Below, one piece after another: positions 1 through 64,000 of a stretch of DNA of 64,000 nt. A model generated the notes under the pieces. It saw only the letters and a program-made list of their open reading frames with translations, made no database searches and was not told the DNA's origin. Made by a program: the position numbers and the translations under genes. Every line of letters begins with the position of its first letter. Positions within the stretch are counted from its first letter, which is position 1. Source of the stretch: an uncultured Verrucomicrobiae bacterium (GTDB lineage: Bacteria; Verrucomicrobiota; Verrucomicrobiia; Limisphaerales; Palsa-1400); assembly GCA_963764165.1 (NCBI GenBank), contig CAVXRD010000003.1:672001-736000 (forward strand), given 5' to 3'.

Positions 1-11
1 GGGCAGGCCTG

Positions 12-1514
12 TTGCTGGCGGCAGCGCTGGGGATCGGGCAAAGCGTTTATGCGCGGCAGCCGGGTGAAAGCCCGGCCTTCAATTTCGGCACGGTGCGCGA
101 AATGGCGCGCGGCATCGCAGCCAAGGATTTCAAGCCCTCGAAAAACGACGACCTGCCCGATGTGCTGAAGAAGATGACGTATGACCAATACAACACCATC
201 CGCTTTCGCCGCGAGCACAGCCTGTGGAAAGACGACCACGTCCGGTTCACCGCGCAGTTCTGCCAGCGCGCCTATCTCTTTCAAGATCCAGTCAAGGTCC
301 ACGTGCTCGATAATGGAAAAGTCACCGATGTGCCCTTCTCTCCGGAGATGTTTGACTACGACAGCAACAACGTGCCCAAGAATCTGCCCCCCACCCTGCA
401 ATTCGGCGGATTCCGTTTGCTCTACCCTTTGAATTCTCCGCAGAAGCAGGACGAGGTCGCTGAATTTCTTGGCGCGAGCTATTTCCGCATCCTGGGAGGC
501 GGGCAGCGCTATGGCTCGTCGCTGCGCGGGCTGGCCATCGACACGGCGGAGCCGAGCGGGGAGGAATTTCCGCGCTTCACGGAGTTTTGGCTGGAGAAGC
601 CTCCGCAGCTTGCGGGCGGCATGCGTGTCTACGCTCTGCTTGACAGCCCGAGCGTCGCCGGAGCCTACCGCTTTGTCATCGAGCCGGGCGCGAACACGAT
701 CACGGAAGTCGAGACAAGCCTGTTCTTTCGCAAGACGCCCAAGAAAATCGGGATTGCCCCCATTGGGAGCCTTTTTCTGGAGGGCCAAAACCGCACCCGC
801 TTCATTCCTGATTATCGGCCGCAAGTGCATGATTCCGACGGACTCTTGATCGAGCCAGGAAACGATAATTGGATCTGGCGCCCGCTGGTAAATCCGGCCA
901 AGGAACATCAATTGAGCCAATTTCCGGTGGCGGAGCTGAAAGGATTTGGCCTTACCCAGCGGGACCGCGAGTTTCGGGATTACGATGACCTGGGCAGCCG
1001 CTTTGAGGCGCGGCCGACCTATTGGATCGAGCCCATCGGCAACTGGGGTCCCGGAACGGTCGAGCTTCTGGAGATACCCACGCAGAATGACTGGAACGAC
1101 AACATCGTCGCCTATTGGATTCCGCGCGACATGCCCTCCCCGGGGCAGGAATTGCATCTGGCCTATCATCTTTCCGCCATGCTCAATGGGCCGGATGGCA
1201 AGCCAATCCTCCGCATCCGCTCAACTCATGTTCGTCCGGAAATGGGCGACAGTCCACCCCGCTTCGTCATTGATTTTGCGGGGATGATGCCGCAGCCGGC
1301 CGATCTCTCAGTGGGAGCCGCGGCGAAACTTCACACTTCTCAGGGACAGGTCAAAAACGTGGTTGTCGAAACGAATGAGGCCGTCGGCGGCTGGCAGGTT
1401 TTCTTTGACCTGGTCGGCGCGGGAGACAATCGAACCGAAGTGCGCCTGCACCTGCAGCCCAAGGACCAGCCCGTCAGCGAGACGTGGATTTACGATTTTC
1501 AAAAACTTAATTGA
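12..1514 (+). CDS. opgG: Periplasmic glucan biosynthesis protein G/D (OpgG/MdoG); frame is open to the window edge, so probably 5'-partial
   Basis: Motifs YDQYNTIRF, FLGASYFR, GLAIDT, EEFPRF, DYRPQVHDSDGL and DNIVAYW; directly upstream of opgH. Confidence 0.93.
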   Translation: MLAAALGIGQSVYARQPGESPAFNFGTVREMARGIAAKDFKPSKNDDLPDVLKKMTYDQYNTIRFRREHSLWKDDHVRFTAQFCQRAYLFQDPVKVHVLDNGKVTDVPFSPEMFDYDSNNVPKNLPPTLQFGGFRLLYPLNSPQKQDEVAEFLGASYFRILGGGQRYGSSLRGLAIDTAEPSGEEFPRFTEFWLEKPPQLAGGMRVYALLDSPSVAGAYRFVIEPGANTITEVETSLFFRKTPKKIGIAPIGSLFLEGQNRTRFIPDYRPQVHDSDGLLIEPGNDNWIWRPLVNPAKEHQLSQFPVAELKGFGLTQRDREFRDYDDLGSRFEARPTYWIEPIGNWGPGTVELLEIPTQNDWNDNIVAYWIPRDMPSPGQELHLAYHLSAMLNGPDGKPILRIRSTHVRPEMGDSPPRFVIDFAGMMPQPADLSVGAAAKLHTSQGQVKNVVVETNEAVGGWQVFFDLVGAGDNRTEVRLHLQPKDQPVSETWIYDFQKLN

Positions 1515-1525
1515 CAGGAAAAATT

Positions 1526-3598
1526 ATGAACCCCACCGCCCTCAATCCCGCCCGCAAATGGATTATTGCACGCCAGATGCTTTTTGCCACCATCTGCGCG
1601 TTCAGCATGGTCGTCGTGTCGAATGCGATGCTTTCGATGCTGCGCATGAATGGCCTCAATGGGTTGAAGATCACGATGTTCGTTCTGTTCGTGATATTGT
1701 CGTTCCCCATCGTGCTTTCGTTCTGGACGGGCGTGCTGGGTTTCATTGTTCGCCTGCGCGGCGGCGATTCACTCGAACTGACGCGCTCCCTTGAGGGCAA
1801 AGCGAAGCTCACGACCGAATTGCCCAAGACCGCGGTGATTGTCCCGGTTTACAACGAAGACCCGGTCCGCGTCTTCGCGGGATTGAAGGCGACATACAAG
1901 AGCCTGGAAGAAACAGGAATGCTGAAGAATTTTGAATTCTTCATTCTCAGCGACACAACAGATCCCGACACATGGATTCGCGAGGAGCTGGCGTTGGTGG
2001 ATTTCCGCGCCACAGTCAGCGATCCGAGCCGCGTCTTCTATCGAAATCGCCGCGAGAATCTGGAGCGCAAGACGGGAAACATCGCGGATTTTTGCGCAGG
2101 TTGGGGTGGCCGCTACCGCTACATGATCGTATTCGACGCCGATAGCGTCATGACGGGCACATGCCTGGTCGAATTGGTGCAATTGATGGAATACCACCCG
2201 GAGGCGGGAATCATCCAGGCGCCGCCGCTGCCCGTCAATCGCCACACCTTCTTCGGCCGCATGCGGCAATTTGCCACCCACGCCTACAGTTCCATTTTCG
2301 TGACGGGGCTTAACTTCTGGCAAGGCGGAGCAGCGAATTACTGGGGCCACAACGCCATCATTCGCATCGCGCCTTTCATCGAACATTGCCATCTTCCCAA
2401 ATTGTCGGGACGTGAACCTCTTGGCGGCTCCATTCTGAGCCATGACTTTGTCGAAGCGGCCTTCATGCGGCGCGCCGGATGGAAAGTTTATTTGGCCAGC
2501 GAACTGCGTGGAAGTTACGAGGAGGTGCCGCCGTCGCTGATCAGCTACGCCGCCCGCGACCGCCGCTGGTGCCAGGGAAACCTTCAGCACATGAAACTAT
2601 TGACGACGCCCGGCCTGCATCCTGTAAACCGCTTGCACATGTGCCTTGGCATCATGGCGTATCTTGCCGCGCCACTGTGGATGCTGATGCTGCTCATCAG
2701 CACCATTGAAGGAATCCGCGAGTCCGTGCAGCCCCATGTCTATTTTCCGCAAGGCCCCGCCCTGCATCCTGTGTGGAACATCTCGGTGCAAACGCGCGCG
2801 ATTGGACTATTCCTGTCCGTGATGGGGCTGCTGATGACGCCGAAAATTCTCAGTCTCATTGCTCATTTGAAAGACCGCCAAGAGCGCGAGGAATATGGCG
2901 GGGCAAAGAAACTCATCCAAAGCGTGTTTTTGGAAACCATTTTTGCCACCCTTCTCGCGCCAGTGCTCGCCTTCCTTCAAACACACTTTGTCGTCGGGAT
3001 TCTCATGGGCCGAAACGTGAAGTGGGACGCTCAGGACCGCGGTGAAGCGCAAACCTCGGTGGGAGAGGCCATCGCCCGCCATTGGCCGGCCACGCTGCTG
3101 GGAGTGGTGTGGGGCGTGTTGCTGTTCACCATGACACCGAAATTATTTTGGTGGTTCTCGCCGGTGCTCGCTGGATTCTGGCTGGCGATTCCGATGTCCG
3201 TCTGGAGCAGCCGCGCCAGCGCCGGGGATCGCGCGCGCGAAAAGGGCTTGTTCTTGACGCCCGAGGAAGTGCACACGCCCAAGATATTGACCGACTTGGA
3301 CATCGAAGCTGAGTGGGCCAGCCAGCGCGTTTGGGCCAAGGAAGGCGATGCGCTGGAGCGCGTTTTGAACGATCCGCGCGTTCGCGAAATTCATTTGTCC
3401 CTGCTGACCAATCGCGAGGAGGCCAAGGACGATTTGCGCCGTCACTATCTGGAAGGTTTGGAATTGAAGTATCAGCACGACGGAGCAAAAGGGCTCACGC
3501 CACGCGAAAAACGCGATCTCCTGTGGGACAAGGAAGCCATCCAGGATTTGCTGGGTGGTTCCAAGAATGGAAACGGGAACGTGGCGATGGCACGTTAA
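1526..3598 (+). CDS. opgH: Glucans biosynthesis glucosyltransferase H (OpgH/MdoH, GT2)
   Basis: PVYNED, KTGNIADF, FDADSVM, NYWGHNAIIR, LSHDFVEA and RDRRWCQGNLQH, plus several TM segments; ATG at 1526 preferred over TTG at 1511. Confidence 0.95.
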   Translation: MNPTALNPARKWIIARQMLFATICAFSMVVVSNAMLSMLRMNGLNGLKITMFVLFVILSFPIVLSFWTGVLGFIVRLRGGDSLELTRSLEGKAKLTTELPKTAVIVPVYNEDPVRVFAGLKATYKSLEETGMLKNFEFFILSDTTDPDTWIREELALVDFRATVSDPSRVFYRNRRENLERKTGNIADFCAGWGGRYRYMIVFDADSVMTGTCLVELVQLMEYHPEAGIIQAPPLPVNRHTFFGRMRQFATHAYSSIFVTGLNFWQGGAANYWGHNAIIRIAPFIEHCHLPKLSGREPLGGSILSHDFVEAAFMRRAGWKVYLASELRGSYEEVPPSLISYAARDRRWCQGNLQHMKLLTTPGLHPVNRLHMCLGIMAYLAAPLWMLMLLISTIEGIRESVQPHVYFPQGPALHPVWNISVQTRAIGLFLSVMGLLMTPKILSLIAHLKDRQEREEYGGAKKLIQSVFLETIFATLLAPVLAFLQTHFVVGILMGRNVKWDAQDRGEAQTSVGEAIARHWPATLLGVVWGVLLFTMTPKLFWWFSPVLAGFWLAIPMSVWSSRASAGDRAREKGLFLTPEEVHTPKILTDLDIEAEWASQRVWAKEGDALERVLNDPRVREIHLSLLTNREEAKDDLRRHYLEGLELKYQHDGAKGLTPREKRDLLWDKEAIQDLLGGSKNGNGNVAMAR

Positions 3599-3789
3599 AA
3601 AGGAGAGTGAAAGCGCCAGAATGGCCGCATGGAACAAGATTCTTCTATCCAGCCAGCTCGGGGCGTTTAAGCAAGCCCAACGTGGCTGGGTTCATCGCGC
3701 AATGCAAGGCCAACAAATTGTCGAAAAAGGAGATTGCCCCCTCCGGGCATTCGCTTTGGAGAGATCGCTCCAAAATTAAACCGGCCACC

Positions 3790-5061
3790 TCACCTCCCAA
3801 ATGCAAAATACAAAACGGCGCATGCGGATACAGCGGTCACAACAGCAATCGAGAACAATATAATATGATAGCCGGAGAGGAAAATTTTCTTAATCCAGTC
3901 CGGGGCAAGAACAGCCCAAACAACGCCGAAAAATGCAAATACGGCGAAAGAAAAAAAGACTCCAAAGGCCGCATATTGCCAAATCTTCTGCTCTCGGCTT
4001 TTCGTTGCCCACTGCCCCACCCCGAAGCAAATACAAGTGAGAAACAACGTGACCATGGAGCACAAGGCGCCCACGAGAATGCGGTCGCCAATTGTTCCCG
4101 ACAGAATCAACTTTGACCGGTCTCCATTAGCTGTGGATGCCATCATTCCGCTTTTTTGCAGCGACTCGATGTTGCCCGTAAGATTCTCGTTCAAAGTTTC
4201 AATTTCCGTTGGCGAAATCACGTACTCTTGAGCGGCAGCGTCTATGCACCGGGTTTGCAACCTTTTTATGTAGGCTAAACTAACCGGCAGCCGGATTATA
4301 TATGCGACAGAGTCGGTTTCCGCATCGGGCGCAAGCAAGGAGCGGACATTGGATTTTGCGTAGTTCAGTGATGAAACAAGTCGCAATTCCTGCCAGTAAT
4401 CCCTTCCCGGCAATTTTTTGTAATCATAATGAACAATTAGATCCATCTCCTTCCAGCCCACTATCGCATAAAGCGCGCGCCCAGATGTCACTGGGGCGAT
4501 TGGTCGCCGGTCCGCATAGGTCGCGAGTAAGGACGCCAATTTGGGGCCGTTTTGAAAGTAGAGCGGAATCTTGATTTGCTCCCGGTTGCGATTGACAACA
4601 AGAATAAACCCCTGAAACCGAGTCGTTTCGACTTGAACCTGCTCGATCTCCGTCAAATCAAAAAGTGTCGCCTTCTCGCCGCACACATACTCGAGGCACG
4701 ACTTATTCAAATTGATGCGAGACGTTGTTAGCACGGACAACGCAATTCCTGCTATAAAAAACACAGCTCCGCCTGCGAGAATGAACGCCCAACCCCAAGG
4801 ATTGAGGCGGGTCCATTGAGATATTCCGAATGCAATAATCCCCGAACCCACCAAATGCGCGCAGATTACGAGCAGATAGGCTGATCTCGAAACTCGAAAT
4901 TCCTCATCATCGCACGGTAAGCGGATTTGAACTTGAATCGCTTCGCGGTAGGAAGCTGCATGAAACCTTGGGTAGAACCAATCCACGCGCATGAGCCGAC
5001 GGAGCGCTGCAATCAGCAGCAAAGCAGCAAACAACCCCCAACTTCCGGTTGCAGTTTTCAC
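3790..5061 (-). CDS. Hypothetical multi-pass membrane protein
   Basis: 423-aa ORF with N- and C-terminal hydrophobic helices; visibly more AT-rich than neighbours; no recognised motif. Confidence 0.6.
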   Translation of the reverse strand: MKTATGSWGLFAALLLIAALRRLMRVDWFYPRFHAASYREAIQVQIRLPCDDEEFRVSRSAYLLVICAHLVGSGIIAFGISQWTRLNPWGWAFILAGGAVFFIAGIALSVLTTSRINLNKSCLEYVCGEKATLFDLTEIEQVQVETTRFQGFILVVNRNREQIKIPLYFQNGPKLASLLATYADRRPIAPVTSGRALYAIVGWKEMDLIVHYDYKKLPGRDYWQELRLVSSLNYAKSNVRSLLAPDAETDSVAYIIRLPVSLAYIKRLQTRCIDAAAQEYVISPTEIETLNENLTGNIESLQKSGMMASTANGDRSKLILSGTIGDRILVGALCSMVTLFLTCICFGVGQWATKSREQKIWQYAAFGVFFSFAVFAFFGVVWAVLAPDWIKKIFLSGYHIILFSIAVVTAVSACAVLYFAFGR

Positions 5062-5336
5062 GGGTTTACGACCGCAGGTGGGTGTGGGTTAGCCATAAGG
5101 TCAGCGAATAAGTCTTGGGGACCGAGGCTGGACATAAGACATTTCGGCTTGACGAATTTCGCATGATAAAGGCAAGGATACGCTCGCCCGGCCCGGCCGC
5201 CAAGAATCGAATTCTCGGAAGCAAGGGTCGAGAAGAGGTCGCTATGCCGCATCAATTCCCCCCACCCTGAGGCCATGTTTTCCACCGATTGCGATGGATT
5301 GCGGGAGGAAGCAAAGTAAGCGCAAGAGGATAAAAC

Positions 5337-6029
5337 ATGAACACTTTTCAACATTCGTCATCCCCGCTTTGCCGCGCTGCGAAGGCGGGAGCGCTTATAT
5401 GCGCAATCGCAGGCAGCGGATTTTTCGCCCACGCCCAAAGCACGTCCCCACTGACGCCGCAGCCTGTCCCGGAGTCAAGCACCGCCACGCTGATTGGCAA
5501 CGAACCCGGCGGCGTCTCCTATCTGGCAAGGGAATTTGTGCAGCAGGCCGCCCAAGCGAATCAAACCGAGATTGCCATGGCGAACGTCGTTGAATCACGC
5601 TCGACCAATTTGGCTGTCAAAAGTTTTGCGAGCATGATGCGCGCAGATCATCAGCAGAATTTTAGCGAACTGCAGCAGCTGGCGCAAAGCCACGCCATGG
5701 TGGTCGATTCCGCGCTAAGCAGCGTCAACCAGCACGCTGTCAATCACCTTCAGAAGATCAGCGACGCCAATTTGGACAGGGAATTCGCCAAGGTGATGCT
5801 CAAAGACCATGTGAAAACCATCAGGGCATTTGATAAAGCATCGATTGAAATTTCGGAGCCGTACTTGAAAACGTACGCCCAAAACACTCTGCCAACATTG
5901 CGCAAACACTTGCGCCATGCAGAAGACGCGGCCCGAGCGGCCGGTGTGGATGAGAGCACGATCTTCTCCATCCTCAAGGGTCTTCCTGGCGGCGAAGCGC
6001 AACGGGCAGTCACCTACAATCAAGACTAA
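5337..6029 (+). CDS. Secreted DUF4142-family (ferritin-like) protein
   Basis: Signal peptide ending AHA; pattern EIAMA...VKSFASMMRADH...DREFAKVMLKDH...LPTLRKHL; AGAGGA RBS upstream. Confidence 0.85.
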   Translation: MNTFQHSSSPLCRAAKAGALICAIAGSGFFAHAQSTSPLTPQPVPESSTATLIGNEPGGVSYLAREFVQQAAQANQTEIAMANVVESRSTNLAVKSFASMMRADHQQNFSELQQLAQSHAMVVDSALSSVNQHAVNHLQKISDANLDREFAKVMLKDHVKTIRAFDKASIEISEPYLKTYAQNTLPTLRKHLRHAEDAARAAGVDESTIFSILKGLPGGEAQRAVTYNQD

Positions 6030-6052
6030 CCAGATTCAGGACTAGGGAGTTA

Positions 6053-6088
6053 AGCAGCAGGGCAGGTTTTCTGTCCTGCTGTTTTTTG
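6053..6088 (+). terminator. Rho-independent terminator
   Basis: AGCAGCAGGGCAG-GTTTT-CTGTCCTGCTGTT stem with G-U pairs, followed by a T run, just after the DUF4142 stop. Confidence 0.8.
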
Positions 6089-6164
6089 TCGTTTTCTGGG
6101 TAACCACCCCATCGCGCCGCCTTCGGGAATGCGTTAAAAATCAGGGCATAACGAGAGCAACATT

Positions 6165-6593
6165 ATGACTGCCAAACAAATGAATACTTTGAGCGCCGAA
6201 AAGCCGGAGAGCATTGTGAAACATCGCCGCTCGCGGTCAGGCAACGCCCCTCTCCTGTCAACACTTCTGCCGGCTGCTGACGGCGAGGAAGCGCCCAAGC
6301 CCCGCTTCGATGTGGATAAATTTGAGTGCGAGGCCGAGAAAGACGCTCCGTCCGCTTCACCGATGCGAGTCTTGCTGCAAAATGCCAAGACCCACAAATT
6401 CTTCTCCGGCGCCACTGGCTGGACAAGCGATCCAAAGCGAGCCCAGGATTTTCGCAGCGGTTGGTGGGCCACCGTATGCGCTTTTACGATGAACCCACGC
6501 AACCTGGTCATCCACTACGAGTTTGCGAACGACCGTTACAATCTGCACATCCCGGTCCTTGGCCAATTGGCCGGGCCTGGCCGCGCCTACTGA
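6165..6593 (+). CDS. Small hypothetical protein; compact domain starts at MRVLLQN (possible start 6363)
   Basis: ORF fills the gap between the terminator and the convergent GH9 gene; domain MRVLLQNAKTHKFF...WTSDPKRAQDF looks globular. Confidence 0.6.
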   Translation: MTAKQMNTLSAEKPESIVKHRRSRSGNAPLLSTLLPAADGEEAPKPRFDVDKFECEAEKDAPSASPMRVLLQNAKTHKFFSGATGWTSDPKRAQDFRSGWWATVCAFTMNPRNLVIHYEFANDRYNLHIPVLGQLAGPGRAY

Positions 6594-9500
6594 ACCTGCA
6601 TGACCACGTAGAACCTCTGCGTGGCATTGGCTGAATTGGGATCGATCCACGACGTGGACGCCCCTGTTGCGGTTACATTGGCTCCCGTTGCGATCCACGA
6701 AGGATCGGTCAGGTTGTTCTTGTAAAACACTTGATACGCCGTCCCCGCCGCGCTCGGCCAGCTAAACGTGGGAACCCCATTGTTCATCGCGGCACTCGGG
6801 GCCACCGTATTTCCCGGAAGAGTGATCGAAGCCGTGGTTGGATTGCCCAGCGAATAGCCAGAACCGGCGCCTAGAGTCAGAGTGACCGTCCGGGCTGCGA
6901 CTGGAGTCGTGGAGACGAGCTGCGTAATGGTCAGGGTCGCTGAAGTCGTGCCCGCCGGGATGACAAGCGGCGAGTTAGAAACTACCAATCCGCCTGCCAG
7001 CACCTGATAATTCGCCCCCGCCACCGCCGTGCCGCCGAGTGTATAACCAATGCTCGTCGCATTCGCGCTGCTGCTGGACAAATTAATGGTGAACGTTCCG
7101 ATGGGTGCTGCAAGGCTTTGCTGCTCCGCGGCGGTCGAATTCACCGTGGCCAGGGGGGTGGTCGGATTTGTGTTTGTCGAAGTGGTAATGACGTTAAGAA
7201 CGCCCGCGCAATCCCAATCGGCCTGGCCGCCGTAAAGAGTGAAGGCAAGTCCGTTTACTGTCGCGCCAGCCAATCCAACGTCGGCAGCGGGCACAGCCAA
7301 CTGAACCCATTTGCCGGTGGCGGGCAGCGCGCCGATGTTCGTTCTGGAAACACCTTCCACGCCGAAGGAGAGAAGATCAGCCCCCCAGTAGGCGCGATGA
7401 TTCCAATTGCCCGTGGAATCGCACCACTGAAGCATTGCTTCCACCGGCGGATTGTTAGGGTTGAGGTAAATCCAAGCATACAATGTCGAGTTGGTTTCGA
7501 CGCTGAGAGTAGCCGAGGCGTTTTGGAAGTAGACCTGGTGCTCGCCTGCTGCGGAGGCAGAGGATTGTTCCAGCGTGCCCGAATACGGCGTGGGGTTGCT
7601 GCTCACCCAATTCCACGAATCTCCACCGTCTGAACCGGCTTGGGCGCCGCCCGGGAGCGAATCATCCACCCAAATGATGTTGGGAGAATCCGCCGAGAAC
7701 GTGGTGCGCGCGAAAATGCGGCGGCCATCCGGAAATTGCGCTTCCGCTTCAACCCACTGGGCTCCGTTCACCATCGGAGCGTAATTAAACGACTGGCCAA
7801 AGGCGGGAATCTGAATGGCTTCCGCAGTGCCAACCGCATTGGCTTCCCACACGATGCGAGCGGTGCTCAAATCGTAACCGGGGGCGGTCAGCGTGAAGGT
7901 TGTATTGGAGCCAATCGGGACTGTGCCCGAGGGCGTGCTGATCGTCGCGGAAACCGCGCTCCAAGCCTGCGTCTTGTATGAGGTTTGGCCGGCGAGGAAC
8001 GCCAGCGCTCCCAAGCCGCGCGCGGAATTCAACACGACCATTTCCGTGTCCACGTTCCAGCTATCACCCCAGCGATCATAGAATGGATACATCGGCGAGG
8101 AGCCATCGCCCGGGAAGGACAGCTCTTCCAATTCACCCGCGTAATTCCACAGGTAACCAAAATCGGCCTGAATGTTGCCGATAGGCAAACCGGTCGGCGG
8201 AAGCGCGCGGACATCGTTCAATTCCCATTGGCTGACGATGCCGTGCTGGCGCTTCCAGCCGAGGCCGGTCACATACGAGACGTTTACAGGATTGCAACCG
8301 CCTTCGTAGTTCATGTTCGCCACGAGGGCGTTCATGTAGTTTGTGTTTGGATTAATCTGATAAGCCACTGCCATGTCGAAGGCTTGGTCGGCCGAGAAAT
8401 ACCAGCCGGCGCTGTTGACCTCCTTGGTGGCCGTCGGAAAGCTGGTTCCATAGGCGCTCTCTTGCGACCAGGTCAGGACGTTGTTGCCGGCTGTGACGAC
8501 TTCGTTTGTGCAGGCGGCCAGGAATGTCGCATTCAACTGGCTGGCGGAAGAAACACGGCCGCTTTGCAATGCGAACGCATAGCTGCGAATCGCGTGGCCG
8601 TACGATTCGGACATGTGCCACCACCCCCAGCGCCACGTGGCGGGGTCAGCGGGATTGAACCATGACAGAAGGAGGCTGTGAGCATTGGCGTCGCCTGTCG
8701 CGAGATAGATTTGGCAGGCGGCCCAGGCGAGTTCGTCATGATCCGCGAAATCATCACCGTAAGCGGTGATCTTCTGGTAGAAGTTGCCGTAACCGTACTT
8801 GTTGACGGCGTTGGTCAGGAAGCTCCAGCCCAACTGCGCCTGCTTCAAATATTGAGCCGCAACCGCGGGATAGGTTTTCTTAAACAAAGGCGAAGACGCG
8901 GTTTGCGCCAGTGCGGCCACTGCCGCCGCCGTAGAGGACGATGTCTTCGGCCAGACCACTTGGGGATCGCCGTTCTCGGGAGTGACGTTGCTCTCGTATT
9001 CGCGGTCGGTCGGGTAGACGAGGAAGTAGAATCCGCCGTCTGCATCCTGCAATTTGGCGAGGTAATCCGCTTCCCATTTCGCTTCCTGCATGACATCGCT
9101 GATGCCGTCGCCGCTCTCAGCGATTCCGAGATTGTCGAGCGAAGCGACGCCCGGAATCGAATCCACTTCGAACATCAGGTAGTGAATGAGGCTGGCCACG
9201 TTGATGGTGTATTTGCTGTAGTCGCCCGCATCGTGATGGCCGCCGGTGGTGTTGACCGTGCCCGTGTTGACGAACGGGAATAATGAGGCCGATGGGCTTG
9301 TCAGATACGGGGCGGCTTGTGGTGCATTCTCCGTATTCACCGTGATGGCGTAGTTGGAAATCGTCGTCCACGTGAAACCGTAGGACGAGGCCGGCATCGG
9401 CACGCTGGACGGCGCGCTGTGGCAGGCGTCATGCGCGAAGCGCGTCACCGGGAGTTCCATGTCAAACCCGCAGCGCTGATGGAAAAGCCCCATGGCGTAG

Positions 9501-11044
9501 GCACGTGCGAAGCACATGCCTACGCCGGCGTCGATTCGGAAGGGCATCGACCCACCCATGCCAGGAATTACCAGACGGTATTGGCCGGGTGTGGAGAAAC
9601 TTGAAAAGTCCGCTTGATAAACTTGCTGGTAGGGCACGGGGGAACCGGCTTGGGCGTTCCAACCGTAATCGGCGCGTTGTGTGAGCGATCCGGCGTAAAC
9701 AACCGAGCCGCTGACCGCGTCCACCAGTTCAAAACCACTGCTGACGGGAACCGGCATATCGCCGAGGCTTCCGAGGTAATAGCCGACCATCGCTTGTTTG
9801 GAGTAATTCGGCAGATAGCCTTCCTGATTGACGTGGATGGCCGGGTTGAAACGCAAGGGATCAGAGGTCGACGTGAACAATGTGCTGCTGGACCAGAGCG
9901 TCCCGTCGGTATTCAACACCTGAACGGTTTGATTCGTGGCGATCGGCGTGCCCAATTCCAGATAGATCGAATTGGCGATTCGCAGATCATAATTGGACAT
10001 CGGCGCATAAAGCGGGCGGCGTTTGAAACCGACGCCAGTCACTGCGACGCTTTGGCCATTGGCTTGGACAGAGAATTGACTGGCCAACGGCGCCGTCAGT
10101 GCGAAGGCATTGACGAAATTCCAGTTTGTCACCACAGCCGGATCGGCGGCTTTGGAGGTAATCATGTCCACTTCGAGAAGATTCGGCGTGAGAATATGCA
10201 GGGCTGTCGCGCCAACCGGAGGAATCTGCATGTTCATGTCATCCAGAATCGTCAAACCCGGAATGGCGCTGGTGCTGGAGATTTGGGAGAACATGTTCGT
10301 CACAGTGGTGTTCGTGGAGGAACCCACCGTTGTTCCAACGTTTCCGGAGCCACCGGTTGATCCCGTGGAGCCAGAGCTATTGGTCGAGCTGGACGAACTG
10401 TTTGTGCTTGGCCCGCTGCTGTTGTTGGTTGATCCACTCGACTGCGTAACAAGGGAGATGGACGAGGCATCGCCCGCGTAGTCCCAATTCACGCTGCCGC
10501 CATAAAGGCTGAAAGCCATTCCGCTGACAGTCGAGCCGCCAAGCCCGACGTCCGCCGCCGGAATGGTCAGGAGCGTCCACTGGCCGGCGGTCGGAATTGG
10601 ACCCATGTAATAACTGCCGGCGGTGCCGTTGGCTCCGTAGGAAATCTCGTAATTCCCCCAATACGCACGGTGATTCCAAGACGAACCATCATTCCATTGC
10701 AGCATGATTTCACTCGGGATGCTGGAGGGATTGACGTAAACCGCGGCGAAAAGAGTATCGCCGGAATTCACCGTCATGGTCTGGGACGCGCCGGAGAAAT
10801 AATGCTCATGAAGGCCGGCCGCTGAACTGGACTGCTGGGAGGCGGAACCCGAAAAAGGAATGGGACTGCTTGAAGTCCAGGCCCAGGAATCCCCGCCGTC
10901 CGCGCCTGATTGCGCCCCTGTTGGAATTGAATCCTCCACCCACACGACGACATTTGTGCCACTGATTGGAGCGGATGCCTGAATGGAAGGCGCGAGCGCG
11001 CCCAAAGCCACTAGGCCCAGACTGATGATGTGCGATTTCTCCAT
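6587..11044 (-). CDS. Secreted multidomain glycoside hydrolase family 9 (Ig-like + GH9 catalytic domain, two copies of an unknown ~160-aa domain, Calx-beta-like domain, C-terminal tail)
   Basis: Signal peptide; IHVNQEGY and DFSSFSTPGQY (CelD-type Ig module); GGHHDAGDYSKY catalytic motif; DELAWAA; NPVNVSYVTGLG; Ser/Thr/Gly linker. Confidence 0.88.
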   Translation of the reverse strand: MEKSHIISLGLVALGALAPSIQASAPISGTNVVVWVEDSIPTGAQSGADGGDSWAWTSSSPIPFSGSASQQSSSAAGLHEHYFSGASQTMTVNSGDTLFAAVYVNPSSIPSEIMLQWNDGSSWNHRAYWGNYEISYGANGTAGSYYMGPIPTAGQWTLLTIPAADVGLGGSTVSGMAFSLYGGSVNWDYAGDASSISLVTQSSGSTNNSSGPSTNSSSSSTNSSGSTGSTGGSGNVGTTVGSSTNTTVTNMFSQISSTSAIPGLTILDDMNMQIPPVGATALHILTPNLLEVDMITSKAADPAVVTNWNFVNAFALTAPLASQFSVQANGQSVAVTGVGFKRRPLYAPMSNYDLRIANSIYLELGTPIATNQTVQVLNTDGTLWSSSTLFTSTSDPLRFNPAIHVNQEGYLPNYSKQAMVGYYLGSLGDMPVPVSSGFELVDAVSGSVVYAGSLTQRADYGWNAQAGSPVPYQQVYQADFSSFSTPGQYRLVIPGMGGSMPFRIDAGVGMCFARAYAMGLFHQRCGFDMELPVTRFAHDACHSAPSSVPMPASSYGFTWTTISNYAITVNTENAPQAAPYLTSPSASLFPFVNTGTVNTTGGHHDAGDYSKYTINVASLIHYLMFEVDSIPGVASLDNLGIAESGDGISDVMQEAKWEADYLAKLQDADGGFYFLVYPTDREYESNVTPENGDPQVVWPKTSSSTAAAVAALAQTASSPLFKKTYPAVAAQYLKQAQLGWSFLTNAVNKYGYGNFYQKITAYGDDFADHDELAWAACQIYLATGDANAHSLLLSWFNPADPATWRWGWWHMSESYGHAIRSYAFALQSGRVSSASQLNATFLAACTNEVVTAGNNVLTWSQESAYGTSFPTATKEVNSAGWYFSADQAFDMAVAYQINPNTNYMNALVANMNYEGGCNPVNVSYVTGLGWKRQHGIVSQWELNDVRALPPTGLPIGNIQADFGYLWNYAGELEELSFPGDGSSPMYPFYDRWGDSWNVDTEMVVLNSARGLGALAFLAGQTSYKTQAWSAVSATISTPSGTVPIGSNTTFTLTAPGYDLSTARIVWEANAVGTAEAIQIPAFGQSFNYAPMVNGAQWVEAEAQFPDGRRIFARTTFSADSPNIIWVDDSLPGGAQAGSDGGDSWNWVSSNPTPYSGTLEQSSASAAGEHQVYFQNASATLSVETNSTLYAWIYLNPNNPPVEAMLQWCDSTGNWNHRAYWGADLLSFGVEGVSRTNIGALPATGKWVQLAVPAADVGLAGATVNGLAFTLYGGQADWDCAGVLNVITTSTNTNPTTPLATVNSTAAEQQSLAAPIGTFTINLSSSSANATSIGYTLGGTAVAGANYQVLAGGLVVSNSPLVIPAGTTSATLTITQLVSTTPVAARTVTLTLGAGSGYSLGNPTTASITLPGNTVAPSAAMNNGVPTFSWPSAAGTAYQVFYKNNLTDPSWIATGANVTATGASTSWIDPNSANATQRFYVVMQVQ

Positions 11045-11064
11045 GCGTGCCTACTGTGGCAGGC

Positions 11065-11169
11065 TCAGGGAAACCCCGAAATCGGCCTAAGGAGAATTCT
11101 CATGTAAGACATGAGGAACTTTCCGTGTAGGAGTTTGGCCTACACGCGGAACCGAAGGTGTCTGACACC
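11065..11169. promoter_or_regulatory. Cluster of palindromes upstream of the GH9 gene (operator array or structured leader)
   Basis: TTCTCATGT-AAG-ACATGAGGAA (11097-11118), CGTGTAGG-N7-CCTACACG (11124-11146), GGTGTC-T-GACACC (11157-11169). Confidence 0.4.
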
Positions 11170-11177
11170 CGGAAATT

Positions 11178-11447
11178 TTTAATCTGGAACGACCGAACTC
11201 AGGAAAAGAGGCCCGCTTGCAAACAGTCAATCATGCGCGGCAGGTTCCACTCCTGACGGAGCTTAACAAATCCTCTCGTGATCGTTTCTACAACGGTGCC
11301 GCGGCTACGGTGCTTGGCGGCAATCCGGCATGAAGAATTTTGTCTCGCACCCCAGGCAGGCGACCGTGGAGGGAAATTCATGAATTAGCAACTCGCGTGA
11401 GAACCGCCATCAGCCTCTTTTCCTGCGTTCGGTCGTTCCAGATTAAA
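11178..11447. mobile_element. MITE-like element, 270 bp, with 35-bp terminal inverted repeats
   Basis: TTTAATCTGGAACGACCGAACTCAGGAAAAGAGGC (11178-11212) matches the reverse complement of 11413-11447 with one mismatch; no credible internal ORF. Confidence 0.75.
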
Positions 11448-13194
11448 TAATTCCCGATTTCATCCGTGCGAAATAGCCTCCCCTGCTTTCCAATTCAGCA
11501 AGCGTTCCAAATTCTGTCACTCGGCCTTGTTCCAAAACGAGCACCTTTTGCAGTCCAGTGATCGTCTCATACCGATGCGCCACCATTAAGCCGATCCGTC
11601 CGCGCAAAAGCGTCTGCAAACTTTCAGCGATCAAGGCCGCGCTTTCTCCATCGAGGGCGCTGGTCGGCTCGTCAAGCAGGATGACTGGGGCGTTCTTTAG
11701 AAAGGCGCGGGCGAGGTTGAGCCGCTGGCGCTCTCCGACGCTGACGCGGGCAGCGCCATCGCCTATGCGGGTTTGGAATCCATCCGGCAGTTTCTCGATG
11801 AAACTTAGGGCGTTGGCGGCACGGGCCGCCTCCGCAATTTCCTCCTTGCTTGCGCCCGATTTTCCGCAGGCGATGTTCTCCGCCACCGTCGCGGGAAGGA
11901 TGATCGGTTCCTGCAACACAACTCCGATCTTCTGGCGCAACGCCGTCAAATCCCACCTCCGCAAATCCACCTCACCAAGTTCAATGCCGCCCGACGTTGG
12001 ATCAAAAAACCGCGGCAGCAAATGCATGAGCGTCGTTTTGCCAGCGCCACTTGGTCCCACGATGGCGAGCGATTCCCCGGCAGCCAGCGAGAACGAAACA
12101 TCGCGCAGAACATCGCGCCCATTTTCGTAAGCAAACGAAACATTGCGAAACACGAGCCCCCCGCCGGGCTTGGCCGCCACGGGATCGCTGGGGGTTTTCA
12201 CTTCCGCCGGCGAGTCAAGTATTTCGAATACCCGGCGCGAACCCGCCAGCGCCCCAGCCACGGTCGTGCCGACGAAGGACAATTGGCTAAGCGGCTCATA
12301 AAGCAGCACCAGATAGGAAAGGAAAACAAACAGTTCGCCGACCGTTAAATTGCCGATGAGCACTTGCCTCGCGCCAAACCACGTCGTCACCGCCGTCCCG
12401 AAACCAAAGATGATCGCCACGGTGAACCCGTAAGCCAGTTCCCAGCCGTGCTGCGAAAGGCGTTTCGTTTGCGCATCGGCCGCCGCCGCGCTGTGGCGCT
12501 CCGCCTCAACGGTTTCGCGCGTGTAACTTTGCGTCAGCAACTGCGACGAAATCGCTTGCTCCACAAGCGAAGTCAGAATGCTGTCGGATTGCTGGGCGGC
12601 GGTTGTTTTGGATTTCATCGCGATTCCGAAATAGCGAAGACCAATGACAAGCAATGGCGCCAGGGCCAGCGCGGCCAATGTCAGCGGCACGTTCAATCGG
12701 AACATGATGTACGCCATCACCACCAGCGAAAGCGACGCGGCGGCGATGGTGATCAAGCCTTGCTGAAAAAGCGTTTGCACCGAATAGGAATCCCAAGTGG
12801 CGCGGTAAATCAAATCACCCGCGCTCATTTTTTGATGAAATCTCAGCGAAAGCCGCAGCAGCCGGTCAAACAATTCCTCCCGCAACCGCGTCAATCCGCG
12901 CAGACTTATCTGGATGGAATAATAATTCTGGAAGGCCGCGAAGAATCCCTGCGCGAAGTAGACGAATAAAATAGCGACGCTGACCATCATGGCGAATCGC
13001 GGCTTGTCGGCATACGGAATAGGCGCGCTCTGCCCTGGCCACGGTTTTCCGCCCAGCACCGAATCGATGAGCAGCGCCACCGGCCACGGTTTGAGCACGT
13101 TGAGCCCGACGTTGAGCAGCATAAGCCCAAACACCGCGGCAATGCGCGCCACATCGGAGCGGAAATACTTCAGGACGCGCAGCAAGTCTTTCAT
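11443..13194 (-). CDS. ABC transporter, fused permease/ATP-binding (MsbA-like exporter)
   Basis: TM domain; Walker A GPSGAGKT; signature VSVGERQR; Walker B ILLDEPTSALD; AHR. Confidence 0.93.
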   Translation of the reverse strand: MKDLLRVLKYFRSDVARIAAVFGLMLLNVGLNVLKPWPVALLIDSVLGGKPWPGQSAPIPYADKPRFAMMVSVAILFVYFAQGFFAAFQNYYSIQISLRGLTRLREELFDRLLRLSLRFHQKMSAGDLIYRATWDSYSVQTLFQQGLITIAAASLSLVVMAYIMFRLNVPLTLAALALAPLLVIGLRYFGIAMKSKTTAAQQSDSILTSLVEQAISSQLLTQSYTRETVEAERHSAAAADAQTKRLSQHGWELAYGFTVAIIFGFGTAVTTWFGARQVLIGNLTVGELFVFLSYLVLLYEPLSQLSFVGTTVAGALAGSRRVFEILDSPAEVKTPSDPVAAKPGGGLVFRNVSFAYENGRDVLRDVSFSLAAGESLAIVGPSGAGKTTLMHLLPRFFDPTSGGIELGEVDLRRWDLTALRQKIGVVLQEPIILPATVAENIACGKSGASKEEIAEAARAANALSFIEKLPDGFQTRIGDGAARVSVGERQRLNLARAFLKNAPVILLDEPTSALDGESAALIAESLQTLLRGRIGLMVAHRYETITGLQKVLVLEQGRVTEFGTLAELESRGGYFARMKSGII

Positions 13195-13206
13195 TCGGGC
13201 GCGTGG

Positions 13207-14814
13207 TCACTCGGGAATTGTGGCCAAAAATCGCGGGGCTCTCCGCGCCTGCGCCATTCGCTCGAACGCAAACGCCAGAGCCAGCAATTTTGGTTCGCTC
13301 CAGGCCCGCCCGAAAAAGGAAATCCCGACCGGCAATCCATTCACAAATCCCGCCGGAACGGTAATGTGCGGATAACCGGCAATCGCCGCCGGAGTCGTGC
13401 AGCCGCCGGTGTCACGGTCACCCCACACCAAATCCGTCCGCGTGGCCGGGCCTGTCGTCGGCGCAATGAGCGCGTCCAAATTTTCCTGGTCCATGACGGC
13501 GTCGATTCCCTCGGTGCGCGCGAGTTGATGATTCCGCGCCAACGCGTCGAGGTAAACCCTTTCCGTCAGCGGCCCTTTGGCTTGAGCCTTGAGGAAAAGC
13601 TCCTGGCCAAACCACGGCATTTCCTTGTCCTTATTGCGTTCGTTGAATTCGATGATTTCCGCCAGAGACTTCACCGGCGACGCTGGTCCAATCCACGCCA
13701 GATACTTGTTCAAGTCCGCCTTGAATTCTGTCAATAAGACTTCGTCCTCGCCGCCGCCAAATTTTCCGTGGCTCGGCAAATCTGCCGGGTCGGCAAATTC
13801 AGCGCCATTCGATTTCATGGCGGCGATGGCGTCTTCCATTAATTTGTCGACGGCGGGATGAAAGCCAAAAAACTTCCGCGCCACACCAAGCCTTGCGCCG
13901 CGCAGAGCATTCACGTCCAGAAATTTCGTGTAGTCGGATTCCGGTTTCGCGGAAGCGGTGGCTGGATCGCCGGGATCGGCGCCGGTCATGCAGCCGAGGA
14001 GAATCGCGGCGTCGGTTACGGTGCGCGTCATTGGGCCAGCGGTATCCTGACTGTGAGCAATGGGGATAATGCCCGAGCGGCTGATAAGCCCCAGGGTGGG
14101 TTTGAGCCCCACCAATCCGCAATAGGAGGAGGGCGAGGTGACTGAGCCGTCCGTCTCGGTTCCGACGCCGACGGCGCAAAGATTGGCCGAGACCGCCGCG
14201 CCCGTGCCCGAGCTGGAACCCGACGGATTTCTGTCAAGCACATATGGGTTCAGCGTCAAACCGCCCCGCCCGCTCCAGCCGCTGGTGGAGCGGGTCGAGC
14301 GGAAATTCGCCCATTCGCTCAGGTTGGTTTTGCCGAGGATGATCGCGCCCGCCGCGCGCAATCGCTGAACCAAAAAAGCATCCGCTGGAGGGTTCGCGCC
14401 GGCCAGCGCGAGGGAGCCGGCGGTGGTCATCATTTTGTCGCGCGTCGCGATGTTGTCCTTGATCAAAACCGGAATGCCGTGCAAAGGTCCGCGCGCGCCT
14501 GTCGTTTTTCGCTCCCTGTCCAATGCTTCCGCCAGCTCAATCGCGTCCGGATTTATTTCGATCACCGAGTTCAACTTCGGCCCGCGCTTATCCAGTTCCT
14601 TTATTCGGCGGATATAGTGCTTCGCAAGGCTCGCCGCGGTGACACGCCCGGCATCCATCGCCGCGCGGATCTCCCCGGCGGGCGCCTCATCCCATTCCGA
14701 AGAACGCACGCGAGCAGCCGGCTTGGACGAGGAATCGGAGGAAGCGCTGGCAGGTTGAGCCAAAGCGGCCGCGCTGCCGGCCAAACTGGTTTTCAGAAAA
14801 TCACGTCGATTCAT
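13207..14814 (-). CDS. Tat-exported amidase (amidase signature family)
   Basis: MNRRDFLK twin-arginine signal (start moved to 14814); GIPVLIKDNI, GSSSGTG, GTETDGSV. Confidence 0.93.
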   Translation of the reverse strand: MNRRDFLKTSLAGSAAALAQPASASSDSSSKPAARVRSSEWDEAPAGEIRAAMDAGRVTAASLAKHYIRRIKELDKRGPKLNSVIEINPDAIELAEALDRERKTTGARGPLHGIPVLIKDNIATRDKMMTTAGSLALAGANPPADAFLVQRLRAAGAIILGKTNLSEWANFRSTRSTSGWSGRGGLTLNPYVLDRNPSGSSSGTGAAVSANLCAVGVGTETDGSVTSPSSYCGLVGLKPTLGLISRSGIIPIAHSQDTAGPMTRTVTDAAILLGCMTGADPGDPATASAKPESDYTKFLDVNALRGARLGVARKFFGFHPAVDKLMEDAIAAMKSNGAEFADPADLPSHGKFGGGEDEVLLTEFKADLNKYLAWIGPASPVKSLAEIIEFNERNKDKEMPWFGQELFLKAQAKGPLTERVYLDALARNHQLARTEGIDAVMDQENLDALIAPTTGPATRTDLVWGDRDTGGCTTPAAIAGYPHITVPAGFVNGLPVGISFFGRAWSEPKLLALAFAFERMAQARRAPRFLATIPE

Positions 14815-14890
14815 CCGCGCCAGTGTACTTTTTGCGAGGGTGCGCGGCAATGGTATTTGACTCTGCGAGCAGATGCCATCGCCTGGTCTT

Positions 14891-14956
14891 CTTCGTGTCC
14901 TTTGCGCGCTTGTAGTTCGATCCTGTCTTAACAACAAGGTCGCGAAGATCACAATG
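14891..14956. repeat. Imperfect inverted repeat made of 9-nt CTT(T/C)G(C/T)NNN-like units
   Basis: CTTCGTGTC CTTTGCGCG CTTGTAGTT faces AACAACAAGGTCGCGAAGATCACAATG; same design at 23546-23608. Confidence 0.5.
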
Positions 14957-15039
14957 GAGCATTCTCACGCACCCGGCGTTGATTTCCCCGCGAAAAGGCT
15001 GTTCATTGCGGCCCTAATGAGAGACAGTGGACAGCATCA

Positions 15040-16581
15040 ATGAGCCTCGTCGAACGAACGAAGCCTCGGCTGCCGGATGCGAAAACCGTTCTTGAAGCGG
15101 TCAAGAAATGGGCGACGACGCAGCCGGGTTTGGCGGCATTTCTTAACGCGGGCCTGTCTCCCGCCGAGTCGCTTTCCCGCTGGGGGCTTGGCTTGGTGAA
15201 GGCCAATCATCCGGCCGACGCAGCCGAAGTTTTCCGCGCCACGCTGGCTCTTGCTCCAAGCGATCCCGTGCTGTGGTCTAATTTTGGAATGGCGTTAAGC
15301 CAGATCGAGTCAACTGCCGAGGCGATTTATTGTTTCGAGCATTCCCTCGGCCTCTCGAAGGAGCAGCCAATCACCTGGCTAATGCTCGGAATGGCGAAAA
15401 AGAAACTGAACGACGCCGCTGGCGCCGAAGGAGCCTACCGCGCCGCGCTGGATCTAAATCCGAATTCCGCGACCGCATGGCAGCTCCTCGGCATTTTGAA
15501 GGAGGAACAAAAGGATTTCACCACCGCCGCGCAATGCCTGGAGGCGAATTTGAAAATTGCCGGGCCCAACGCCGCCGTGCTCGCCAACCTCGGGAAATTG
15601 CGTCACCAAATCGGGCGCTTCGCGGAATCCAACGACGCTTACGCCGCGGCCTCGGAGCTTGACCCGGGCAACGCGCATTACCGCCAGATGGCCCGCAAGA
15701 CGCGCTTTTTCCGCGATGCGCTTGAGGTCGTCAACATGAACGAGGCCACCGAGCGCTTCCGCCAATCATTCGTTTTGGAAGATGTTTGCACTGAAAAAAT
15801 TCTGAAGGAAGTGTTTCAGTCCGCATTTCATGTCCTCGGCGGATTTGGGCACACCGGCGCAGCGTTGCGCATCGGGCAGAAGTGGGGCGAATTGTGGCCC
15901 ACCAGCGCATCGCTCGCCTACCTGATGAGCGCGGTCGCGGGCGACCAGACCATCGAACGCTCGCCAGCGGAATACGTCGTGGAGTATTTTGATTCGTTTG
16001 CGGAAGGCTTCGATGCGCAGCTTGTCGGCGCTCTCGGCTACGACGTGCCGGAGAAGATTTGCCCGGCAATCCGCTCCATCCTTCCGTCTGGGCGTTTCTT
16101 TGAGACGCTGGACGCCGGCTGCGGAACGGGGCTTTGCGGTCCGCTGCTCAAACCCTTTTGCAAGCCGCTGGCCGGCGTTGACCTTTCCCAAAAAATGCTC
16201 GACCAGGCCCAGCGAAAGGGGTTCTACGATTCTCTCGCCTGCGAGGATGCGGCCGCCTATTTCCGGCGCTCGCCGCGCCAGTTCGAATTGATCGTCGCGG
16301 CGGATTTGATGATTTATTTTGGCGAACTCGGCTCCCTTTTTGCGGATGCCGCGGACGCGCTCAAGCCGGGCGGGCACTTTGCCTTCAGCACCGAATTGTG
16401 GAACGGCGAAGGCCCGCATCGGCTGAACCCTTCCGGGCGTTTCGCCCACGCGACGCAATATGTCCGCTCCGTGGCCGCGCCGCTTTTTGAGGAGGTTTCC
16501 GCCACGGAGACAACGATCCGCCTCGATGGAACGCAGCGGCTGGCGGGGAATATTTTTATTTTCCGGCGGCGCGCGGATTAG
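15040..16581 (+). CDS. TPR-repeat protein fused to a class I SAM-dependent methyltransferase
   Basis: TPR patterns (WSNFGMAL, AYRAALDLNP, LANLGKL); FDSFAEGFD...LGY; LDAGCGTGL; GVDLSQKML; SGRFAH. Confidence 0.88.
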   Translation: MSLVERTKPRLPDAKTVLEAVKKWATTQPGLAAFLNAGLSPAESLSRWGLGLVKANHPADAAEVFRATLALAPSDPVLWSNFGMALSQIESTAEAIYCFEHSLGLSKEQPITWLMLGMAKKKLNDAAGAEGAYRAALDLNPNSATAWQLLGILKEEQKDFTTAAQCLEANLKIAGPNAAVLANLGKLRHQIGRFAESNDAYAAASELDPGNAHYRQMARKTRFFRDALEVVNMNEATERFRQSFVLEDVCTEKILKEVFQSAFHVLGGFGHTGAALRIGQKWGELWPTSASLAYLMSAVAGDQTIERSPAEYVVEYFDSFAEGFDAQLVGALGYDVPEKICPAIRSILPSGRFFETLDAGCGTGLCGPLLKPFCKPLAGVDLSQKMLDQAQRKGFYDSLACEDAAAYFRRSPRQFELIVAADLMIYFGELGSLFADAADALKPGGHFAFSTELWNGEGPHRLNPSGRFAHATQYVRSVAAPLFEEVSATETTIRLDGTQRLAGNIFIFRRRAD

Positions 16582-19006
16582 CTTCCTTTGCTGGATTCGG
16601 AGCGTCGGGAATCACAAACCCCACGTCGACATATTGGCCGCCGGTCGTTTGGTGACAATGCGCCGCCAGCGTGTTGACGCCCGGTTTGAGTGTCGCGATG
16701 GCTTCGGGCCGAAGGTCAAACAGCTCGTACCGCTCAATGAAGCCAGGAAGTTCCGCGGCGAGCACACCGTTGATGTAAACTTGCAAATCCTCGTCGTGAT
16801 GCGCCTCTAATTTCAAGCCGCTCAGGTCGCCCGGGCCGAGGGTGACTTGCCGGCGGAGCCAAATGTCGTCCGTGCTCCACACTGTGTGAACGATGGAGCC
16901 AGGAGTGCCGGATGTGCCAAAACCCGCCACACCTTCCTTCCACGCCGAAGCGTTGAATTCTGGCTTGAACCAATCCGGCCCCGGCGTTTGAAATGTGTAT
17001 TTCCACGAAACATTGCCGGAAACCGCGTCGGGCACGATCACCCGGCCCGGCAAATGATCGCGTCCCGCCACGTTCGCCTCGGCGAGCACTTTGGGCGAGA
17101 GCTTGGCCACCGCGCGATCGTAGCTCAACAGGCCGTTGCATTCGGTTTCCACATCGGTGGTCTGGGTGTAGACTGCCGCGCTCAAGCCGTGCAAGTGATG
17201 CGCGCTCCACACTTGCAGCATGAGGGCGGTGTAGGCTTCGCCCAGACCCTGCGAATCATCCTCCATCTGATAAGCCCAATTGTGATTGGTGGACCAGAGG
17301 TGGCCCTCGGGAATCATGCCAAGCCCGCCGAACTCGCCCACCACCATGGCCCTCCGCCCCTCCGGCTCCAGCGCCGCAGGATCAGGATAGCCGTGGCCGT
17401 CAACAATATCTCCCGCGTGCGTGTCCGCCCAGCCGCTGGCATCATCCGCCAGGCGCGAAGGGTCGAGCGCCTTCAGGGATTGGGTCAGGCGCTGGGTGTC
17501 GTATTGGCCCCACCCTTCGTTGAACAACACCCAGAGGATGATGGACGGGTGGTTGTAAAGGTCTTTGACCATGTGGTTCAATTCCGTCTCAAATTCGCGC
17601 TGCGACTCCGGGGTGGAATTATTGCCGCTCGGCATGTCCTGCCAGACGAGAATCCCGAGCCGGTCGCACCAATAATACCAGCGGTCCGGCTCAATCTTGA
17701 CGTGCTTTCGGATCATGTTGAAGCCGGATGATTTGATGAAATTCAGATCGAATCGAAGCGCTTCATCGGTCGGCGCGGCATAAAGGCCATCGGGCCAGAA
17801 TCCTTGATCCAAAATGCCAATTTGAAATAACGCCTGTTTGTTCAACTGAATGTGCGCAATCCCCTGAGGGTCCTTGCCGAGACCCACCGCGCGCATCGCA
17901 AAATAGCTCACCACATGATCCACCTCCTTGTCCTTCCGCTTCAGCGAAACGCGCAGATCGTAAAGAAACGGAGAATCGGGCGACCAAAGTTTCGGGTTGG
18001 AAATGGGCACCATCAATTCCTTGGTGGCGGGCCCGCTGGCGAATCCGGCTTCCGTCCCGCGTTCGCCAAATGCCGCGGCTTCCACTTGCAGATCGTCATC
18101 CAAACTGTTGACCGTCACGCGCAATTTCAGCGCTTTGCTTTCCACATCGGGCGTCATCGAAATTCCGTCGATGCACACTTCAGGCACGGGCTCGATCCAG
18201 ACGGTTTGCCAGATGCCGGAGGTGGGCGAATAAAAAATCCCCTGCGGGTGCAGCGATTGCTTGCCGCGCGGCTGGTCGCCTTCCGTTTGGTCCTGATCGG
18301 CGACGACGATTTCCTCGGGGCCGTCCCACGTGAGATAGTCTGTGATGTCGAAGGCAAATCGTTCGTAACCGCCGCGATGCTGGCCGACCTCGCGGCCGTT
18401 GACAAAAATCCGGCACTGCCAATCCACCGCGCCGAATTGAATGCGGACGTGCCGGCCTTTCCATTTTTTCGGAATCTCGACAGTCCGCCGATACCAGAGA
18501 ATGGACTGCGCCTCGAGCGGTTTCATCACGCCCGACAAGGCGGATTCGATTGGGAACGGCACCAGGATTTCGCCGTCATAACTCGCAGGCTGGCCCAGCG
18601 TGTTCGTGCGCACCGCGTAATCCCACAAGCCATTCAGATTCTGCCAATCTGCGCGCACCAATTGCGGGCGCGGATATTCAGGATGTGCGTTCGTTGGCGA
18701 AACATCCGCTGCCCATTGCGTCATCAGCGGCGCTTTTTGCGCGTGCCACTCTGCGCTTGTTTCGGCGCGAAGAGCGAAGGCGCACCAAAGCATCACCACG
18801 GCTAAGCCAAAGCGATGCGCATGGATTTGGGAGCGCGACCGCCCCGGTCGCTCTGTCCGGCCCACGCGAAAGCGTCTTCCCAATACTTTGTTCTGATTTC
18901 TCGCCGGACAGTTTGACGGAAGGGTTTTCGGCGGGACGCCGAAAACAGCGGTCGAGACGACCGAGCTCCCCAAAACCACGAATAGCCCGCAACCAAGGCC
19001 GTTCAT
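16556..19006 (-). CDS. Secreted glycoside hydrolase family 2 with a C-terminal galactose-binding-like domain; start uncertain (19006 coupled to the upstream stop, or 18793-18799)
   Basis: EYPRPQL, LNGLWDY, VPFPIESALSG, FGAVDW, LDQGFWPDG, RKHVKIE, NEGWGQ (acid/base), GEFGG (nucleophile). Confidence 0.9.
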   Translation of the reverse strand: MNGLGCGLFVVLGSSVVSTAVFGVPPKTLPSNCPARNQNKVLGRRFRVGRTERPGRSRSQIHAHRFGLAVVMLWCAFALRAETSAEWHAQKAPLMTQWAADVSPTNAHPEYPRPQLVRADWQNLNGLWDYAVRTNTLGQPASYDGEILVPFPIESALSGVMKPLEAQSILWYRRTVEIPKKWKGRHVRIQFGAVDWQCRIFVNGREVGQHRGGYERFAFDITDYLTWDGPEEIVVADQDQTEGDQPRGKQSLHPQGIFYSPTSGIWQTVWIEPVPEVCIDGISMTPDVESKALKLRVTVNSLDDDLQVEAAAFGERGTEAGFASGPATKELMVPISNPKLWSPDSPFLYDLRVSLKRKDKEVDHVVSYFAMRAVGLGKDPQGIAHIQLNKQALFQIGILDQGFWPDGLYAAPTDEALRFDLNFIKSSGFNMIRKHVKIEPDRWYYWCDRLGILVWQDMPSGNNSTPESQREFETELNHMVKDLYNHPSIILWVLFNEGWGQYDTQRLTQSLKALDPSRLADDASGWADTHAGDIVDGHGYPDPAALEPEGRRAMVVGEFGGLGMIPEGHLWSTNHNWAYQMEDDSQGLGEAYTALMLQVWSAHHLHGLSAAVYTQTTDVETECNGLLSYDRAVAKLSPKVLAEANVAGRDHLPGRVIVPDAVSGNVSWKYTFQTPGPDWFKPEFNASAWKEGVAGFGTSGTPGSIVHTVWSTDDIWLRRQVTLGPGDLSGLKLEAHHDEDLQVYINGVLAAELPGFIERYELFDLRPEAIATLKPGVNTLAAHCHQTTGGQYVDVGFVIPDAPNPAKEANPRAAGK
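18826..18975. repeat. ~150-bp multi-hairpin palindromic element (GGAG-type REP doublet)
   Basis: Inverted ends TTTGGGAGCGCG / CGAGCTCCCCAAAA; hairpins GCGACCG-CCC-CGGTCGC, CTGTCCGGC...GCCGGACAG, GTTTTCGGCG-GGA-CGCCGAAAAC and CGGTCG-AGA-CGACCG. Confidence 0.8.
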
Positions 19007-19647
19007 ATCTTGTAAAATTTCACCACCGCCTCCGTGCGCGAGCGAACATGCAATTTTTCGTAGATGCGCCGGATATAATTGCGAACGGTGTGAATGCTGA
19101 CGTCGAGCTGATCGGCGATTTGCTTGTAGGCGAGCCCTTGCGACAAAGCCTGCAAAACCTCCAATTCGCGATGCGACAAATCCGAGGGTTCCGCCCCCGC
19201 CCCGTGCGCCACCGGCGTTTGAAACGAGCGCACCACCTTGCGGGCAATCGAAGTCGACATGGGCGCGCCGCCCGCCATGACTTCGCGAATGGCGTCCAGC
19301 AATTCCTCGGGGCGCTGGCGCTTGAGCAGGTAACCGCTCGCTCCAGCCGCCAGGGCGCGGAAAATTTTTTCCGCATCCTCGAATACTGTCAACATAACAA
19401 CGAGAATGTCTGGCATGAGGGTCTTCAAGGCGCGCACGCACTCGATTCCGTCCGTGGCGTTTTCGCCGAGGTTGATGTCCATCAGGACAACGTCGGGCGG
19501 ATTTTTGGGAATACCGTCGATGGCTTCACGGGCCGTGGCGTAAGAATTGACGCAGCGGAATTCCGGAAAGGCCCGGAGGTAGCCGCCAATATTCTCCCGC
19601 AGGTCAGGAGAATCGTCCACGATGGCGATGGTGATGACCTTGCTCAA
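19003..19647 (-). CDS. NarL/FixJ-family response regulator (REC + LuxR HTH)
   Basis: IAIVDD, VVLMDINL, GASGYLLK, LSHRELEVL...YKQIADQL...IYEKLHV; TTG start overlaps the kinase stop (TTGA). Confidence 0.93.
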   Translation of the reverse strand: MSKVITIAIVDDSPDLRENIGGYLRAFPEFRCVNSYATAREAIDGIPKNPPDVVLMDINLGENATDGIECVRALKTLMPDILVVMLTVFEDAEKIFRALAAGASGYLLKRQRPEELLDAIREVMAGGAPMSTSIARKVVRSFQTPVAHGAGAEPSDLSHRELEVLQALSQGLAYKQIADQLDVSIHTVRNYIRRIYEKLHVRSRTEAVVKFYKI

Positions 19648-22600
19648 GCAACCTCCGTTCTGGCTGAAGCGAGGCCCATTTTCAATTCCACAATTGTTCC
19701 CTGCCCCGGCGCGCTTTGGATGACGCAAGCGCCGCGAACGTCCAGCAAATGCTGCTTCATATTTGTCAAACCGTTGCGGCCCACGCCGACGGTGTGGCCA
19801 TTCCGGCTGTCCGTCGAAAAGCCAACCCCATTGTCGCTCACACGAACTTTCAAGGCGCCCTGCTCCACCTGAATGTGGACTTCCACGCGGGTGGCCCGCG
19901 CGTGCTTGAGCACGTTGCTGAGTGATTCCTCAAAGGCGAGAAAAACGTTGTGGCGATATTCAGCGGACATGTTCAACGAAGGAAAATCGCTCTGCACACG
20001 GACATCGCATTCGATAGGCGTGTCCTGAAAATACTCCGTCGCGTATTGGCTCAAGTAAGATGCGAGATGCTCGAGCGTGTCGTTGCGCGGATTGACGACC
20101 CAGACCATTTCGTCGAGAGCCTTGAGCAAATCGCGCGAGGTGGTGGCAATGGAATTGATCTGGTCGCCCGCCGGGCCGGTGGGTTTGGATTCCACTTTGA
20201 GCCGCTCGCTGAGGAACGAGATTTTCGTCAGCTTCGAGCCGATTTCATCGTGCATGTTGCGGGCGATGCGCATGCGCTCGCGCTCCATCGCCTGCTGCTG
20301 CTCCATGCCCGCCAATTGCGTGATCAAGCGCCGGTGCGTGACGTAGCGCACCGCGCCCGCCGCGGCTCCAGCCGCCGCAAGCGCGGCCAGGGTGAGCACC
20401 CATGGAGCGCGCCACAGCGGCGTGGGAATCACGAAGGCGAGGCTCGCGCCGCTCTCATTCCAGACGCCTTCGCCATTGCACGCTGTCACATGAAAAGTGT
20501 AATTTCCGCTCGGCAGGCGGCCGTAAGAAATGCGGCGGTCTGGCCCCGTGTCCACCCAATCCGCATCGAAATTGTCCAGCTTGTGGCGAAAACGAATTTT
20601 CTCCGGCGCCTCAAAACTAAGCCCCGCCACTTGAATTTCCAAGGATTGCAGGCGCGCGGGAAATTTGATCGGAATTTCCTTCGCGTGGCCGTTCATTTCA
20701 AACGGTGCCTTTTCATTGTTGATGAAAATGGAGTCGATATGAACTTGCGGCGCGGGAACGGCCCCCTCCCATCCGTGTGTGTCAATGCCGACCATTCCGC
20801 CTGCGGTGGCAAACCACAGCCGCCCCTCGCTCGAACGCACCGCCTGCGGCCCGCTCAAACTCAACGCGCGGTCGGGGCCGGGTTCCGTCTCAAACAACAA
20901 TTTTGGTTTCAGCGCGCCGCTCCCGGCGAAGGCCATCGCCACCGAATTGCTGTCGATGCGGCACAGGCCCCGCGAGAGTGACAGCCAGATGTTGTTTTCC
21001 GAATCCGCCACCACCGCGGAGACGGAGTTGTCGAGCAATCCGTCGCGCATGTCCCACGCCAGGCAGCGATCTCCGCGCATGCAGCCAAGTCCGCCGCCCG
21101 CCGTTCCAAACCAGACCGCGTGATCCGCCGATTCACAAATTCCAAGAATCGCTTTGCCGTTGAAACGCGGGTCCAGCCGCTGGACGGTGACGCCATGAAA
21201 AAGTCGATCCCCGCGCAAAAGCGCGCCGCTCTCGGTGCCCACCCAGACTTCGCCTTCCGTTCGGCACAAAATGGCGGTGACGGCGGAGCCCGGCAATCCT
21301 TCCGGCGCGGAATAAGTCGACATTTTTGAGTCGTGAAACAGGTGCAGCATCCCCGCGCGGGTGCCAGCCCACACGGCGCCCTCGGCGTCCGCGCAAACCG
21401 CCAGCACGCAGTCATCAGAAAGCCCGTTGGCGGTGGAATAATTCACCGAATGGCCATCCTTGATGTGATAGAGGCCATTGCCCACGGTGCCGATCCAAAT
21501 GCTGCTGTCCGATGAGGCGCAGACGCTTGCCACCAGTTCTTGCGCGAGGTTCATCGCGTCATCGAGCACACGTTCAAATCTGTCCGCCGTGCTCGCGTAG
21601 AGGCCGCCCGCATCCATTCCGATGTAAACGCGGCCGGTGGAATCCGCCGTCAGGCAAGTCGCCCCGCCGGCCGGCAAACCGTGCGCGCCCGTCAGCAAGG
21701 CGAAGCGCTGCGGACGCAATTGCGCCAGCACGCCGTCGGAAATGCCGAGCCAAAGGTCGCCCTCCCGGTCTTCGCAAATCGTGCGGACGTCGTTGGGCCA
21801 GTGTCCTTCGTTGAGCGTCACCGGCTGAAATTTCGCGCCGTCCAAAGCAAACACGCCGCGCCCGCTCGCGCCAATCCAAAGGCGCCCGCTCCGTCCCTCG
21901 CACATGCTCCAGATGCGCGTCATGGCGGATTTTTCGCCGGGGAAATAATTAATGCGTTGGTTTCCCTTCGTGAGGTTGATCAGGTAGGTCGCGTAGAATG
22001 CCCACAAATTGCCGCGCCGATCTTCATAAGCGCCGAGAAAACCTTCCTGCCGCTCTTTGCCGGTCGTCGGAAATTCGAAGCGCGAGATGTGGCCATCAAT
22101 GTAGCGGCACATGCCACCTGCCGTCGTAATCCAAACAGTCCCCGACCGCGCTGCGTGAACGCTTGAAACCGAATTGTCCGGCAAACCTTCGCGGGTAGTG
22201 AAGGCATCGAACGAACTTCCTTGAAGGCGGTTGACGCCGTGTCTGGTGCCGATCCAGAGGCAGCCCGCGGAATCAAGCGTCAGGCTGGTGACAGCGTTGT
22301 CGAGCAATCCATCGGCCGCCCCAAAATGTTCCACCCGTTCATCCTGCCAGCGAAAAAGGCCGCTCGATTCCGTGCCGATCCACAACGCGCCACGCGCATC
22401 TTCGCATAAAGCCGTGATGGCTGGGTGGCTGGCCGACACCCCTGATGGGAGAGCAATGTGCGTGAACTTCAAGCCATCGAATCTTGCCAGGCCCGCCGCC
22501 GTTCCCACCCAGATATATCCGTCCTCCGTCTGCAAAATGACGCTGACAGAACCGTTCGGCAGTCCGTCGGCCTTGCTCCAGGTCCGGACGGTGAAGTCCC

Positions 22601-22724
22601 GCATCTCCGCCCCGAAATCGTCGGCGCGTGCGCCTGTGGAAAGCAGCAGCATCGTCCCAAGAAAGCATGCGGCCACTGCGGCCAGCCTGATTTGGTTGCG
22701 GACGAACTGTCGTGACATTGGCAT
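19644..22724 (-). CDS. Sensor histidine kinase with periplasmic beta-propeller repeats, Y_Y_Y domain, HisKA_3 and HATPase
   Basis: Repeated DGL..N.V..L..D..G.LWIGT; YGRLPSGNYTFHV; TM helix; ERMRIARNMHDEIGS; ESLSNVLKHA; DNGVGF; GNGL-like GRNGL. Confidence 0.93.
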   Translation of the reverse strand: MPMSRQFVRNQIRLAAVAACFLGTMLLLSTGARADDFGAEMRDFTVRTWSKADGLPNGSVSVILQTEDGYIWVGTAAGLARFDGLKFTHIALPSGVSASHPAITALCEDARGALWIGTESSGLFRWQDERVEHFGAADGLLDNAVTSLTLDSAGCLWIGTRHGVNRLQGSSFDAFTTREGLPDNSVSSVHAARSGTVWITTAGGMCRYIDGHISRFEFPTTGKERQEGFLGAYEDRRGNLWAFYATYLINLTKGNQRINYFPGEKSAMTRIWSMCEGRSGRLWIGASGRGVFALDGAKFQPVTLNEGHWPNDVRTICEDREGDLWLGISDGVLAQLRPQRFALLTGAHGLPAGGATCLTADSTGRVYIGMDAGGLYASTADRFERVLDDAMNLAQELVASVCASSDSSIWIGTVGNGLYHIKDGHSVNYSTANGLSDDCVLAVCADAEGAVWAGTRAGMLHLFHDSKMSTYSAPEGLPGSAVTAILCRTEGEVWVGTESGALLRGDRLFHGVTVQRLDPRFNGKAILGICESADHAVWFGTAGGGLGCMRGDRCLAWDMRDGLLDNSVSAVVADSENNIWLSLSRGLCRIDSNSVAMAFAGSGALKPKLLFETEPGPDRALSLSGPQAVRSSEGRLWFATAGGMVGIDTHGWEGAVPAPQVHIDSIFINNEKAPFEMNGHAKEIPIKFPARLQSLEIQVAGLSFEAPEKIRFRHKLDNFDADWVDTGPDRRISYGRLPSGNYTFHVTACNGEGVWNESGASLAFVIPTPLWRAPWVLTLAALAAAGAAAGAVRYVTHRRLITQLAGMEQQQAMERERMRIARNMHDEIGSKLTKISFLSERLKVESKPTGPAGDQINSIATTSRDLLKALDEMVWVVNPRNDTLEHLASYLSQYATEYFQDTPIECDVRVQSDFPSLNMSAEYRHNVFLAFEESLSNVLKHARATRVEVHIQVEQGALKVRVSDNGVGFSTDSRNGHTVGVGRNGLTNMKQHLLDVRGACVIQSAPGQGTIVELKMGLASARTEVA

Positions 22725-22854
22725 AATTTACCAAAGGTTTGGCCGCAGTCGAACTACAAAGCGCCTGATTACCGCCCCATCAAAATCCGAGGTGATTCGA
22801 GGACGATTCCGCCATCAACCACCGGATTGCGCTTCGGACTTCGCAAACAAATTT

Positions 22855-23125
22855 TAAAAGTGGGTGAGGCGGAAGTGAGATTACGGACTATATACTTTGA
22901 ACGGAGCGCGGCTGTGTCGAAGACCAGCCGCAGCCGCGTCAAACCAAGAGGCGCGTTGGAGAGGGTTCCATGGCCCGCCCACCCAGTTCCGACGTTTGAT
23001 TACGTTTTCCGAAGATCGCCATAAGACGGGTCGTTTTCGGCTGTTTGAAAGCTGCTGCGGCTGGTCTTCGACACAGCCGCGCTCCGCCTGTCGGCTTGCG
23101 TCCATCATCCATTTTCAATCACACC
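22855..23125. mobile_element. REPIN/MITE-like element, family A copy 1 (opposite orientation to copy 2)
   Basis: Perfect 33-bp inverted repeat 22902-22934 / 23054-23086; right end TTTCAATCACACC; left end degenerate (AAAAGTGGGTGA). Confidence 0.85.
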
Positions 23126-23359
23126 TAATGGAGAGCGCCACGAACACGATCCTCAACCTGTTGCCAGGGAACTGCCTGTTCCCGGATCGTTCTGGCAGGC
23201 CTTTAGCCTTGCGTCCAAAACGGCCTTCTCATCCTCGTCTAGCGGGTCGTTCGAGTCGTCCCACTGGCTGCCATCCATCTCCGCGAGAATAACGCGGATT
23301 TCACGGCGTTCTCCCTTGGTCAATTTCTCCAACTCAGCCAGAATCTCAGCTTTGCTCAT
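23125..23359 (-). pseudogene. Addiction-module (TIGR02574-like) antitoxin with a 1-nt frameshift; no toxin partner
   Basis: MSKAEILAELEKLTKGERREI...LDEDEKAVLDARL; removing one base near 23168-23171 extends it to GSSWQQVEDRVRGALH*. Confidence 0.65.
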
Positions 23360-23545
23360 GGGTTGAAATTACAGGTTAAGGAATAATTGTCATCGGTATA
23401 TCCATCCTCGGCTCTCCAGTAATTTCGTTCGAAAACAACGAGCTTTGGCTATTTCGGTTGGGGGGCGAATTGTCGGGACTATGCAAATAATTTTGGCCAA
23501 GGTCGCACCACAAACAGGCATGGCCAACTCGGCAGGCGGCTCCCC

Positions 23546-23608
23546 CTTTGCGATCTTTGCGCCCTTCTGTTAAAAATTCTTAACACTAAGGAAACAAAGG
23601 GAACGAAG
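23546..23608. repeat. Imperfect inverted repeat of 9-nt periodic units
   Basis: CTTTGCGAT CTTTGCGCC CTTCTGTTAA faces TTAACACTAAGGAAACAAAGGGAACGAAG. Confidence 0.55.
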
Positions 23609-23680
23609 AATTTGTCACAAACGGCCGATTTGGCGGCTTCCCGCCCCACTTCCCCTCTGCATTGCCAAGCGCCGCGCTCT

Positions 23681-24730
23681 ATGGCAATACCACTCAAGAT
23701 GAAAGCTGTTCAACTTGTCGCTCACGGCTCGCCGGGACGATTTTCTTTTGCGGATGTTCCTGATCCCATTGCAGCGGACAATGGAGTTATCGTGCGCGTG
23801 CGGGCTTGCGGGTTGAACCGGCTCGATCTTTGGATGGAGGAAGGCGGATTGCCGGTGCCGGTTCAACTGCCGCGCATTCCGGGCGGCGAAATTTCGGGCG
23901 AAATTTTGTCGGTTGGCAGCGGTGTTCAAGATTGGAAAATTGGGGATCGCGTCGCGGTGCAGTCGAATCTTTTTTGCGGGCACTGCGAATTCTGCGAGCG
24001 CGGACAGGAATCCATTTGCCTGCGCGGAAAATTGCTCGGAGTGCAGGAGGATGGCGGATTTGCAGAGCAAGTTGCGGTGCCTGCCAGTTCGCTTGTGCGG
24101 CTGCCGGCGAATCTCGATTTCGCCGCCTCAGCGGGGCTTACCCTGGCAGGCAGCACGGCCATGCACATGCTCACGCAACGCGCGTCGGTCAAAGCAGGCG
24201 ATTGGGTGCTGGCAATGGGCGGAACGAGCGGCGTCGGCTCGGTGGCGATTCAAATTGCGAAGCAACTCGGCGCGCACGTCATCAGCACCGGTTCCACCGA
24301 GGAGAAACGCGCGTTCGCTCTGAGCCTGGGCGCGGACCATGTCGTGGACACCACGAAGAAAGATTGGGCGGCGGACGTCCGCGAAATCACCGGCAAGCGC
24401 GGCGTCGATTTAATCGTCGAGCACATCGGCGGCGATGTTCTGCTCCAATGTTTCACCTGCCTGGCGCGCGGCGGAATCATCGTGACGTGCGGAGCCACTG
24501 CCGGGCGCGAAGTGGCTTTGAAACTCTGGCCGATATTCGTGAAGGAGCAGAAGCTGGTTGGAAGCTACGGACGCACCCGCAAAGACATCCAAGCCGTCCT
24601 CGAATGGGCCGCCGCCGGAAAGATCAAACCCGCCACCACCGAATCCTATCCGCTTGAAAAGACAGCCGAGGCCTTCGCAGCCTTGCGCGGGCGGCGGGTG
24701 ATGGGTAAAGTCATCGTCCAACCAAATTGA
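23681..24730 (+). CDS. Zinc-binding alcohol dehydrogenase / quinone oxidoreductase (MDR family)
   Basis: MKAVQL; GLNRLD; structural Zn motif CGHCEFC-x7-C; GGTSGVG; start 23681 or 23699. Confidence 0.9.
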   Translation: MAIPLKMKAVQLVAHGSPGRFSFADVPDPIAADNGVIVRVRACGLNRLDLWMEEGGLPVPVQLPRIPGGEISGEILSVGSGVQDWKIGDRVAVQSNLFCGHCEFCERGQESICLRGKLLGVQEDGGFAEQVAVPASSLVRLPANLDFAASAGLTLAGSTAMHMLTQRASVKAGDWVLAMGGTSGVGSVAIQIAKQLGAHVISTGSTEEKRAFALSLGADHVVDTTKKDWAADVREITGKRGVDLIVEHIGGDVLLQCFTCLARGGIIVTCGATAGREVALKLWPIFVKEQKLVGSYGRTRKDIQAVLEWAAAGKIKPATTESYPLEKTAEAFAALRGRRVMGKVIVQPN

Positions 24731-24746
24731 CGCGGTTGGATTTTTG

Positions 24747-25793
24747 ATGAATCTCGGTTTTTATAATTTTTACCGCGAGCAAAACCAAAACCGGATGTTC
24801 GAAGAGGGGAAGGTCGAGTTGGGCGACGACCTTGGCTACCCGGGAATCTACATGGCCAAAAAGCTCAGGAGCATGGGCCATAGCGTCGCCACGATCGACA
24901 CCGCTCCCCTGGATTCGTTTGATGCCGTCGTCTTCCTTGATTATCCGACCCGCCTGTTCACTCCGCTTTACCGCGAACTTCTGCGGCGCGGCGACAAGCC
25001 GGTTTATCTCGTCATGTTTGAAAGCCCGGCGATGCGCCCGGACAATTGGTGGCGGCGCAATCATAAGCCGTTCCGCAAGGTCTTCACATGGAACCCGAAT
25101 TGGGTGGACGGCAAAAAATATATCCGGATGTACATGCCGCATAAATTGCCGGACTTTGCGCCATATGCGCCGTCGACCGCGCAGAAATTCTGCTGTTTGA
25201 TTTCGAGCCAAAAATACACGTGGGCCGGGCCGGAGCTTTACACGGAGCGGGTGCGCGCGATTCGATGGTTTGAAAAGAATCATCCGGATGAATTCGATTT
25301 GTACGGTCAGCGCTGGGACCGGTATTATTTCAAATCGAAATTGCTCTCGCCGCTGAACCTTTTTTTGTCGCGGATTTATCGGAGCTGCCCGTGGCTGCCA
25401 AAACAGAACCCGTTCCCCTCCGCGCGCGGCAAAGTCAACTCGAAGAAAGAGGTCCTGCCGAAATACAAGTTTGCGATCTGTTACGAGAACGCCAGTTACC
25501 CCGGCTGGCTGACGGAGAAAGTGCTCGACCCGATGTTTTGCGGCTGCGTGCCGGTATACCTGGGCGATCCAGAAGTGGCAAAGCTCGTGCCGCCCTCGGC
25601 TTTTATCGACAAAAGGAATTTCCCGAACTACGATAAGCTGTATTCCTATATGAAAGGCATGTCGCAAGCCGAATATGAGGGCTACCGGCAGGCCATCCAT
25701 GGATTTGTGCATGGCGATCGGGTCAAGCCGCTGGGCGCGGAAGCGTTCACGGACATGATCATTCGCGAAGTCATCAACGACAAAATCAAGTGA
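24747..25793 (+). CDS. Glycosyltransferase family 10 (alpha-1,3/4-fucosyltransferase-like)
   Basis: KYKFAICYEN...GWLTEKVLDPMFCGCVPVYLG GT10 motif; FDLYG. Confidence 0.85.
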   Translation: MNLGFYNFYREQNQNRMFEEGKVELGDDLGYPGIYMAKKLRSMGHSVATIDTAPLDSFDAVVFLDYPTRLFTPLYRELLRRGDKPVYLVMFESPAMRPDNWWRRNHKPFRKVFTWNPNWVDGKKYIRMYMPHKLPDFAPYAPSTAQKFCCLISSQKYTWAGPELYTERVRAIRWFEKNHPDEFDLYGQRWDRYYFKSKLLSPLNLFLSRIYRSCPWLPKQNPFPSARGKVNSKKEVLPKYKFAICYENASYPGWLTEKVLDPMFCGCVPVYLGDPEVAKLVPPSAFIDKRNFPNYDKLYSYMKGMSQAEYEGYRQAIHGFVHGDRVKPLGAEAFTDMIIREVINDKIK

Positions 25794-26212
25794 ACAAAAT
25801 TTATTCAAAATCCGAACCCGGCAAATTGCTGCACGTGATCGTGGACACGAACGAACCTTTCGATAATCGCCTCGACGTTTCGGAAATCAGCCAGTGGCTG
25901 CAGGTGTCCGTCATCAAAATCCCGGCGGGCAAGAAGGTGAATCCGCACATCCACCAGCCGCGCCAGCCGAATCCGGCTGCGAGCCCGGGCATTACGCAAG
26001 AATGCTGGGTGGTGGTGCGTGGCGAGTTGAAAATCCGGCTCTTTGATCTTGACCAAGCCCTGCTTCACCAGCAAGCCTTGTCGCCCGGAAATTTGCTGGT
26101 GACTTTTTATGGCGGCCATTCGCTGGAATGCCAAAGCGAGGGCGCTGTAATGATCGAGTGCAAGAACGGCCCGTATCTGGGCCGCGATTACAATTCGTTC
26201 GAGCAGGCTTGA
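25790..26212 (+). CDS. WbuC-like cupin-fold protein
   Basis: LQV, PHIH, TQE, GGH, E.KNGPY pattern; sits in a sugar cluster. Confidence 0.75.
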   Translation: MNKIYSKSEPGKLLHVIVDTNEPFDNRLDVSEISQWLQVSVIKIPAGKKVNPHIHQPRQPNPAASPGITQECWVVVRGELKIRLFDLDQALLHQQALSPGNLLVTFYGGHSLECQSEGAVMIECKNGPYLGRDYNSFEQA

Positions 26213-26238
26213 GCCAACGCCAGCGTAAAAGCCGGATT

Positions 26239-27471
26239 ATGTTTAGAACACAATGCTTAGCCTGCAAGTCGGCAGATTTGCACGAGATCGTGAATTTGGG
26301 AATGCATCCCATGGCCGATACGTTCATTCCCGCCAGCAGGCTGGCCGACGGCGACCGCGTCTACCCGCTCATCTGCGATTTGTGCGAGCATTGCGGCCAG
26401 GTGCAATTGCGCACGATCACCAATCCCGCGGAGCGCTATTCCGATTACGATTATTCCTACACCTCGTCCAATTCGCGCACGTCGCAGAATCATTGGATTG
26501 AATATGCGGGCACGGTGGCCGGAATGGTCGGATTGAAGGCGGAGAATGCGGTGGTTGAAATCGGATCCAATGACGGTTTTCTCAGCGAACAATTTCAGAA
26601 GCTCGGCTGCAAGACGCTCGGTGTTGATCCCTCCCCTGCCATGGCGAAGCTGGCTGCGGAGCGCGGGGTCAATACGCTGGTGGGTTTATTCGGATCGGAA
26701 TGCGTTGAAAAAGTGGTACAGATCCTCGGCAGAAAGCCAAATCTGATCGCCGCCAATAACGTTTTCAACCATGCCAATGATCCGCTCGATTTCGCCCACG
26801 GCATCAAGGCGCTGCTCGCGCCCGGTGGAACGTTTGTGTTCGAGCTGCCGTATTGGATGCAGTCGGTCGTGCAGCGGAAATTTGACCAGATTTATCATGA
26901 GCACGTGAGTTATTTGACGGTTAAATATGCGGTGAATTTGTTCAAGGCGGCCGGCATGGTGGTCAACCATGTGGACGAAGTGGATTACCACGGCGGTTCC
27001 ATTCGCGTTTTCGTCGGGCACGAAGCGGCGGCCTACCATGTGACGACGGCAGGGCCGACAGTTGAACAATTTATTGAGAAGGAAACCGAGGACGGACTTT
27101 TTGATCACGAGTCTTACGCAGTCTTCATGCAGCAAATTCAAACTTCGCGAAATCGGTTCCTGCGCGAAATTTACCGGCTGAAATTGGAAGGCCATTCCAT
27201 CGTTTGCGTCGGCGCGGCGGCCAAGGGGAACACGTTTCTCAACTATTACAACCTTGATGCGTCGGTCATCGATTGCGTGACCGAGTCTTCGGCCAGCAAA
27301 ATTGGAAAATTTACGCCACGCACCCGCATTCCGATTCGCGCCGACCAGAAGCTGGCGGAATACGAATCCGTCTACGCGATCATACTTTCCTGGAACATCT
27401 CGGCCGCGCTGCAAGCCATTCTCACCAAGATCAATCCGCGCATTCAATTTCTAAATCCTTACGAGCCATGA
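26239..27471 (+). CDS. NDP-hexose C-methyltransferase (SAM-dependent, Zn-finger N-terminus)
   Basis: CLAC...CEHCGQVQL, EIGSNDG, ANNVFNH, FDQIYHEH, HGGSIR, GAAAKGNT. Confidence 0.9.
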   Translation: MFRTQCLACKSADLHEIVNLGMHPMADTFIPASRLADGDRVYPLICDLCEHCGQVQLRTITNPAERYSDYDYSYTSSNSRTSQNHWIEYAGTVAGMVGLKAENAVVEIGSNDGFLSEQFQKLGCKTLGVDPSPAMAKLAAERGVNTLVGLFGSECVEKVVQILGRKPNLIAANNVFNHANDPLDFAHGIKALLAPGGTFVFELPYWMQSVVQRKFDQIYHEHVSYLTVKYAVNLFKAAGMVVNHVDEVDYHGGSIRVFVGHEAAAYHVTTAGPTVEQFIEKETEDGLFDHESYAVFMQQIQTSRNRFLREIYRLKLEGHSIVCVGAAAKGNTFLNYYNLDASVIDCVTESSASKIGKFTPRTRIPIRADQKLAEYESVYAIILSWNISAALQAILTKINPRIQFLNPYEP

Positions 27472-27869
27472 CACACACAAAAATCACTCCGGCCACCAGC
27501 GACGAGCGCGGCACTATTTCCGACATCCTCTACAAGTCGGAATTTCAGCACGCGGCGATCATTGAATCCAAATGCGGCGGCCTTATCCGCGGCAACCATT
27601 ATCACAAGGCAACCACCCAGCATATTTTCATCACGCGCGGCTCGCTGCGCTATTGGTATCAGCCGGTGGACAAGAGCGAGCCGGTCAAGTCCATCCTCAT
27701 GCAGGAATATGACTTGGTTTCCACGCCGCCCTTCGAAATCCACGCCTTGGAAATCCTGGAGCCGAATCAATTTGTCGTCTTCAGCAACGGCATTCGCGGC
27801 GGTCACGATTACGAAAGCGACACCTTCCGCGTCACTCCAATCCTGACGCCAGAGATGGTCAAAAAATAA
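27468..27869 (+). CDS. Cupin-fold NDP-sugar isomerase/epimerase (FdtA/RmlC-like)
   Basis: DERGTI, RGNHYH, EIHA; ATGA overlap with the upstream stop. Confidence 0.75.
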   Translation: MTHTKITPATSDERGTISDILYKSEFQHAAIIESKCGGLIRGNHYHKATTQHIFITRGSLRYWYQPVDKSEPVKSILMQEYDLVSTPPFEIHALEILEPNQFVVFSNGIRGGHDYESDTFRVTPILTPEMVKK

Positions 27870-28771
27870 TGAGCCGGTTCCTGGTCACCGGCGGCAAAGG
27901 GTTCATCGGGAAGAATCTGACCCGGTTTCTGCAGGAGACTGCCGGGGCTGAGGTAACTTCCGTTGGCCGCGAGTTTGACCTCCGGGAAGCTGATCGCGTC
28001 TGCGAGCTGTTTCAGAAATTCGGCCCGTTCGATTACATTGTGCATCTGGCGGATGTTCAGGGCGACGCCCGCTGGTCGGCTCAGAACGCAGCGACGCAAT
28101 TCTTCGCTAACGCGAAAATTTCCCTCAACGTTCTCGAAGCGTGGCAGCAATTTCAACCTCGGGCGCGCATGGTCGCGCTGAGTTCGTTGTGGGCTTATCC
28201 CGAGGCGGTAGTGGAAGCGAGCGAGAAGGATTATTGGAACGGCCGCATGCACCGCGCGACCGAGCATTACGGGTTGAACAAGAAATTTTTCGGCGTCGGC
28301 CTGGATGCCTGCAAGCGCCAGCACAACTTGCGCGGCACCGCCCTCGTGCTCGGCAGCGTCTACGGCCCGGGCGACTCCACCACGCACGTCATCCCGTCGC
28401 TTTTGGGTCGCATGCAGAAAAATCCCGATCTCCTCGAAATTTGGGGTGATGGCACAGAGACGCGCGATTTTATTTACGTCGAAGACCAAATCCGCGCGAT
28501 TTATGAGCATCGCGATTATAACGGCGAGCTTTTGAACATCAGCAGCGGGCAGAGTTATTCCATTCGGGAAGTGGTGGAAATTCTGGCGCGGCTGATGGAT
28601 TACAAGGGGAAGATCGTCTTCGACGTTTCCAAGGCAACCGGCGCGGCCAAACGGCGCATCAACGTCTCCGCCGCCACCGAAGCCACGGGCTGGCCGGGCA
28701 AGTTCAAGCTGCATTCCTTGGAAGAAGGCTTGCGCAAAACCGTAAATTCATTAAAAACAACCAATGCCTAA
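27869..28771 (+). CDS. NAD(P)-dependent epimerase/reductase, GDP-L-fucose synthase-like
   Basis: TGGKGFIG, YGLNK, VYGPGD, HVIP, IWGDGTETRDFIYVED. Confidence 0.85.
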   Translation: MSRFLVTGGKGFIGKNLTRFLQETAGAEVTSVGREFDLREADRVCELFQKFGPFDYIVHLADVQGDARWSAQNAATQFFANAKISLNVLEAWQQFQPRARMVALSSLWAYPEAVVEASEKDYWNGRMHRATEHYGLNKKFFGVGLDACKRQHNLRGTALVLGSVYGPGDSTTHVIPSLLGRMQKNPDLLEIWGDGTETRDFIYVEDQIRAIYEHRDYNGELLNISSGQSYSIREVVEILARLMDYKGKIVFDVSKATGAAKRRINVSAATEATGWPGKFKLHSLEEGLRKTVNSLKTTNA

Positions 28772-29732
28772 AAAAGCACTCATCACCGGAATCACTGGCC
28801 AGGACGGATCCTACCTGGCCGAGCACCTTTTGTCCCTCGGTTACGAAGTTCATGGTTTGATCCGCCGCAATTCGATCACCGAAAACCAGCAGAGCCGCCT
28901 GGATGCGGTCGCGAAAGACCTGCACAACGAATATGGCGATGTCTCGGACGTTTCGACCATCGACCGGGTGATGATGCGCGTCAAGCCGGATGAAGTTTAC
29001 AACCTCGCGGCGCAAAGCCATGTGCGCATCAGTTTTGATGTGCCGCAATACACGGTCCAAACGAACGCGCTTGGCGCATTGAATGTTTTGGAATCCGTCC
29101 GCTCCCATTCGCCAGCCGCCCATTTTTACCAGGCCTCCTCGTCCGAGATGTTCGGCAACAGCGTCGACCCGGACGGCAAGCAGCGCGAAACGACCAAGAT
29201 GTCGCCGGTCAGCCCATACGGCTGCTCGAAACTTTTCGCCTACAGCATCGTTCGCAATTACCGGCATTCCTACAAGCTGTTCGCGTCCAACGGCATTCTC
29301 TTCAATCACGAATCCCCGCGCCGCGCCTCGAATTTCGTCACCAACAAAATCATCAAGAACGCGGTGATGATCTCGCAGGGCAAATTGGACAAGCTGGAAT
29401 TGGGCAACCTCGATTCGCAGCGGGATTGGGGCCATTCCAAGGATTATGTTCGCGCCATGCATTTGATTTTGCAGCACAGCGAGCCGGATGATTTTGTCAT
29501 TTCCACCGGCCAGACGCATTCGATTCGCGAATTCTGTGAAATCGTCTTCAACAAGCTCGGCTTGGACTACAAAAAATACGTCGTTCAAAACCCGAAATAC
29601 ATGCGGCCCGAGGAATTGAATTATCTGTGCGGCGATTGCACGAAAGCGAAAAAAGTCCTCAATTGGGTGCCAGCCTACACTTTTGATTCGATGATCGAGG
29701 AAATGATCGAGAGCTGGCGCAAGGTGGTGTGA
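28764..29732 (+). CDS. gmd: GDP-mannose 4,6-dehydratase
   Basis: ALITGITGQDGSYLAE, YNLAAQSHV, YQASSSEMFG, SPYGCSK, GILFNHESPRR, LGNLDSQRDWG. Confidence 0.96.
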   Translation: MPKKALITGITGQDGSYLAEHLLSLGYEVHGLIRRNSITENQQSRLDAVAKDLHNEYGDVSDVSTIDRVMMRVKPDEVYNLAAQSHVRISFDVPQYTVQTNALGALNVLESVRSHSPAAHFYQASSSEMFGNSVDPDGKQRETTKMSPVSPYGCSKLFAYSIVRNYRHSYKLFASNGILFNHESPRRASNFVTNKIIKNAVMISQGKLDKLELGNLDSQRDWGHSKDYVRAMHLILQHSEPDDFVISTGQTHSIREFCEIVFNKLGLDYKKYVVQNPKYMRPEELNYLCGDCTKAKKVLNWVPAYTFDSMIEEMIESWRKVV

Positions 29733-29751
29733 ATGCAGGTGAGAATATTGC

Positions 29752-29776
29752 GGCGGACACGCAGATCCGCCCTACC
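29752..29776 (-). repeat. Single GTAG-type REP unit
   Basis: Minus strand GGTAG-GGCGGA-TCTGCGTG-TCCGCC hairpin just after gmd. Confidence 0.55.
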
Positions 29777-29870
29777 CAAATTTGGCAGTGCGGTGCTGCG
29801 CCGCCGCCCAAATATTTCCCCCTGCGATCCCGCCCATAAAAATGCAAATTAAAAAATCGCAAATTGGGAC

Positions 29871-29898
29871 TTGTCAATTTCCAGATCACTGTTAGGTT
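29871..29898 (+). promoter_or_regulatory. Putative sigma70 promoter of rpmE
   Basis: TTGTCA-N16-TAGGTT with a TG extension, 14 nt upstream of the ATG. Confidence 0.45.
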
Positions 29899-29912
29899 GT
29901 CCGCCCTAGTTT

Positions 29913-30158
29913 ATGAGAGCAGACATTCATCCTAAATATATGGACGCGGAAATCCGTTGCGCCTGTGGCAACGTCATCAAGACCCGCTCCACCAAACCAT
30001 CCATTTTGGTCGGCATTTGCAATTCATGCCACCCTTTCTACACCGGCACCCAGAAATTTGTCGACACCGCTGGACGCGTCGATAAATTCCAGCAGCGCAT
30101 GGCCAAGACGCAAGCCGCCCAGGCTGCCGCCGCCGTGCCCAAGAAAAAGAAGAAGTAG
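29913..30158 (+). CDS. rpmE: 50S ribosomal protein L31 (Zn-binding type)
   Basis: [30 protein letters not shown]. Confidence 0.97.
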
Positions 30159-30171
30159 GAGACTTTCGCTG

Positions 30172-30217
30172 AACCCGCCCGCGGACGCTTTGGCTTTCGC
30201 GGGCGGGTTGCTTTTTT
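30172..30217 (+). terminator. Rho-independent terminator between rpmE and prfA
   Basis: AACCCGCCCGCG...CGCGGGCGGGTT 12-bp stem followed by GCTTTTTT. Confidence 0.8.
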
Positions 30218-30224
30218 GACGGCC

Positions 30225-31304
30225 ATGAATCTCCGCCCTTTCATTGAGAAATTCGCGCGCCGCTTGGGTGAGGTCGAAGCCGCCCTGAGCGACCCGAAGC
30301 TTTTTGACAATCCGGCCAAGTCCCAGGAAACGGCCCGCGAATACGCGCGCCTCAAGGGCTTGAACGAGGCGGGCGCGCGCTATCTCAAGGCGTCGGAAGA
30401 CCTCGCCCAGCACGAAGCTTTCCTCAAGTCGGAACCGTCCGAAAGCGAACTGGCCGAAATGACCCGCCAGGAAGTCGCTGAATTGCAGACGCTCATTCAG
30501 CGCATGACGAAGGAAGTCCTCATCGGCGTTGCCCCGCCCGACCCGGCCGATTCGCGCAATACGATTGTGGAAATTCGCGCCGGCGCGGGAGGTTCGGAAT
30601 CCGCCCTGTTCGCCGCCGACCTCCACCGGATGTATAGCCGCTACGCGGACTCGCGGGGCTGGAAAATTGAGAACATGGACAGCAGCCCGTCTGATTTGGG
30701 CGGGTTTCGCGAAATCATTTTCGGCGTGACGGGGACGGATGTTTTCAAGCGGCTCAAGTACGAAATGGGCGTCCACCGCGTGCAGCGCGTGCCGGCCACC
30801 GAGGCCCAAGGCCGCATCCACACCAGCACCGCAACCGTCGCCGTGCTGCCGGAAGCGCAGGAAGTCGATTTTGAACTGGACCCGGAAGACTTGGAAATTA
30901 ACGTCTGCCGCGCCTCCGGCAAGGGCGGCCAGGGCGTCAATACTACCGACTCAGCCGTGCAGGTTATTTACAAGCCGACCGGGATGATTGTCCGCTGCGC
31001 CGACGAGCGTTCGCAGCAAAAGAACAAGGCCAAGGCGCTTACCGTGCTGCGTTCGCGATTGCTCGAAATCAAGGTCGCCGAGGAAAACGCCATCTACGCC
31101 GCCCGCCGCAAGGAGCAAGTCGGCACCGGCGAGCGCAACGAGCGCATCCGCACCTACAATTTTCCGCAGAACCGCGTGACCGACCACCGCATCGAACTGA
31201 CGCTGTATAATCTGCCGCGTGTCCTTGAAGGCGAGCTGGATTGCCTCATCGAGCCGCTGATGGCGGACGACCTGGAAAAGCGGCTGGCCGCATTGGAATT
31301 ATAA
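30225..31304 (+). CDS. prfA: Peptide chain release factor 1
   Basis: GGQ motif; PAT (PxT) specificity motif in VQRVPATE; RIRTYNFPQNRVTDHRI. Confidence 0.96.
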   Translation: MNLRPFIEKFARRLGEVEAALSDPKLFDNPAKSQETAREYARLKGLNEAGARYLKASEDLAQHEAFLKSEPSESELAEMTRQEVAELQTLIQRMTKEVLIGVAPPDPADSRNTIVEIRAGAGGSESALFAADLHRMYSRYADSRGWKIENMDSSPSDLGGFREIIFGVTGTDVFKRLKYEMGVHRVQRVPATEAQGRIHTSTATVAVLPEAQEVDFELDPEDLEINVCRASGKGGQGVNTTDSAVQVIYKPTGMIVRCADERSQQKNKAKALTVLRSRLLEIKVAEENAIYAARRKEQVGTGERNERIRTYNFPQNRVTDHRIELTLYNLPRVLEGELDCLIEPLMADDLEKRLAALEL

Positions 31305-31305
31305 T

Positions 31306-31887
31306 ATGACCGAACCAAAAGCATTGATTTTCGACTGCGACGGCACCCTCGCCGACACCATGCCGCTGCACTGGATTGCATGGCAAACCGTGACAAAACG
31401 CTACGGCCTCGATTTTACCGAGGAGAGATTTTATTCGCTCGGCGGAGTGCCATCGCGCGACATTCTCAAGATGTTGAGCGAAGAGCAGAACAAGGCGTTT
31501 GATCCCATCGCCGTCTCCAAGGAAAAGGAAGCCGTCTACCTGCCCTATATGCCGACGATCAAGCCGATTGAAGCCGTCGTCCAGATTGCGCGCGAGAATG
31601 TTGGAATAATCCCGATGGCGGTGGCATCGGGCGGCATCAACACGCATATCAACGAAGTGTTGAAACACTTGGGCATCCGCCAATGGTTCGCCGCGGTCGT
31701 CACCAGTGAAGATGTCAAGAATCAGAAGCCCGCGCCCGACATTTTCCTCGAAGCCGCCCGCCGCCTCGGCGTTGAGCCGCAATTCTGCCGCGCTTACGAA
31801 GACACTGACCTTGGACTTCAGGCGATACGCGCCGCCGGGATGGAAGCGGTGGATGTCAGGCAACTCGGCCTGGCGAAGCAAGCCTAA
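31306..31887 (+). CDS. HAD-family phosphatase (YqaB / beta-phosphoglucomutase-like)
   Basis: FDCDGTLADT, KPAPDIF, YEDTDLG. Confidence 0.9.
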   Translation: MTEPKALIFDCDGTLADTMPLHWIAWQTVTKRYGLDFTEERFYSLGGVPSRDILKMLSEEQNKAFDPIAVSKEKEAVYLPYMPTIKPIEAVVQIARENVGIIPMAVASGGINTHINEVLKHLGIRQWFAAVVTSEDVKNQKPAPDIFLEAARRLGVEPQFCRAYEDTDLGLQAIRAAGMEAVDVRQLGLAKQA

Positions 31888-31894
31888 CCTTTCT

Positions 31895-31971
31895 GGCAGG
31901 GCGAGACTCTGTCGAGCCCATTATGGATTTTGGGAGGGGAATTAATCAGGGCTCGACAGTCTCGCCCTACC
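31895..31971. repeat. GTAG-type REP doublet between convergent genes (may act as a bidirectional terminator)
   Basis: GGCAGGGCGAGACTCTGTCGAGCCC (31895-31919) faces GGGCTCGACAGTCTCGCCCTACC (31949-31971). Confidence 0.75.
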
Positions 31972-31975
31972 GGGA

Positions 31976-33547
31976 TTATTTCGACGCCGTCACCGGCGCG
32001 TGCGTGGTGGCGAGTTCGCTGGCCAAGCCGAGGTCGGACATCATGTAATTCCTCCGCGTGAGGAGTTTTGCGGTGTATAAACGAATGGTGTCATCATCGT
32101 AACCGGAGGCGCGCAGGGCTTGGGTGATTTGTTCGGGCGTCAATTGCCCGATCAGGCGCGCCATCCAGCGAGCGTCGTCGAGTGTCATGTCGGCGAAGGC
32201 TTTGGTTGGCACCACCGGCGTGTAGCCGACGATTCGCAGGCGGCCGTTGGAGGGCGCGGTGAAGCGAATCGGAAATTCATTCACTTTTTCCCCGTGCCAC
32301 GCCATCAGGCCCGACGTTCGCCCAAGTCCCGCTCCAAGGTCCGAAAAATAGTGCTCTAGGTGCGGATTCTTTTTCGGGCCGACGAGCCGCAATTTAGTAT
32401 TGTCAAACCGGGTGTCGTAAAAACCAATCCACGCCGCGAGCAAACCAGCGGCCCGCACTTCGCGGCGGTCGGCGTGGTCAAGCTGCGCGTAATCCCACGG
32501 GCCGATGCTTTTGACGTGCGCTTCCTTGATTTGCACGTTCGCTGGAGTCGTGACGATGTAATCGATTTTCTTTTCAACCTCGGCCACGAAGTTCGTGCCG
32601 TCGAGGAGATGGTGTTTCAATTCGCGTCCGCTCCATCGCGTCCCATCGCGCAGCACCGCCGAGGCAACGTAATCGAACGGATCATGCCAGCCTTGCAGAT
32701 TCATCGAATAGACCGGCACCAGCCAAAGCACGGTGAATTTGGTGCGGACGGCCTTGCGCGAATTGAACTCGGTAAAAATCCGGCGGTCATAAGCGACCTT
32801 GATGCCGGGGCTGTAATCCGTGGGATCGGAGTGGTAGCCAAGCGCCCAGAAAATCCGCGTGGCAAACGGCTCCGACGATTGCTCGCCAAACTTCAACTTG
32901 ACAGACGATCCGTCGCATTGGACTTCGTAGCCGGGGTTCATGCCGGAGGATTCTTTCGGGACGTAGTATTGACAAACCTTGCTTCCGAAGTTCGGCAATG
33001 AAGCGCGGCCGAAACCCGCGCTCAAATCTTCGCCCGCGATATTGATCGGGCGAGACCAGAAGCTATTTGGCAGCGGGTCGCGTTCGCTCAAATCGCCGCC
33101 TTGGCCGGGGACCAAGTCGGCGGCTGGCGTCTTGCCCACACCAATAGGCCGGTGGAGCTGCTTGGCGAAGGTGGGAAACATGACCGCGTCGAAATGCGGC
33201 AGTACGGTGGGGCGCTCAAGATTGTTGACGGCAAGCACGACTTCCAGCAAATCGCGTTCGGCCTTTTGTCGCGCGGGCGAATCGGGAGTGGCGAGAATGG
33301 ATTTGGCCAACAGGCTGATTTCCGCCAGGCCGCGGCGCTCGTGTTTGGATTCGTCATCTGGCTGAGCTAGCGCGTTATCCACTTTCGCCTTAAGTTGGCG
33401 GATGTCGGCGTCATTCTCCGGGACGAACGCCACCGCGAGTCCGGGTATTCGCAATTCGTACTTCTGATGGAAATCGATCGGCGCGGCAAAGACATCCCGC
33501 TGCGCCGCGCAAAATGCTAGAACCAACAGCCACCTTATCTTTGGCAT
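31976..33547 (-). CDS. Secreted hypothetical protein with atypical protein-kinase-like motifs
   Basis: Start moved to MPKIRWLLVLAFCAAQ (signal-like); SSGMNP, VKLKF, SEPFATR, YDTRFDN, FSDLG. Confidence 0.7.
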   Translation of the reverse strand: MPKIRWLLVLAFCAAQRDVFAAPIDFHQKYELRIPGLAVAFVPENDADIRQLKAKVDNALAQPDDESKHERRGLAEISLLAKSILATPDSPARQKAERDLLEVVLAVNNLERPTVLPHFDAVMFPTFAKQLHRPIGVGKTPAADLVPGQGGDLSERDPLPNSFWSRPINIAGEDLSAGFGRASLPNFGSKVCQYYVPKESSGMNPGYEVQCDGSSVKLKFGEQSSEPFATRIFWALGYHSDPTDYSPGIKVAYDRRIFTEFNSRKAVRTKFTVLWLVPVYSMNLQGWHDPFDYVASAVLRDGTRWSGRELKHHLLDGTNFVAEVEKKIDYIVTTPANVQIKEAHVKSIGPWDYAQLDHADRREVRAAGLLAAWIGFYDTRFDNTKLRLVGPKKNPHLEHYFSDLGAGLGRTSGLMAWHGEKVNEFPIRFTAPSNGRLRIVGYTPVVPTKAFADMTLDDARWMARLIGQLTPEQITQALRASGYDDDTIRLYTAKLLTRRNYMMSDLGLASELATTHAPVTASK

Positions 33548-33610
33548 ACACGCGCAGAATGCGCGGTTCGCTTCAGAGGGGAAATGAGGTGTTTTACCCG
33601 TAGGTCCCGT

Positions 33611-33637
33611 GGCAGGGACGCCTCGCCGAGGCGTCCC
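33611..33637 (+). repeat. REP-like hairpin; partner-arm remnant at 33901-33912
   Basis: GGCA-GGGACGCCTC-GCC-GAGGCGTCCC perfect 10-bp stem; CGGCGTCCCTGC on the far side of the family A element. Confidence 0.65.
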
Positions 33638-33638
33638 T

Positions 33639-33901
33639 GGGTGTGATTGAAAGCGGGTGATGGATGCAGGCCGACAAGCGCGGCTGTGTCGAAGACCAGC
33701 CGCAGCAACACTCGAACAACCGAAAGCGAATTTGGCTGTGACCACTCCGAAAAACATATCAAAACTTCGGAACTGCGGCTGATGAGCCGTGGAACTCTTT
33801 CTGACCCGCCACTTGTTTCCACGTGGCTGCGGCTGGTCTTCGACACAGCCGCGCTCCGCTCAAAGCGACATCGCACGCCTCACCCACTTTCAATCACACC
33901 C
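33639..33901. mobile_element. REPIN/MITE-like element, family A copy 2 (intact)
   Basis: 22-bp TIR GGGTGTGATTGAAAG(C/T)GGGTGA (21/22 match); inner perfect 30-bp inverted repeat 33677-33706 / 33826-33855. Confidence 0.88.
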
Positions 33902-33963
33902 GGCGTCCCTGCTTTGAAATGATTGTGTTAGATATTTCCGGGAGGCGCCCTTAAATTGATCTC

Positions 33964-36900
33964 ATGGCGCATGCCGATTTTGTTCATCTCCATTTGCACA
34001 CCGAGTATTCGCTGCTCGATGGCGCATGCCGTCTGGACACGCTGATGGAAAAGGCGCACGCGCTCCGCTTCCCTGCCCTCGCCATCACCGATCACGGAGT
34101 GATGTATGGCGCCATCGATTTTTACAAAGCAGCGCTGGATAAAGGCATCAAGCCAATCATCGGCTGCGAGATGTATGTCGCGCCCGGCAGCCGGTTGGAA
34201 AAAAAATCCAGCAACGGCGGACGCGATGTGTATCACCATCTCGGCGTGCTGGCGGCGGACGAAACGGGCTACAAGAATTTGGTCAAGCTTGCGACTGCGG
34301 CGCATCTGGAGGGCTACTATTACAAGCCGCGCATCGACAAAGAAATTCTCGCCGCCAACAGCAAAGGGTTGATCGCCCTATCCGGATGCCTCGCGAGCGA
34401 AATTCCTGAACTCATCGTCAAGGACCAACTCGACAAGGCGCGCGAGACGATTGATTGGTACAAGCAAACGCTCGGCGCGGAGAACTTTTTCCTCGAATTG
34501 CAAAATCACGGCATTCCCGAGCAACTCAAGGTCAACAAACATTTGATTCCGTGGGCGAAGGAATTTGGCTTGAAGCTGGTCGCGACAAATGACGTGCATT
34601 ACGTCGAGGAGGAGCATTCGCACGCGCACGATTGCCTCATTTGCATCGGCACGCAGACGCAGTTGGCCGACACCAAGCGGATGCATTATCAGCCGAAGCA
34701 ATTTTATCTGCGCTCGCCCGAGGAAATGAAGGCGCGCTTTGCGGAAGTACCCGAGGCCATTCGCAACACGCTGGAAGTAGCTGAGAAGTGCAACGTCAAA
34801 ATTGAATTCAACAAACTGCACTATCCCGTCTTCGATCCGCCGGGCGGCACATCGCGGGAGCTTTATTTGCGCCAGTTGCTGGCCGAAGGCCTGAATGCGC
34901 GCTATAGCATGCATGCGCGGGCGGAGGGCGAATCCTTTGTCGTGGATGGCATTGATGATCCGGGCAAACTGCCAGGGGTTCCGCAAGGCGCCGCCACGCC
35001 TCCGCCAGAGGAAGTGAAGGCAGGCATGAAATCCGTCATGGACCGCCTCGAAATCGAACTCAAGGTCATCGAGAAAACGGGGTTCATCAGCTACTTTCTC
35101 ATCGTGGGCGACTTTGTGCGTTATGGCCGCAGCAAGGGCGTTTCGTGCGTGGCGCGCGGATCCGCCGCAGGCTCCATCGTCACCTACCTTCTGGAAATTT
35201 CCAACGTCGATCCGATTCGCTACGGGCTGCTGTTCGAACGCTTTCTCAATCCCGAGCGCGTCAATCCGCCGGACATCGACATCGACTTCGCCGATGACCG
35301 GCGCGCGGACGTCATCGAATACGTCCGCGACAAATACGGGCGTGATTGCGTCGCGCAAATCATCACCTTCGGCACGATGGGCGCGAAATCGGTTGTTCGC
35401 GACGTTGGCCGCGTGATGGGCCTTGATTACGCAGCATGCGACCGGTTGGCGAAGATGATTCCGAACGAATTGAAGATGTCGCTTAAAAAGGCGCTCGAGC
35501 AATCGCCGGATTTCAAGGCCGCCTACGAAACCGAAGAGCAGACGCGTGAACTGGTCGACACCGCCTTTGTCCTCGAGGATTTGACGCGCAACGCCTCGGT
35601 GCATGCGGCGGGCGTGGTGATCGGCGACCAGCCGCTGGTCAATTTGCTCCCGCTTAAAAAGGACGAAGACGGCGTGATCGTCACCCAATACGCCATGAAT
35701 CCGGTCGGCGAATTGGGTTTGCTGAAAATGGATTTTCTCGGCCTCAAAACGCTGACGGTCATCCGCAACACCTGCGAACTCGTCAAGCAAGGCCGCGGCA
35801 TTGACATTCCCATCGACGACCTTCCACTGGACGACGCCAAGACTTACGACCTTCTCAACAAGGCACTGACGATTGGAATATTCCAATTGGAATCTGGCGG
35901 CATGCGCGATTTGTGCCGCAAATTTCAGATCAGCTCCGTCGAACACATCACGGCGCTCGTCGCGTTGTATCGCCCTGGCCCGATGGACCTGATTCCAGAC
36001 TTCATCAAGCGCCGCCATGGGGAAGTGACAATTACCTATGAGCATCCCCTGCTTGAATCGATTTCGCGCGAGACATACGGCGTGCTGATTTATCAGGAAC
36101 AGGTCATGCAGGCCGCGCAGTTGCTGGCGGGCTACACGCTGGGCGGCGCGGATTTGCTGCGCCGCGCGATGGGCAAGAAGAAGCTCGAGGAAATGGCCAA
36201 GCAGCGTGAGAAATTCGTGAGCGGCTGCGCCAAGGTCAACAATATCCCGGCGGCCAAGGCCAATTCGATTTTCGACTTGCTGGAAAAATTCGCCGGTTAC
36301 GGCTTCAACAAATCGCACGCCGCCGCCTACGCCATCGTCGCCTACCAGACCGCGTGGCTGAAGGCCAATTATCCCGTTGAATTCCTCAGCGCGATGATGA
36401 CCAACGACATGGGCGACACCGCGAAGCTGGGCATCCTCATCGGGGAAGCGCGGCATTTTGAGGTCGAAGTGCTGCCGCCCAACGTCAACGAGAGCAACGT
36501 TTTCTTTACCCCGACCCGCAAGGACGCCGCCGATGAAAAAGGCGCCATTCGTTTCGGACTGGCGGCGATCAAGGGCGTTGGTGAAGTGGCGGTGCAAAAT
36601 ATTCTAGCGGCGCGCGCCACCGGAAAATTCGCCTCGCTGGCGGAACTTTGCGAACGGGTCGACGGCCGCACTGTCAACAGGAAGGTTCTTGAAGCGCTGA
36701 TCAAATCGGGCGCGTGCGATTGTTTCGGCGAGACACGGGCGACGATGTTCGCCAAGATTGACCGCGTGCTCGGGCTTGCGGCGGGAATTATTCAAGACAG
36801 GCGAAGTGGACAGGCGACCATGTTTGGCCAACTGGAGGAAAGCACCAAAAAAAGCGTCGAACCGGAGGCGCAATTGCCCGAATGGCCAGAGCACGAATTG

Positions 36901-37593
36901 CTGGCGCAGGAAAAGGAGCTGCTTGGATTTTATGTGACAGGCCACCCCCTCACGCCTTACGCCTCAATCCTCGAAAAATACGCGCTGCATGCGACAAACC
37001 AGCTCGCCGGGCTGGCGAATCGCGCGATGACGCGCATCGGTGGCATTGTGGTGGACGCGCAAAAAGGCATCTCAAAGAAAAGCGGCAAGCCCTACGCGAT
37101 GGTGACGCTGGAGGATTTGGAAGGAACGGTTCAAATCCTTTGCATCAATGAAAATTACGACAAGTTCAACTCAATGCTCGTTCCAAAAAAAGCGCTTCTC
37201 GTCACAGGCGAAGTAAATCTCGGCGAAGACAAGCCGAAGATTTTCCCCGTCGACATGATGGCCTTGGAGGAGGCGCCCGGTGCTTTCACCAAGCAGGTCC
37301 ATCTGCGATTGCAGGTGGCGCGATTGAAGGCGGCGGATTTGGAGGAAGTCCGGCAGTTGGTCACAGCATTCCCCGGAAAATGCCCCTTATTCCTTTGCAT
37401 GAAGTGGCCGGGGGGGGAGCTGGCCTTTGTGGAATGCCACGAGAAATTTCGCGTGAAAGCGTCGTGGGATTTGCAAAAGGCCGTCGACGAACGCTTCGGC
37501 GAAGCGACTTACTACGCCAAAGTGGATGCTTCTCTCCCACAGCGCGAACAGCGCCGGTGGGAGAAGAAGAGCGGAAACGGCAGCGGCGATTAG
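33964..37593 (+). CDS. dnaE: DNA polymerase III alpha subunit
   Basis: [18 protein letters not shown] domain, RGSAAGS, PDIDIDF, KMDFLGL, YGFNKSH, OB fold. Confidence 0.97.
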
Positions 37594-37976
37594 GATCCTT
37601 TTTCGGTCTTTTCGCCAGCGGTCTTCCAGCCTTGGATGCCGGCAACCAGATGCTTGACGTTCTTATAACCAAGCTTCTTGGCGGCGACAGCGGCTTCGTG
37701 ATAGGCGGGGCACTGCGGATTTCCGCAATACGCCACGACCAGGACATCCTTATCCTTCGGCAGGACGTCGGCCAGTTTGTCCTGCTTTTCCGCGAAGTTG
37801 ATCGCGCCCGGGATGTGGCCGGATTTGAACGATTCAGAGCCATTCGCATCAAGCAGAACGATTTTGTGGGAAGCCATCTCGGCCTTCAGGTCGGAGATGG
37901 AGATGTCGGGGAATTCAGACGCATAAACGCCGACCGCGACAATCAATGAGGCTGCAAGCACAAGTAATTTTTTCAT
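37590..37976 (-). CDS. Secreted rhodanese-like domain protein
   Basis: Signal peptide MKKLLVLAASLIVAVGVYA; LLDAN, GHIPGA, VAYC, AGIQGW. Confidence 0.88.
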   Translation of the reverse strand: MKKLLVLAASLIVAVGVYASEFPDISISDLKAEMASHKIVLLDANGSESFKSGHIPGAINFAEKQDKLADVLPKDKDVLVVAYCGNPQCPAYHEAAVAAKKLGYKNVKHLVAGIQGWKTAGEKTEKGS

Positions 37977-38071
37977 AATCAGATTAGATAACGGACAACA
38001 ATTGCACCGGCACACTAATACAAAGCGGCGCATTTTGCAACCACGAACGCGCGACCGGCTCGCGGGCGAGT

Positions 38072-38216
38072 GGTTGTGATCAAACGTGGGTGATGCGTGC
38101 AAGCAATCAGTCGGAGCGCGGCTGCGTTGAAGACCAGCCGCGGCCATGTGGAATTGACTGGCGCACCCGGCGCCGCGTCGCGCTGGGGCTGGTCTTCGAC
38201 ACGGCCGTATCTCCGA
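38072..38216. mobile_element. Family A element, degenerate copy 3
   Basis: GGTTGTGATCAAACGTGGGTGATG end; CGGAGCGCGGCTGCGTTGAAGACCAGCCGC and GGCTGGTCTTCGACACGGCCG arms. Confidence 0.7.
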
Positions 38217-38226
38217 CGCTGGCGGA

Positions 38227-38706
38227 TTATAAAACGGAAATAATCCGGTATTTAGCCACCGATCCGCTGACCTTGGCGGTCCAGCCCTGGCCCGCGATTT
38301 TGCCCACCAGATTTTGTCCCAGCGGCGATTGCGGTGTGATGACGGTGATTTCTTTGTGACGATGCTCGATTTCCAACCCGCCGCTCTTTGGGCCAATAAA
38401 ATAAAACGAGCGGGCTCCCCCGCTGTCCAATTCCACCAATGCCGTCATGTCGATGGGGTCATCAGCGGCGAAGGTCTGGGGAGTGAGAACCTCGTAGATT
38501 TTGATGGCATCGAGAATCTCCTTTGCCTGCCGTGCCTGGCCACCCGCGAGATATGCCGCCTCGAGGCCGCGCGTGTCGTATTTGCTTTCGGCTTTGCTGC
38601 TTTCGTGGGTGGCTTCTGCGTGGGAGGCCCGCGCCGCTTTGTCCAGCACGGCGAGCTTTTCCGCCAGGCTGGCCACGATCTGTTTTATCAGTGCGGATTT
38701 TTCCAT
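38227..38706 (-). CDS. GreA/GreB-family transcription factor-like protein
   Basis: Coiled coil ending AESKYDTRGLEAAYLA; C-terminal VITPQSPLGQNLVGK. Confidence 0.85.
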   Translation of the reverse strand: MEKSALIKQIVASLAEKLAVLDKAARASHAEATHESSKAESKYDTRGLEAAYLAGGQARQAKEILDAIKIYEVLTPQTFAADDPIDMTALVELDSGGARSFYFIGPKSGGLEIEHRHKEITVITPQSPLGQNLVGKIAGQGWTAKVSGSVAKYRIISVL

Positions 38707-38854
38707 TTCAAATTCAGGCTGTCAGCGTAGACCAATTTAATGCCAGTGACAAACGGCAATGCGTCTATCAATCACTGTCGGAACATCGCACCCATCTCCG
38801 CCATTGCGATCTGCACGGGAATCGGTTTTTCGAATTGTTTTTCCGAGTTTTCGA

Positions 38855-38883
38855 TTGACGGAATATCATCACCTGTGGATACT
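38855..38883 (+). promoter_or_regulatory. Putative sigma70 promoter, near-leaderless
   Basis: TTGACG-N17-GATACT ending 8 nt before the GTG at 38892. Confidence 0.55.
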
Positions 38884-38891
38884 TTCGCGCG

Positions 38892-40022
38892 GTGAGAGCC
38901 GCTGGCAAATTCAAAAGCTGCGCTTCCAGGGAGTCGAATTCCGTGGCAAAAGAGGCATTGTCGTCCCCAGATTTCAGGAGCAACTCGGGCGCAACCTCGC
39001 TGGTGACTGGAGCAGCCGGATTTATTGGATCACATGTGGCGGCTGAACTGGTTCGATTGGGTCACCGAGTCGTTGGGTTGGATGACTTATCGGGCGGCCA
39101 CCGCGAAAATGTTCCTCCCGGGGTCCATTTCATCGAAGGCTCAATCAACGACACAGAGTTAATTCCCGAGTTATTTGCCAAGCACCGGTTTGATTTCGTC
39201 TTTCATTTGGCGGCCTATGCGACCGAGGGGTTGAGCCATTTCATCCGCATGTTTAACTACCGGGAGAACCTCCTCGGCAGCGTTAATCTCATCAACGCGT
39301 CGGTTAATGCGGGAACCGTTCAATGTTTTGTCTTTGCGTCGTCCGCCGCTGTCTACGGGAGGCTGCCGGCGCCGATGACCGAAGGCATGCCTCCCTGCCC
39401 TGCCGATCCCTATGCGGTGGCGAAGTATGCGGTGGAGCTGGACTTGGCGGCTGCCCGTGAGGTTTTCGGCCTGCAATCTATTTTATTCCGATTCCACAAC
39501 GTCTATGGAGAGCGCCAAAATTTCGGCGACCGTTATCGCAACGTCATTGGCATCTTCATGAAACAAGTGATGGAGGGACGCCCGGTCACCATCTTTGGAG
39601 ACGGATTGCAGAAGCGGGCTTTCACGCATATCTCCGACGTCGCGCCGATCATGGCCGCTTCGATCTCCCGGCCGGGCGCTTACAATCAAATATTTAATCT
39701 CGGCTCGGATGAACTCACTTCCGTTCTGGATTTGGCTGGTTACGTGTGCCAGGCCATGGGAGTGCCGAGAAGTGTTGAACACCTGCCCGAGCGCCATGAG
39801 ATTCGCGACGTTTATTGCGCGCATGACAAGGCGCGAAAGCATTTTGGCGACTTGATTCAGAATGTCCCCTTGGAATCAGGGCTCTCGCAAATGGCGGGCT
39901 GGATCAAGCAAACCCAGGTCCGATTAAGCGAGCAGTTCCGGCAGGTCGAGATAGAAAAACAGATGCCCGCTTCCTGGCTGCGTCCGCCCGAAATGACCCA
40001 ACGCACTGCGCAGTCCGCATGA
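38892..40022 (+). CDS. NAD-dependent epimerase/dehydratase (UDP-glucose 4-epimerase-like)
   Basis: LVTGAAGFIGSH, HLAAY, SSAAVYG, YAVAK, FHNVYG, GDGLQKRAF. Confidence 0.92.
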   Translation: MRAAGKFKSCASRESNSVAKEALSSPDFRSNSGATSLVTGAAGFIGSHVAAELVRLGHRVVGLDDLSGGHRENVPPGVHFIEGSINDTELIPELFAKHRFDFVFHLAAYATEGLSHFIRMFNYRENLLGSVNLINASVNAGTVQCFVFASSAAVYGRLPAPMTEGMPPCPADPYAVAKYAVELDLAAAREVFGLQSILFRFHNVYGERQNFGDRYRNVIGIFMKQVMEGRPVTIFGDGLQKRAFTHISDVAPIMAASISRPGAYNQIFNLGSDELTSVLDLAGYVCQAMGVPRSVEHLPERHEIRDVYCAHDKARKHFGDLIQNVPLESGLSQMAGWIKQTQVRLSEQFRQVEIEKQMPASWLRPPEMTQRTAQSA

Positions 40023-40831
40023 TTTCGGAGTATGACAAGCCAGTCTTGAAGGAGATGCGGGCGCCAAGCGCCGCGGCCCGGTTTCCGGCGTTTTCGCCGA
40101 AAGCCCAATTATGCGGCATTGCTTACAGTTGCGGCACGATTGATGACTTTCAGCGGGACATTTCCAAGTGGCTTCGCGGAGACCGATCCGCTGGTGTGGT
40201 GGTGAGTTATGTCAATCCGCACGTCTTCAATCTCGCGAAGAAACACGATTGCGTTCGGGAATTGCTGGACAAGGCCGATATAGTCTCGGTGGACGGAGTC
40301 GGCTTCGCCGTGGCGGCTTGGTTGAGAAACGGCAGGCGCCAGAGCAGGACTGTGATGACGCCCCTTTTCGACCGCGTTCTGGAAGATGCTGATCTGCCCC
40401 GCCTGCCAGCCGTTCTTCTCGGAGGCTCCGGCGAAGCATCCAAGAAAGGCGCCGCTGGCATAAACCGGCTTAGCCGAAACATGCAGGTCACCGCCGCCAT
40501 CGACGGATATCAGCCATTGCCGCGCTACATCGATTTTTTGCGAGAGCATTCCACCGTCGATGTGATCCTGGTGGGAATGGGAACACCGCGCTCGGAAGAG
40601 CTGATACTTGAGGCAAGCGCGATGTTTCCCGGGAAACTTTTTTGGAACATCGGAGGAGGCACCCTGCAATTCTACGCAGGCACTCTGCTCCGGGTTCCGA
40701 AAATCGTCAGCAAACTTTGCCTCCAATGGTTTTGGAGAATGTTATTTGAACCGCGCCTCGTGCCGCGATACGTCATTGGACTTCCGGTTTTCGCCGGGCA
40801 TCTGTTAAGAACTCAACCTGCACACAAATAA
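40019..40831 (+). CDS. WecB/TagA/CpsF-family glycosyltransferase (GT26)
   Basis: YVNPH, DGVG, LLGG, VGMGTPRSE, GGG, WFWRMLFEP-RY. Confidence 0.85.
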   Translation: MISEYDKPVLKEMRAPSAAARFPAFSPKAQLCGIAYSCGTIDDFQRDISKWLRGDRSAGVVVSYVNPHVFNLAKKHDCVRELLDKADIVSVDGVGFAVAAWLRNGRRQSRTVMTPLFDRVLEDADLPRLPAVLLGGSGEASKKGAAGINRLSRNMQVTAAIDGYQPLPRYIDFLREHSTVDVILVGMGTPRSEELILEASAMFPGKLFWNIGGGTLQFYAGTLLRVPKIVSKLCLQWFWRMLFEPRLVPRYVIGLPVFAGHLLRTQPAHK

Positions 40832-40845
40832 AAAGGAGACTGATT

Positions 40846-42438
40846 ATGACAACTGTCTTGATTGCCAACCCTGCTCTGCGATTCGACCTCGACGATGGAG
40901 GCGAGCGATACTTTTTCGGCGCCGGCTGCCGGTTTCCGTGGTCGCTGCGCAAGGAAAAGGAAAGCTTTCCGCGCTTCGCCATGTTTCCGTTCTTCCTCGG
41001 ATACACCGCCGCGATCCTCGAGCGCGACGGTTTCAACGTGAAAGCCATCGATGGCGTTCCGCTCAACCTGCCGTATTCGGAATTCGTGAAGAGAGCCGAG
41101 GAAGTGAAACCGGATTTGATTTTGTTCGAGCCCGCCACGCCCGCGATTAACCGTATCAGCGAAATTGCCAAGGACCTGGCCAAGCGAACGGGCGCGAAAA
41201 TCGCCTTTGCCGGATCGCACGTCACGACCTTCTCGAAGGATGTGCTGGCCGAGCATCCGCATGTGGACTTCGTGATGATCGGGGAGTACGAGACTTCCGT
41301 GCTGGGATTGGCCCGGCGAATTCGCGACGGCCAGAGCCTGGACGGACTTCTCGGCATTGCCTATCGCGGCGCGGACGGCAAAATGTGCGGCGGCCAGCGC
41401 GCTCCGGAAATTGATGTGGACATCCTGCCGAAGCCTGCCCGCCATATGTTCCCGTCTTATTTCAACAACGATCTCAGCAAATACCATGACGGCTTCTGCC
41501 AGCATCGGCCCGCCATTCAATTGCACTCCAGCCGCGGATGCCCGTTCCGCTGCAATTTCTGCCTTTGGATTCAAGTCATGTATAACAACGGCAAGCATCG
41601 CGGCTTCGCGCCGGAGCGCATTGTCGATGAAATGATCGAGGCGCGGGACAAATACGGCGCCAAGGAAATTTATTTTGACGATGACGATTTCACGGTGCGC
41701 AAAGAGCACGTCTTCGCCCTCTGCGATGAAATCGAGCGGCGCAAGGTTGGCCTCCCCTGGTCGGTCATGGGTGATGCCATGGCCACGGAAATTGAGACGC
41801 TGGAGCGGATGGCGAAAGCTGGCTGCATCGGCATGAAGTTCGGATTGGAAAGCGCCGATCCCGCCGTGCTGAAGCGCATCGGAAAACCGATCAAATTGGA
41901 TCGCGTGGAAAAGGTGGCCACCACCGCGCAGCGCCTCGGCATCAAAACCCACATGACGGTCATGTTCGGGCTATCCGGCGAAACGCATGAAAGCATCGAG
42001 AAAACATTTGAATTTGCCTGCAAGCTTGACGTCGATTCCGTCCAGTTCAGCGTGGCGACGCCCTATCCGGGCACGCGGTATTATTACGAGCTTAAGGAAG
42101 CCGGGCGTTTGAAGTTCGAGAAATGGGAAGATTTCGACGGGGCCAATAATGCGGTGTTTGAATGGGACGGATTGGATCCTGATTTTGTTGAACGCTTCGA
42201 GGCCAGCGCCCACGGCCGCTGGTTGCGGCATAAATTCAAAAATCCGCGCTGGGTCATGCGGCAGACGCGGTATTTTGCCCGGCTCTGCAAAGGCCAGGGA
42301 GTGGGCGGCCTCTACAAGCGCATGTCTCGCGGATACAGGCTGCTGGTGCAGCCTGATGTTCGCCGTCCCGCCCAGGCTCCGAAGCCCGAGGTGGCGGCAG
42401 CGGCGATGCGCCAGCGCCTGGTCGGACCGCGGCCTTAA
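40846..42438 (+). CDS. B12-binding radical SAM protein (HpnJ/BchE-like)
   Basis: SRGCPFRCNFC (CxxxCxxC), GSHVT, GEYE, YFDDDDF, FGLESA, TPYPGT; GGAGA RBS. Confidence 0.9.
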   Translation: MTTVLIANPALRFDLDDGGERYFFGAGCRFPWSLRKEKESFPRFAMFPFFLGYTAAILERDGFNVKAIDGVPLNLPYSEFVKRAEEVKPDLILFEPATPAINRISEIAKDLAKRTGAKIAFAGSHVTTFSKDVLAEHPHVDFVMIGEYETSVLGLARRIRDGQSLDGLLGIAYRGADGKMCGGQRAPEIDVDILPKPARHMFPSYFNNDLSKYHDGFCQHRPAIQLHSSRGCPFRCNFCLWIQVMYNNGKHRGFAPERIVDEMIEARDKYGAKEIYFDDDDFTVRKEHVFALCDEIERRKVGLPWSVMGDAMATEIETLERMAKAGCIGMKFGLESADPAVLKRIGKPIKLDRVEKVATTAQRLGIKTHMTVMFGLSGETHESIEKTFEFACKLDVDSVQFSVATPYPGTRYYYELKEAGRLKFEKWEDFDGANNAVFEWDGLDPDFVERFEASAHGRWLRHKFKNPRWVMRQTRYFARLCKGQGVGGLYKRMSRGYRLLVQPDVRRPAQAPKPEVAAAAMRQRLVGPRP

Positions 42439-42451
42439 ATTTTAGGCATCG

Positions 42452-42486
42452 CTCGCGCCTAAACGGGAACTCCGTTTAGGCGCGAG
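42452..42486. terminator. Perfect 15-bp hairpin overlapping the ftsH stop codon
   Basis: CTCGCGCCTAAACGG-GAACT-CCGTTTAGGCGCGAG at the junction of convergent genes. Confidence 0.55.
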
Positions 42487-44384
42487 TTGTTGACGGGATC
42501 GAGAGGAGCTTCCTGCAGGAGCTCTTGGAAAGTCTTTTCGTCCAATGTTTCGTGCTTCAGCAATTTGGCGGCGACATGATCCAATTGGCCGCGGTGGGCT
42601 TCCAGGATTTCCTTCGCCGCAACGTAAGCGTCGGCCAAGATCTTCTTAACTTCTTGGTCAATTTCGCGGGCCGTTTGCTCGCTGCAATCCCGTTGGAAGA
42701 CGCCTGGACCAGAACCGTCAAAGGCCGCCTCGCGCCTCGCGCAGTGTGCCAGGCCGATGACATCGCTCATGCCGAACATCGCCACCATTTGGCGCGCCAG
42801 TGCGGTCGCATGTTGGAGATCGTTCTCCGCGCCAGTGCTGACATCGTCAAAAACCAGTTCTTCGGCCGCGCGTCCCCCGAGCAGGCCTTTAAGGCGGTCG
42901 AGCAAGGCGGATTGGTTCATCAGATAACGATCCTGACCCGGCACTTGCATGGTGTAACCCAGGGCCGCGTGTCCGCGCGGGACGATGCTGATCTTGTGGA
43001 CGGGATCGGCATACCGGCTGTGAACGGCAACCAGCGCGTGGCCCACTTCGTGGAAGGCGACGCGGCGTTTTTCCTCGTCACCCAGGCGGCGGCTCTTCCT
43101 CTCCGGCCCCGCCACGACTTTCTCCACCGCCTCCTCCAAATCGTGCTGCGTGATTTGCGTTGCGCGTCGGCGGGCGGCGAGCAAGGCGGCTTCGTTCAAA
43201 AGGTTCGCGAGGTCCGCGCCGGAAAATCCTGGCGTGTGAAGCGCAATCCGGCGCAAATCATCCTCGGCGGCCAGCGCTTTTTCGCGGGCGTGCAATTTCA
43301 AAATGGCGAAACGGCCTTCGACATCAGGCGCATCGACGAGGACTTGCCTGTCAAAACGGCCCGGGCGCAGCAACGCGCGATCCAGCACCTCCGGCCGATT
43401 GGTCGCGGCGAGGACGATGACACCGGCGTTCGGCTCAAAGCCGTCCAAACCGACGAGCAGTTGGTTCAGCGTTTGTTCGCGTTCGTCATTGACCGCGCCC
43501 ATGTGAACCCCACGCTGGCGTCCGACGGCATCCAGCTCATCAATAAAAACGATGCAAGGCGCCTGGGCTTTGGCTTTCTGAAACAAATCACGCACGCGGG
43601 CCGCTCCCACGCCGACGAACATTTCCACGAAATCGCTGCCGCTGATCAAAAAGAACGGCACCTTCGCCTCGCCTGCCACGGCGCGCGCCAGGAGCGTTTT
43701 CCCCGTGCCCGGCGGGCCGATCAGCAAAATGCCTTTGGGAATGGTCGCGCCCAAAGCCTTGTAGCGGAGGGGATCTTTCAAAAAGGCGACCACTTCCTGC
43801 AATTCAAATTTCGCCTCATCGCAGCCGGCCACATCATCAAAAGTGACGGATGAACTGCTTTCGGCGACCAAACGAGCCTTGCTGGCGCCAAAAGCCATCA
43901 ACCCTTGTCCCAGATTGCCGACTTTCCGCGCGAGCAATCGCCAGACAAAAACCGCCGCCGCAATCGGTATGAGCCAGGCCCAGATCAATTGCGACATCGT
44001 GCCGGTTTGTACTCCCGTATAAACCACTCCGGAAGCCTGCATATCCTTCACCAAATCCGGATCGTCCACTCGAACGGTGCGAAAGAAAGTCGGGTGCGGT
44101 TTTGAAGTGGATTCCGATAATTCGGCCGTGCTTGTTTTGCCGGTGATGTCATTCGGATACACGGTCACATCGCTCAGTTTTTTCTCAGTTAGGAGCGTTT
44201 TGAACTGGCTGTAGGGAATGGTGTGCGTATTCAGCTGATGGGCCGCTTCCTGCCAAAGCCAGAGCGTTCCCGCCATGAACAGCAGGTAAAAAATGAGGGA
44301 AGTTTTCAACTGCGGCGGCCAGATTCCAGGATGCTCGCCGCCGGGAGAATTCGGATCCTGCGGAATTTGTTTAAGATTTGCCAT
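42459..44384 (-). CDS. ftsH: ATP-dependent zinc metalloprotease FtsH
   Basis: Two TM helices; [29 protein letters not shown]. Confidence 0.95.
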
Positions 44385-45075
44385 GCCATTGGACGCCGTA
44401 GCGCTCCGAGTAAACAGTTTCGCTCAATGCCAGGCGCCCGCCGTAGTTCTTGTCCGGTTCCCGGGCAAAGCCCACTGCGAGCAGCGCAACGACTTCCGAG
44501 CCATCCGGCAACCCGAGCGTCTTCTTGACAGCAGCGGGATCAAATCCTTCCATCGGCGCGGTGTCCAAGCCGTAGGCTTCCGCGGCCAGCATTAATGTGG
44601 TGAAAGCGATCATGGTGTGGCGGTTCATCCAGACTTTGGGATCCATCGTGCCGATGAACTGGAGCGCGCCCTGTTTCGTTTTTTCCGCGGCCTCGGCCTT
44701 GAGCACATTGCGCTTCACACTTTCGTTGAAAACCGCATCCACGCTCGCTTTCCAGTCTTCGGGATTTGAGAACGCCACGATCATCACGGGCGCTTCGCCG
44801 ACCTTCGGCTGGTTATAGGCGGCTTTTTGAAGGTTTTGCCGGTTCGCGGCGTCTTGAATCACCACAAACCGCCACGGCTGAATATTGTAGCCGGACGGGG
44901 CCTGCGTCGCGAGGCTGAGGATGGCGTCCAGATATTCGGCCGGAACAGGATCGGGAAGAAAATGCTGGGTGGCCCGCCGTTCCAGCAAAACCTGAGCTAT
45001 CGGTTTGAGCGCCGATCCTTTAACCTGCGTCGCCGGAAGGATCGACGGCTTGTCAACAAATGTGAATTCTCGCAT
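44371..45075 (-). CDS. Nitroreductase family protein
   Basis: RRAT, APSGYNIQPWRF, GLDTAPMEGFD. Confidence 0.92.
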   Translation of the reverse strand: MREFTFVDKPSILPATQVKGSALKPIAQVLLERRATQHFLPDPVPAEYLDAILSLATQAPSGYNIQPWRFVVIQDAANRQNLQKAAYNQPKVGEAPVMIVAFSNPEDWKASVDAVFNESVKRNVLKAEAAEKTKQGALQFIGTMDPKVWMNRHTMIAFTTLMLAAEAYGLDTAPMEGFDPAAVKKTLGLPDGSEVVALLAVGFAREPDKNYGGRLALSETVYSERYGVQWHGKS

Positions 45076-45210
45076 ACACTGCTCCGTTCCTTTAGCGCGT
45101 GGCGTGCCACCATTTTTGAAAGCGGTTCAGTCACGAGCGGGCTTTGGATCAAGGGTCGCCGGAGGGCATTTTGCAATGCTTGCTTCCGGCCGCTTGCAGA
45201 TTGCACCTGC

Positions 45211-45240
45211 ATGGGATGAATAGGAGGAATGGGAAGAATG
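45211..45240 (+). repeat. Short 9-nt-period tandem repeat
   Basis: ATGGGATGA ATAGGAGGA ATGGGAAGA ATG. Confidence 0.4.
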
Positions 45241-45252
45241 CGAATCCTGTTC

Positions 45253-47073
45253 TCAGGATTCGGCTTCGGACAGCCGTTCGTCCAACGCCCAGGCGGCGCT
45301 GATTAAGGCGATATGCGTCAGCGCTTGCGGAAAATTTCCAAGATGTTCCCCGCAGGGGCCGAGTTGCTCGGCATAAAGTCCCAGATGGTTGGCGTAGCCC
45401 AGTGCTTTTTCGAAAATGAACCGCGCTTTTTTCAAGTCGTTGGCGCGCGCGAGGCACTCCACATACCAAAACGAGCACATCGAAAATGTGCCTTCCTGCC
45501 CGGACATTCCATCGGGCGCCGCCTTCGACGGGAGATATCGGTAAACGAGCGAATCCTCGATCAAACGCTCCTGAATCGCCTCCAGGGTGGTTTTCCAGCG
45601 CGGATCGGTGGGGCTGATGGCCTTCACCAGCGGCATGAGCAGCGCCGCCGCGTCGACGGTATCCGCGCCGCGGTATTGGACAAACGACTTCAATTTCGGA
45701 TTCCAGAATTGTTGGTAGATGCTTTGGTAGATTTCATCGCGAATGCGGTGCCACTTCACCAAAGGCGCGGGGAACGAACGGTCGCGCGCGATATTCATGG
45801 CTCGGTCCACCGCCACCCAGCAAAGCACGCGCGAATACAAAAACGGGCGCGCGCCGCCGCGGACTTCCCATATGCCTTCGTCCGGCTTTCGCCAATTCTT
45901 GCAGACCCACTCGACCAGCCCGGTCAGGTTCATCCAGAAATCATACGATATGGGCTCGACGTGCCTGTCGTATATAAAGACGGCATCCATCAGCTCCCCG
46001 TAAATGTCCAATTGAAGCTGGTCGAGCGCGCCGTTGCCGATGCGCACCGGCGACGATTTCTTGTAGCCTTCAAAATGCTTGAGCGTCGTTTCCGGCAGGT
46101 CGCGGCTGCCATCGATGCGGTACATGGCCTGCATTGGGTGGCCGGGTTTGGTTTCCCGGCAGCGCATTTCCACCCATTGCATGAAGGCCCGGGCCTCATC
46201 CTGATAACCGAGCCGCATCAGCGCGTATAACGTGAACGATGCGTCGCGGATCCAAGTGTAGCGGTAATCCCAATTGCGCGCGCCGCCAAGGCGCTCCGGC
46301 AAGCCAAACGTTGGCGCCGCGACGATGGAGCCGTGCGGCTTGGATGTCAGCAGTTTGAGCGTGAGCGCCGAACGGTTTACCATCTCGCGCCAGCGGCCGC
46401 GATAATTGGAGCGCGCCACCCACGCCAGCCAAAAGTTCATCGTCTCCTTGAAGGAATCCGTCACATAATCCGCGCTGGCCGAGGGCGATTCCCTCCCCTC
46501 CTCCGCCATCTCCAGAATGAAGGCCTTGGACTCGCCCGGCTTCAAGGCAAATTCGCAAGAGATTTCGCCATTTTCCTCTCGCATGGTTCCGTCGCAACGG
46601 AGGCGAAGCGTGGGAAGATTTTTCCCCGCCGGGACGAAAAGCGCTTCGCCTTTCTTTTTTTCGACCTGGTGTTGTGCGCGGCCGTAATCGAATTTCGGCG
46701 CGCACACCATGCGGAAACGAACTTCGCCGCGGATCACCTTGACGCGCCGGATCAGATTATGGCTGTGGCCGAGATGCTCGATTGCCATGAAATCGGAGAT
46801 TTCCGCCACGCCTCCATCGCCGAGAAAACGCGTCAACAATATGTTCGTGTCGGGGAAATAGCGCTGGCGCGTGCGGAATTCCCCGCCAATGGGGCAAATA
46901 TGAAAACTTCCGCCGCGCTTGTGATCAACCAGCGCGGCGAAAATGGTGGGAGAATCGAAGCGCGGGAAGCACATGAAGTCAATGGCCCCCTGCATGCTGA
47001 CCAGCGCGGCGGTATTGAGATCCCCAATAACGCCGTAATTTTCTATCGGCTGGTAGTCCCCTGCTGAATTCAT
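45253..47073 (-). CDS. Glycoside hydrolase family 15 (trehalase/glucoamylase-like)
   Basis: IENYGVIGD, RNWDYRYTWIRDA, QLDIYGE, DEGIWEVR, GNFPQALTH. Confidence 0.93.
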   Translation of the reverse strand: MNSAGDYQPIENYGVIGDLNTAALVSMQGAIDFMCFPRFDSPTIFAALVDHKRGGSFHICPIGGEFRTRQRYFPDTNILLTRFLGDGGVAEISDFMAIEHLGHSHNLIRRVKVIRGEVRFRMVCAPKFDYGRAQHQVEKKKGEALFVPAGKNLPTLRLRCDGTMREENGEISCEFALKPGESKAFILEMAEEGRESPSASADYVTDSFKETMNFWLAWVARSNYRGRWREMVNRSALTLKLLTSKPHGSIVAAPTFGLPERLGGARNWDYRYTWIRDASFTLYALMRLGYQDEARAFMQWVEMRCRETKPGHPMQAMYRIDGSRDLPETTLKHFEGYKKSSPVRIGNGALDQLQLDIYGELMDAVFIYDRHVEPISYDFWMNLTGLVEWVCKNWRKPDEGIWEVRGGARPFLYSRVLCWVAVDRAMNIARDRSFPAPLVKWHRIRDEIYQSIYQQFWNPKLKSFVQYRGADTVDAAALLMPLVKAISPTDPRWKTTLEAIQERLIEDSLVYRYLPSKAAPDGMSGQEGTFSMCSFWYVECLARANDLKKARFIFEKALGYANHLGLYAEQLGPCGEHLGNFPQALTHIALISAAWALDERLSEAES

Positions 47074-47076
47074 TTG

Positions 47077-48741
47077 TTATCCAACAACCTCCTGCTGGCG
47101 ATCATCTTCAAAGAGCGGGATCTCGTCGGTTTCGGCGATCTTGCCATAGTCCAATTTGACCAGCCGATCCGCCATGTAGAAATAACGGTCGTCATGCGTG
47201 ATCACCAGCACCGTCTTGCCGCGAGCCTTCAGGTCGGGCAGCAATTTCGTGTAGAACACTTTCTTGAAAATCGGATCCTGGTCGGAGGCCCACTCGTCAA
47301 ACAGGTAGAACGGGCGGTCCTCCAGATAAGCCGTGAGCAACGCCAGGCGTTTGCGCTGGCCGGTGGAGACCGACGTCGTGGAAAGCTTGCCGTTAGTCAC
47401 GCGAATCTTGTGCTTGAGGTGCAGTTGCTCGAGATAACCGCCTGCCCGCGCGTCAATGTCTTTGTCATCGATGCCAAGCAGGTTATCGAAGACAAAGAAG
47501 TCCGAAAACACCGCCGAGAACAACTGGCGGTAAGAGTCACGCGTTTTGTTGGTGACGGCTTTTCCGTCCAGACGAATTTCGCCCCCTTCCGGCAGGTAAA
47601 GGCCGGTGATGATTTTGGCGAGGGTGGATTTTCCGCTGCCGTTGCCACCCACCAGGAACACCAATTCGCCGCGGTTGAAGGCCAGGTCAATCGGCCCCAG
47701 GGTAAAGCTCGTGTCCTCCATTTCGCGATGATAGGTGTGGCTCACATTGCACAGCTCGATGCGCTCAAAGGATTGCTCATTCGCCGGCTTGTCGACTGGG
47801 CATTCTTCAGTGGAGCGCTCAGAAAGGGAAACGCCCAATTCCTGCACCTTTTGCAGTGCCACTTTGGCGCGGCCAAACAGCGAGATGCTGCTCAAGACCG
47901 CCGCCAGCGGCCCCATCATAAACAGCGTCGTCACGACATATCCCGTCATCGTCGCAGTGCTGATGGTCGACATATGAGGCGCCATAAACAAAATCAGCCC
48001 TATCAAGGCGAAGTAAAGCAGGTGGCTCCAGCTCTGCGCCGCCGCGAAGCGAACTTCCGCCGCGACATTGTGCTTTTGAAACGACGTGGTCACATTCTCG
48101 ACGTTGCGGGTCAGAAAGGCGCCCCGGCGGTCGCGGTGCAGTTTCAATTCCTTGATGCCATCGGTGAGCGCGCGGAAGTAGCCGAACAAACGGTCTTCAT
48201 CTTCCCGCGCTGCGCGGCAGTAGCGCAACGCGCTGGATACCACGACGAGATACCCCCCGGCGCCCAGCGCGATGACAACCATGATCGATGCCAGCATTTG
48301 CCACGACAGCCATCCAAGGTATATCGCGCCGCCCGCCAGGATGGCGATGTTTACCGATAAGATCGGCACCGCGAGCAAGGCCTGGGTGATGTTTAGAACG
48401 TCATCGGTCAATGCCGCCAGAATGCGGTGCGTGCCGAGATTCTCCAAATCGCGCAGCGGCACGGCAAGAATTTTTTTCACCAGGTCACGCCGCAATTCGG
48501 CGACGGCGCGCTGCGAGAATCCAGCCAGCACGGCTTGCGACAGGAACAGCGAGACAACTTTGCCAATGCCCAATCCGACGAAAGCCCAAATCAGCCCCCT
48601 GCTCGCAGAACCCGCATTGTTCATGGCCTTCGTAATCAGGGCCATCAGGCCGGCGTTGCAAACGCCGCTCAAGGCCGCCATCCCGATGGTAGCGAAGACA
48701 AGCCCGCGACAAGTGCGGAGGATGAATTTTAATAGCGTCAT
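47077..48741 (-). CDS. Cyclic peptide export ABC transporter (SyrD/PvdE/YojI family)
   Basis: DGIKELKL, GGNGSGKST, STGQRKRLAL, FDEWASDQDP, ITHDDRYF; start overlaps the NRPS stop. Confidence 0.93.
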   Translation of the reverse strand: MTLLKFILRTCRGLVFATIGMAALSGVCNAGLMALITKAMNNAGSASRGLIWAFVGLGIGKVVSLFLSQAVLAGFSQRAVAELRRDLVKKILAVPLRDLENLGTHRILAALTDDVLNITQALLAVPILSVNIAILAGGAIYLGWLSWQMLASIMVVIALGAGGYLVVVSSALRYCRAAREDEDRLFGYFRALTDGIKELKLHRDRRGAFLTRNVENVTTSFQKHNVAAEVRFAAAQSWSHLLYFALIGLILFMAPHMSTISTATMTGYVVTTLFMMGPLAAVLSSISLFGRAKVALQKVQELGVSLSERSTEECPVDKPANEQSFERIELCNVSHTYHREMEDTSFTLGPIDLAFNRGELVFLVGGNGSGKSTLAKIITGLYLPEGGEIRLDGKAVTNKTRDSYRQLFSAVFSDFFVFDNLLGIDDKDIDARAGGYLEQLHLKHKIRVTNGKLSTTSVSTGQRKRLALLTAYLEDRPFYLFDEWASDQDPIFKKVFYTKLLPDLKARGKTVLVITHDDRYFYMADRLVKLDYGKIAETDEIPLFEDDRQQEVVG

Positions 48742-51700
48742 GTTGATAATAATGCCGGCTGGTTTTCTGCGGTGGTGGTTTTTTGAGTTTCCTTAAGGGC
48801 TGCCGTCAAATCCGCGGCCAGGGTCTTGACGTTGGGCTCCATAAAGATGTTTTCGTGCGAACCAGGAATGAGTCTGACACTGACTTCTCCCGTGGTGAGC
48901 TTGCCCCAGCTCAAATCATGCGCAAACGAGCAGAGCATCGGATGCCCGCGCGTGCGGAACAGCGCAAGATTCCCCGTGCAGGGCTGCTGCACGTGGCGGT
49001 GAAGGGCTTGCAAATGCTTTCGCCAGAGCTTGAGTTCGTTTTCCGGGAAAAGCGCCGGGTCGATGATTTCCTCCAGGTCGACCGGGGCCTCGCCCTGCTT
49101 TCTCTTGATCCGCTTGGCTATTTTGCGGCCAATCGAGCGAATCTTTCTCCCGACAAAACGCCAGCGGTCGCGGGCCGGAACCTGCTTGAAATCTTCCAGC
49201 CAGTAATAGGTGTTGCGGGCGAACAGGAAGAAGAATTGCGGCTTCCACCATTCCACGGATTCGTAACCGACATTGACCGGCGCGGCATCCAGCAGGGCCA
49301 TCAGCGCAACCTGCGCGCCTTCGGCTTGGAGCTGGCGACCCATCTCGTAGGCCACGTTGCCGCCGAAACAATAGCCTCCGATGTAATACGGCCCCTCCGG
49401 CTGCTGGGCGCGAATGGCCTGCACGTAATACGCGGCCATCTCTTCGATGGTGTCGAATTCCTCCAGGCCAATTTGCCCGCGGGAACGCAGCGCAAAGATC
49501 GGCTGGTCGCGATCCATATGCACCAGCAAATTGGCGTAGCCCCATAGCACATCGCCGCCCGCGCCGTGGACCAGGAACAGCGGCGGCTTGCTGCCATTGG
49601 GCTGAATGGGAATGACCACTGAGTGCGATACGGCGGATTTTGCCTTGGAAAGAACCGCCGCCAATTGGCCGATCGTCGGCGCCTGAAACAAAGTGACAAG
49701 CGGCAGCTTCTGGCCGGTCATCTTTTCGACTTGGGCGAACAGTCGAACCGCGAGAAGCGAATGCCCGCCGAGTTCAAAGAAATCGTCCGCGGTCCCGACG
49801 CGCTCGACGCGCAGGAGCTTCTGCCACAACTCGCAAAGCTCGCGCTCAATTTGCGACTGCGGCGCAACGTAACGGCCGCCCGCCCCCGGACGCAACGCCA
49901 GGCGCGCTTCGATTTTTTGGTGAATTTTCGCGGCGTCGTTCAGTTCGGCGGCAATGGCGCGGCACTTGGTGAATTTCTTCACCGCGCCCGGCGCCGGAGT
50001 GGATTTGCCTTCGGTTGACGCCGGAGCAACGGGCGATTCGCTGCGCGGGGTAAATTCGACTTTGGCCGCAAATTCCGGCGGGAATTGATATTGGCCGCCT
50101 TGCTGGAATTGCGTCCCGATGCTCTCCAGAAAATCCAGCGCGGGCTTGTTCCGCGGCAGCCGCTCGAACGGGACATTCACCCATTTGGAATGGTGCTGCG
50201 CCGCCGCTTTGCCGAGGGCCTGAAGCATGCGATGCTCCACGCCGCGGCCCAGCGCGCGGCAACTCAGGAGGAATGAATCCACCACCAGCGCCTGGCCGCT
50301 AAAACTAAAAATCATCGCTCCGACCAGGCCGTAATCGCCGAAGCGATCCTTCACGGAAACGGTCCAGATTTCGGAGACTCCCGCCAACTGCTTCACTTCG
50401 CTCTCGGTGCGCCGCTTGCCGTTGACGTTGAATTGATTGGTGCGCTGCGTCAATTGTGACACGCGCGCAAGCTGCGCGGGCGCGGCCGGCGCAATGTCCA
50501 CCTGCAATTCCAGCTTGGCTATGAAATCCGCGAAGTTCGTCGATTGCGACTGCAGCTGCTCGCGCAATTGATTTTGCTGATACATCGCGGCGCGGCCCTT
50601 GTCCTCCGCCGTCGTCTTAAGCTGATCGAACGCCCAGCAGTGATCGAGAAATTGCGGGATGGCTGAAACATCTTCGGGCAACTGCAGAGCGAGAACTTCC
50701 GGGCTGTTGCCTTCCACTTCCGCGCATTCGACGGGGTTGTCGTCGATCAGCACAAAGCTATCGAGCCCAAGTTTCAATTCCTGCGCAATGGATTTGATGT
50801 TTTCTGATTTCGATTTCCAATTCACCCGCCACGCGGAAATGTGCTCGCGCAAAATCGGCATGGCGGGCCCTTTTGCGAACACCGCTTCCACGTCCGCTTC
50901 ATCGTTCTTGCTGCAAATCACGAGCAATTTGCCCGCCTCGCGCTGGCGCAGGACAAAATTTTGCAGGGCCACGCGCCCGGCTTCCAAACGAATCCCATTC
51001 GGTCCATCTTCGCCGCAAACGCCCGACCAGAGCGTATTGTCGCAATCCAGCGCGATGACTTTGCACGGAGGACGGCGCAGGGCATGAAATTTCCGGGCCA
51101 GCATGGTGGCCAGCGAGGTAAAGAACAGGGGCGTGTAGGGAATCCGGCCGAGCTCGTCGCCCGCGGGATCATCATAATCCGCCACCGGATACTTCTGTGA
51201 AAGCTCGGCGCTTGTCACGACATGGACGCCGTCAATCCCATGGAGCGTCACGGTGAGCGCCGTTTCTAGATCCTTCAGGGCTTCAGCCTTGGCTGGCTCC
51301 GCCAGCGCCATGCGCGAAGGCGGGCAGAAACAGACCAGCATCGACGCGCCGCCGCGGGCGGCTGCGCTTTGCACCGCGCTGACAAACTCGTCGGCGTGAT
51401 GTTTGATGGCTTGCCCAAATGTCAGCGCGCCGGACGCCCCTGTGTTTGACTCCCAATCATTCAAGCGAATCAGCAAAACATTCAGGCCATTGCGATTGGT
51501 GGCGAGATCGCTTTGGGAATCCAGCAATTGCTGGAAGACCTGATCGTAGGGCGCAAACTTGATCCGGGCGGAAATTTCCAATTCATCCAGCCAGAAGCGC
51601 AGCGGCTCCTCAATCGGCTCTGCCGTGAACGTTCCGCAAATCGCGATGGTTTCGGGCTGCGCGCGCTTGGGGGCTTTCAGTTCCACATCGGCAATCACCG

Positions 51701-54700
51701 TCCGCGGCGCTTCCGCCAGCATTTGCAAAACGGATTGGAAGGAGGCCAGCAATTGCTCAATCGATTTTTGATGGAACAAGCCCGCCTTGTATTCGCACGT
51801 CAGAGCAAGGCCGGCCGGCATTTCGTTGGCTTCAAAGCGGAGGTCGAGCAGCGCGGCTTCGGTGTTGACAACAATGGGAGCGCTCGTGATTCCCTCGCCG
51901 AATTGCGGCAGGTCCGGCGTGTTTTGGTAGAGCAGCGCCACATTGTAAAGCGGATTGCAGCCCGGGCGGCGCTCCACTTTGGCTGATTCCACTATTTTCT
52001 CGAACGGACAATCCTGATGCGATTGGCTTTCGATAATCTCCGCCTTCACCGCCCGCAGCGTTTCGAAGCCCGCCGCCGCGCCGGAAATTTTGAAGCGCAA
52101 TGGCAGGAAGTTCATGAAACAGCCAATGAGACCCTCAATCTCGCGGCGATTGCGGCCAGCCACCACGGTGCCGAGAACCATGTCCGTTTGGCCCGTCCAT
52201 TTGTGCAGGGTAATCGCCAGGGCGGCCATCAGCACCATGAACGGTGTTCCGCCTTCGCGCTGGCTCAATTTCACAATTTCCGCGCTCAACGCCTGCGGCA
52301 GCTCCACCGCAATCCGGCCGACCTTGGCTTCGGTCTGTTCCGCATTATCCGAGTCGGTGGGAAGTTCGACTGCGACAGGCGCGCCCGCCAATTTCTGCCG
52401 CCAATACGCCAGCTCCCTTTGCTCGGTGGCGCCTTGCAGCCAGCGGCGCTGCCATTGGGCGAAGTCCGCGTATTGCACGGGCAGCGGCGCAAAGTTGGGC
52501 GCGCTATTTCCCGAAACGATGGCGCGGTAGCTCGTTTCCAGCTCCCGGAAAAATACGTCCAGCGACCAGCCATCCGACACCGCGTGGTGCATCACAATGA
52601 GCAAAGCGTGATCGGTCGCGCTCATGCGGGCCAGCCTGGCGCGGATCAACGGGCCCCGCTCAAGATCAAATGAGCGATGCGCTTCGGCTTGCAAAACTCC
52701 GGCCAATTTCGATTCGTCGGCACCCGGAATCTCCGTCACCCACACTTGCACGCTCAATGACGGCGCAATTTTCTCCGACAGAACCCCATCAACAAAATGG
52801 AGGGTCGTGCGAAGCGCTTCGTGGCGGTCAATAATCAAATCGAGGGATTTCTGAAGGGCGGCCACATCGAGCGCGCACTTGATGCGGATCGCGGTCGGAA
52901 CGTTGTAAGCGTCGCTCTTCGGCTCAAGCTGGTTCAAAAACCACAGTTGATCCTGCATGAAGGAAGCGGGCAAGACGCCTTCGCGCGAAATCGGCTCCAG
53001 CGCTGGAACCGGCGCATTCGAATGATTCCAGCGCCCCGAATCCACTCCCGCCGCCAGGGCCTCGACCGTCGGCGCATCAAACAAGCAGGACAGCGGCAAT
53101 TCGATGCCGAGGCTTTCGCGCAGGCGCGAGATGACCTGTATGGCGGTCAGCGAATGGCCGCCTAATTCAAAGAAATGATCCGTCGCACCGATATCCTTGA
53201 TCCCCAATACTTCGCTCCAGGCTGCGGCAACCTTCTTTTCGGCATCCGTGCGCGGCGCGATCAATCCCGTGCGGGCTTCGCTCTGCCCAGCCTGCGGGGC
53301 AGGCAGCGCGCGGCGATCCACCTTGCCATTCGGCGTCAGCGGCAATTTTGGCAGGAACACGAATTGCGCGGGGGTCATGAACTCGGGCAAACGCTCCCGC
53401 GTGCAGCGGCGCAAATCATCGACCGAGGCCGTTTTCCCCGCGTTGAACACGACATAGGCCGCCAGATATTTTTCGCCGGGCCGGTCTTCACGCGCGATGA
53501 CCACCACTTCCGCCACCGCCGGATTGGCCTTGAGAGCGATTTCGATTTCGCCCAATTCAATGCGGAAACCGCGAATTTTGACTTGATGGTCGGAGCGGCC
53601 GAGATACGTCAGATTCCCGTCTTCGCGCCAGCGGGCGACGTCACCAGTTTTGTAGATGCGCGAACCCTGCTTGTAAGGGTGCGGCAGAAAACGCTCGGCG
53701 GTGAGGTCGGGGCGGTTCAAATAACCGCGCGCCACTTTATCACCGCCGATATAAAGATCGCCCGTCATGCCCACCGGCAGGGGCTGCATTTGTTTGTCAA
53801 GAATATAGACTTGCTCGTTGGCCAGCGGACGGCCGATGGTCGCCGGTTCGCCTGTTTTGCGCAGGGCGCCCGTCGAATAGGTGGTCGTTTCGGTCGGGCC
53901 GTAAAGATCGTAAACCTTCTTCGCTGACGTCTTGGAATAAATTTGCTCCACCAGCGCGGTGGCCAGCGGCTCGCCCGCAAGATTGACAACTTTGACTGAA
54001 CTGGGCACGCCGTTGATGCGGAGCAATTCGCGCATGGCCGATGGCACGGTGTTGACCAGAGTGACTTCCGAAGCGGCAGGCAGGCCCGGCAGAGCAAGCG
54101 CGTTGTCGGCCAGGATAATTTTTCCGCCCCAGCAGAGCGGAACGAACATTTCGTAAACGGAAAGATCAAAACACATCGAGGTCGACGCGAGCATTCCCGC
54201 GTACTCCTCGGGCAGAAACGCATCCTTCGCCCAGCAGACCATGGCCACGGCGTTGCGATTTTCCAGGGCGACGCCTTTCGGCTGTCCGGTCGAGCCGGAG
54301 GTGTAGAGCACGTAAGCCAAATCGTTTGGCCCGGCTTGATTCAAAGGAGCTGTCTTGTCGGAGATTGGCTGGATGTTCTCGACGAGCAGCACCTGGGTTT
54401 TCGAGGCGGGAATCAATTCGCGGAAACGCTCGCGTGTCAGCAACACGCGCAATCCAGCATCCTGCGCGATGGCCGCCAGGCGCGCCTTCGGATAAGTGGG
54501 ATCCAGAGGGACATAAGCTCCGCCCGCTTGAAGTGTTCCGAGAATCCCGGCCACCATATCCTCGGAGCGCTCGAGGCAGATGCCCACCAAAGATTGGTTG
54601 CCCACCCCTAAAGCTTGCAAACTCTTCGCAATGGTTGCGGCGCGCTCGTAAAGCTCGCGATACGTGAATCGCTTTGTCCCCACCACGAGCGCCTCCGCAG

Positions 54701-57700
54701 TGGGCGTCCGCGCGGCCTGTTCATTGAACAATTGGGCGAGCGTCTTTTCGCGCGGGTATTCCAGTTGCGTGCGATTCCATTCATTCAGAATCGTCTCCGA
54801 TTCCGCCGGGGTCAAAATAGACAGCTTGGACAGGGGCTGTTCCGGCGCCGCGACCAGAGACTGCAGAGCGGTTTCCACATGCCCCAGCATCCGTTGCGCC
54901 GTGGCGCGATTGAACAAATCCGTTGCGTATTCCAATCGGAAAACCGGCCCCAGTTCGTTGTCAAGAAGGCAGAAACGCAGGTCGTATCCCTCCACGATGG
55001 ATGGCGCCTCGGTCGCGAAAAAGACCTGCGCAATCGGGTGATATGAAGAATCCGCCGATGGGCAAATTTGCGCGATGACGTCCTTGAACGGGATTTGCGA
55101 ATGCTGGACGGCGGCAGTTTTGGCGGTGCGAACGCGGTCGAGCAAATCACGGCCCGTCATTTCCGCGGCCATGCGAGTGCGGACCACGGCAATGTTGGCT
55201 TTATGGTCACTGCCCGTTTGCAAGCCAACCGGCAGATCGTCCTGCCCGGAATACCGGTTTAAAACGACATCGAGGGCGGCCAGCGCCAAGGCGGCCCGGT
55301 CGCCGGTTTCCATTTTTGACGCCAGCGAGCGCGGCAAAGGCCGGGTTTCTGTGGCCACCGCTTTGGATAATACCGCTGGACGAGTGCGGTCGGTGGGCAA
55401 TTCCAAAAGTGCGGGTGCGCCCGCCAGCTCACGCTTCCAGAAATCCATATCGAGTTCCCTGCTTTGCTCCAGAACTTTCTTCAGTTCGGCTGCTGTTTCA
55501 TCCACCCAGGGCTCCTCCAAAACCTTCTCATGGGCGCCCTGGACGATGGTGATATTGACTCCGCGGCGGGCGAAATCGCCCCAGCCGTAATCCTGCTCGA
55601 AAGAGCACCATAACGGGTGGCCCGGGCTGCGGAACAGGTGAACACGGCCTTCGTATGGTTTTGGATGAAACTTTCGCAAGGCCAGAATATGGCTTTGCCA
55701 CAATGCGCGCTGGTCAGCCGGAATGGTGGCAAGGTCAACCAGATTTTCCGCGTCATTGGCGGCCGAGCCATTGCCGCCGCCGCCAAGCAAACGGGAAAGC
55801 TTTTGTTTGACACGGCGCGTTTTCCAGAGAATGAAATCGTGGCGCTGGGCCGGGGTCCATTGCCGGCAGTAATCGGCCCAGTAAACCAGATTTTTGGCGA
55901 ACCGCAGCCCCCACGCAGGGGTATAACTGAATTGGGTGTAGCTCGAGTTCGGCGGAGCGCAATTGAGCAGCGCCAGCAAGGCGACTTTTTCGCCCTGCGC
56001 CTCGATTTGCCGCGCCATTTCAAAGGCCACGTTTCCACCGAAACAATATCCGCCGAGATAGTAGGGGCCGTGCGGCTGGATGCGGCGCATATCCTTGACA
56101 TATTGCGCGGCCATTTCCTCCATGGTGTCGAATTCCTGGTGGCCGTTCAGCCCGCGGGAACTCAATCCGTAGACAGGCTGGTCCGCGCCAAGCCGGCGGG
56201 CAAGATTCACGTAGCCCCAGAACATTCCGCCACCCGCTCCGTGGACGAGAAATAACGGAGGCTGTGTTCCCTTGGGCTGCAACTCGACAACAGACGTTCC
56301 GGCGGTGGCGCTTTCGTCGCGAATCTCGTCACGCACCACCACTGCCAGCTTCTCCACGGTCGCCGCGGTAAAGATCGCCGCGAGCGGCAGTTTTTTCCCG
56401 AAGGCCTTCTCAATGCGCGCGGAAACTTTGACGGCCAGCAGCGAATGGCCGCCCAGATCGAAAAAATTATCCTCGATGCCAACGGGTTCGACGCCCAGCA
56501 CGCTTTCCCAAATGCGGCACAGCTCCAATTCGACAGCGTCCCTCGGTGATGCGTATTTGCGCGTCAATGTGGGACGGGCGTGGTCCGGCTCCGGCAGGGC
56601 GCGGCGATCCACTTTCCCGTTGTGTGTCAGCGGAAGGGATTCGATTTGCACGAACGCCGAAGGAATCATGTATTCCGGAAGATGTTCGCCAAGAATGGCG
56701 CGCAACTGATTCGGCTTGGGCGCGAGTTTTCCATCCGGGACATAGTAGGCCACCAGGCGGGTCTGGCCGGCTCCGGAGCCGCAGACTTTGACCGCGCATT
56801 CGCGCACGCCAGGGCAGCGTCCCATCACGGCTTCGATTTCGCCCAACTCGATGCGATAACCGCGCAGCTTTACCTGGTTATCGATGCGGCCCAAATACTC
56901 GACGTTCCCATCCGGGAGCCAGCGGGCGAGGTCCCCGGTGCGATAGAGGCAGACACAGGGGCTGTCTGCGCTAAATTGATGAAGAACAAATTTCTCAGCG
57001 GTGAGCTCCGGACGATTCCAGTAGCCCTTGGCCAACCCGTCGCCACCGGTATACAACTCGCCCGGAACGCCAATTGGGACCGGATTGCGATTCGCGTCAA
57101 GTATATAAACCTGGGTATTCGAGAGCGGCTTGCCAATCGGCACGTTCGTCGCATTTTCTGGAATGTCGCGCAGGAGAGCGCAACAGGTGAATGTCGTGTT
57201 CTCGGTCGGGCCGTAACCATTGACGAGGCGGTGCGGCGGGCGGTCTTTGAGCACCGCGCGCACCCATCGCGCATCCAGCGCTTCGCCGCCGGCCATCACG
57301 GTCCGCATGGTGGCAAACGCGCCGGGAACCTCCGAGGCCACCTGGCTGAACAATGCCGAGGTCAGGAACATCGCGGTGATGCCCTGCTCGCGCAATTCCG
57401 CCGCAAAATCCTTCGGCGAGAGCGCAATGTCCGTTGCGATGCCGCGCAATTGCCCGCCGTTGAGCAGCGAGCCCCAAATTTCAAACGTCGCCGCGTCGAA
57501 AGACATGTTCGACACTTGGGCGATGCGGTCGGTCGCATCCAGCTGGATATAGTTCGTCTTGAAAACCAAACGATTCACGCCGAGATGCGGCACGGCCACG
57601 CCCTTGGGCTGGCCTGTCGAGCCGGAGGTGTAAATGATATAGGCGGTGTCCGTCGGCTTGGTGCGATTTGGAAGATTCTCGGCGCTCTCGCGCTGGATTT

Positions 57701-59555
57701 CGTCCGCATCGGCATCGAGGCAAATCGCGCGCAGGCCGCGATGCGGCAAGTGCCGCAGCAAGCTTTGCTGTGTCAATAATACACCGGTTCGCGTGTCGCT
57801 GAGCATGAAGGCCAGGCGTTCCTTCGGATAACGCGTGTCCATCGGAACATACGCCCCGCCCGCTTTCAAAATCGCCAGCAGCCCGATGATCATGCTGGGC
57901 GAGCGCTCCATGCAAATGGCGATGGGCGCGGCTGGGTCAAATTTCTGCCGCGCGATGACGCGGGCAAGCCGATTGGCGCTTTCGTTCAATTCGCCATACG
58001 TCATCGTCTCCCGGCCGAACACCAGCGCCACCGCGGCCGGCGTCGCCCGGGCCTGCGCCTCGAACAATTCGTGAATGCATTGCTGGCGCGGATAATCGGT
58101 CGCGTTGTCGTTCCATTCCACCAGCACGCGGCGGCGTTCGGCTTCGCCCAAAATCGGCAAATCCGAAAGGCGGCGCACCGGTTCGATCACCACGCTGCGA
58201 AGCAGATTCTCGTAATGCTCCAGCAGCCGTTCCATGGTCCCCTGCTCGAAAAGGTCGCAATCGTATTCCACCAAAGCCACCATTGAGCTGCCAAAATCCT
58301 GCACCACAAACGTCAAATCGAATTTCGCCGTCCCCGTATCGGTCTCGACGTGCTCCACCTGCAATCCCGGCAGCGTCATCGCGCCGTTGTTGACAGTCTT
58401 GGCCTGCAGCGCGAACATCAGCCGCGTGAAGGCCAGATGCGCCAGCGAGCGTTCCGGGCGAAGCGATTCCACGACGCGTTCAAAGGGCAAATCCTGATGC
58501 GCGTAAGCGCCGAGGGCCGCAGCCCGCACGCGCTGGAGCAATTCATCAAAGGTCGGGTTGCCCGCGAGGTTGGCGCGGAGCAAAAGCGTATTGACAAAGA
58601 ATCCGATGAGCCCCTCGGTTTCAAGGCTGTTGCGCCCCGACACCGGCGTTCCAACCACGACGTCCTCAAGGCTTGTGTAACGATGCACCAGCGCCTGGAA
58701 CGCGGCCATCAACACCATGAAAAGCGAGGACTGCCGTTCCGCGGACAATTGTTTCAAACGCGGGCCGAGGTCCGGGCTTAACCGGCGCGTCACCGTCCGT
58801 CCCCGAAAAGCCGGAGTGCGCTCGCGCGGCTTGTCAGTCATCAATTCCGTGATCGGCGGAGAGCCGGCCAGTTGCGTTTTCCAATATTGGAGCTGGTCCT
58901 GAACGGACTCGCCGCTGAGCTTCTGCTTTTGCCAGTCGGCGTAGTCGGAGTATTGAATCGGCAGCTCGGGCAATTGCGCTTTGCGGTTTTCGATTTGCGC
59001 TTTGTAAAATTCTTCCAGCTCGCGAAACAGCACATTCAGCGACCACTCGTCGGAGGCGATGTGATGCAGATTCAGCACCAGCATGTGATCGTTGGAGGCA
59101 AGGCGCACCAATGACGCCCGCAGCAGCGACTCCGTGCTGGCCAGATTGAACGGGCGGCGGACTTCTTCGCGGATCCATTTGTCCGCCTCCGCCGCATTGG
59201 GCATGTCCACGACGCGCAGCGCGAAATCGAATTGGTTCGAAATCACCTGCACCGGCGTTTCCGCCGAGCAAACGAAACGGGTGCGCAGCGTCTCGTGGCG
59301 CTTGATGATGTTCCTCAAGGACTGATCGAGAGCGATTACGTCCAGCGAGCCTGTCAGGCGCAGGACGGACGGAACATTGTAAAGGGGGCTGTTCGGATGC
59401 AGTTGATCCAAAAACCACAACCGCTGCTGGGCGAAGGAAAGCGGGCTTTGGTTTTCGCGGCGCGAGGCCTGCCGCAAGCGCTCGGCCAATCTGGCTCTTT
59501 TCTCTTCCGCGGTCTGTGCGGGCGCTGGTTCTACTGGGGAGGTAGAGGTAGTCAT
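48738..59555 (-). CDS. Non-ribosomal peptide synthetase: C-A-T-TE-(half C)-A-T-C-FkbH-T-TE
   Basis: HHIASDEWS and HHAVSDGWS; two A domains (YTSGSTG, YGPTE, TGD, PLT.NGKVDR); three GGHSL carrier domains; two GYCFG TEs; FkbH motifs LDCDNTLW, DDNPVE, LSCRALGR. Confidence 0.93.
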   Translation of the reverse strand: MTTSTSPVEPAPAQTAEEKRARLAERLRQASRRENQSPLSFAQQRLWFLDQLHPNSPLYNVPSVLRLTGSLDVIALDQSLRNIIKRHETLRTRFVCSAETPVQVISNQFDFALRVVDMPNAAEADKWIREEVRRPFNLASTESLLRASLVRLASNDHMLVLNLHHIASDEWSLNVLFRELEEFYKAQIENRKAQLPELPIQYSDYADWQKQKLSGESVQDQLQYWKTQLAGSPPITELMTDKPRERTPAFRGRTVTRRLSPDLGPRLKQLSAERQSSLFMVLMAAFQALVHRYTSLEDVVVGTPVSGRNSLETEGLIGFFVNTLLLRANLAGNPTFDELLQRVRAAALGAYAHQDLPFERVVESLRPERSLAHLAFTRLMFALQAKTVNNGAMTLPGLQVEHVETDTGTAKFDLTFVVQDFGSSMVALVEYDCDLFEQGTMERLLEHYENLLRSVVIEPVRRLSDLPILGEAERRRVLVEWNDNATDYPRQQCIHELFEAQARATPAAVALVFGRETMTYGELNESANRLARVIARQKFDPAAPIAICMERSPSMIIGLLAILKAGGAYVPMDTRYPKERLAFMLSDTRTGVLLTQQSLLRHLPHRGLRAICLDADADEIQRESAENLPNRTKPTDTAYIIYTSGSTGQPKGVAVPHLGVNRLVFKTNYIQLDATDRIAQVSNMSFDAATFEIWGSLLNGGQLRGIATDIALSPKDFAAELREQGITAMFLTSALFSQVASEVPGAFATMRTVMAGGEALDARWVRAVLKDRPPHRLVNGYGPTENTTFTCCALLRDIPENATNVPIGKPLSNTQVYILDANRNPVPIGVPGELYTGGDGLAKGYWNRPELTAEKFVLHQFSADSPCVCLYRTGDLARWLPDGNVEYLGRIDNQVKLRGYRIELGEIEAVMGRCPGVRECAVKVCGSGAGQTRLVAYYVPDGKLAPKPNQLRAILGEHLPEYMIPSAFVQIESLPLTHNGKVDRRALPEPDHARPTLTRKYASPRDAVELELCRIWESVLGVEPVGIEDNFFDLGGHSLLAVKVSARIEKAFGKKLPLAAIFTAATVEKLAVVVRDEIRDESATAGTSVVELQPKGTQPPLFLVHGAGGGMFWGYVNLARRLGADQPVYGLSSRGLNGHQEFDTMEEMAAQYVKDMRRIQPHGPYYLGGYCFGGNVAFEMARQIEAQGEKVALLALLNCAPPNSSYTQFSYTPAWGLRFAKNLVYWADYCRQWTPAQRHDFILWKTRRVKQKLSRLLGGGGNGSAANDAENLVDLATIPADQRALWQSHILALRKFHPKPYEGRVHLFRSPGHPLWCSFEQDYGWGDFARRGVNITIVQGAHEKVLEEPWVDETAAELKKVLEQSRELDMDFWKRELAGAPALLELPTDRTRPAVLSKAVATETRPLPRSLASKMETGDRAALALAALDVVLNRYSGQDDLPVGLQTGSDHKANIAVVRTRMAAEMTGRDLLDRVRTAKTAAVQHSQIPFKDVIAQICPSADSSYHPIAQVFFATEAPSIVEGYDLRFCLLDNELGPVFRLEYATDLFNRATAQRMLGHVETALQSLVAAPEQPLSKLSILTPAESETILNEWNRTQLEYPREKTLAQLFNEQAARTPTAEALVVGTKRFTYRELYERAATIAKSLQALGVGNQSLVGICLERSEDMVAGILGTLQAGGAYVPLDPTYPKARLAAIAQDAGLRVLLTRERFRELIPASKTQVLLVENIQPISDKTAPLNQAGPNDLAYVLYTSGSTGQPKGVALENRNAVAMVCWAKDAFLPEEYAGMLASTSMCFDLSVYEMFVPLCWGGKIILADNALALPGLPAASEVTLVNTVPSAMRELLRINGVPSSVKVVNLAGEPLATALVEQIYSKTSAKKVYDLYGPTETTTYSTGALRKTGEPATIGRPLANEQVYILDKQMQPLPVGMTGDLYIGGDKVARGYLNRPDLTAERFLPHPYKQGSRIYKTGDVARWREDGNLTYLGRSDHQVKIRGFRIELGEIEIALKANPAVAEVVVIAREDRPGEKYLAAYVVFNAGKTASVDDLRRCTRERLPEFMTPAQFVFLPKLPLTPNGKVDRRALPAPQAGQSEARTGLIAPRTDAEKKVAAAWSEVLGIKDIGATDHFFELGGHSLTAIQVISRLRESLGIELPLSCLFDAPTVEALAAGVDSGRWNHSNAPVPALEPISREGVLPASFMQDQLWFLNQLEPKSDAYNVPTAIRIKCALDVAALQKSLDLIIDRHEALRTTLHFVDGVLSEKIAPSLSVQVWVTEIPGADESKLAGVLQAEAHRSFDLERGPLIRARLARMSATDHALLIVMHHAVSDGWSLDVFFRELETSYRAIVSGNSAPNFAPLPVQYADFAQWQRRWLQGATEQRELAYWRQKLAGAPVAVELPTDSDNAEQTEAKVGRIAVELPQALSAEIVKLSQREGGTPFMVLMAALAITLHKWTGQTDMVLGTVVAGRNRREIEGLIGCFMNFLPLRFKISGAAAGFETLRAVKAEIIESQSHQDCPFEKIVESAKVERRPGCNPLYNVALLYQNTPDLPQFGEGITSAPIVVNTEAALLDLRFEANEMPAGLALTCEYKAGLFHQKSIEQLLASFQSVLQMLAEAPRTVIADVELKAPKRAQPETIAICGTFTAEPIEEPLRFWLDELEISARIKFAPYDQVFQQLLDSQSDLATNRNGLNVLLIRLNDWESNTGASGALTFGQAIKHHADEFVSAVQSAAARGGASMLVCFCPPSRMALAEPAKAEALKDLETALTVTLHGIDGVHVVTSAELSQKYPVADYDDPAGDELGRIPYTPLFFTSLATMLARKFHALRRPPCKVIALDCDNTLWSGVCGEDGPNGIRLEAGRVALQNFVLRQREAGKLLVICSKNDEADVEAVFAKGPAMPILREHISAWRVNWKSKSENIKSIAQELKLGLDSFVLIDDNPVECAEVEGNSPEVLALQLPEDVSAIPQFLDHCWAFDQLKTTAEDKGRAAMYQQNQLREQLQSQSTNFADFIAKLELQVDIAPAAPAQLARVSQLTQRTNQFNVNGKRRTESEVKQLAGVSEIWTVSVKDRFGDYGLVGAMIFSFSGQALVVDSFLLSCRALGRGVEHRMLQALGKAAAQHHSKWVNVPFERLPRNKPALDFLESIGTQFQQGGQYQFPPEFAAKVEFTPRSESPVAPASTEGKSTPAPGAVKKFTKCRAIAAELNDAAKIHQKIEARLALRPGAGGRYVAPQSQIERELCELWQKLLRVERVGTADDFFELGGHSLLAVRLFAQVEKMTGQKLPLVTLFQAPTIGQLAAVLSKAKSAVSHSVVIPIQPNGSKPPLFLVHGAGGDVLWGYANLLVHMDRDQPIFALRSRGQIGLEEFDTIEEMAAYYVQAIRAQQPEGPYYIGGYCFGGNVAYEMGRQLQAEGAQVALMALLDAAPVNVGYESVEWWKPQFFFLFARNTYYWLEDFKQVPARDRWRFVGRKIRSIGRKIAKRIKRKQGEAPVDLEEIIDPALFPENELKLWRKHLQALHRHVQQPCTGNLALFRTRGHPMLCSFAHDLSWGKLTTGEVSVRLIPGSHENIFMEPNVKTLAADLTAALKETQKTTTAENQPALLST

Positions 59556-62500
59556 TTGAGTTCCTTCTCATCCAATTCCAACAGCAACTCTTCAACTTCA
59601 CTGTCGGAAAGCTCGTCGATGCGATCCAAAAGACGCTGGGCTCGCGACGTTTCATTTCGGCGGAGTTCAATGCCAGGCTGCGAGGCAGTTTGCCGTTCCG
59701 CGGACACGACTTCGCGGGCCATTCCCGCGACGGTGGGCGATTCAAAAATGACGCGCACCGGCAATTCGATCTGCAATGCCTTGGCGATGCGGGACACAAT
59801 CTGCGTCGCCAGCAGGGAATGTCCGCCGAGGTGGAAAAAATTGTCGTTGATGCCGATCCGGTCCCGTCCGAGGATTTCACGCCAGATGTCCGCGAGCAAA
59901 ATCTCGGTCGGATTCCGCGGCGCTTCGCAGGCCTCGGCTTCCGCTTTTGCGAGTTCCTCGGGAGCGGGCAGCGCGCGGCGATCCACTTTTCCGTTGGGCG
60001 TCAGCGGCAGCTTGTCCATCGGCACGATATGCGACGGGACCATGTAGGATGGCAGCTTGATCGAAAGAAATTCGCGCAACTGAAGGCTGGCAGGCGACGT
60101 GTCCGCGCGCAGCACGACATAAGCGACCAACTGTTTCGTGCCCGAATGATCTTCCCGCGCCACCACCAGCGCCTCACGCACCGATTCATGGGTCATCAAG
60201 GCGGCCTCGATCTCACCCGGCTCAACCCGGAAGCCGCGAATCTTCACTTGTTCATCTTTGCGCCCGATGAATTCGACATTTCCATCTGGGAGCCAGCGCG
60301 CCAAGTCGCCGGTTCTATAGAGATGCTCCGGGCCGAACGGATTGTGGACAAATTTTGAATCCGTAAGTTCCGGACGATTCACATAACCGCGCGCGACGCC
60401 ATCTCCGCCGATGTAAATTTCCCCGATCGCGCCCTGGGCCACGGGCCTCATGGCAGCGTCCAAAATATAAATTTGCGTGTTCGCGATTGGCCGCCCAATC
60501 GGCACTGAGGCGCGGCCAGCCCAATTTTTTGGCACGCGATAGCAGCAGGTAAATGTCGTGTTTTCGGTCGGGCCGTAACCATTGATAAATTGCGTGTTCT
60601 TCAATTCCCGCACGGCCTTGAGCACATGCGGAACGGATAGCGCCTCGCCTCCGGCCAGCAGGAAACGCAGGCCCTGCAAGCTGGCCAATTGGTTGTCAAT
60701 CATTTGATTGAACCAGCCGGAGGTCAGCCAGAGGGTCGTGATTTTATGCCGCTGCACGAAATGGCCCAATTCCTCCAAGGACGGCATTTGCGGCGGATGC
60801 AAAACCAGTTTCGCGCCGTTGGCCAGGGCGCCCCAAATCTCAAAGGTCGACGCGTCGAACGAAAGAGTCGCCAATTGCAGAAAAACATCGTTTGGGCTGA
60901 ATTCGACAAAGTCCGTATTCCGCACCAAGCGCCCTATTCCGCGATGTGTCACGGCAACCCCCTTCGGCCGGCCAGTCGAGCCGGAGGTATACATGATGTA
61001 GGCCATATCCGTCGCTTTGGGCGCGCGGACTGGGCTGTTGCGGAGACGGCCGCCACCGACCGGCCAATTTGGATTGTCGAGGCAAAGAATCTGTTCGCCA
61101 GGGGCTGGAATGGCGCCACGGTAGCGTTCGCGGGTTACGACAAGGCTGGCCTTCGAGTCTTCCAGCATCATCGCATTGCGGGAAGCTGGATTGGCGGGAT
61201 CGAGCGGAAGATAAACCGCGCCCGTTTTCAAAATCGCGATGAGCGCCACAATCATGTCAAGCGAACGCTCGACGCAAAGGCCGATCACCGTCTCCACCCC
61301 TGCCCCGGCTTCGGTGAGTTTCGCCGCGACCAGGTTGGCGCGATGATTCAACTCGCCATAGGCGATTTCGCCATCTTCGCAGACCAGCGCAATGGCCGCC
61401 GGATTTTTGGCAACCTGCTTCTCGAAAAGCTCATGCGCGCAGGCGTCACGCTCGTATTCGTTCGCCGCACCCAACCCAAGCTTCATCGATTTCTCGCGCT
61501 CCGTGTCGGTTTCCAATTCAAATTCCGAAATGCGCAGCGCGGAATTCGCGAGAATATTTTCAACGAGAACGCGGTATTGCTTCGCCCAGCGCTCAATCGA
61601 GGGCGCGTCATACAAATCCGTGCTGTATTCGATGCGAATATCGAGATGGCGCCTCCCTTCCGTGACCAGCAGCGTGAAATCGAATTTCGCGGCGCCGCTC
61701 TCGAGTTCGACCCGACTGGCGTTCAAGCCAGGGATCGTCCAGCCGTCCGAAAAATCCCGCTGCAAGCCAAAAGCCACCTGGAAGAGCGAATTGGCGGCCA
61801 AATTCCGTTCACCGCCGAGGGCGCGGACGAGATAATGCAGCGGCGGTTGCTGCCCCGCGCCAGCGCTCATCGACGTCTCGCGAACGCGCTTGAGCAGCTC
61901 CGCAAAGGTGGGATTGCCAGCCAGACCGATCCGCAGGGCGCGAGTATTGACAAAGAAACCGATCAGGTTTTCGGTTTCCAATTCGTCGCGTCCCGAGAAG
62001 GGGGAACCAATCACCAAATCTTCCTGCAAAGTGGCGCGTTGAAGCAAAATGGCAAAGGCTGAAAGCAACACCTGGTAGACTGTCGAACCTTCTTTGCGCG
62101 CGAAATCCTTCAGTTTCGCCGCGAGCGGCTCGGGCCAGTTTGCGAACAGCGCCGTCCCGCGATGGCTCGTCATTGCCGGGCGCGGACGGTCTCCCGGAAA
62201 ACTGGTGAGCGGCGGTGCGCCGGCGAGCTGCTTCTTCCAAAATTCCACGCCTTCCCGCATCTGATCGCTCTGGGACATTTCGCGCTGCCACAGCGCGAAA
62301 TTGCCGTATTGAATCGGGAGTTCGGGAAGATCTGACTCACGGCCAGCGTCAAAGGTTTTATAAAGCGCCGCGAGTTCACGAAGGAAAACGCCCACCGACC
62401 ATGCATCGGAAATGATGTGATGCATGTTGATGGCGAGAAGATTCTTCCGGTCACTGACACGGAAAAGGCTCACGCGCATCAGCGGCTCTTGGGTCAAGTC

Positions 62501-62848
62501 GAAGGATTTTCTGGCATCCGCCCCGGCGAGACGGACCGCCTCGGCCTCACCGCTGGCCTGTAGCCGAAGATCGGTAACGGACAGCGGAAAAGGCTTGGGC
62601 GGAAAAACGATCTGGCAGGGCTTGCCATCCTTGGAACCGAGCGCGGTGCGCAAACTTTCGTGGCGGCGCACGATTTCGTTCACGGCATATTGCAGCGCGG
62701 ATAGGTTCAGGGCGCCATCGAGCCACCACGCCTCGGCGATATTGTAGGTTGCCGTGTTGGGCGTGGCTTGCTCAAAAAACCAGAGTCCCTCTTGTGGCCA
62801 TGACAGGGGGAGCACGCCTGCCATATTTTGAACCGATTGGTCCTGCAC
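59552..62848 (-). CDS. Non-ribosomal peptide synthetase, single module C-A-T (Val-type code)
   Basis: HHIISDAWS; YTSGSTGRPKG; pocket residues read by eye as DAFWLGGTFK; FFHLGGHSL. Confidence 0.93.
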   Translation of the reverse strand: MQDQSVQNMAGVLPLSWPQEGLWFFEQATPNTATYNIAEAWWLDGALNLSALQYAVNEIVRRHESLRTALGSKDGKPCQIVFPPKPFPLSVTDLRLQASGEAEAVRLAGADARKSFDLTQEPLMRVSLFRVSDRKNLLAINMHHIISDAWSVGVFLRELAALYKTFDAGRESDLPELPIQYGNFALWQREMSQSDQMREGVEFWKKQLAGAPPLTSFPGDRPRPAMTSHRGTALFANWPEPLAAKLKDFARKEGSTVYQVLLSAFAILLQRATLQEDLVIGSPFSGRDELETENLIGFFVNTRALRIGLAGNPTFAELLKRVRETSMSAGAGQQPPLHYLVRALGGERNLAANSLFQVAFGLQRDFSDGWTIPGLNASRVELESGAAKFDFTLLVTEGRRHLDIRIEYSTDLYDAPSIERWAKQYRVLVENILANSALRISEFELETDTEREKSMKLGLGAANEYERDACAHELFEKQVAKNPAAIALVCEDGEIAYGELNHRANLVAAKLTEAGAGVETVIGLCVERSLDMIVALIAILKTGAVYLPLDPANPASRNAMMLEDSKASLVVTRERYRGAIPAPGEQILCLDNPNWPVGGGRLRNSPVRAPKATDMAYIMYTSGSTGRPKGVAVTHRGIGRLVRNTDFVEFSPNDVFLQLATLSFDASTFEIWGALANGAKLVLHPPQMPSLEELGHFVQRHKITTLWLTSGWFNQMIDNQLASLQGLRFLLAGGEALSVPHVLKAVRELKNTQFINGYGPTENTTFTCCYRVPKNWAGRASVPIGRPIANTQIYILDAAMRPVAQGAIGEIYIGGDGVARGYVNRPELTDSKFVHNPFGPEHLYRTGDLARWLPDGNVEFIGRKDEQVKIRGFRVEPGEIEAALMTHESVREALVVAREDHSGTKQLVAYVVLRADTSPASLQLREFLSIKLPSYMVPSHIVPMDKLPLTPNGKVDRRALPAPEELAKAEAEACEAPRNPTEILLADIWREILGRDRIGINDNFFHLGGHSLLATQIVSRIAKALQIELPVRVIFESPTVAGMAREVVSAERQTASQPGIELRRNETSRAQRLLDRIDELSDSEVEELLLELDEKELK

Positions 62849-62922
62849 GGTTTAAAGAGTAGGAATTTGCGGATTAAATAAACAGTAGGTGATGACCTAA
62901 CCTCGCATGGTGGAAACCCCGC

Positions 62923-63999
62923 TTAAACACCCGCTTTGACCACGCGGGCGCGGCGATTTGTGATTGTGGGACGCGGCGTCGAAGCCGCTTTCGCACCCTG
63001 CATCAATCCCGCCAGCGATGCCACGGTGGGATTCTCGAAAATCGCACGCAACGGCAGATCCAAGCCGAACCGGCGATTAATCCGGGCGAACGCCCGCGTG
63101 GCCGAAAGGGAGTCCGCGCCCAATTCAAAGAAATCGTCCTCGATGCTGATTTGGCGGAGAGTAAGAACTTCCTCCCAAACTTCCACCAGCGCCTTTTCCT
63201 GTTCGTTGCGCGGGCCGACGTAATTTCGCGGTGAAGCGCTCGTTTCCTCGGGTGTGGGAAGTCGGTTCACATCGATTTTGCCATTCGGTGTGAGCGGAAA
63301 TTCCTTCAACGCGACGAAGTGCGCGGGAACCATGTAGCCAGGCAGTTTCGCGCGGAGGAATTCACGCAATTCCGCCGATTCCGGCGCGCCGTTGCGTGTC
63401 GTAAGGTAAGCCACTAACCGCTTCTCACCGGCGCCGATTTCGCGGGCGGTGACGACGGCATTGGTGATCTCCTCGTGCTGGCGGAGGATCGTTTCGATTT
63501 CGCCCAGTTCGATGCGGAACCCGCGAATTTTCACCTGTTGATCGGCGCGGCCAAGGCACTCGACAGTGCCATCCGGCAGATAACGCGCGAGGTCGCCCGT
63601 TTTGTAAATGCGGCTCTTGCCATCGTTGCGGAACGGATCAGCGATGAATTTATCAGCCGTCAATTCAGGCCGGCCAAGATAACCGCGCGCAAGGCCGTCG
63701 CCACCGATGTGCAATTCGCCCGCCACGCCGACAGGTACGGGTTGGAGTTGATGATCGAGAATGTACAACTGCGTGTTGGCAAGCGGACGGCCGATCAAAA
63801 TCGGGCTCTTCGGCTCTACTTTCCAAGCTGTCGACCAGATCGTCGTTTCCGTCGGGCCGTAGAAATTCCATAAGCCCGCGACTTTTCCGGCGAGGCCGTC
63901 CGCCAGGGTGCGGGTGAGGGCCTCGCCGCCGCAGAGGACGCGAAGATCGCGTTTGCCAGCCCAACCGGATTCAATCAACAAGCGCCATGTTGTGGGTGT
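62923..63999 (-). CDS. Non-ribosomal peptide synthetase, C-terminal A-T part (5'-partial; Gly-type features)
   Basis: LCGGEAL, NFYGPTETTIWS, YKTGDL, FFELGADSL; frame open to the window end. Confidence 0.9.
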   Translation of the reverse strand, partial: TPTTWRLLIESGWAGKRDLRVLCGGEALTRTLADGLAGKVAGLWNFYGPTETTIWSTAWKVEPKSPILIGRPLANTQLYILDHQLQPVPVGVAGELHIGGDGLARGYLGRPELTADKFIADPFRNDGKSRIYKTGDLARYLPDGTVECLGRADQQVKIRGFRIELGEIETILRQHEEITNAVVTAREIGAGEKRLVAYLTTRNGAPESAELREFLRAKLPGYMVPAHFVALKEFPLTPNGKIDVNRLPTPEETSASPRNYVGPRNEQEKALVEVWEEVLTLRQISIEDDFFELGADSLSATRAFARINRRFGLDLPLRAIFENPTVASLAGLMQGAKAASTPRPTITNRRARVVKAGV

Positions 64000-64000
64000 T

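Follow-up and report, generated by a model that had tools for sequence, protein, structure and literature searches.

Two assembly lines, each with its own thioesterase (TE), are most probably combined in a single nonribosomal peptide synthetase (NRPS) that is encoded in the 64,000-nucleotide stretch of DNA analyzed here (the window); we consider this reading well supported and put its probability at about 0.85. The protein, NRPS-3, is the product of one open reading frame, in which searches with Pfam, NCBIfam and small locus-derived profiles place a complete TE between a first set of condensation (C), adenylation (A) and carrier (T) domains and a second set that closes with another TE (Table 1). 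There is no active C domain between the first two carriers, since the partial C domain that follows the internal TE (half-C) is missing the active-site loop and could not catalyze. As the preliminary description of this DNA had proposed, T1 and T2 would thus have no usual means of condensation, and A2 would start a second line whose product is Ala-O-glycerate.

The elements of this architecture were all recovered by the profile searches. TE1 is a PF00975 domain downstream of a T domain, with a Gx[S/C]xG-type nucleophile and a C-terminal His; its motifs are located at aa 1100 (PLFLVHG), aa 1169 (GYCFG, shared with TE2) and aa 1340 (GAHE). Only eight residues separate the end of TE1 from DFWK at aa 1371 (position 55445), where the half-C begins. 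Residues 1371-1582 align with the C-terminal lobe of C domains alone (28% to aa 222-480 of C1), and their alignment with solved C domains begins at about residue 194-279. Motif, alignment and structure-model checks of these residues found no N-lobe with HHxxxDG, and elsewhere in the protein HHxxxD occurs in C1 and C3 only. When aa 1092-1600 were modeled with AlphaFold from a 48-row alignment (pLDDT 85), the result was an alpha/beta hydrolase with one C lobe, the CAT-like C-terminal lobe being present and folded; Foldseek ranks the Txo1 C domain first among matches to this model, over 247 columns. Downstream, the FkbH domain scores 304 bits against TIGR01686 (cut-off 146.65) and sits between an intact C domain and a T domain, as in the glyceryl modules of the vioprolide type; C3 would form an ester to the glycerate, whose only nucleophiles are hydroxyls. 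The preliminary description, which had read a complete TE running straight into a C-terminal lobe without its N-lobe, and then A2-T2-C3-FkbH-T3-TE2, is thereby upheld.

Table 1. The NRPS cluster and its domains (positions are those of the window)
Feature	Position	Strand	Remarks
NRPS-1, 3' end	62923..64000	-	1692 aa, runs to G000:C3:740001; A(DVWNIAMVHK)-T-C-A-T
NRPS-2	59552..62848	-	C(HHIISDA)-A(DAFWLGGTFK)-T
NRPS-3	48738..59555	-	3605 aa; C1-A1-T1-TE1-halfC-A2-T2-C3-FkbH-T3-TE2
C1	58146..59456	-	Motif HHIASDE, aa 164
A1	56571..58088	-	Code DAFFMGGTFK
T1	56322..56534	-	GGHS; TE-adjacent type; 54% identical to T3
TE1, internal thioesterase	55467..56267	-	aa 1097-1363; Cys1171, Asn1198, His1342
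Half-C, C-terminal lobe only	54810..55445	-	aa 1371-1582; probable relic of a His-less C domain
A2, probable start of line 2	53301..54743	-	Code DLYNNALTYK
T2	53037..53249	-	GGHS; ordinary C-facing type
C3, predicted ester-forming	51672..52985	-	HHAVSDG, aa 2323; predicted acceptor glyceryl-T3; vioprolide precedent (sections of PMC8949500)
FkbH, predicted glyceryl-loading domain, with N-terminal extension	50061..51638	-	TIGR01686 aa 2831-3151; DCDNTLW motif
T3	49644..49856	-	GGHS; TE-adjacent type
TE2, terminal thioesterase	48792..49592	-	Cys/Asp/His; 43% identical to TE1
ABC transporter, cyclic-peptide export	47077..48741	-	TIGR01194; overlaps NRPS-3 stop

The junction between TE1 and the half-C could in principle be an assembly chimera, as the preliminary description had cautioned, or might conceal an internal translation start at Met1370, where an ATG is preceded by a purine-rich stretch seven bases upstream. 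We give either explanation next to no credence. The whole 509-aa junction is matched without stops, at 56-67% identity, in five of 60 related genomes, each of which has the same three-gene NRPS cluster (spread over two contigs in G017), and the junction recurs in 54 other proteins, while the GC level stays at 0.58-0.63 across positions 52000-59500; a chimera is excluded on these grounds. Met1370 is missing from all five aligned orthologues, and the internal start was rejected as well.

A wider view of this architecture comes from the best 120 long homologues of 1806 hits (2087 candidates were scored), a ranking that favors two-TE proteins, so that the counts given here are not frequencies. All 120 have an internal TE, after which comes either an A domain directly or a C domain that is dead, halved or reduced to a remnant. 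The substrate names attached to A-domain codes here and below (Ala, Lys-like, Pro, Val, Gly and others), for the relatives as well, are those that we take the codes to specify. The search for other cases of the TE-halfC junction was productive, in that 55 of the 120 (NRPS-3 included) have the order TE-halfC-A-T-C-FkbH. In 36 the internal TE is followed by A(Lys-like)-T-c-A(Ala), where c stands for a full-length C domain before A(Ala), and in seven by such a c directly; a C remnant with a Lys module (four proteins), a decayed Lys module (three) and other arrangements (four, including the three-TE proteins P0016 and P0017) are less common in the set. The remaining 11 go from the TE straight to an A domain, with an Ala code in four and a Pro code in seven, and then to C-FkbH; genome G100 encodes the units as three genes, C-A-T-TE, c-A(Ala)-T and C-FkbH-T-TE. 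The outright loss of the C domain in some relatives and the separate genes of another both support the earlier proposal that A2 begins a second unit. Two short homologues that look split, P0125 and P0333, were not counted as real splits, both of them ending in out-of-frame tails.

Of the 401 genomes from the order, 65 have TE relatives, and a class-wide sample gave five in 301 genomes, one of these outside the order; the two-TE fusion is kept across several families of the order, and source names together with one named record place the family in Verrucomicrobiia. A search for related loci among genome contigs returned one locus. Some of the relatives have peculiarities of their own. Tandem A-T-TE units occur in P0016, P0017, P0117 and locus L088 (G144:C8:16309-28230), and in G144 the line stops at an A(Pro)-T pair that no TE follows, immediately ahead of the exporter. 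At L045 (G016:C12:488143) and L058 (G057:C418:601), an isolated C-terminal lobe followed by an A domain opens a gene of its own; these half-C starters are of different origin. A 4500-aa homologue in the single-contig genome G323 (L065-L066; G323:C1:4286817-4300272) is divided into two ORFs by a break inside its Lys-like A domain, which we read as a frameshift or sequencing error. In G323, G205, G160 and G361, likely upstream modules, C-A(Gly)-T and A-T, are found in a locus (L099-L102) apart from the two-TE protein and the WecB/GT4 pair, along with what we take to be a P450-like gene.

The relatives also bear on the origin of the half-C. In the preliminary description the TE was thought to have replaced the catalytic half of a C domain, and this part of it must be abandoned. 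The full-length C domain before A(Ala) lacks the second His of its active-site motif in 49 of 50 cases among the relatives (variants include HEIAAD, HGVACD and HAVACD), and its other core motifs are degenerate too. In a FastTree tree (quick trees were used for A domains and C lobes) the half-Cs interleave with these His-less C domains, and for 49 of the 55 half-Cs the best hit is a His-less C; together these results indicate that the N-lobe was lost several times independently. The half-C thus appears to descend from a C domain that was already His-less, and insertion of a TE into an active C domain was rejected on the same account. Mean pairwise identity is 0.36 among the half-Cs, as against 0.52-0.54 for the other C lobes and 0.64 for TE1 of the same proteins, and is likewise low (0.37, n = 5) for the N-lobe of a full-length c that comes right after TE1. 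In the Lys-type relatives, however, the His-less C that follows a Lys carrier has an identity of 0.50, compared with 0.52 for C1, and TE1 stays at 0.60-0.65 across the arrangements. That conservation falls after loss of the Lys module while TE1 remains steady argues that the TE displaced no catalytic lobe; rather, a C domain left without an upstream donor seems to have decayed, and to have been cut down repeatedly and in some relatives deleted outright, following the loss of the Lys-like module upstream of it. Since the second His is dispensable in some C domains (PMC11546977, in the sections consulted), the full-length c of the Lys-type relatives may still work. The half-C itself would be a folded, non-catalytic relic, likely serving only as a prop for A2.

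TE1 differs from the terminal enzymes in one conspicuous residue. In our alignment, the usual position of the triad Asp is occupied by Asn in all 121 internal TEs, whereas the TEs that follow FkbH have Asp there in 114 of 115 cases and Glu in one; Cys and His are invariant in both groups, as is His1313, at the strand beta7 site, in the internal TEs. The second place at which a triad Asp occurs, after strand beta7 (position II), is that used by ObiF and SulM, according to the portions seen of PMC11298585. TE1 appears to have an Asp at neither position, with Asn1198 at position I and RSPGH after strand beta7. The Asn would nevertheless be a trait of the clade and not a sign of internal position, judging from the alignment: among 120 shorter hits, at least 45 genes have the order C-A-T-TE and terminate in a TE of the Asn type, a stand-alone member (P0241) is found in the cultured Opitutus sp. 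ER46, and in two nearly complete genomes, G158 (97%) and G203 (94%), an Asn-type TE closes the only NRPS line found, with all three NRPS A domains preceding it. No FkbH was found in G158 or G203 by searches that detected it in the positive controls G180 and G100. Because Asn-type TEs also end stand-alone genes, TE1 can be regarded as a true line terminator. In the stretches fetched around clusters with an Asp/Glu-type TE (G030, G053, G012, G169 and G007), neither a line 2 nor an exporter was present.

The product of the first line can be predicted in outline. From their codes, we take A1 to be specific for an aliphatic residue (Val/Ile/Leu-like), A2 for Ala, the A domain of NRPS-2 for Val, and those of NRPS-1 for a Ser/Thr-like residue and Gly. 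The C domain of NRPS-1, at L001:2762-4084(-), takes as its substrate the opening residue of a line that has no starter C; it is closest to the C domains of McyA (406 bits) and AmbE (218 bits), with the next hit at 150, a type that we take to be dehydrating. This suggests an N-terminal dehydro or 2-oxoacyl residue. NRPS-1, NRPS-2 and C1-A1-T1 would accordingly build Ser/Thr-Gly-Val-Val/Ile. The first residue of this peptide is likely dehydrated, in which case the chain would have no free amine at its N terminus with which to cyclize head to tail. Of 26 loci, 20 have a homologue of the ABC exporter behind the NRPS; a GH15 trehalase-like gene comes after it here (45253-47073(-)) and likewise in three others of the 26. 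An epimerase, a second WecG/TagA glycosyltransferase and a B12 radical-SAM gene stand in a row at 38892-42438(+). Only one other small NRPS remnant exists in the genome; a split C domain with an A-T gene (G000:C2:2952732-2957369) and a stand-alone FkbH-like gene (G000:C2:744741-746606) lie outside the cluster.

What TE1 does with this peptide is less certain than the presence of two lines. The reading that we favor, although we rate its chances as slightly short of even, is that TE1 transfers the peptide to the Ala-glyceryl unit and TE2 releases the product. TE1 would take the chain as a cysteine thioester; with Asn replacing Asp, hydrolysis would be slowed and transfer to an amine or hydroxyl favored; in engineered protease ligases, a Cys nucleophile without its Asp favors aminolysis over hydrolysis. 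A2 would load Ala on T2, FkbH would load the glyceryl group on T3, and C3 would join the two as an ester. T3, as a paralogue of T1, would then dock on TE1, where the amine of Ala or the free hydroxyl of glycerate would take the peptide, and TE2 would release the depsipeptide for the ABC exporter. Transfer to T3-bound Ala-glyceryl is favored by the putative dehydro N-terminus, by the Asp-less Cys nucleophile, by the TE-docking type that T3 has in common with T1 (the two carriers share TE-type features missing in T2) and by a fusion that has outlasted repeated deletions. TE-catalyzed acyl transfer has precedents in FrsA (PMC7794379) and in Cong-TE, Ela-TE and OocS TEB (PMC12979598), both sources in excerpt. 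Several observations speak against ligation to line 2. No TE1 column tracks a Lys versus an Ala start of line 2 (38 versus 56 proteins), and co-variation of TE1 with the first residue of that line, when considered, gave nothing beyond what the control domains show; the His-less C of the Lys-type relatives is about as conserved as C1; and the Asn-type TEs that end the lines of G158 and G203, where no FkbH was found, evidently work without an in-line acceptor. The first T domain after TE1 is also the least conserved carrier (0.57-0.60 versus 0.66-0.72), which argues against docking of T2 on TE1.

The same stand-alone Asn-type TEs would suit an acceptor outside the protein, on which both TEs, as acyltransferases, might load the peptide and the Ala-glyceryl unit. 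This shared acceptor would likely be a glycan or lipid-linked sugar made by an operon for GT4, WecB/TagA-STAS, PPTase and GT2 with two unlabelled conserved genes, presumably nucleotidyltransferase-like and phosphatase-like, at L001:15685-19061 and L002:180-7579 (G000:C3:749685-761579), situated some 10 kb past NRPS-1; in G001 and G011 the two are nearly adjacent. A WecB/TagA-STAS orthologue is present in 61 of 65 TE-positive genomes as opposed to 38 of 336 others, counts in which kin are not independent and which include, among the 38, the unpublished genome G334. In G000, G011, G140 and G189 the operon encloses the PPTase gene, and the tandem A-T-TE repeats of P0016 and P0017, like the several separate Asn-TE genes of G057, resemble parallel donors. 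However, 13 of the 14 WecB-only loci examined have no NRPS nearby, so that the operon is a broader polysaccharide system; the peptide-type exporter behind the NRPS fits a small released product; and the G144 line has no TE behind its last carrier. We therefore hold an outside acceptor to be unlikely, if worth keeping in mind.

Quite unlikely, in our estimation, is a plain fusion like that of ObiF, in which TE1 would free the tetrapeptide and TE2 Ala-glycerate or its cyclic form, as unconnected products. In its favor, split forms such as that of G100 exist, and line 2 is optional, since G158 and G180 have the same upstream line and line 2 is found in G180 only; for ObiF, too, one species has a fused form and another a split form (PMC6668435, parts consulted). 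Yet the fusion is kept, despite repeated internal deletions, in 120 of the 120 best long homologues (a set biased to two-TE proteins), and an invariant Asn at the acid position would be unexpected in a plain hydrolase. That TE1 might be an editing or inactive domain, past which the chain skips on to C3, could be argued from the missing triad Asp at both positions known from the excerpts of PMC11298585. We judge this very improbable, as all 121 sequences retain the Cys, the Asn and the His, TE1 is as conserved as the A domains, and members of the same clade are the sole terminal domains of stand-alone lines.

The preferred transfer by TE1 might have a more general counterpart. A bold and doubtful extension is that the Cys/Asn/His TEs are in-line peptide ligases that replace C domains, T-TE-A-T units being chained (as in TE-A-T-TE-A-T of G144, and in P0016 and P0017) while the C domain behind each TE decays. 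If so, they would represent a second way to elongate nonribosomal peptides in a common order of soil Verrucomicrobia, perhaps for decoration of a surface glycan. If TE1 does join carrier-bound units, it would constitute a compact natural peptide ligase and a new type of junction for NRPS engineering. The occurrence of the TE relatives points in any case to a lineage-wide, uncharacterized NRPS family of uncultured Verrucomicrobia, and the natural series from Lys module to dead C, half C, no C and split genes makes the question directly testable.

This family of putatively TE-joined, multi-line NRPSs and its Cys/Asn/His thioesterase are apparently undescribed in print. We found no account of either the cluster or the family in a literature search that covered the main text of open papers, nor is the family described in the portions seen of PMC7750434, PMC8692599, PMC12304814 and PMC13320435. 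The closest solved Cys-TE to TE1 by sequence is that of Acinetobacter AB3403 (PDB 4ZXH; GWCFGG, E 1e-20), a single C-A-T-TE module that has Asp at position I, where TE1 has Asn, and that is itself uncharacterized according to sections of PMC11298585.

Non-terminal TEs have been called highly unusual (bioRxiv 10.1101/2022.11.22.517467), and our comparisons with them draw on parts of the sources cited. ObiF of obafluorin (C-A-PCP-TE-MLP-A; PMC6668435) and SulM (PMC11298585) resemble NRPS-3 in having a non-terminal Cys TE that arose by fusion, with split forms in relatives. They differ in their position-II Asp and in closing a beta-lactone or lactam on a last residue functionalized with a beta-hydroxy or beta-amino group, whereas TE1 has Asn at position I, no position-II Asp, a last residue predicted to be aliphatic and a full TE-bearing second line after it. 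IcuJ of icumazole (same preprint), where a mid-line TE splits the assembly line in two, and OocS TEB of oocydin (PMC12979598), a mid-line TE that acylates in line, are both from polyketide synthases, neither of which has a half-C or an FkbH module; the downstream part of IcuJ is proposed to make an extender unit. The C-FkbH-T modules of vioprolide and cystomanamide (PMC8949500) likewise have FkbH in place of an A domain and an upstream C that esterifies glycerate, but there the glycerate is an early unit to which a peptide is added, while in NRPS-3 it would be the last unit, acylated by Ala and then followed by a Cys-TE. Most similar in plan are the systems of FrsA (FR900359) and Sln9 (salinamide), in which two separately initiated NRPS lines each have a TE, as here, and the TE of one line attaches an acyl-peptide to what the other line has made (PMC7794379, PMC12979598). 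There, the donor module is a protein of its own with the TE at its C terminus, an arrangement that the present family shows only in split forms like that of G100, and what it acylates is a completed macrocycle. NRPS-3 instead unites the two lines in a single chain, with an internal TE of the Cys/Asn/His type; its line 2 would comprise one Ala-glycerate unit, and the acyl transfer by TE1 is a predicted one.
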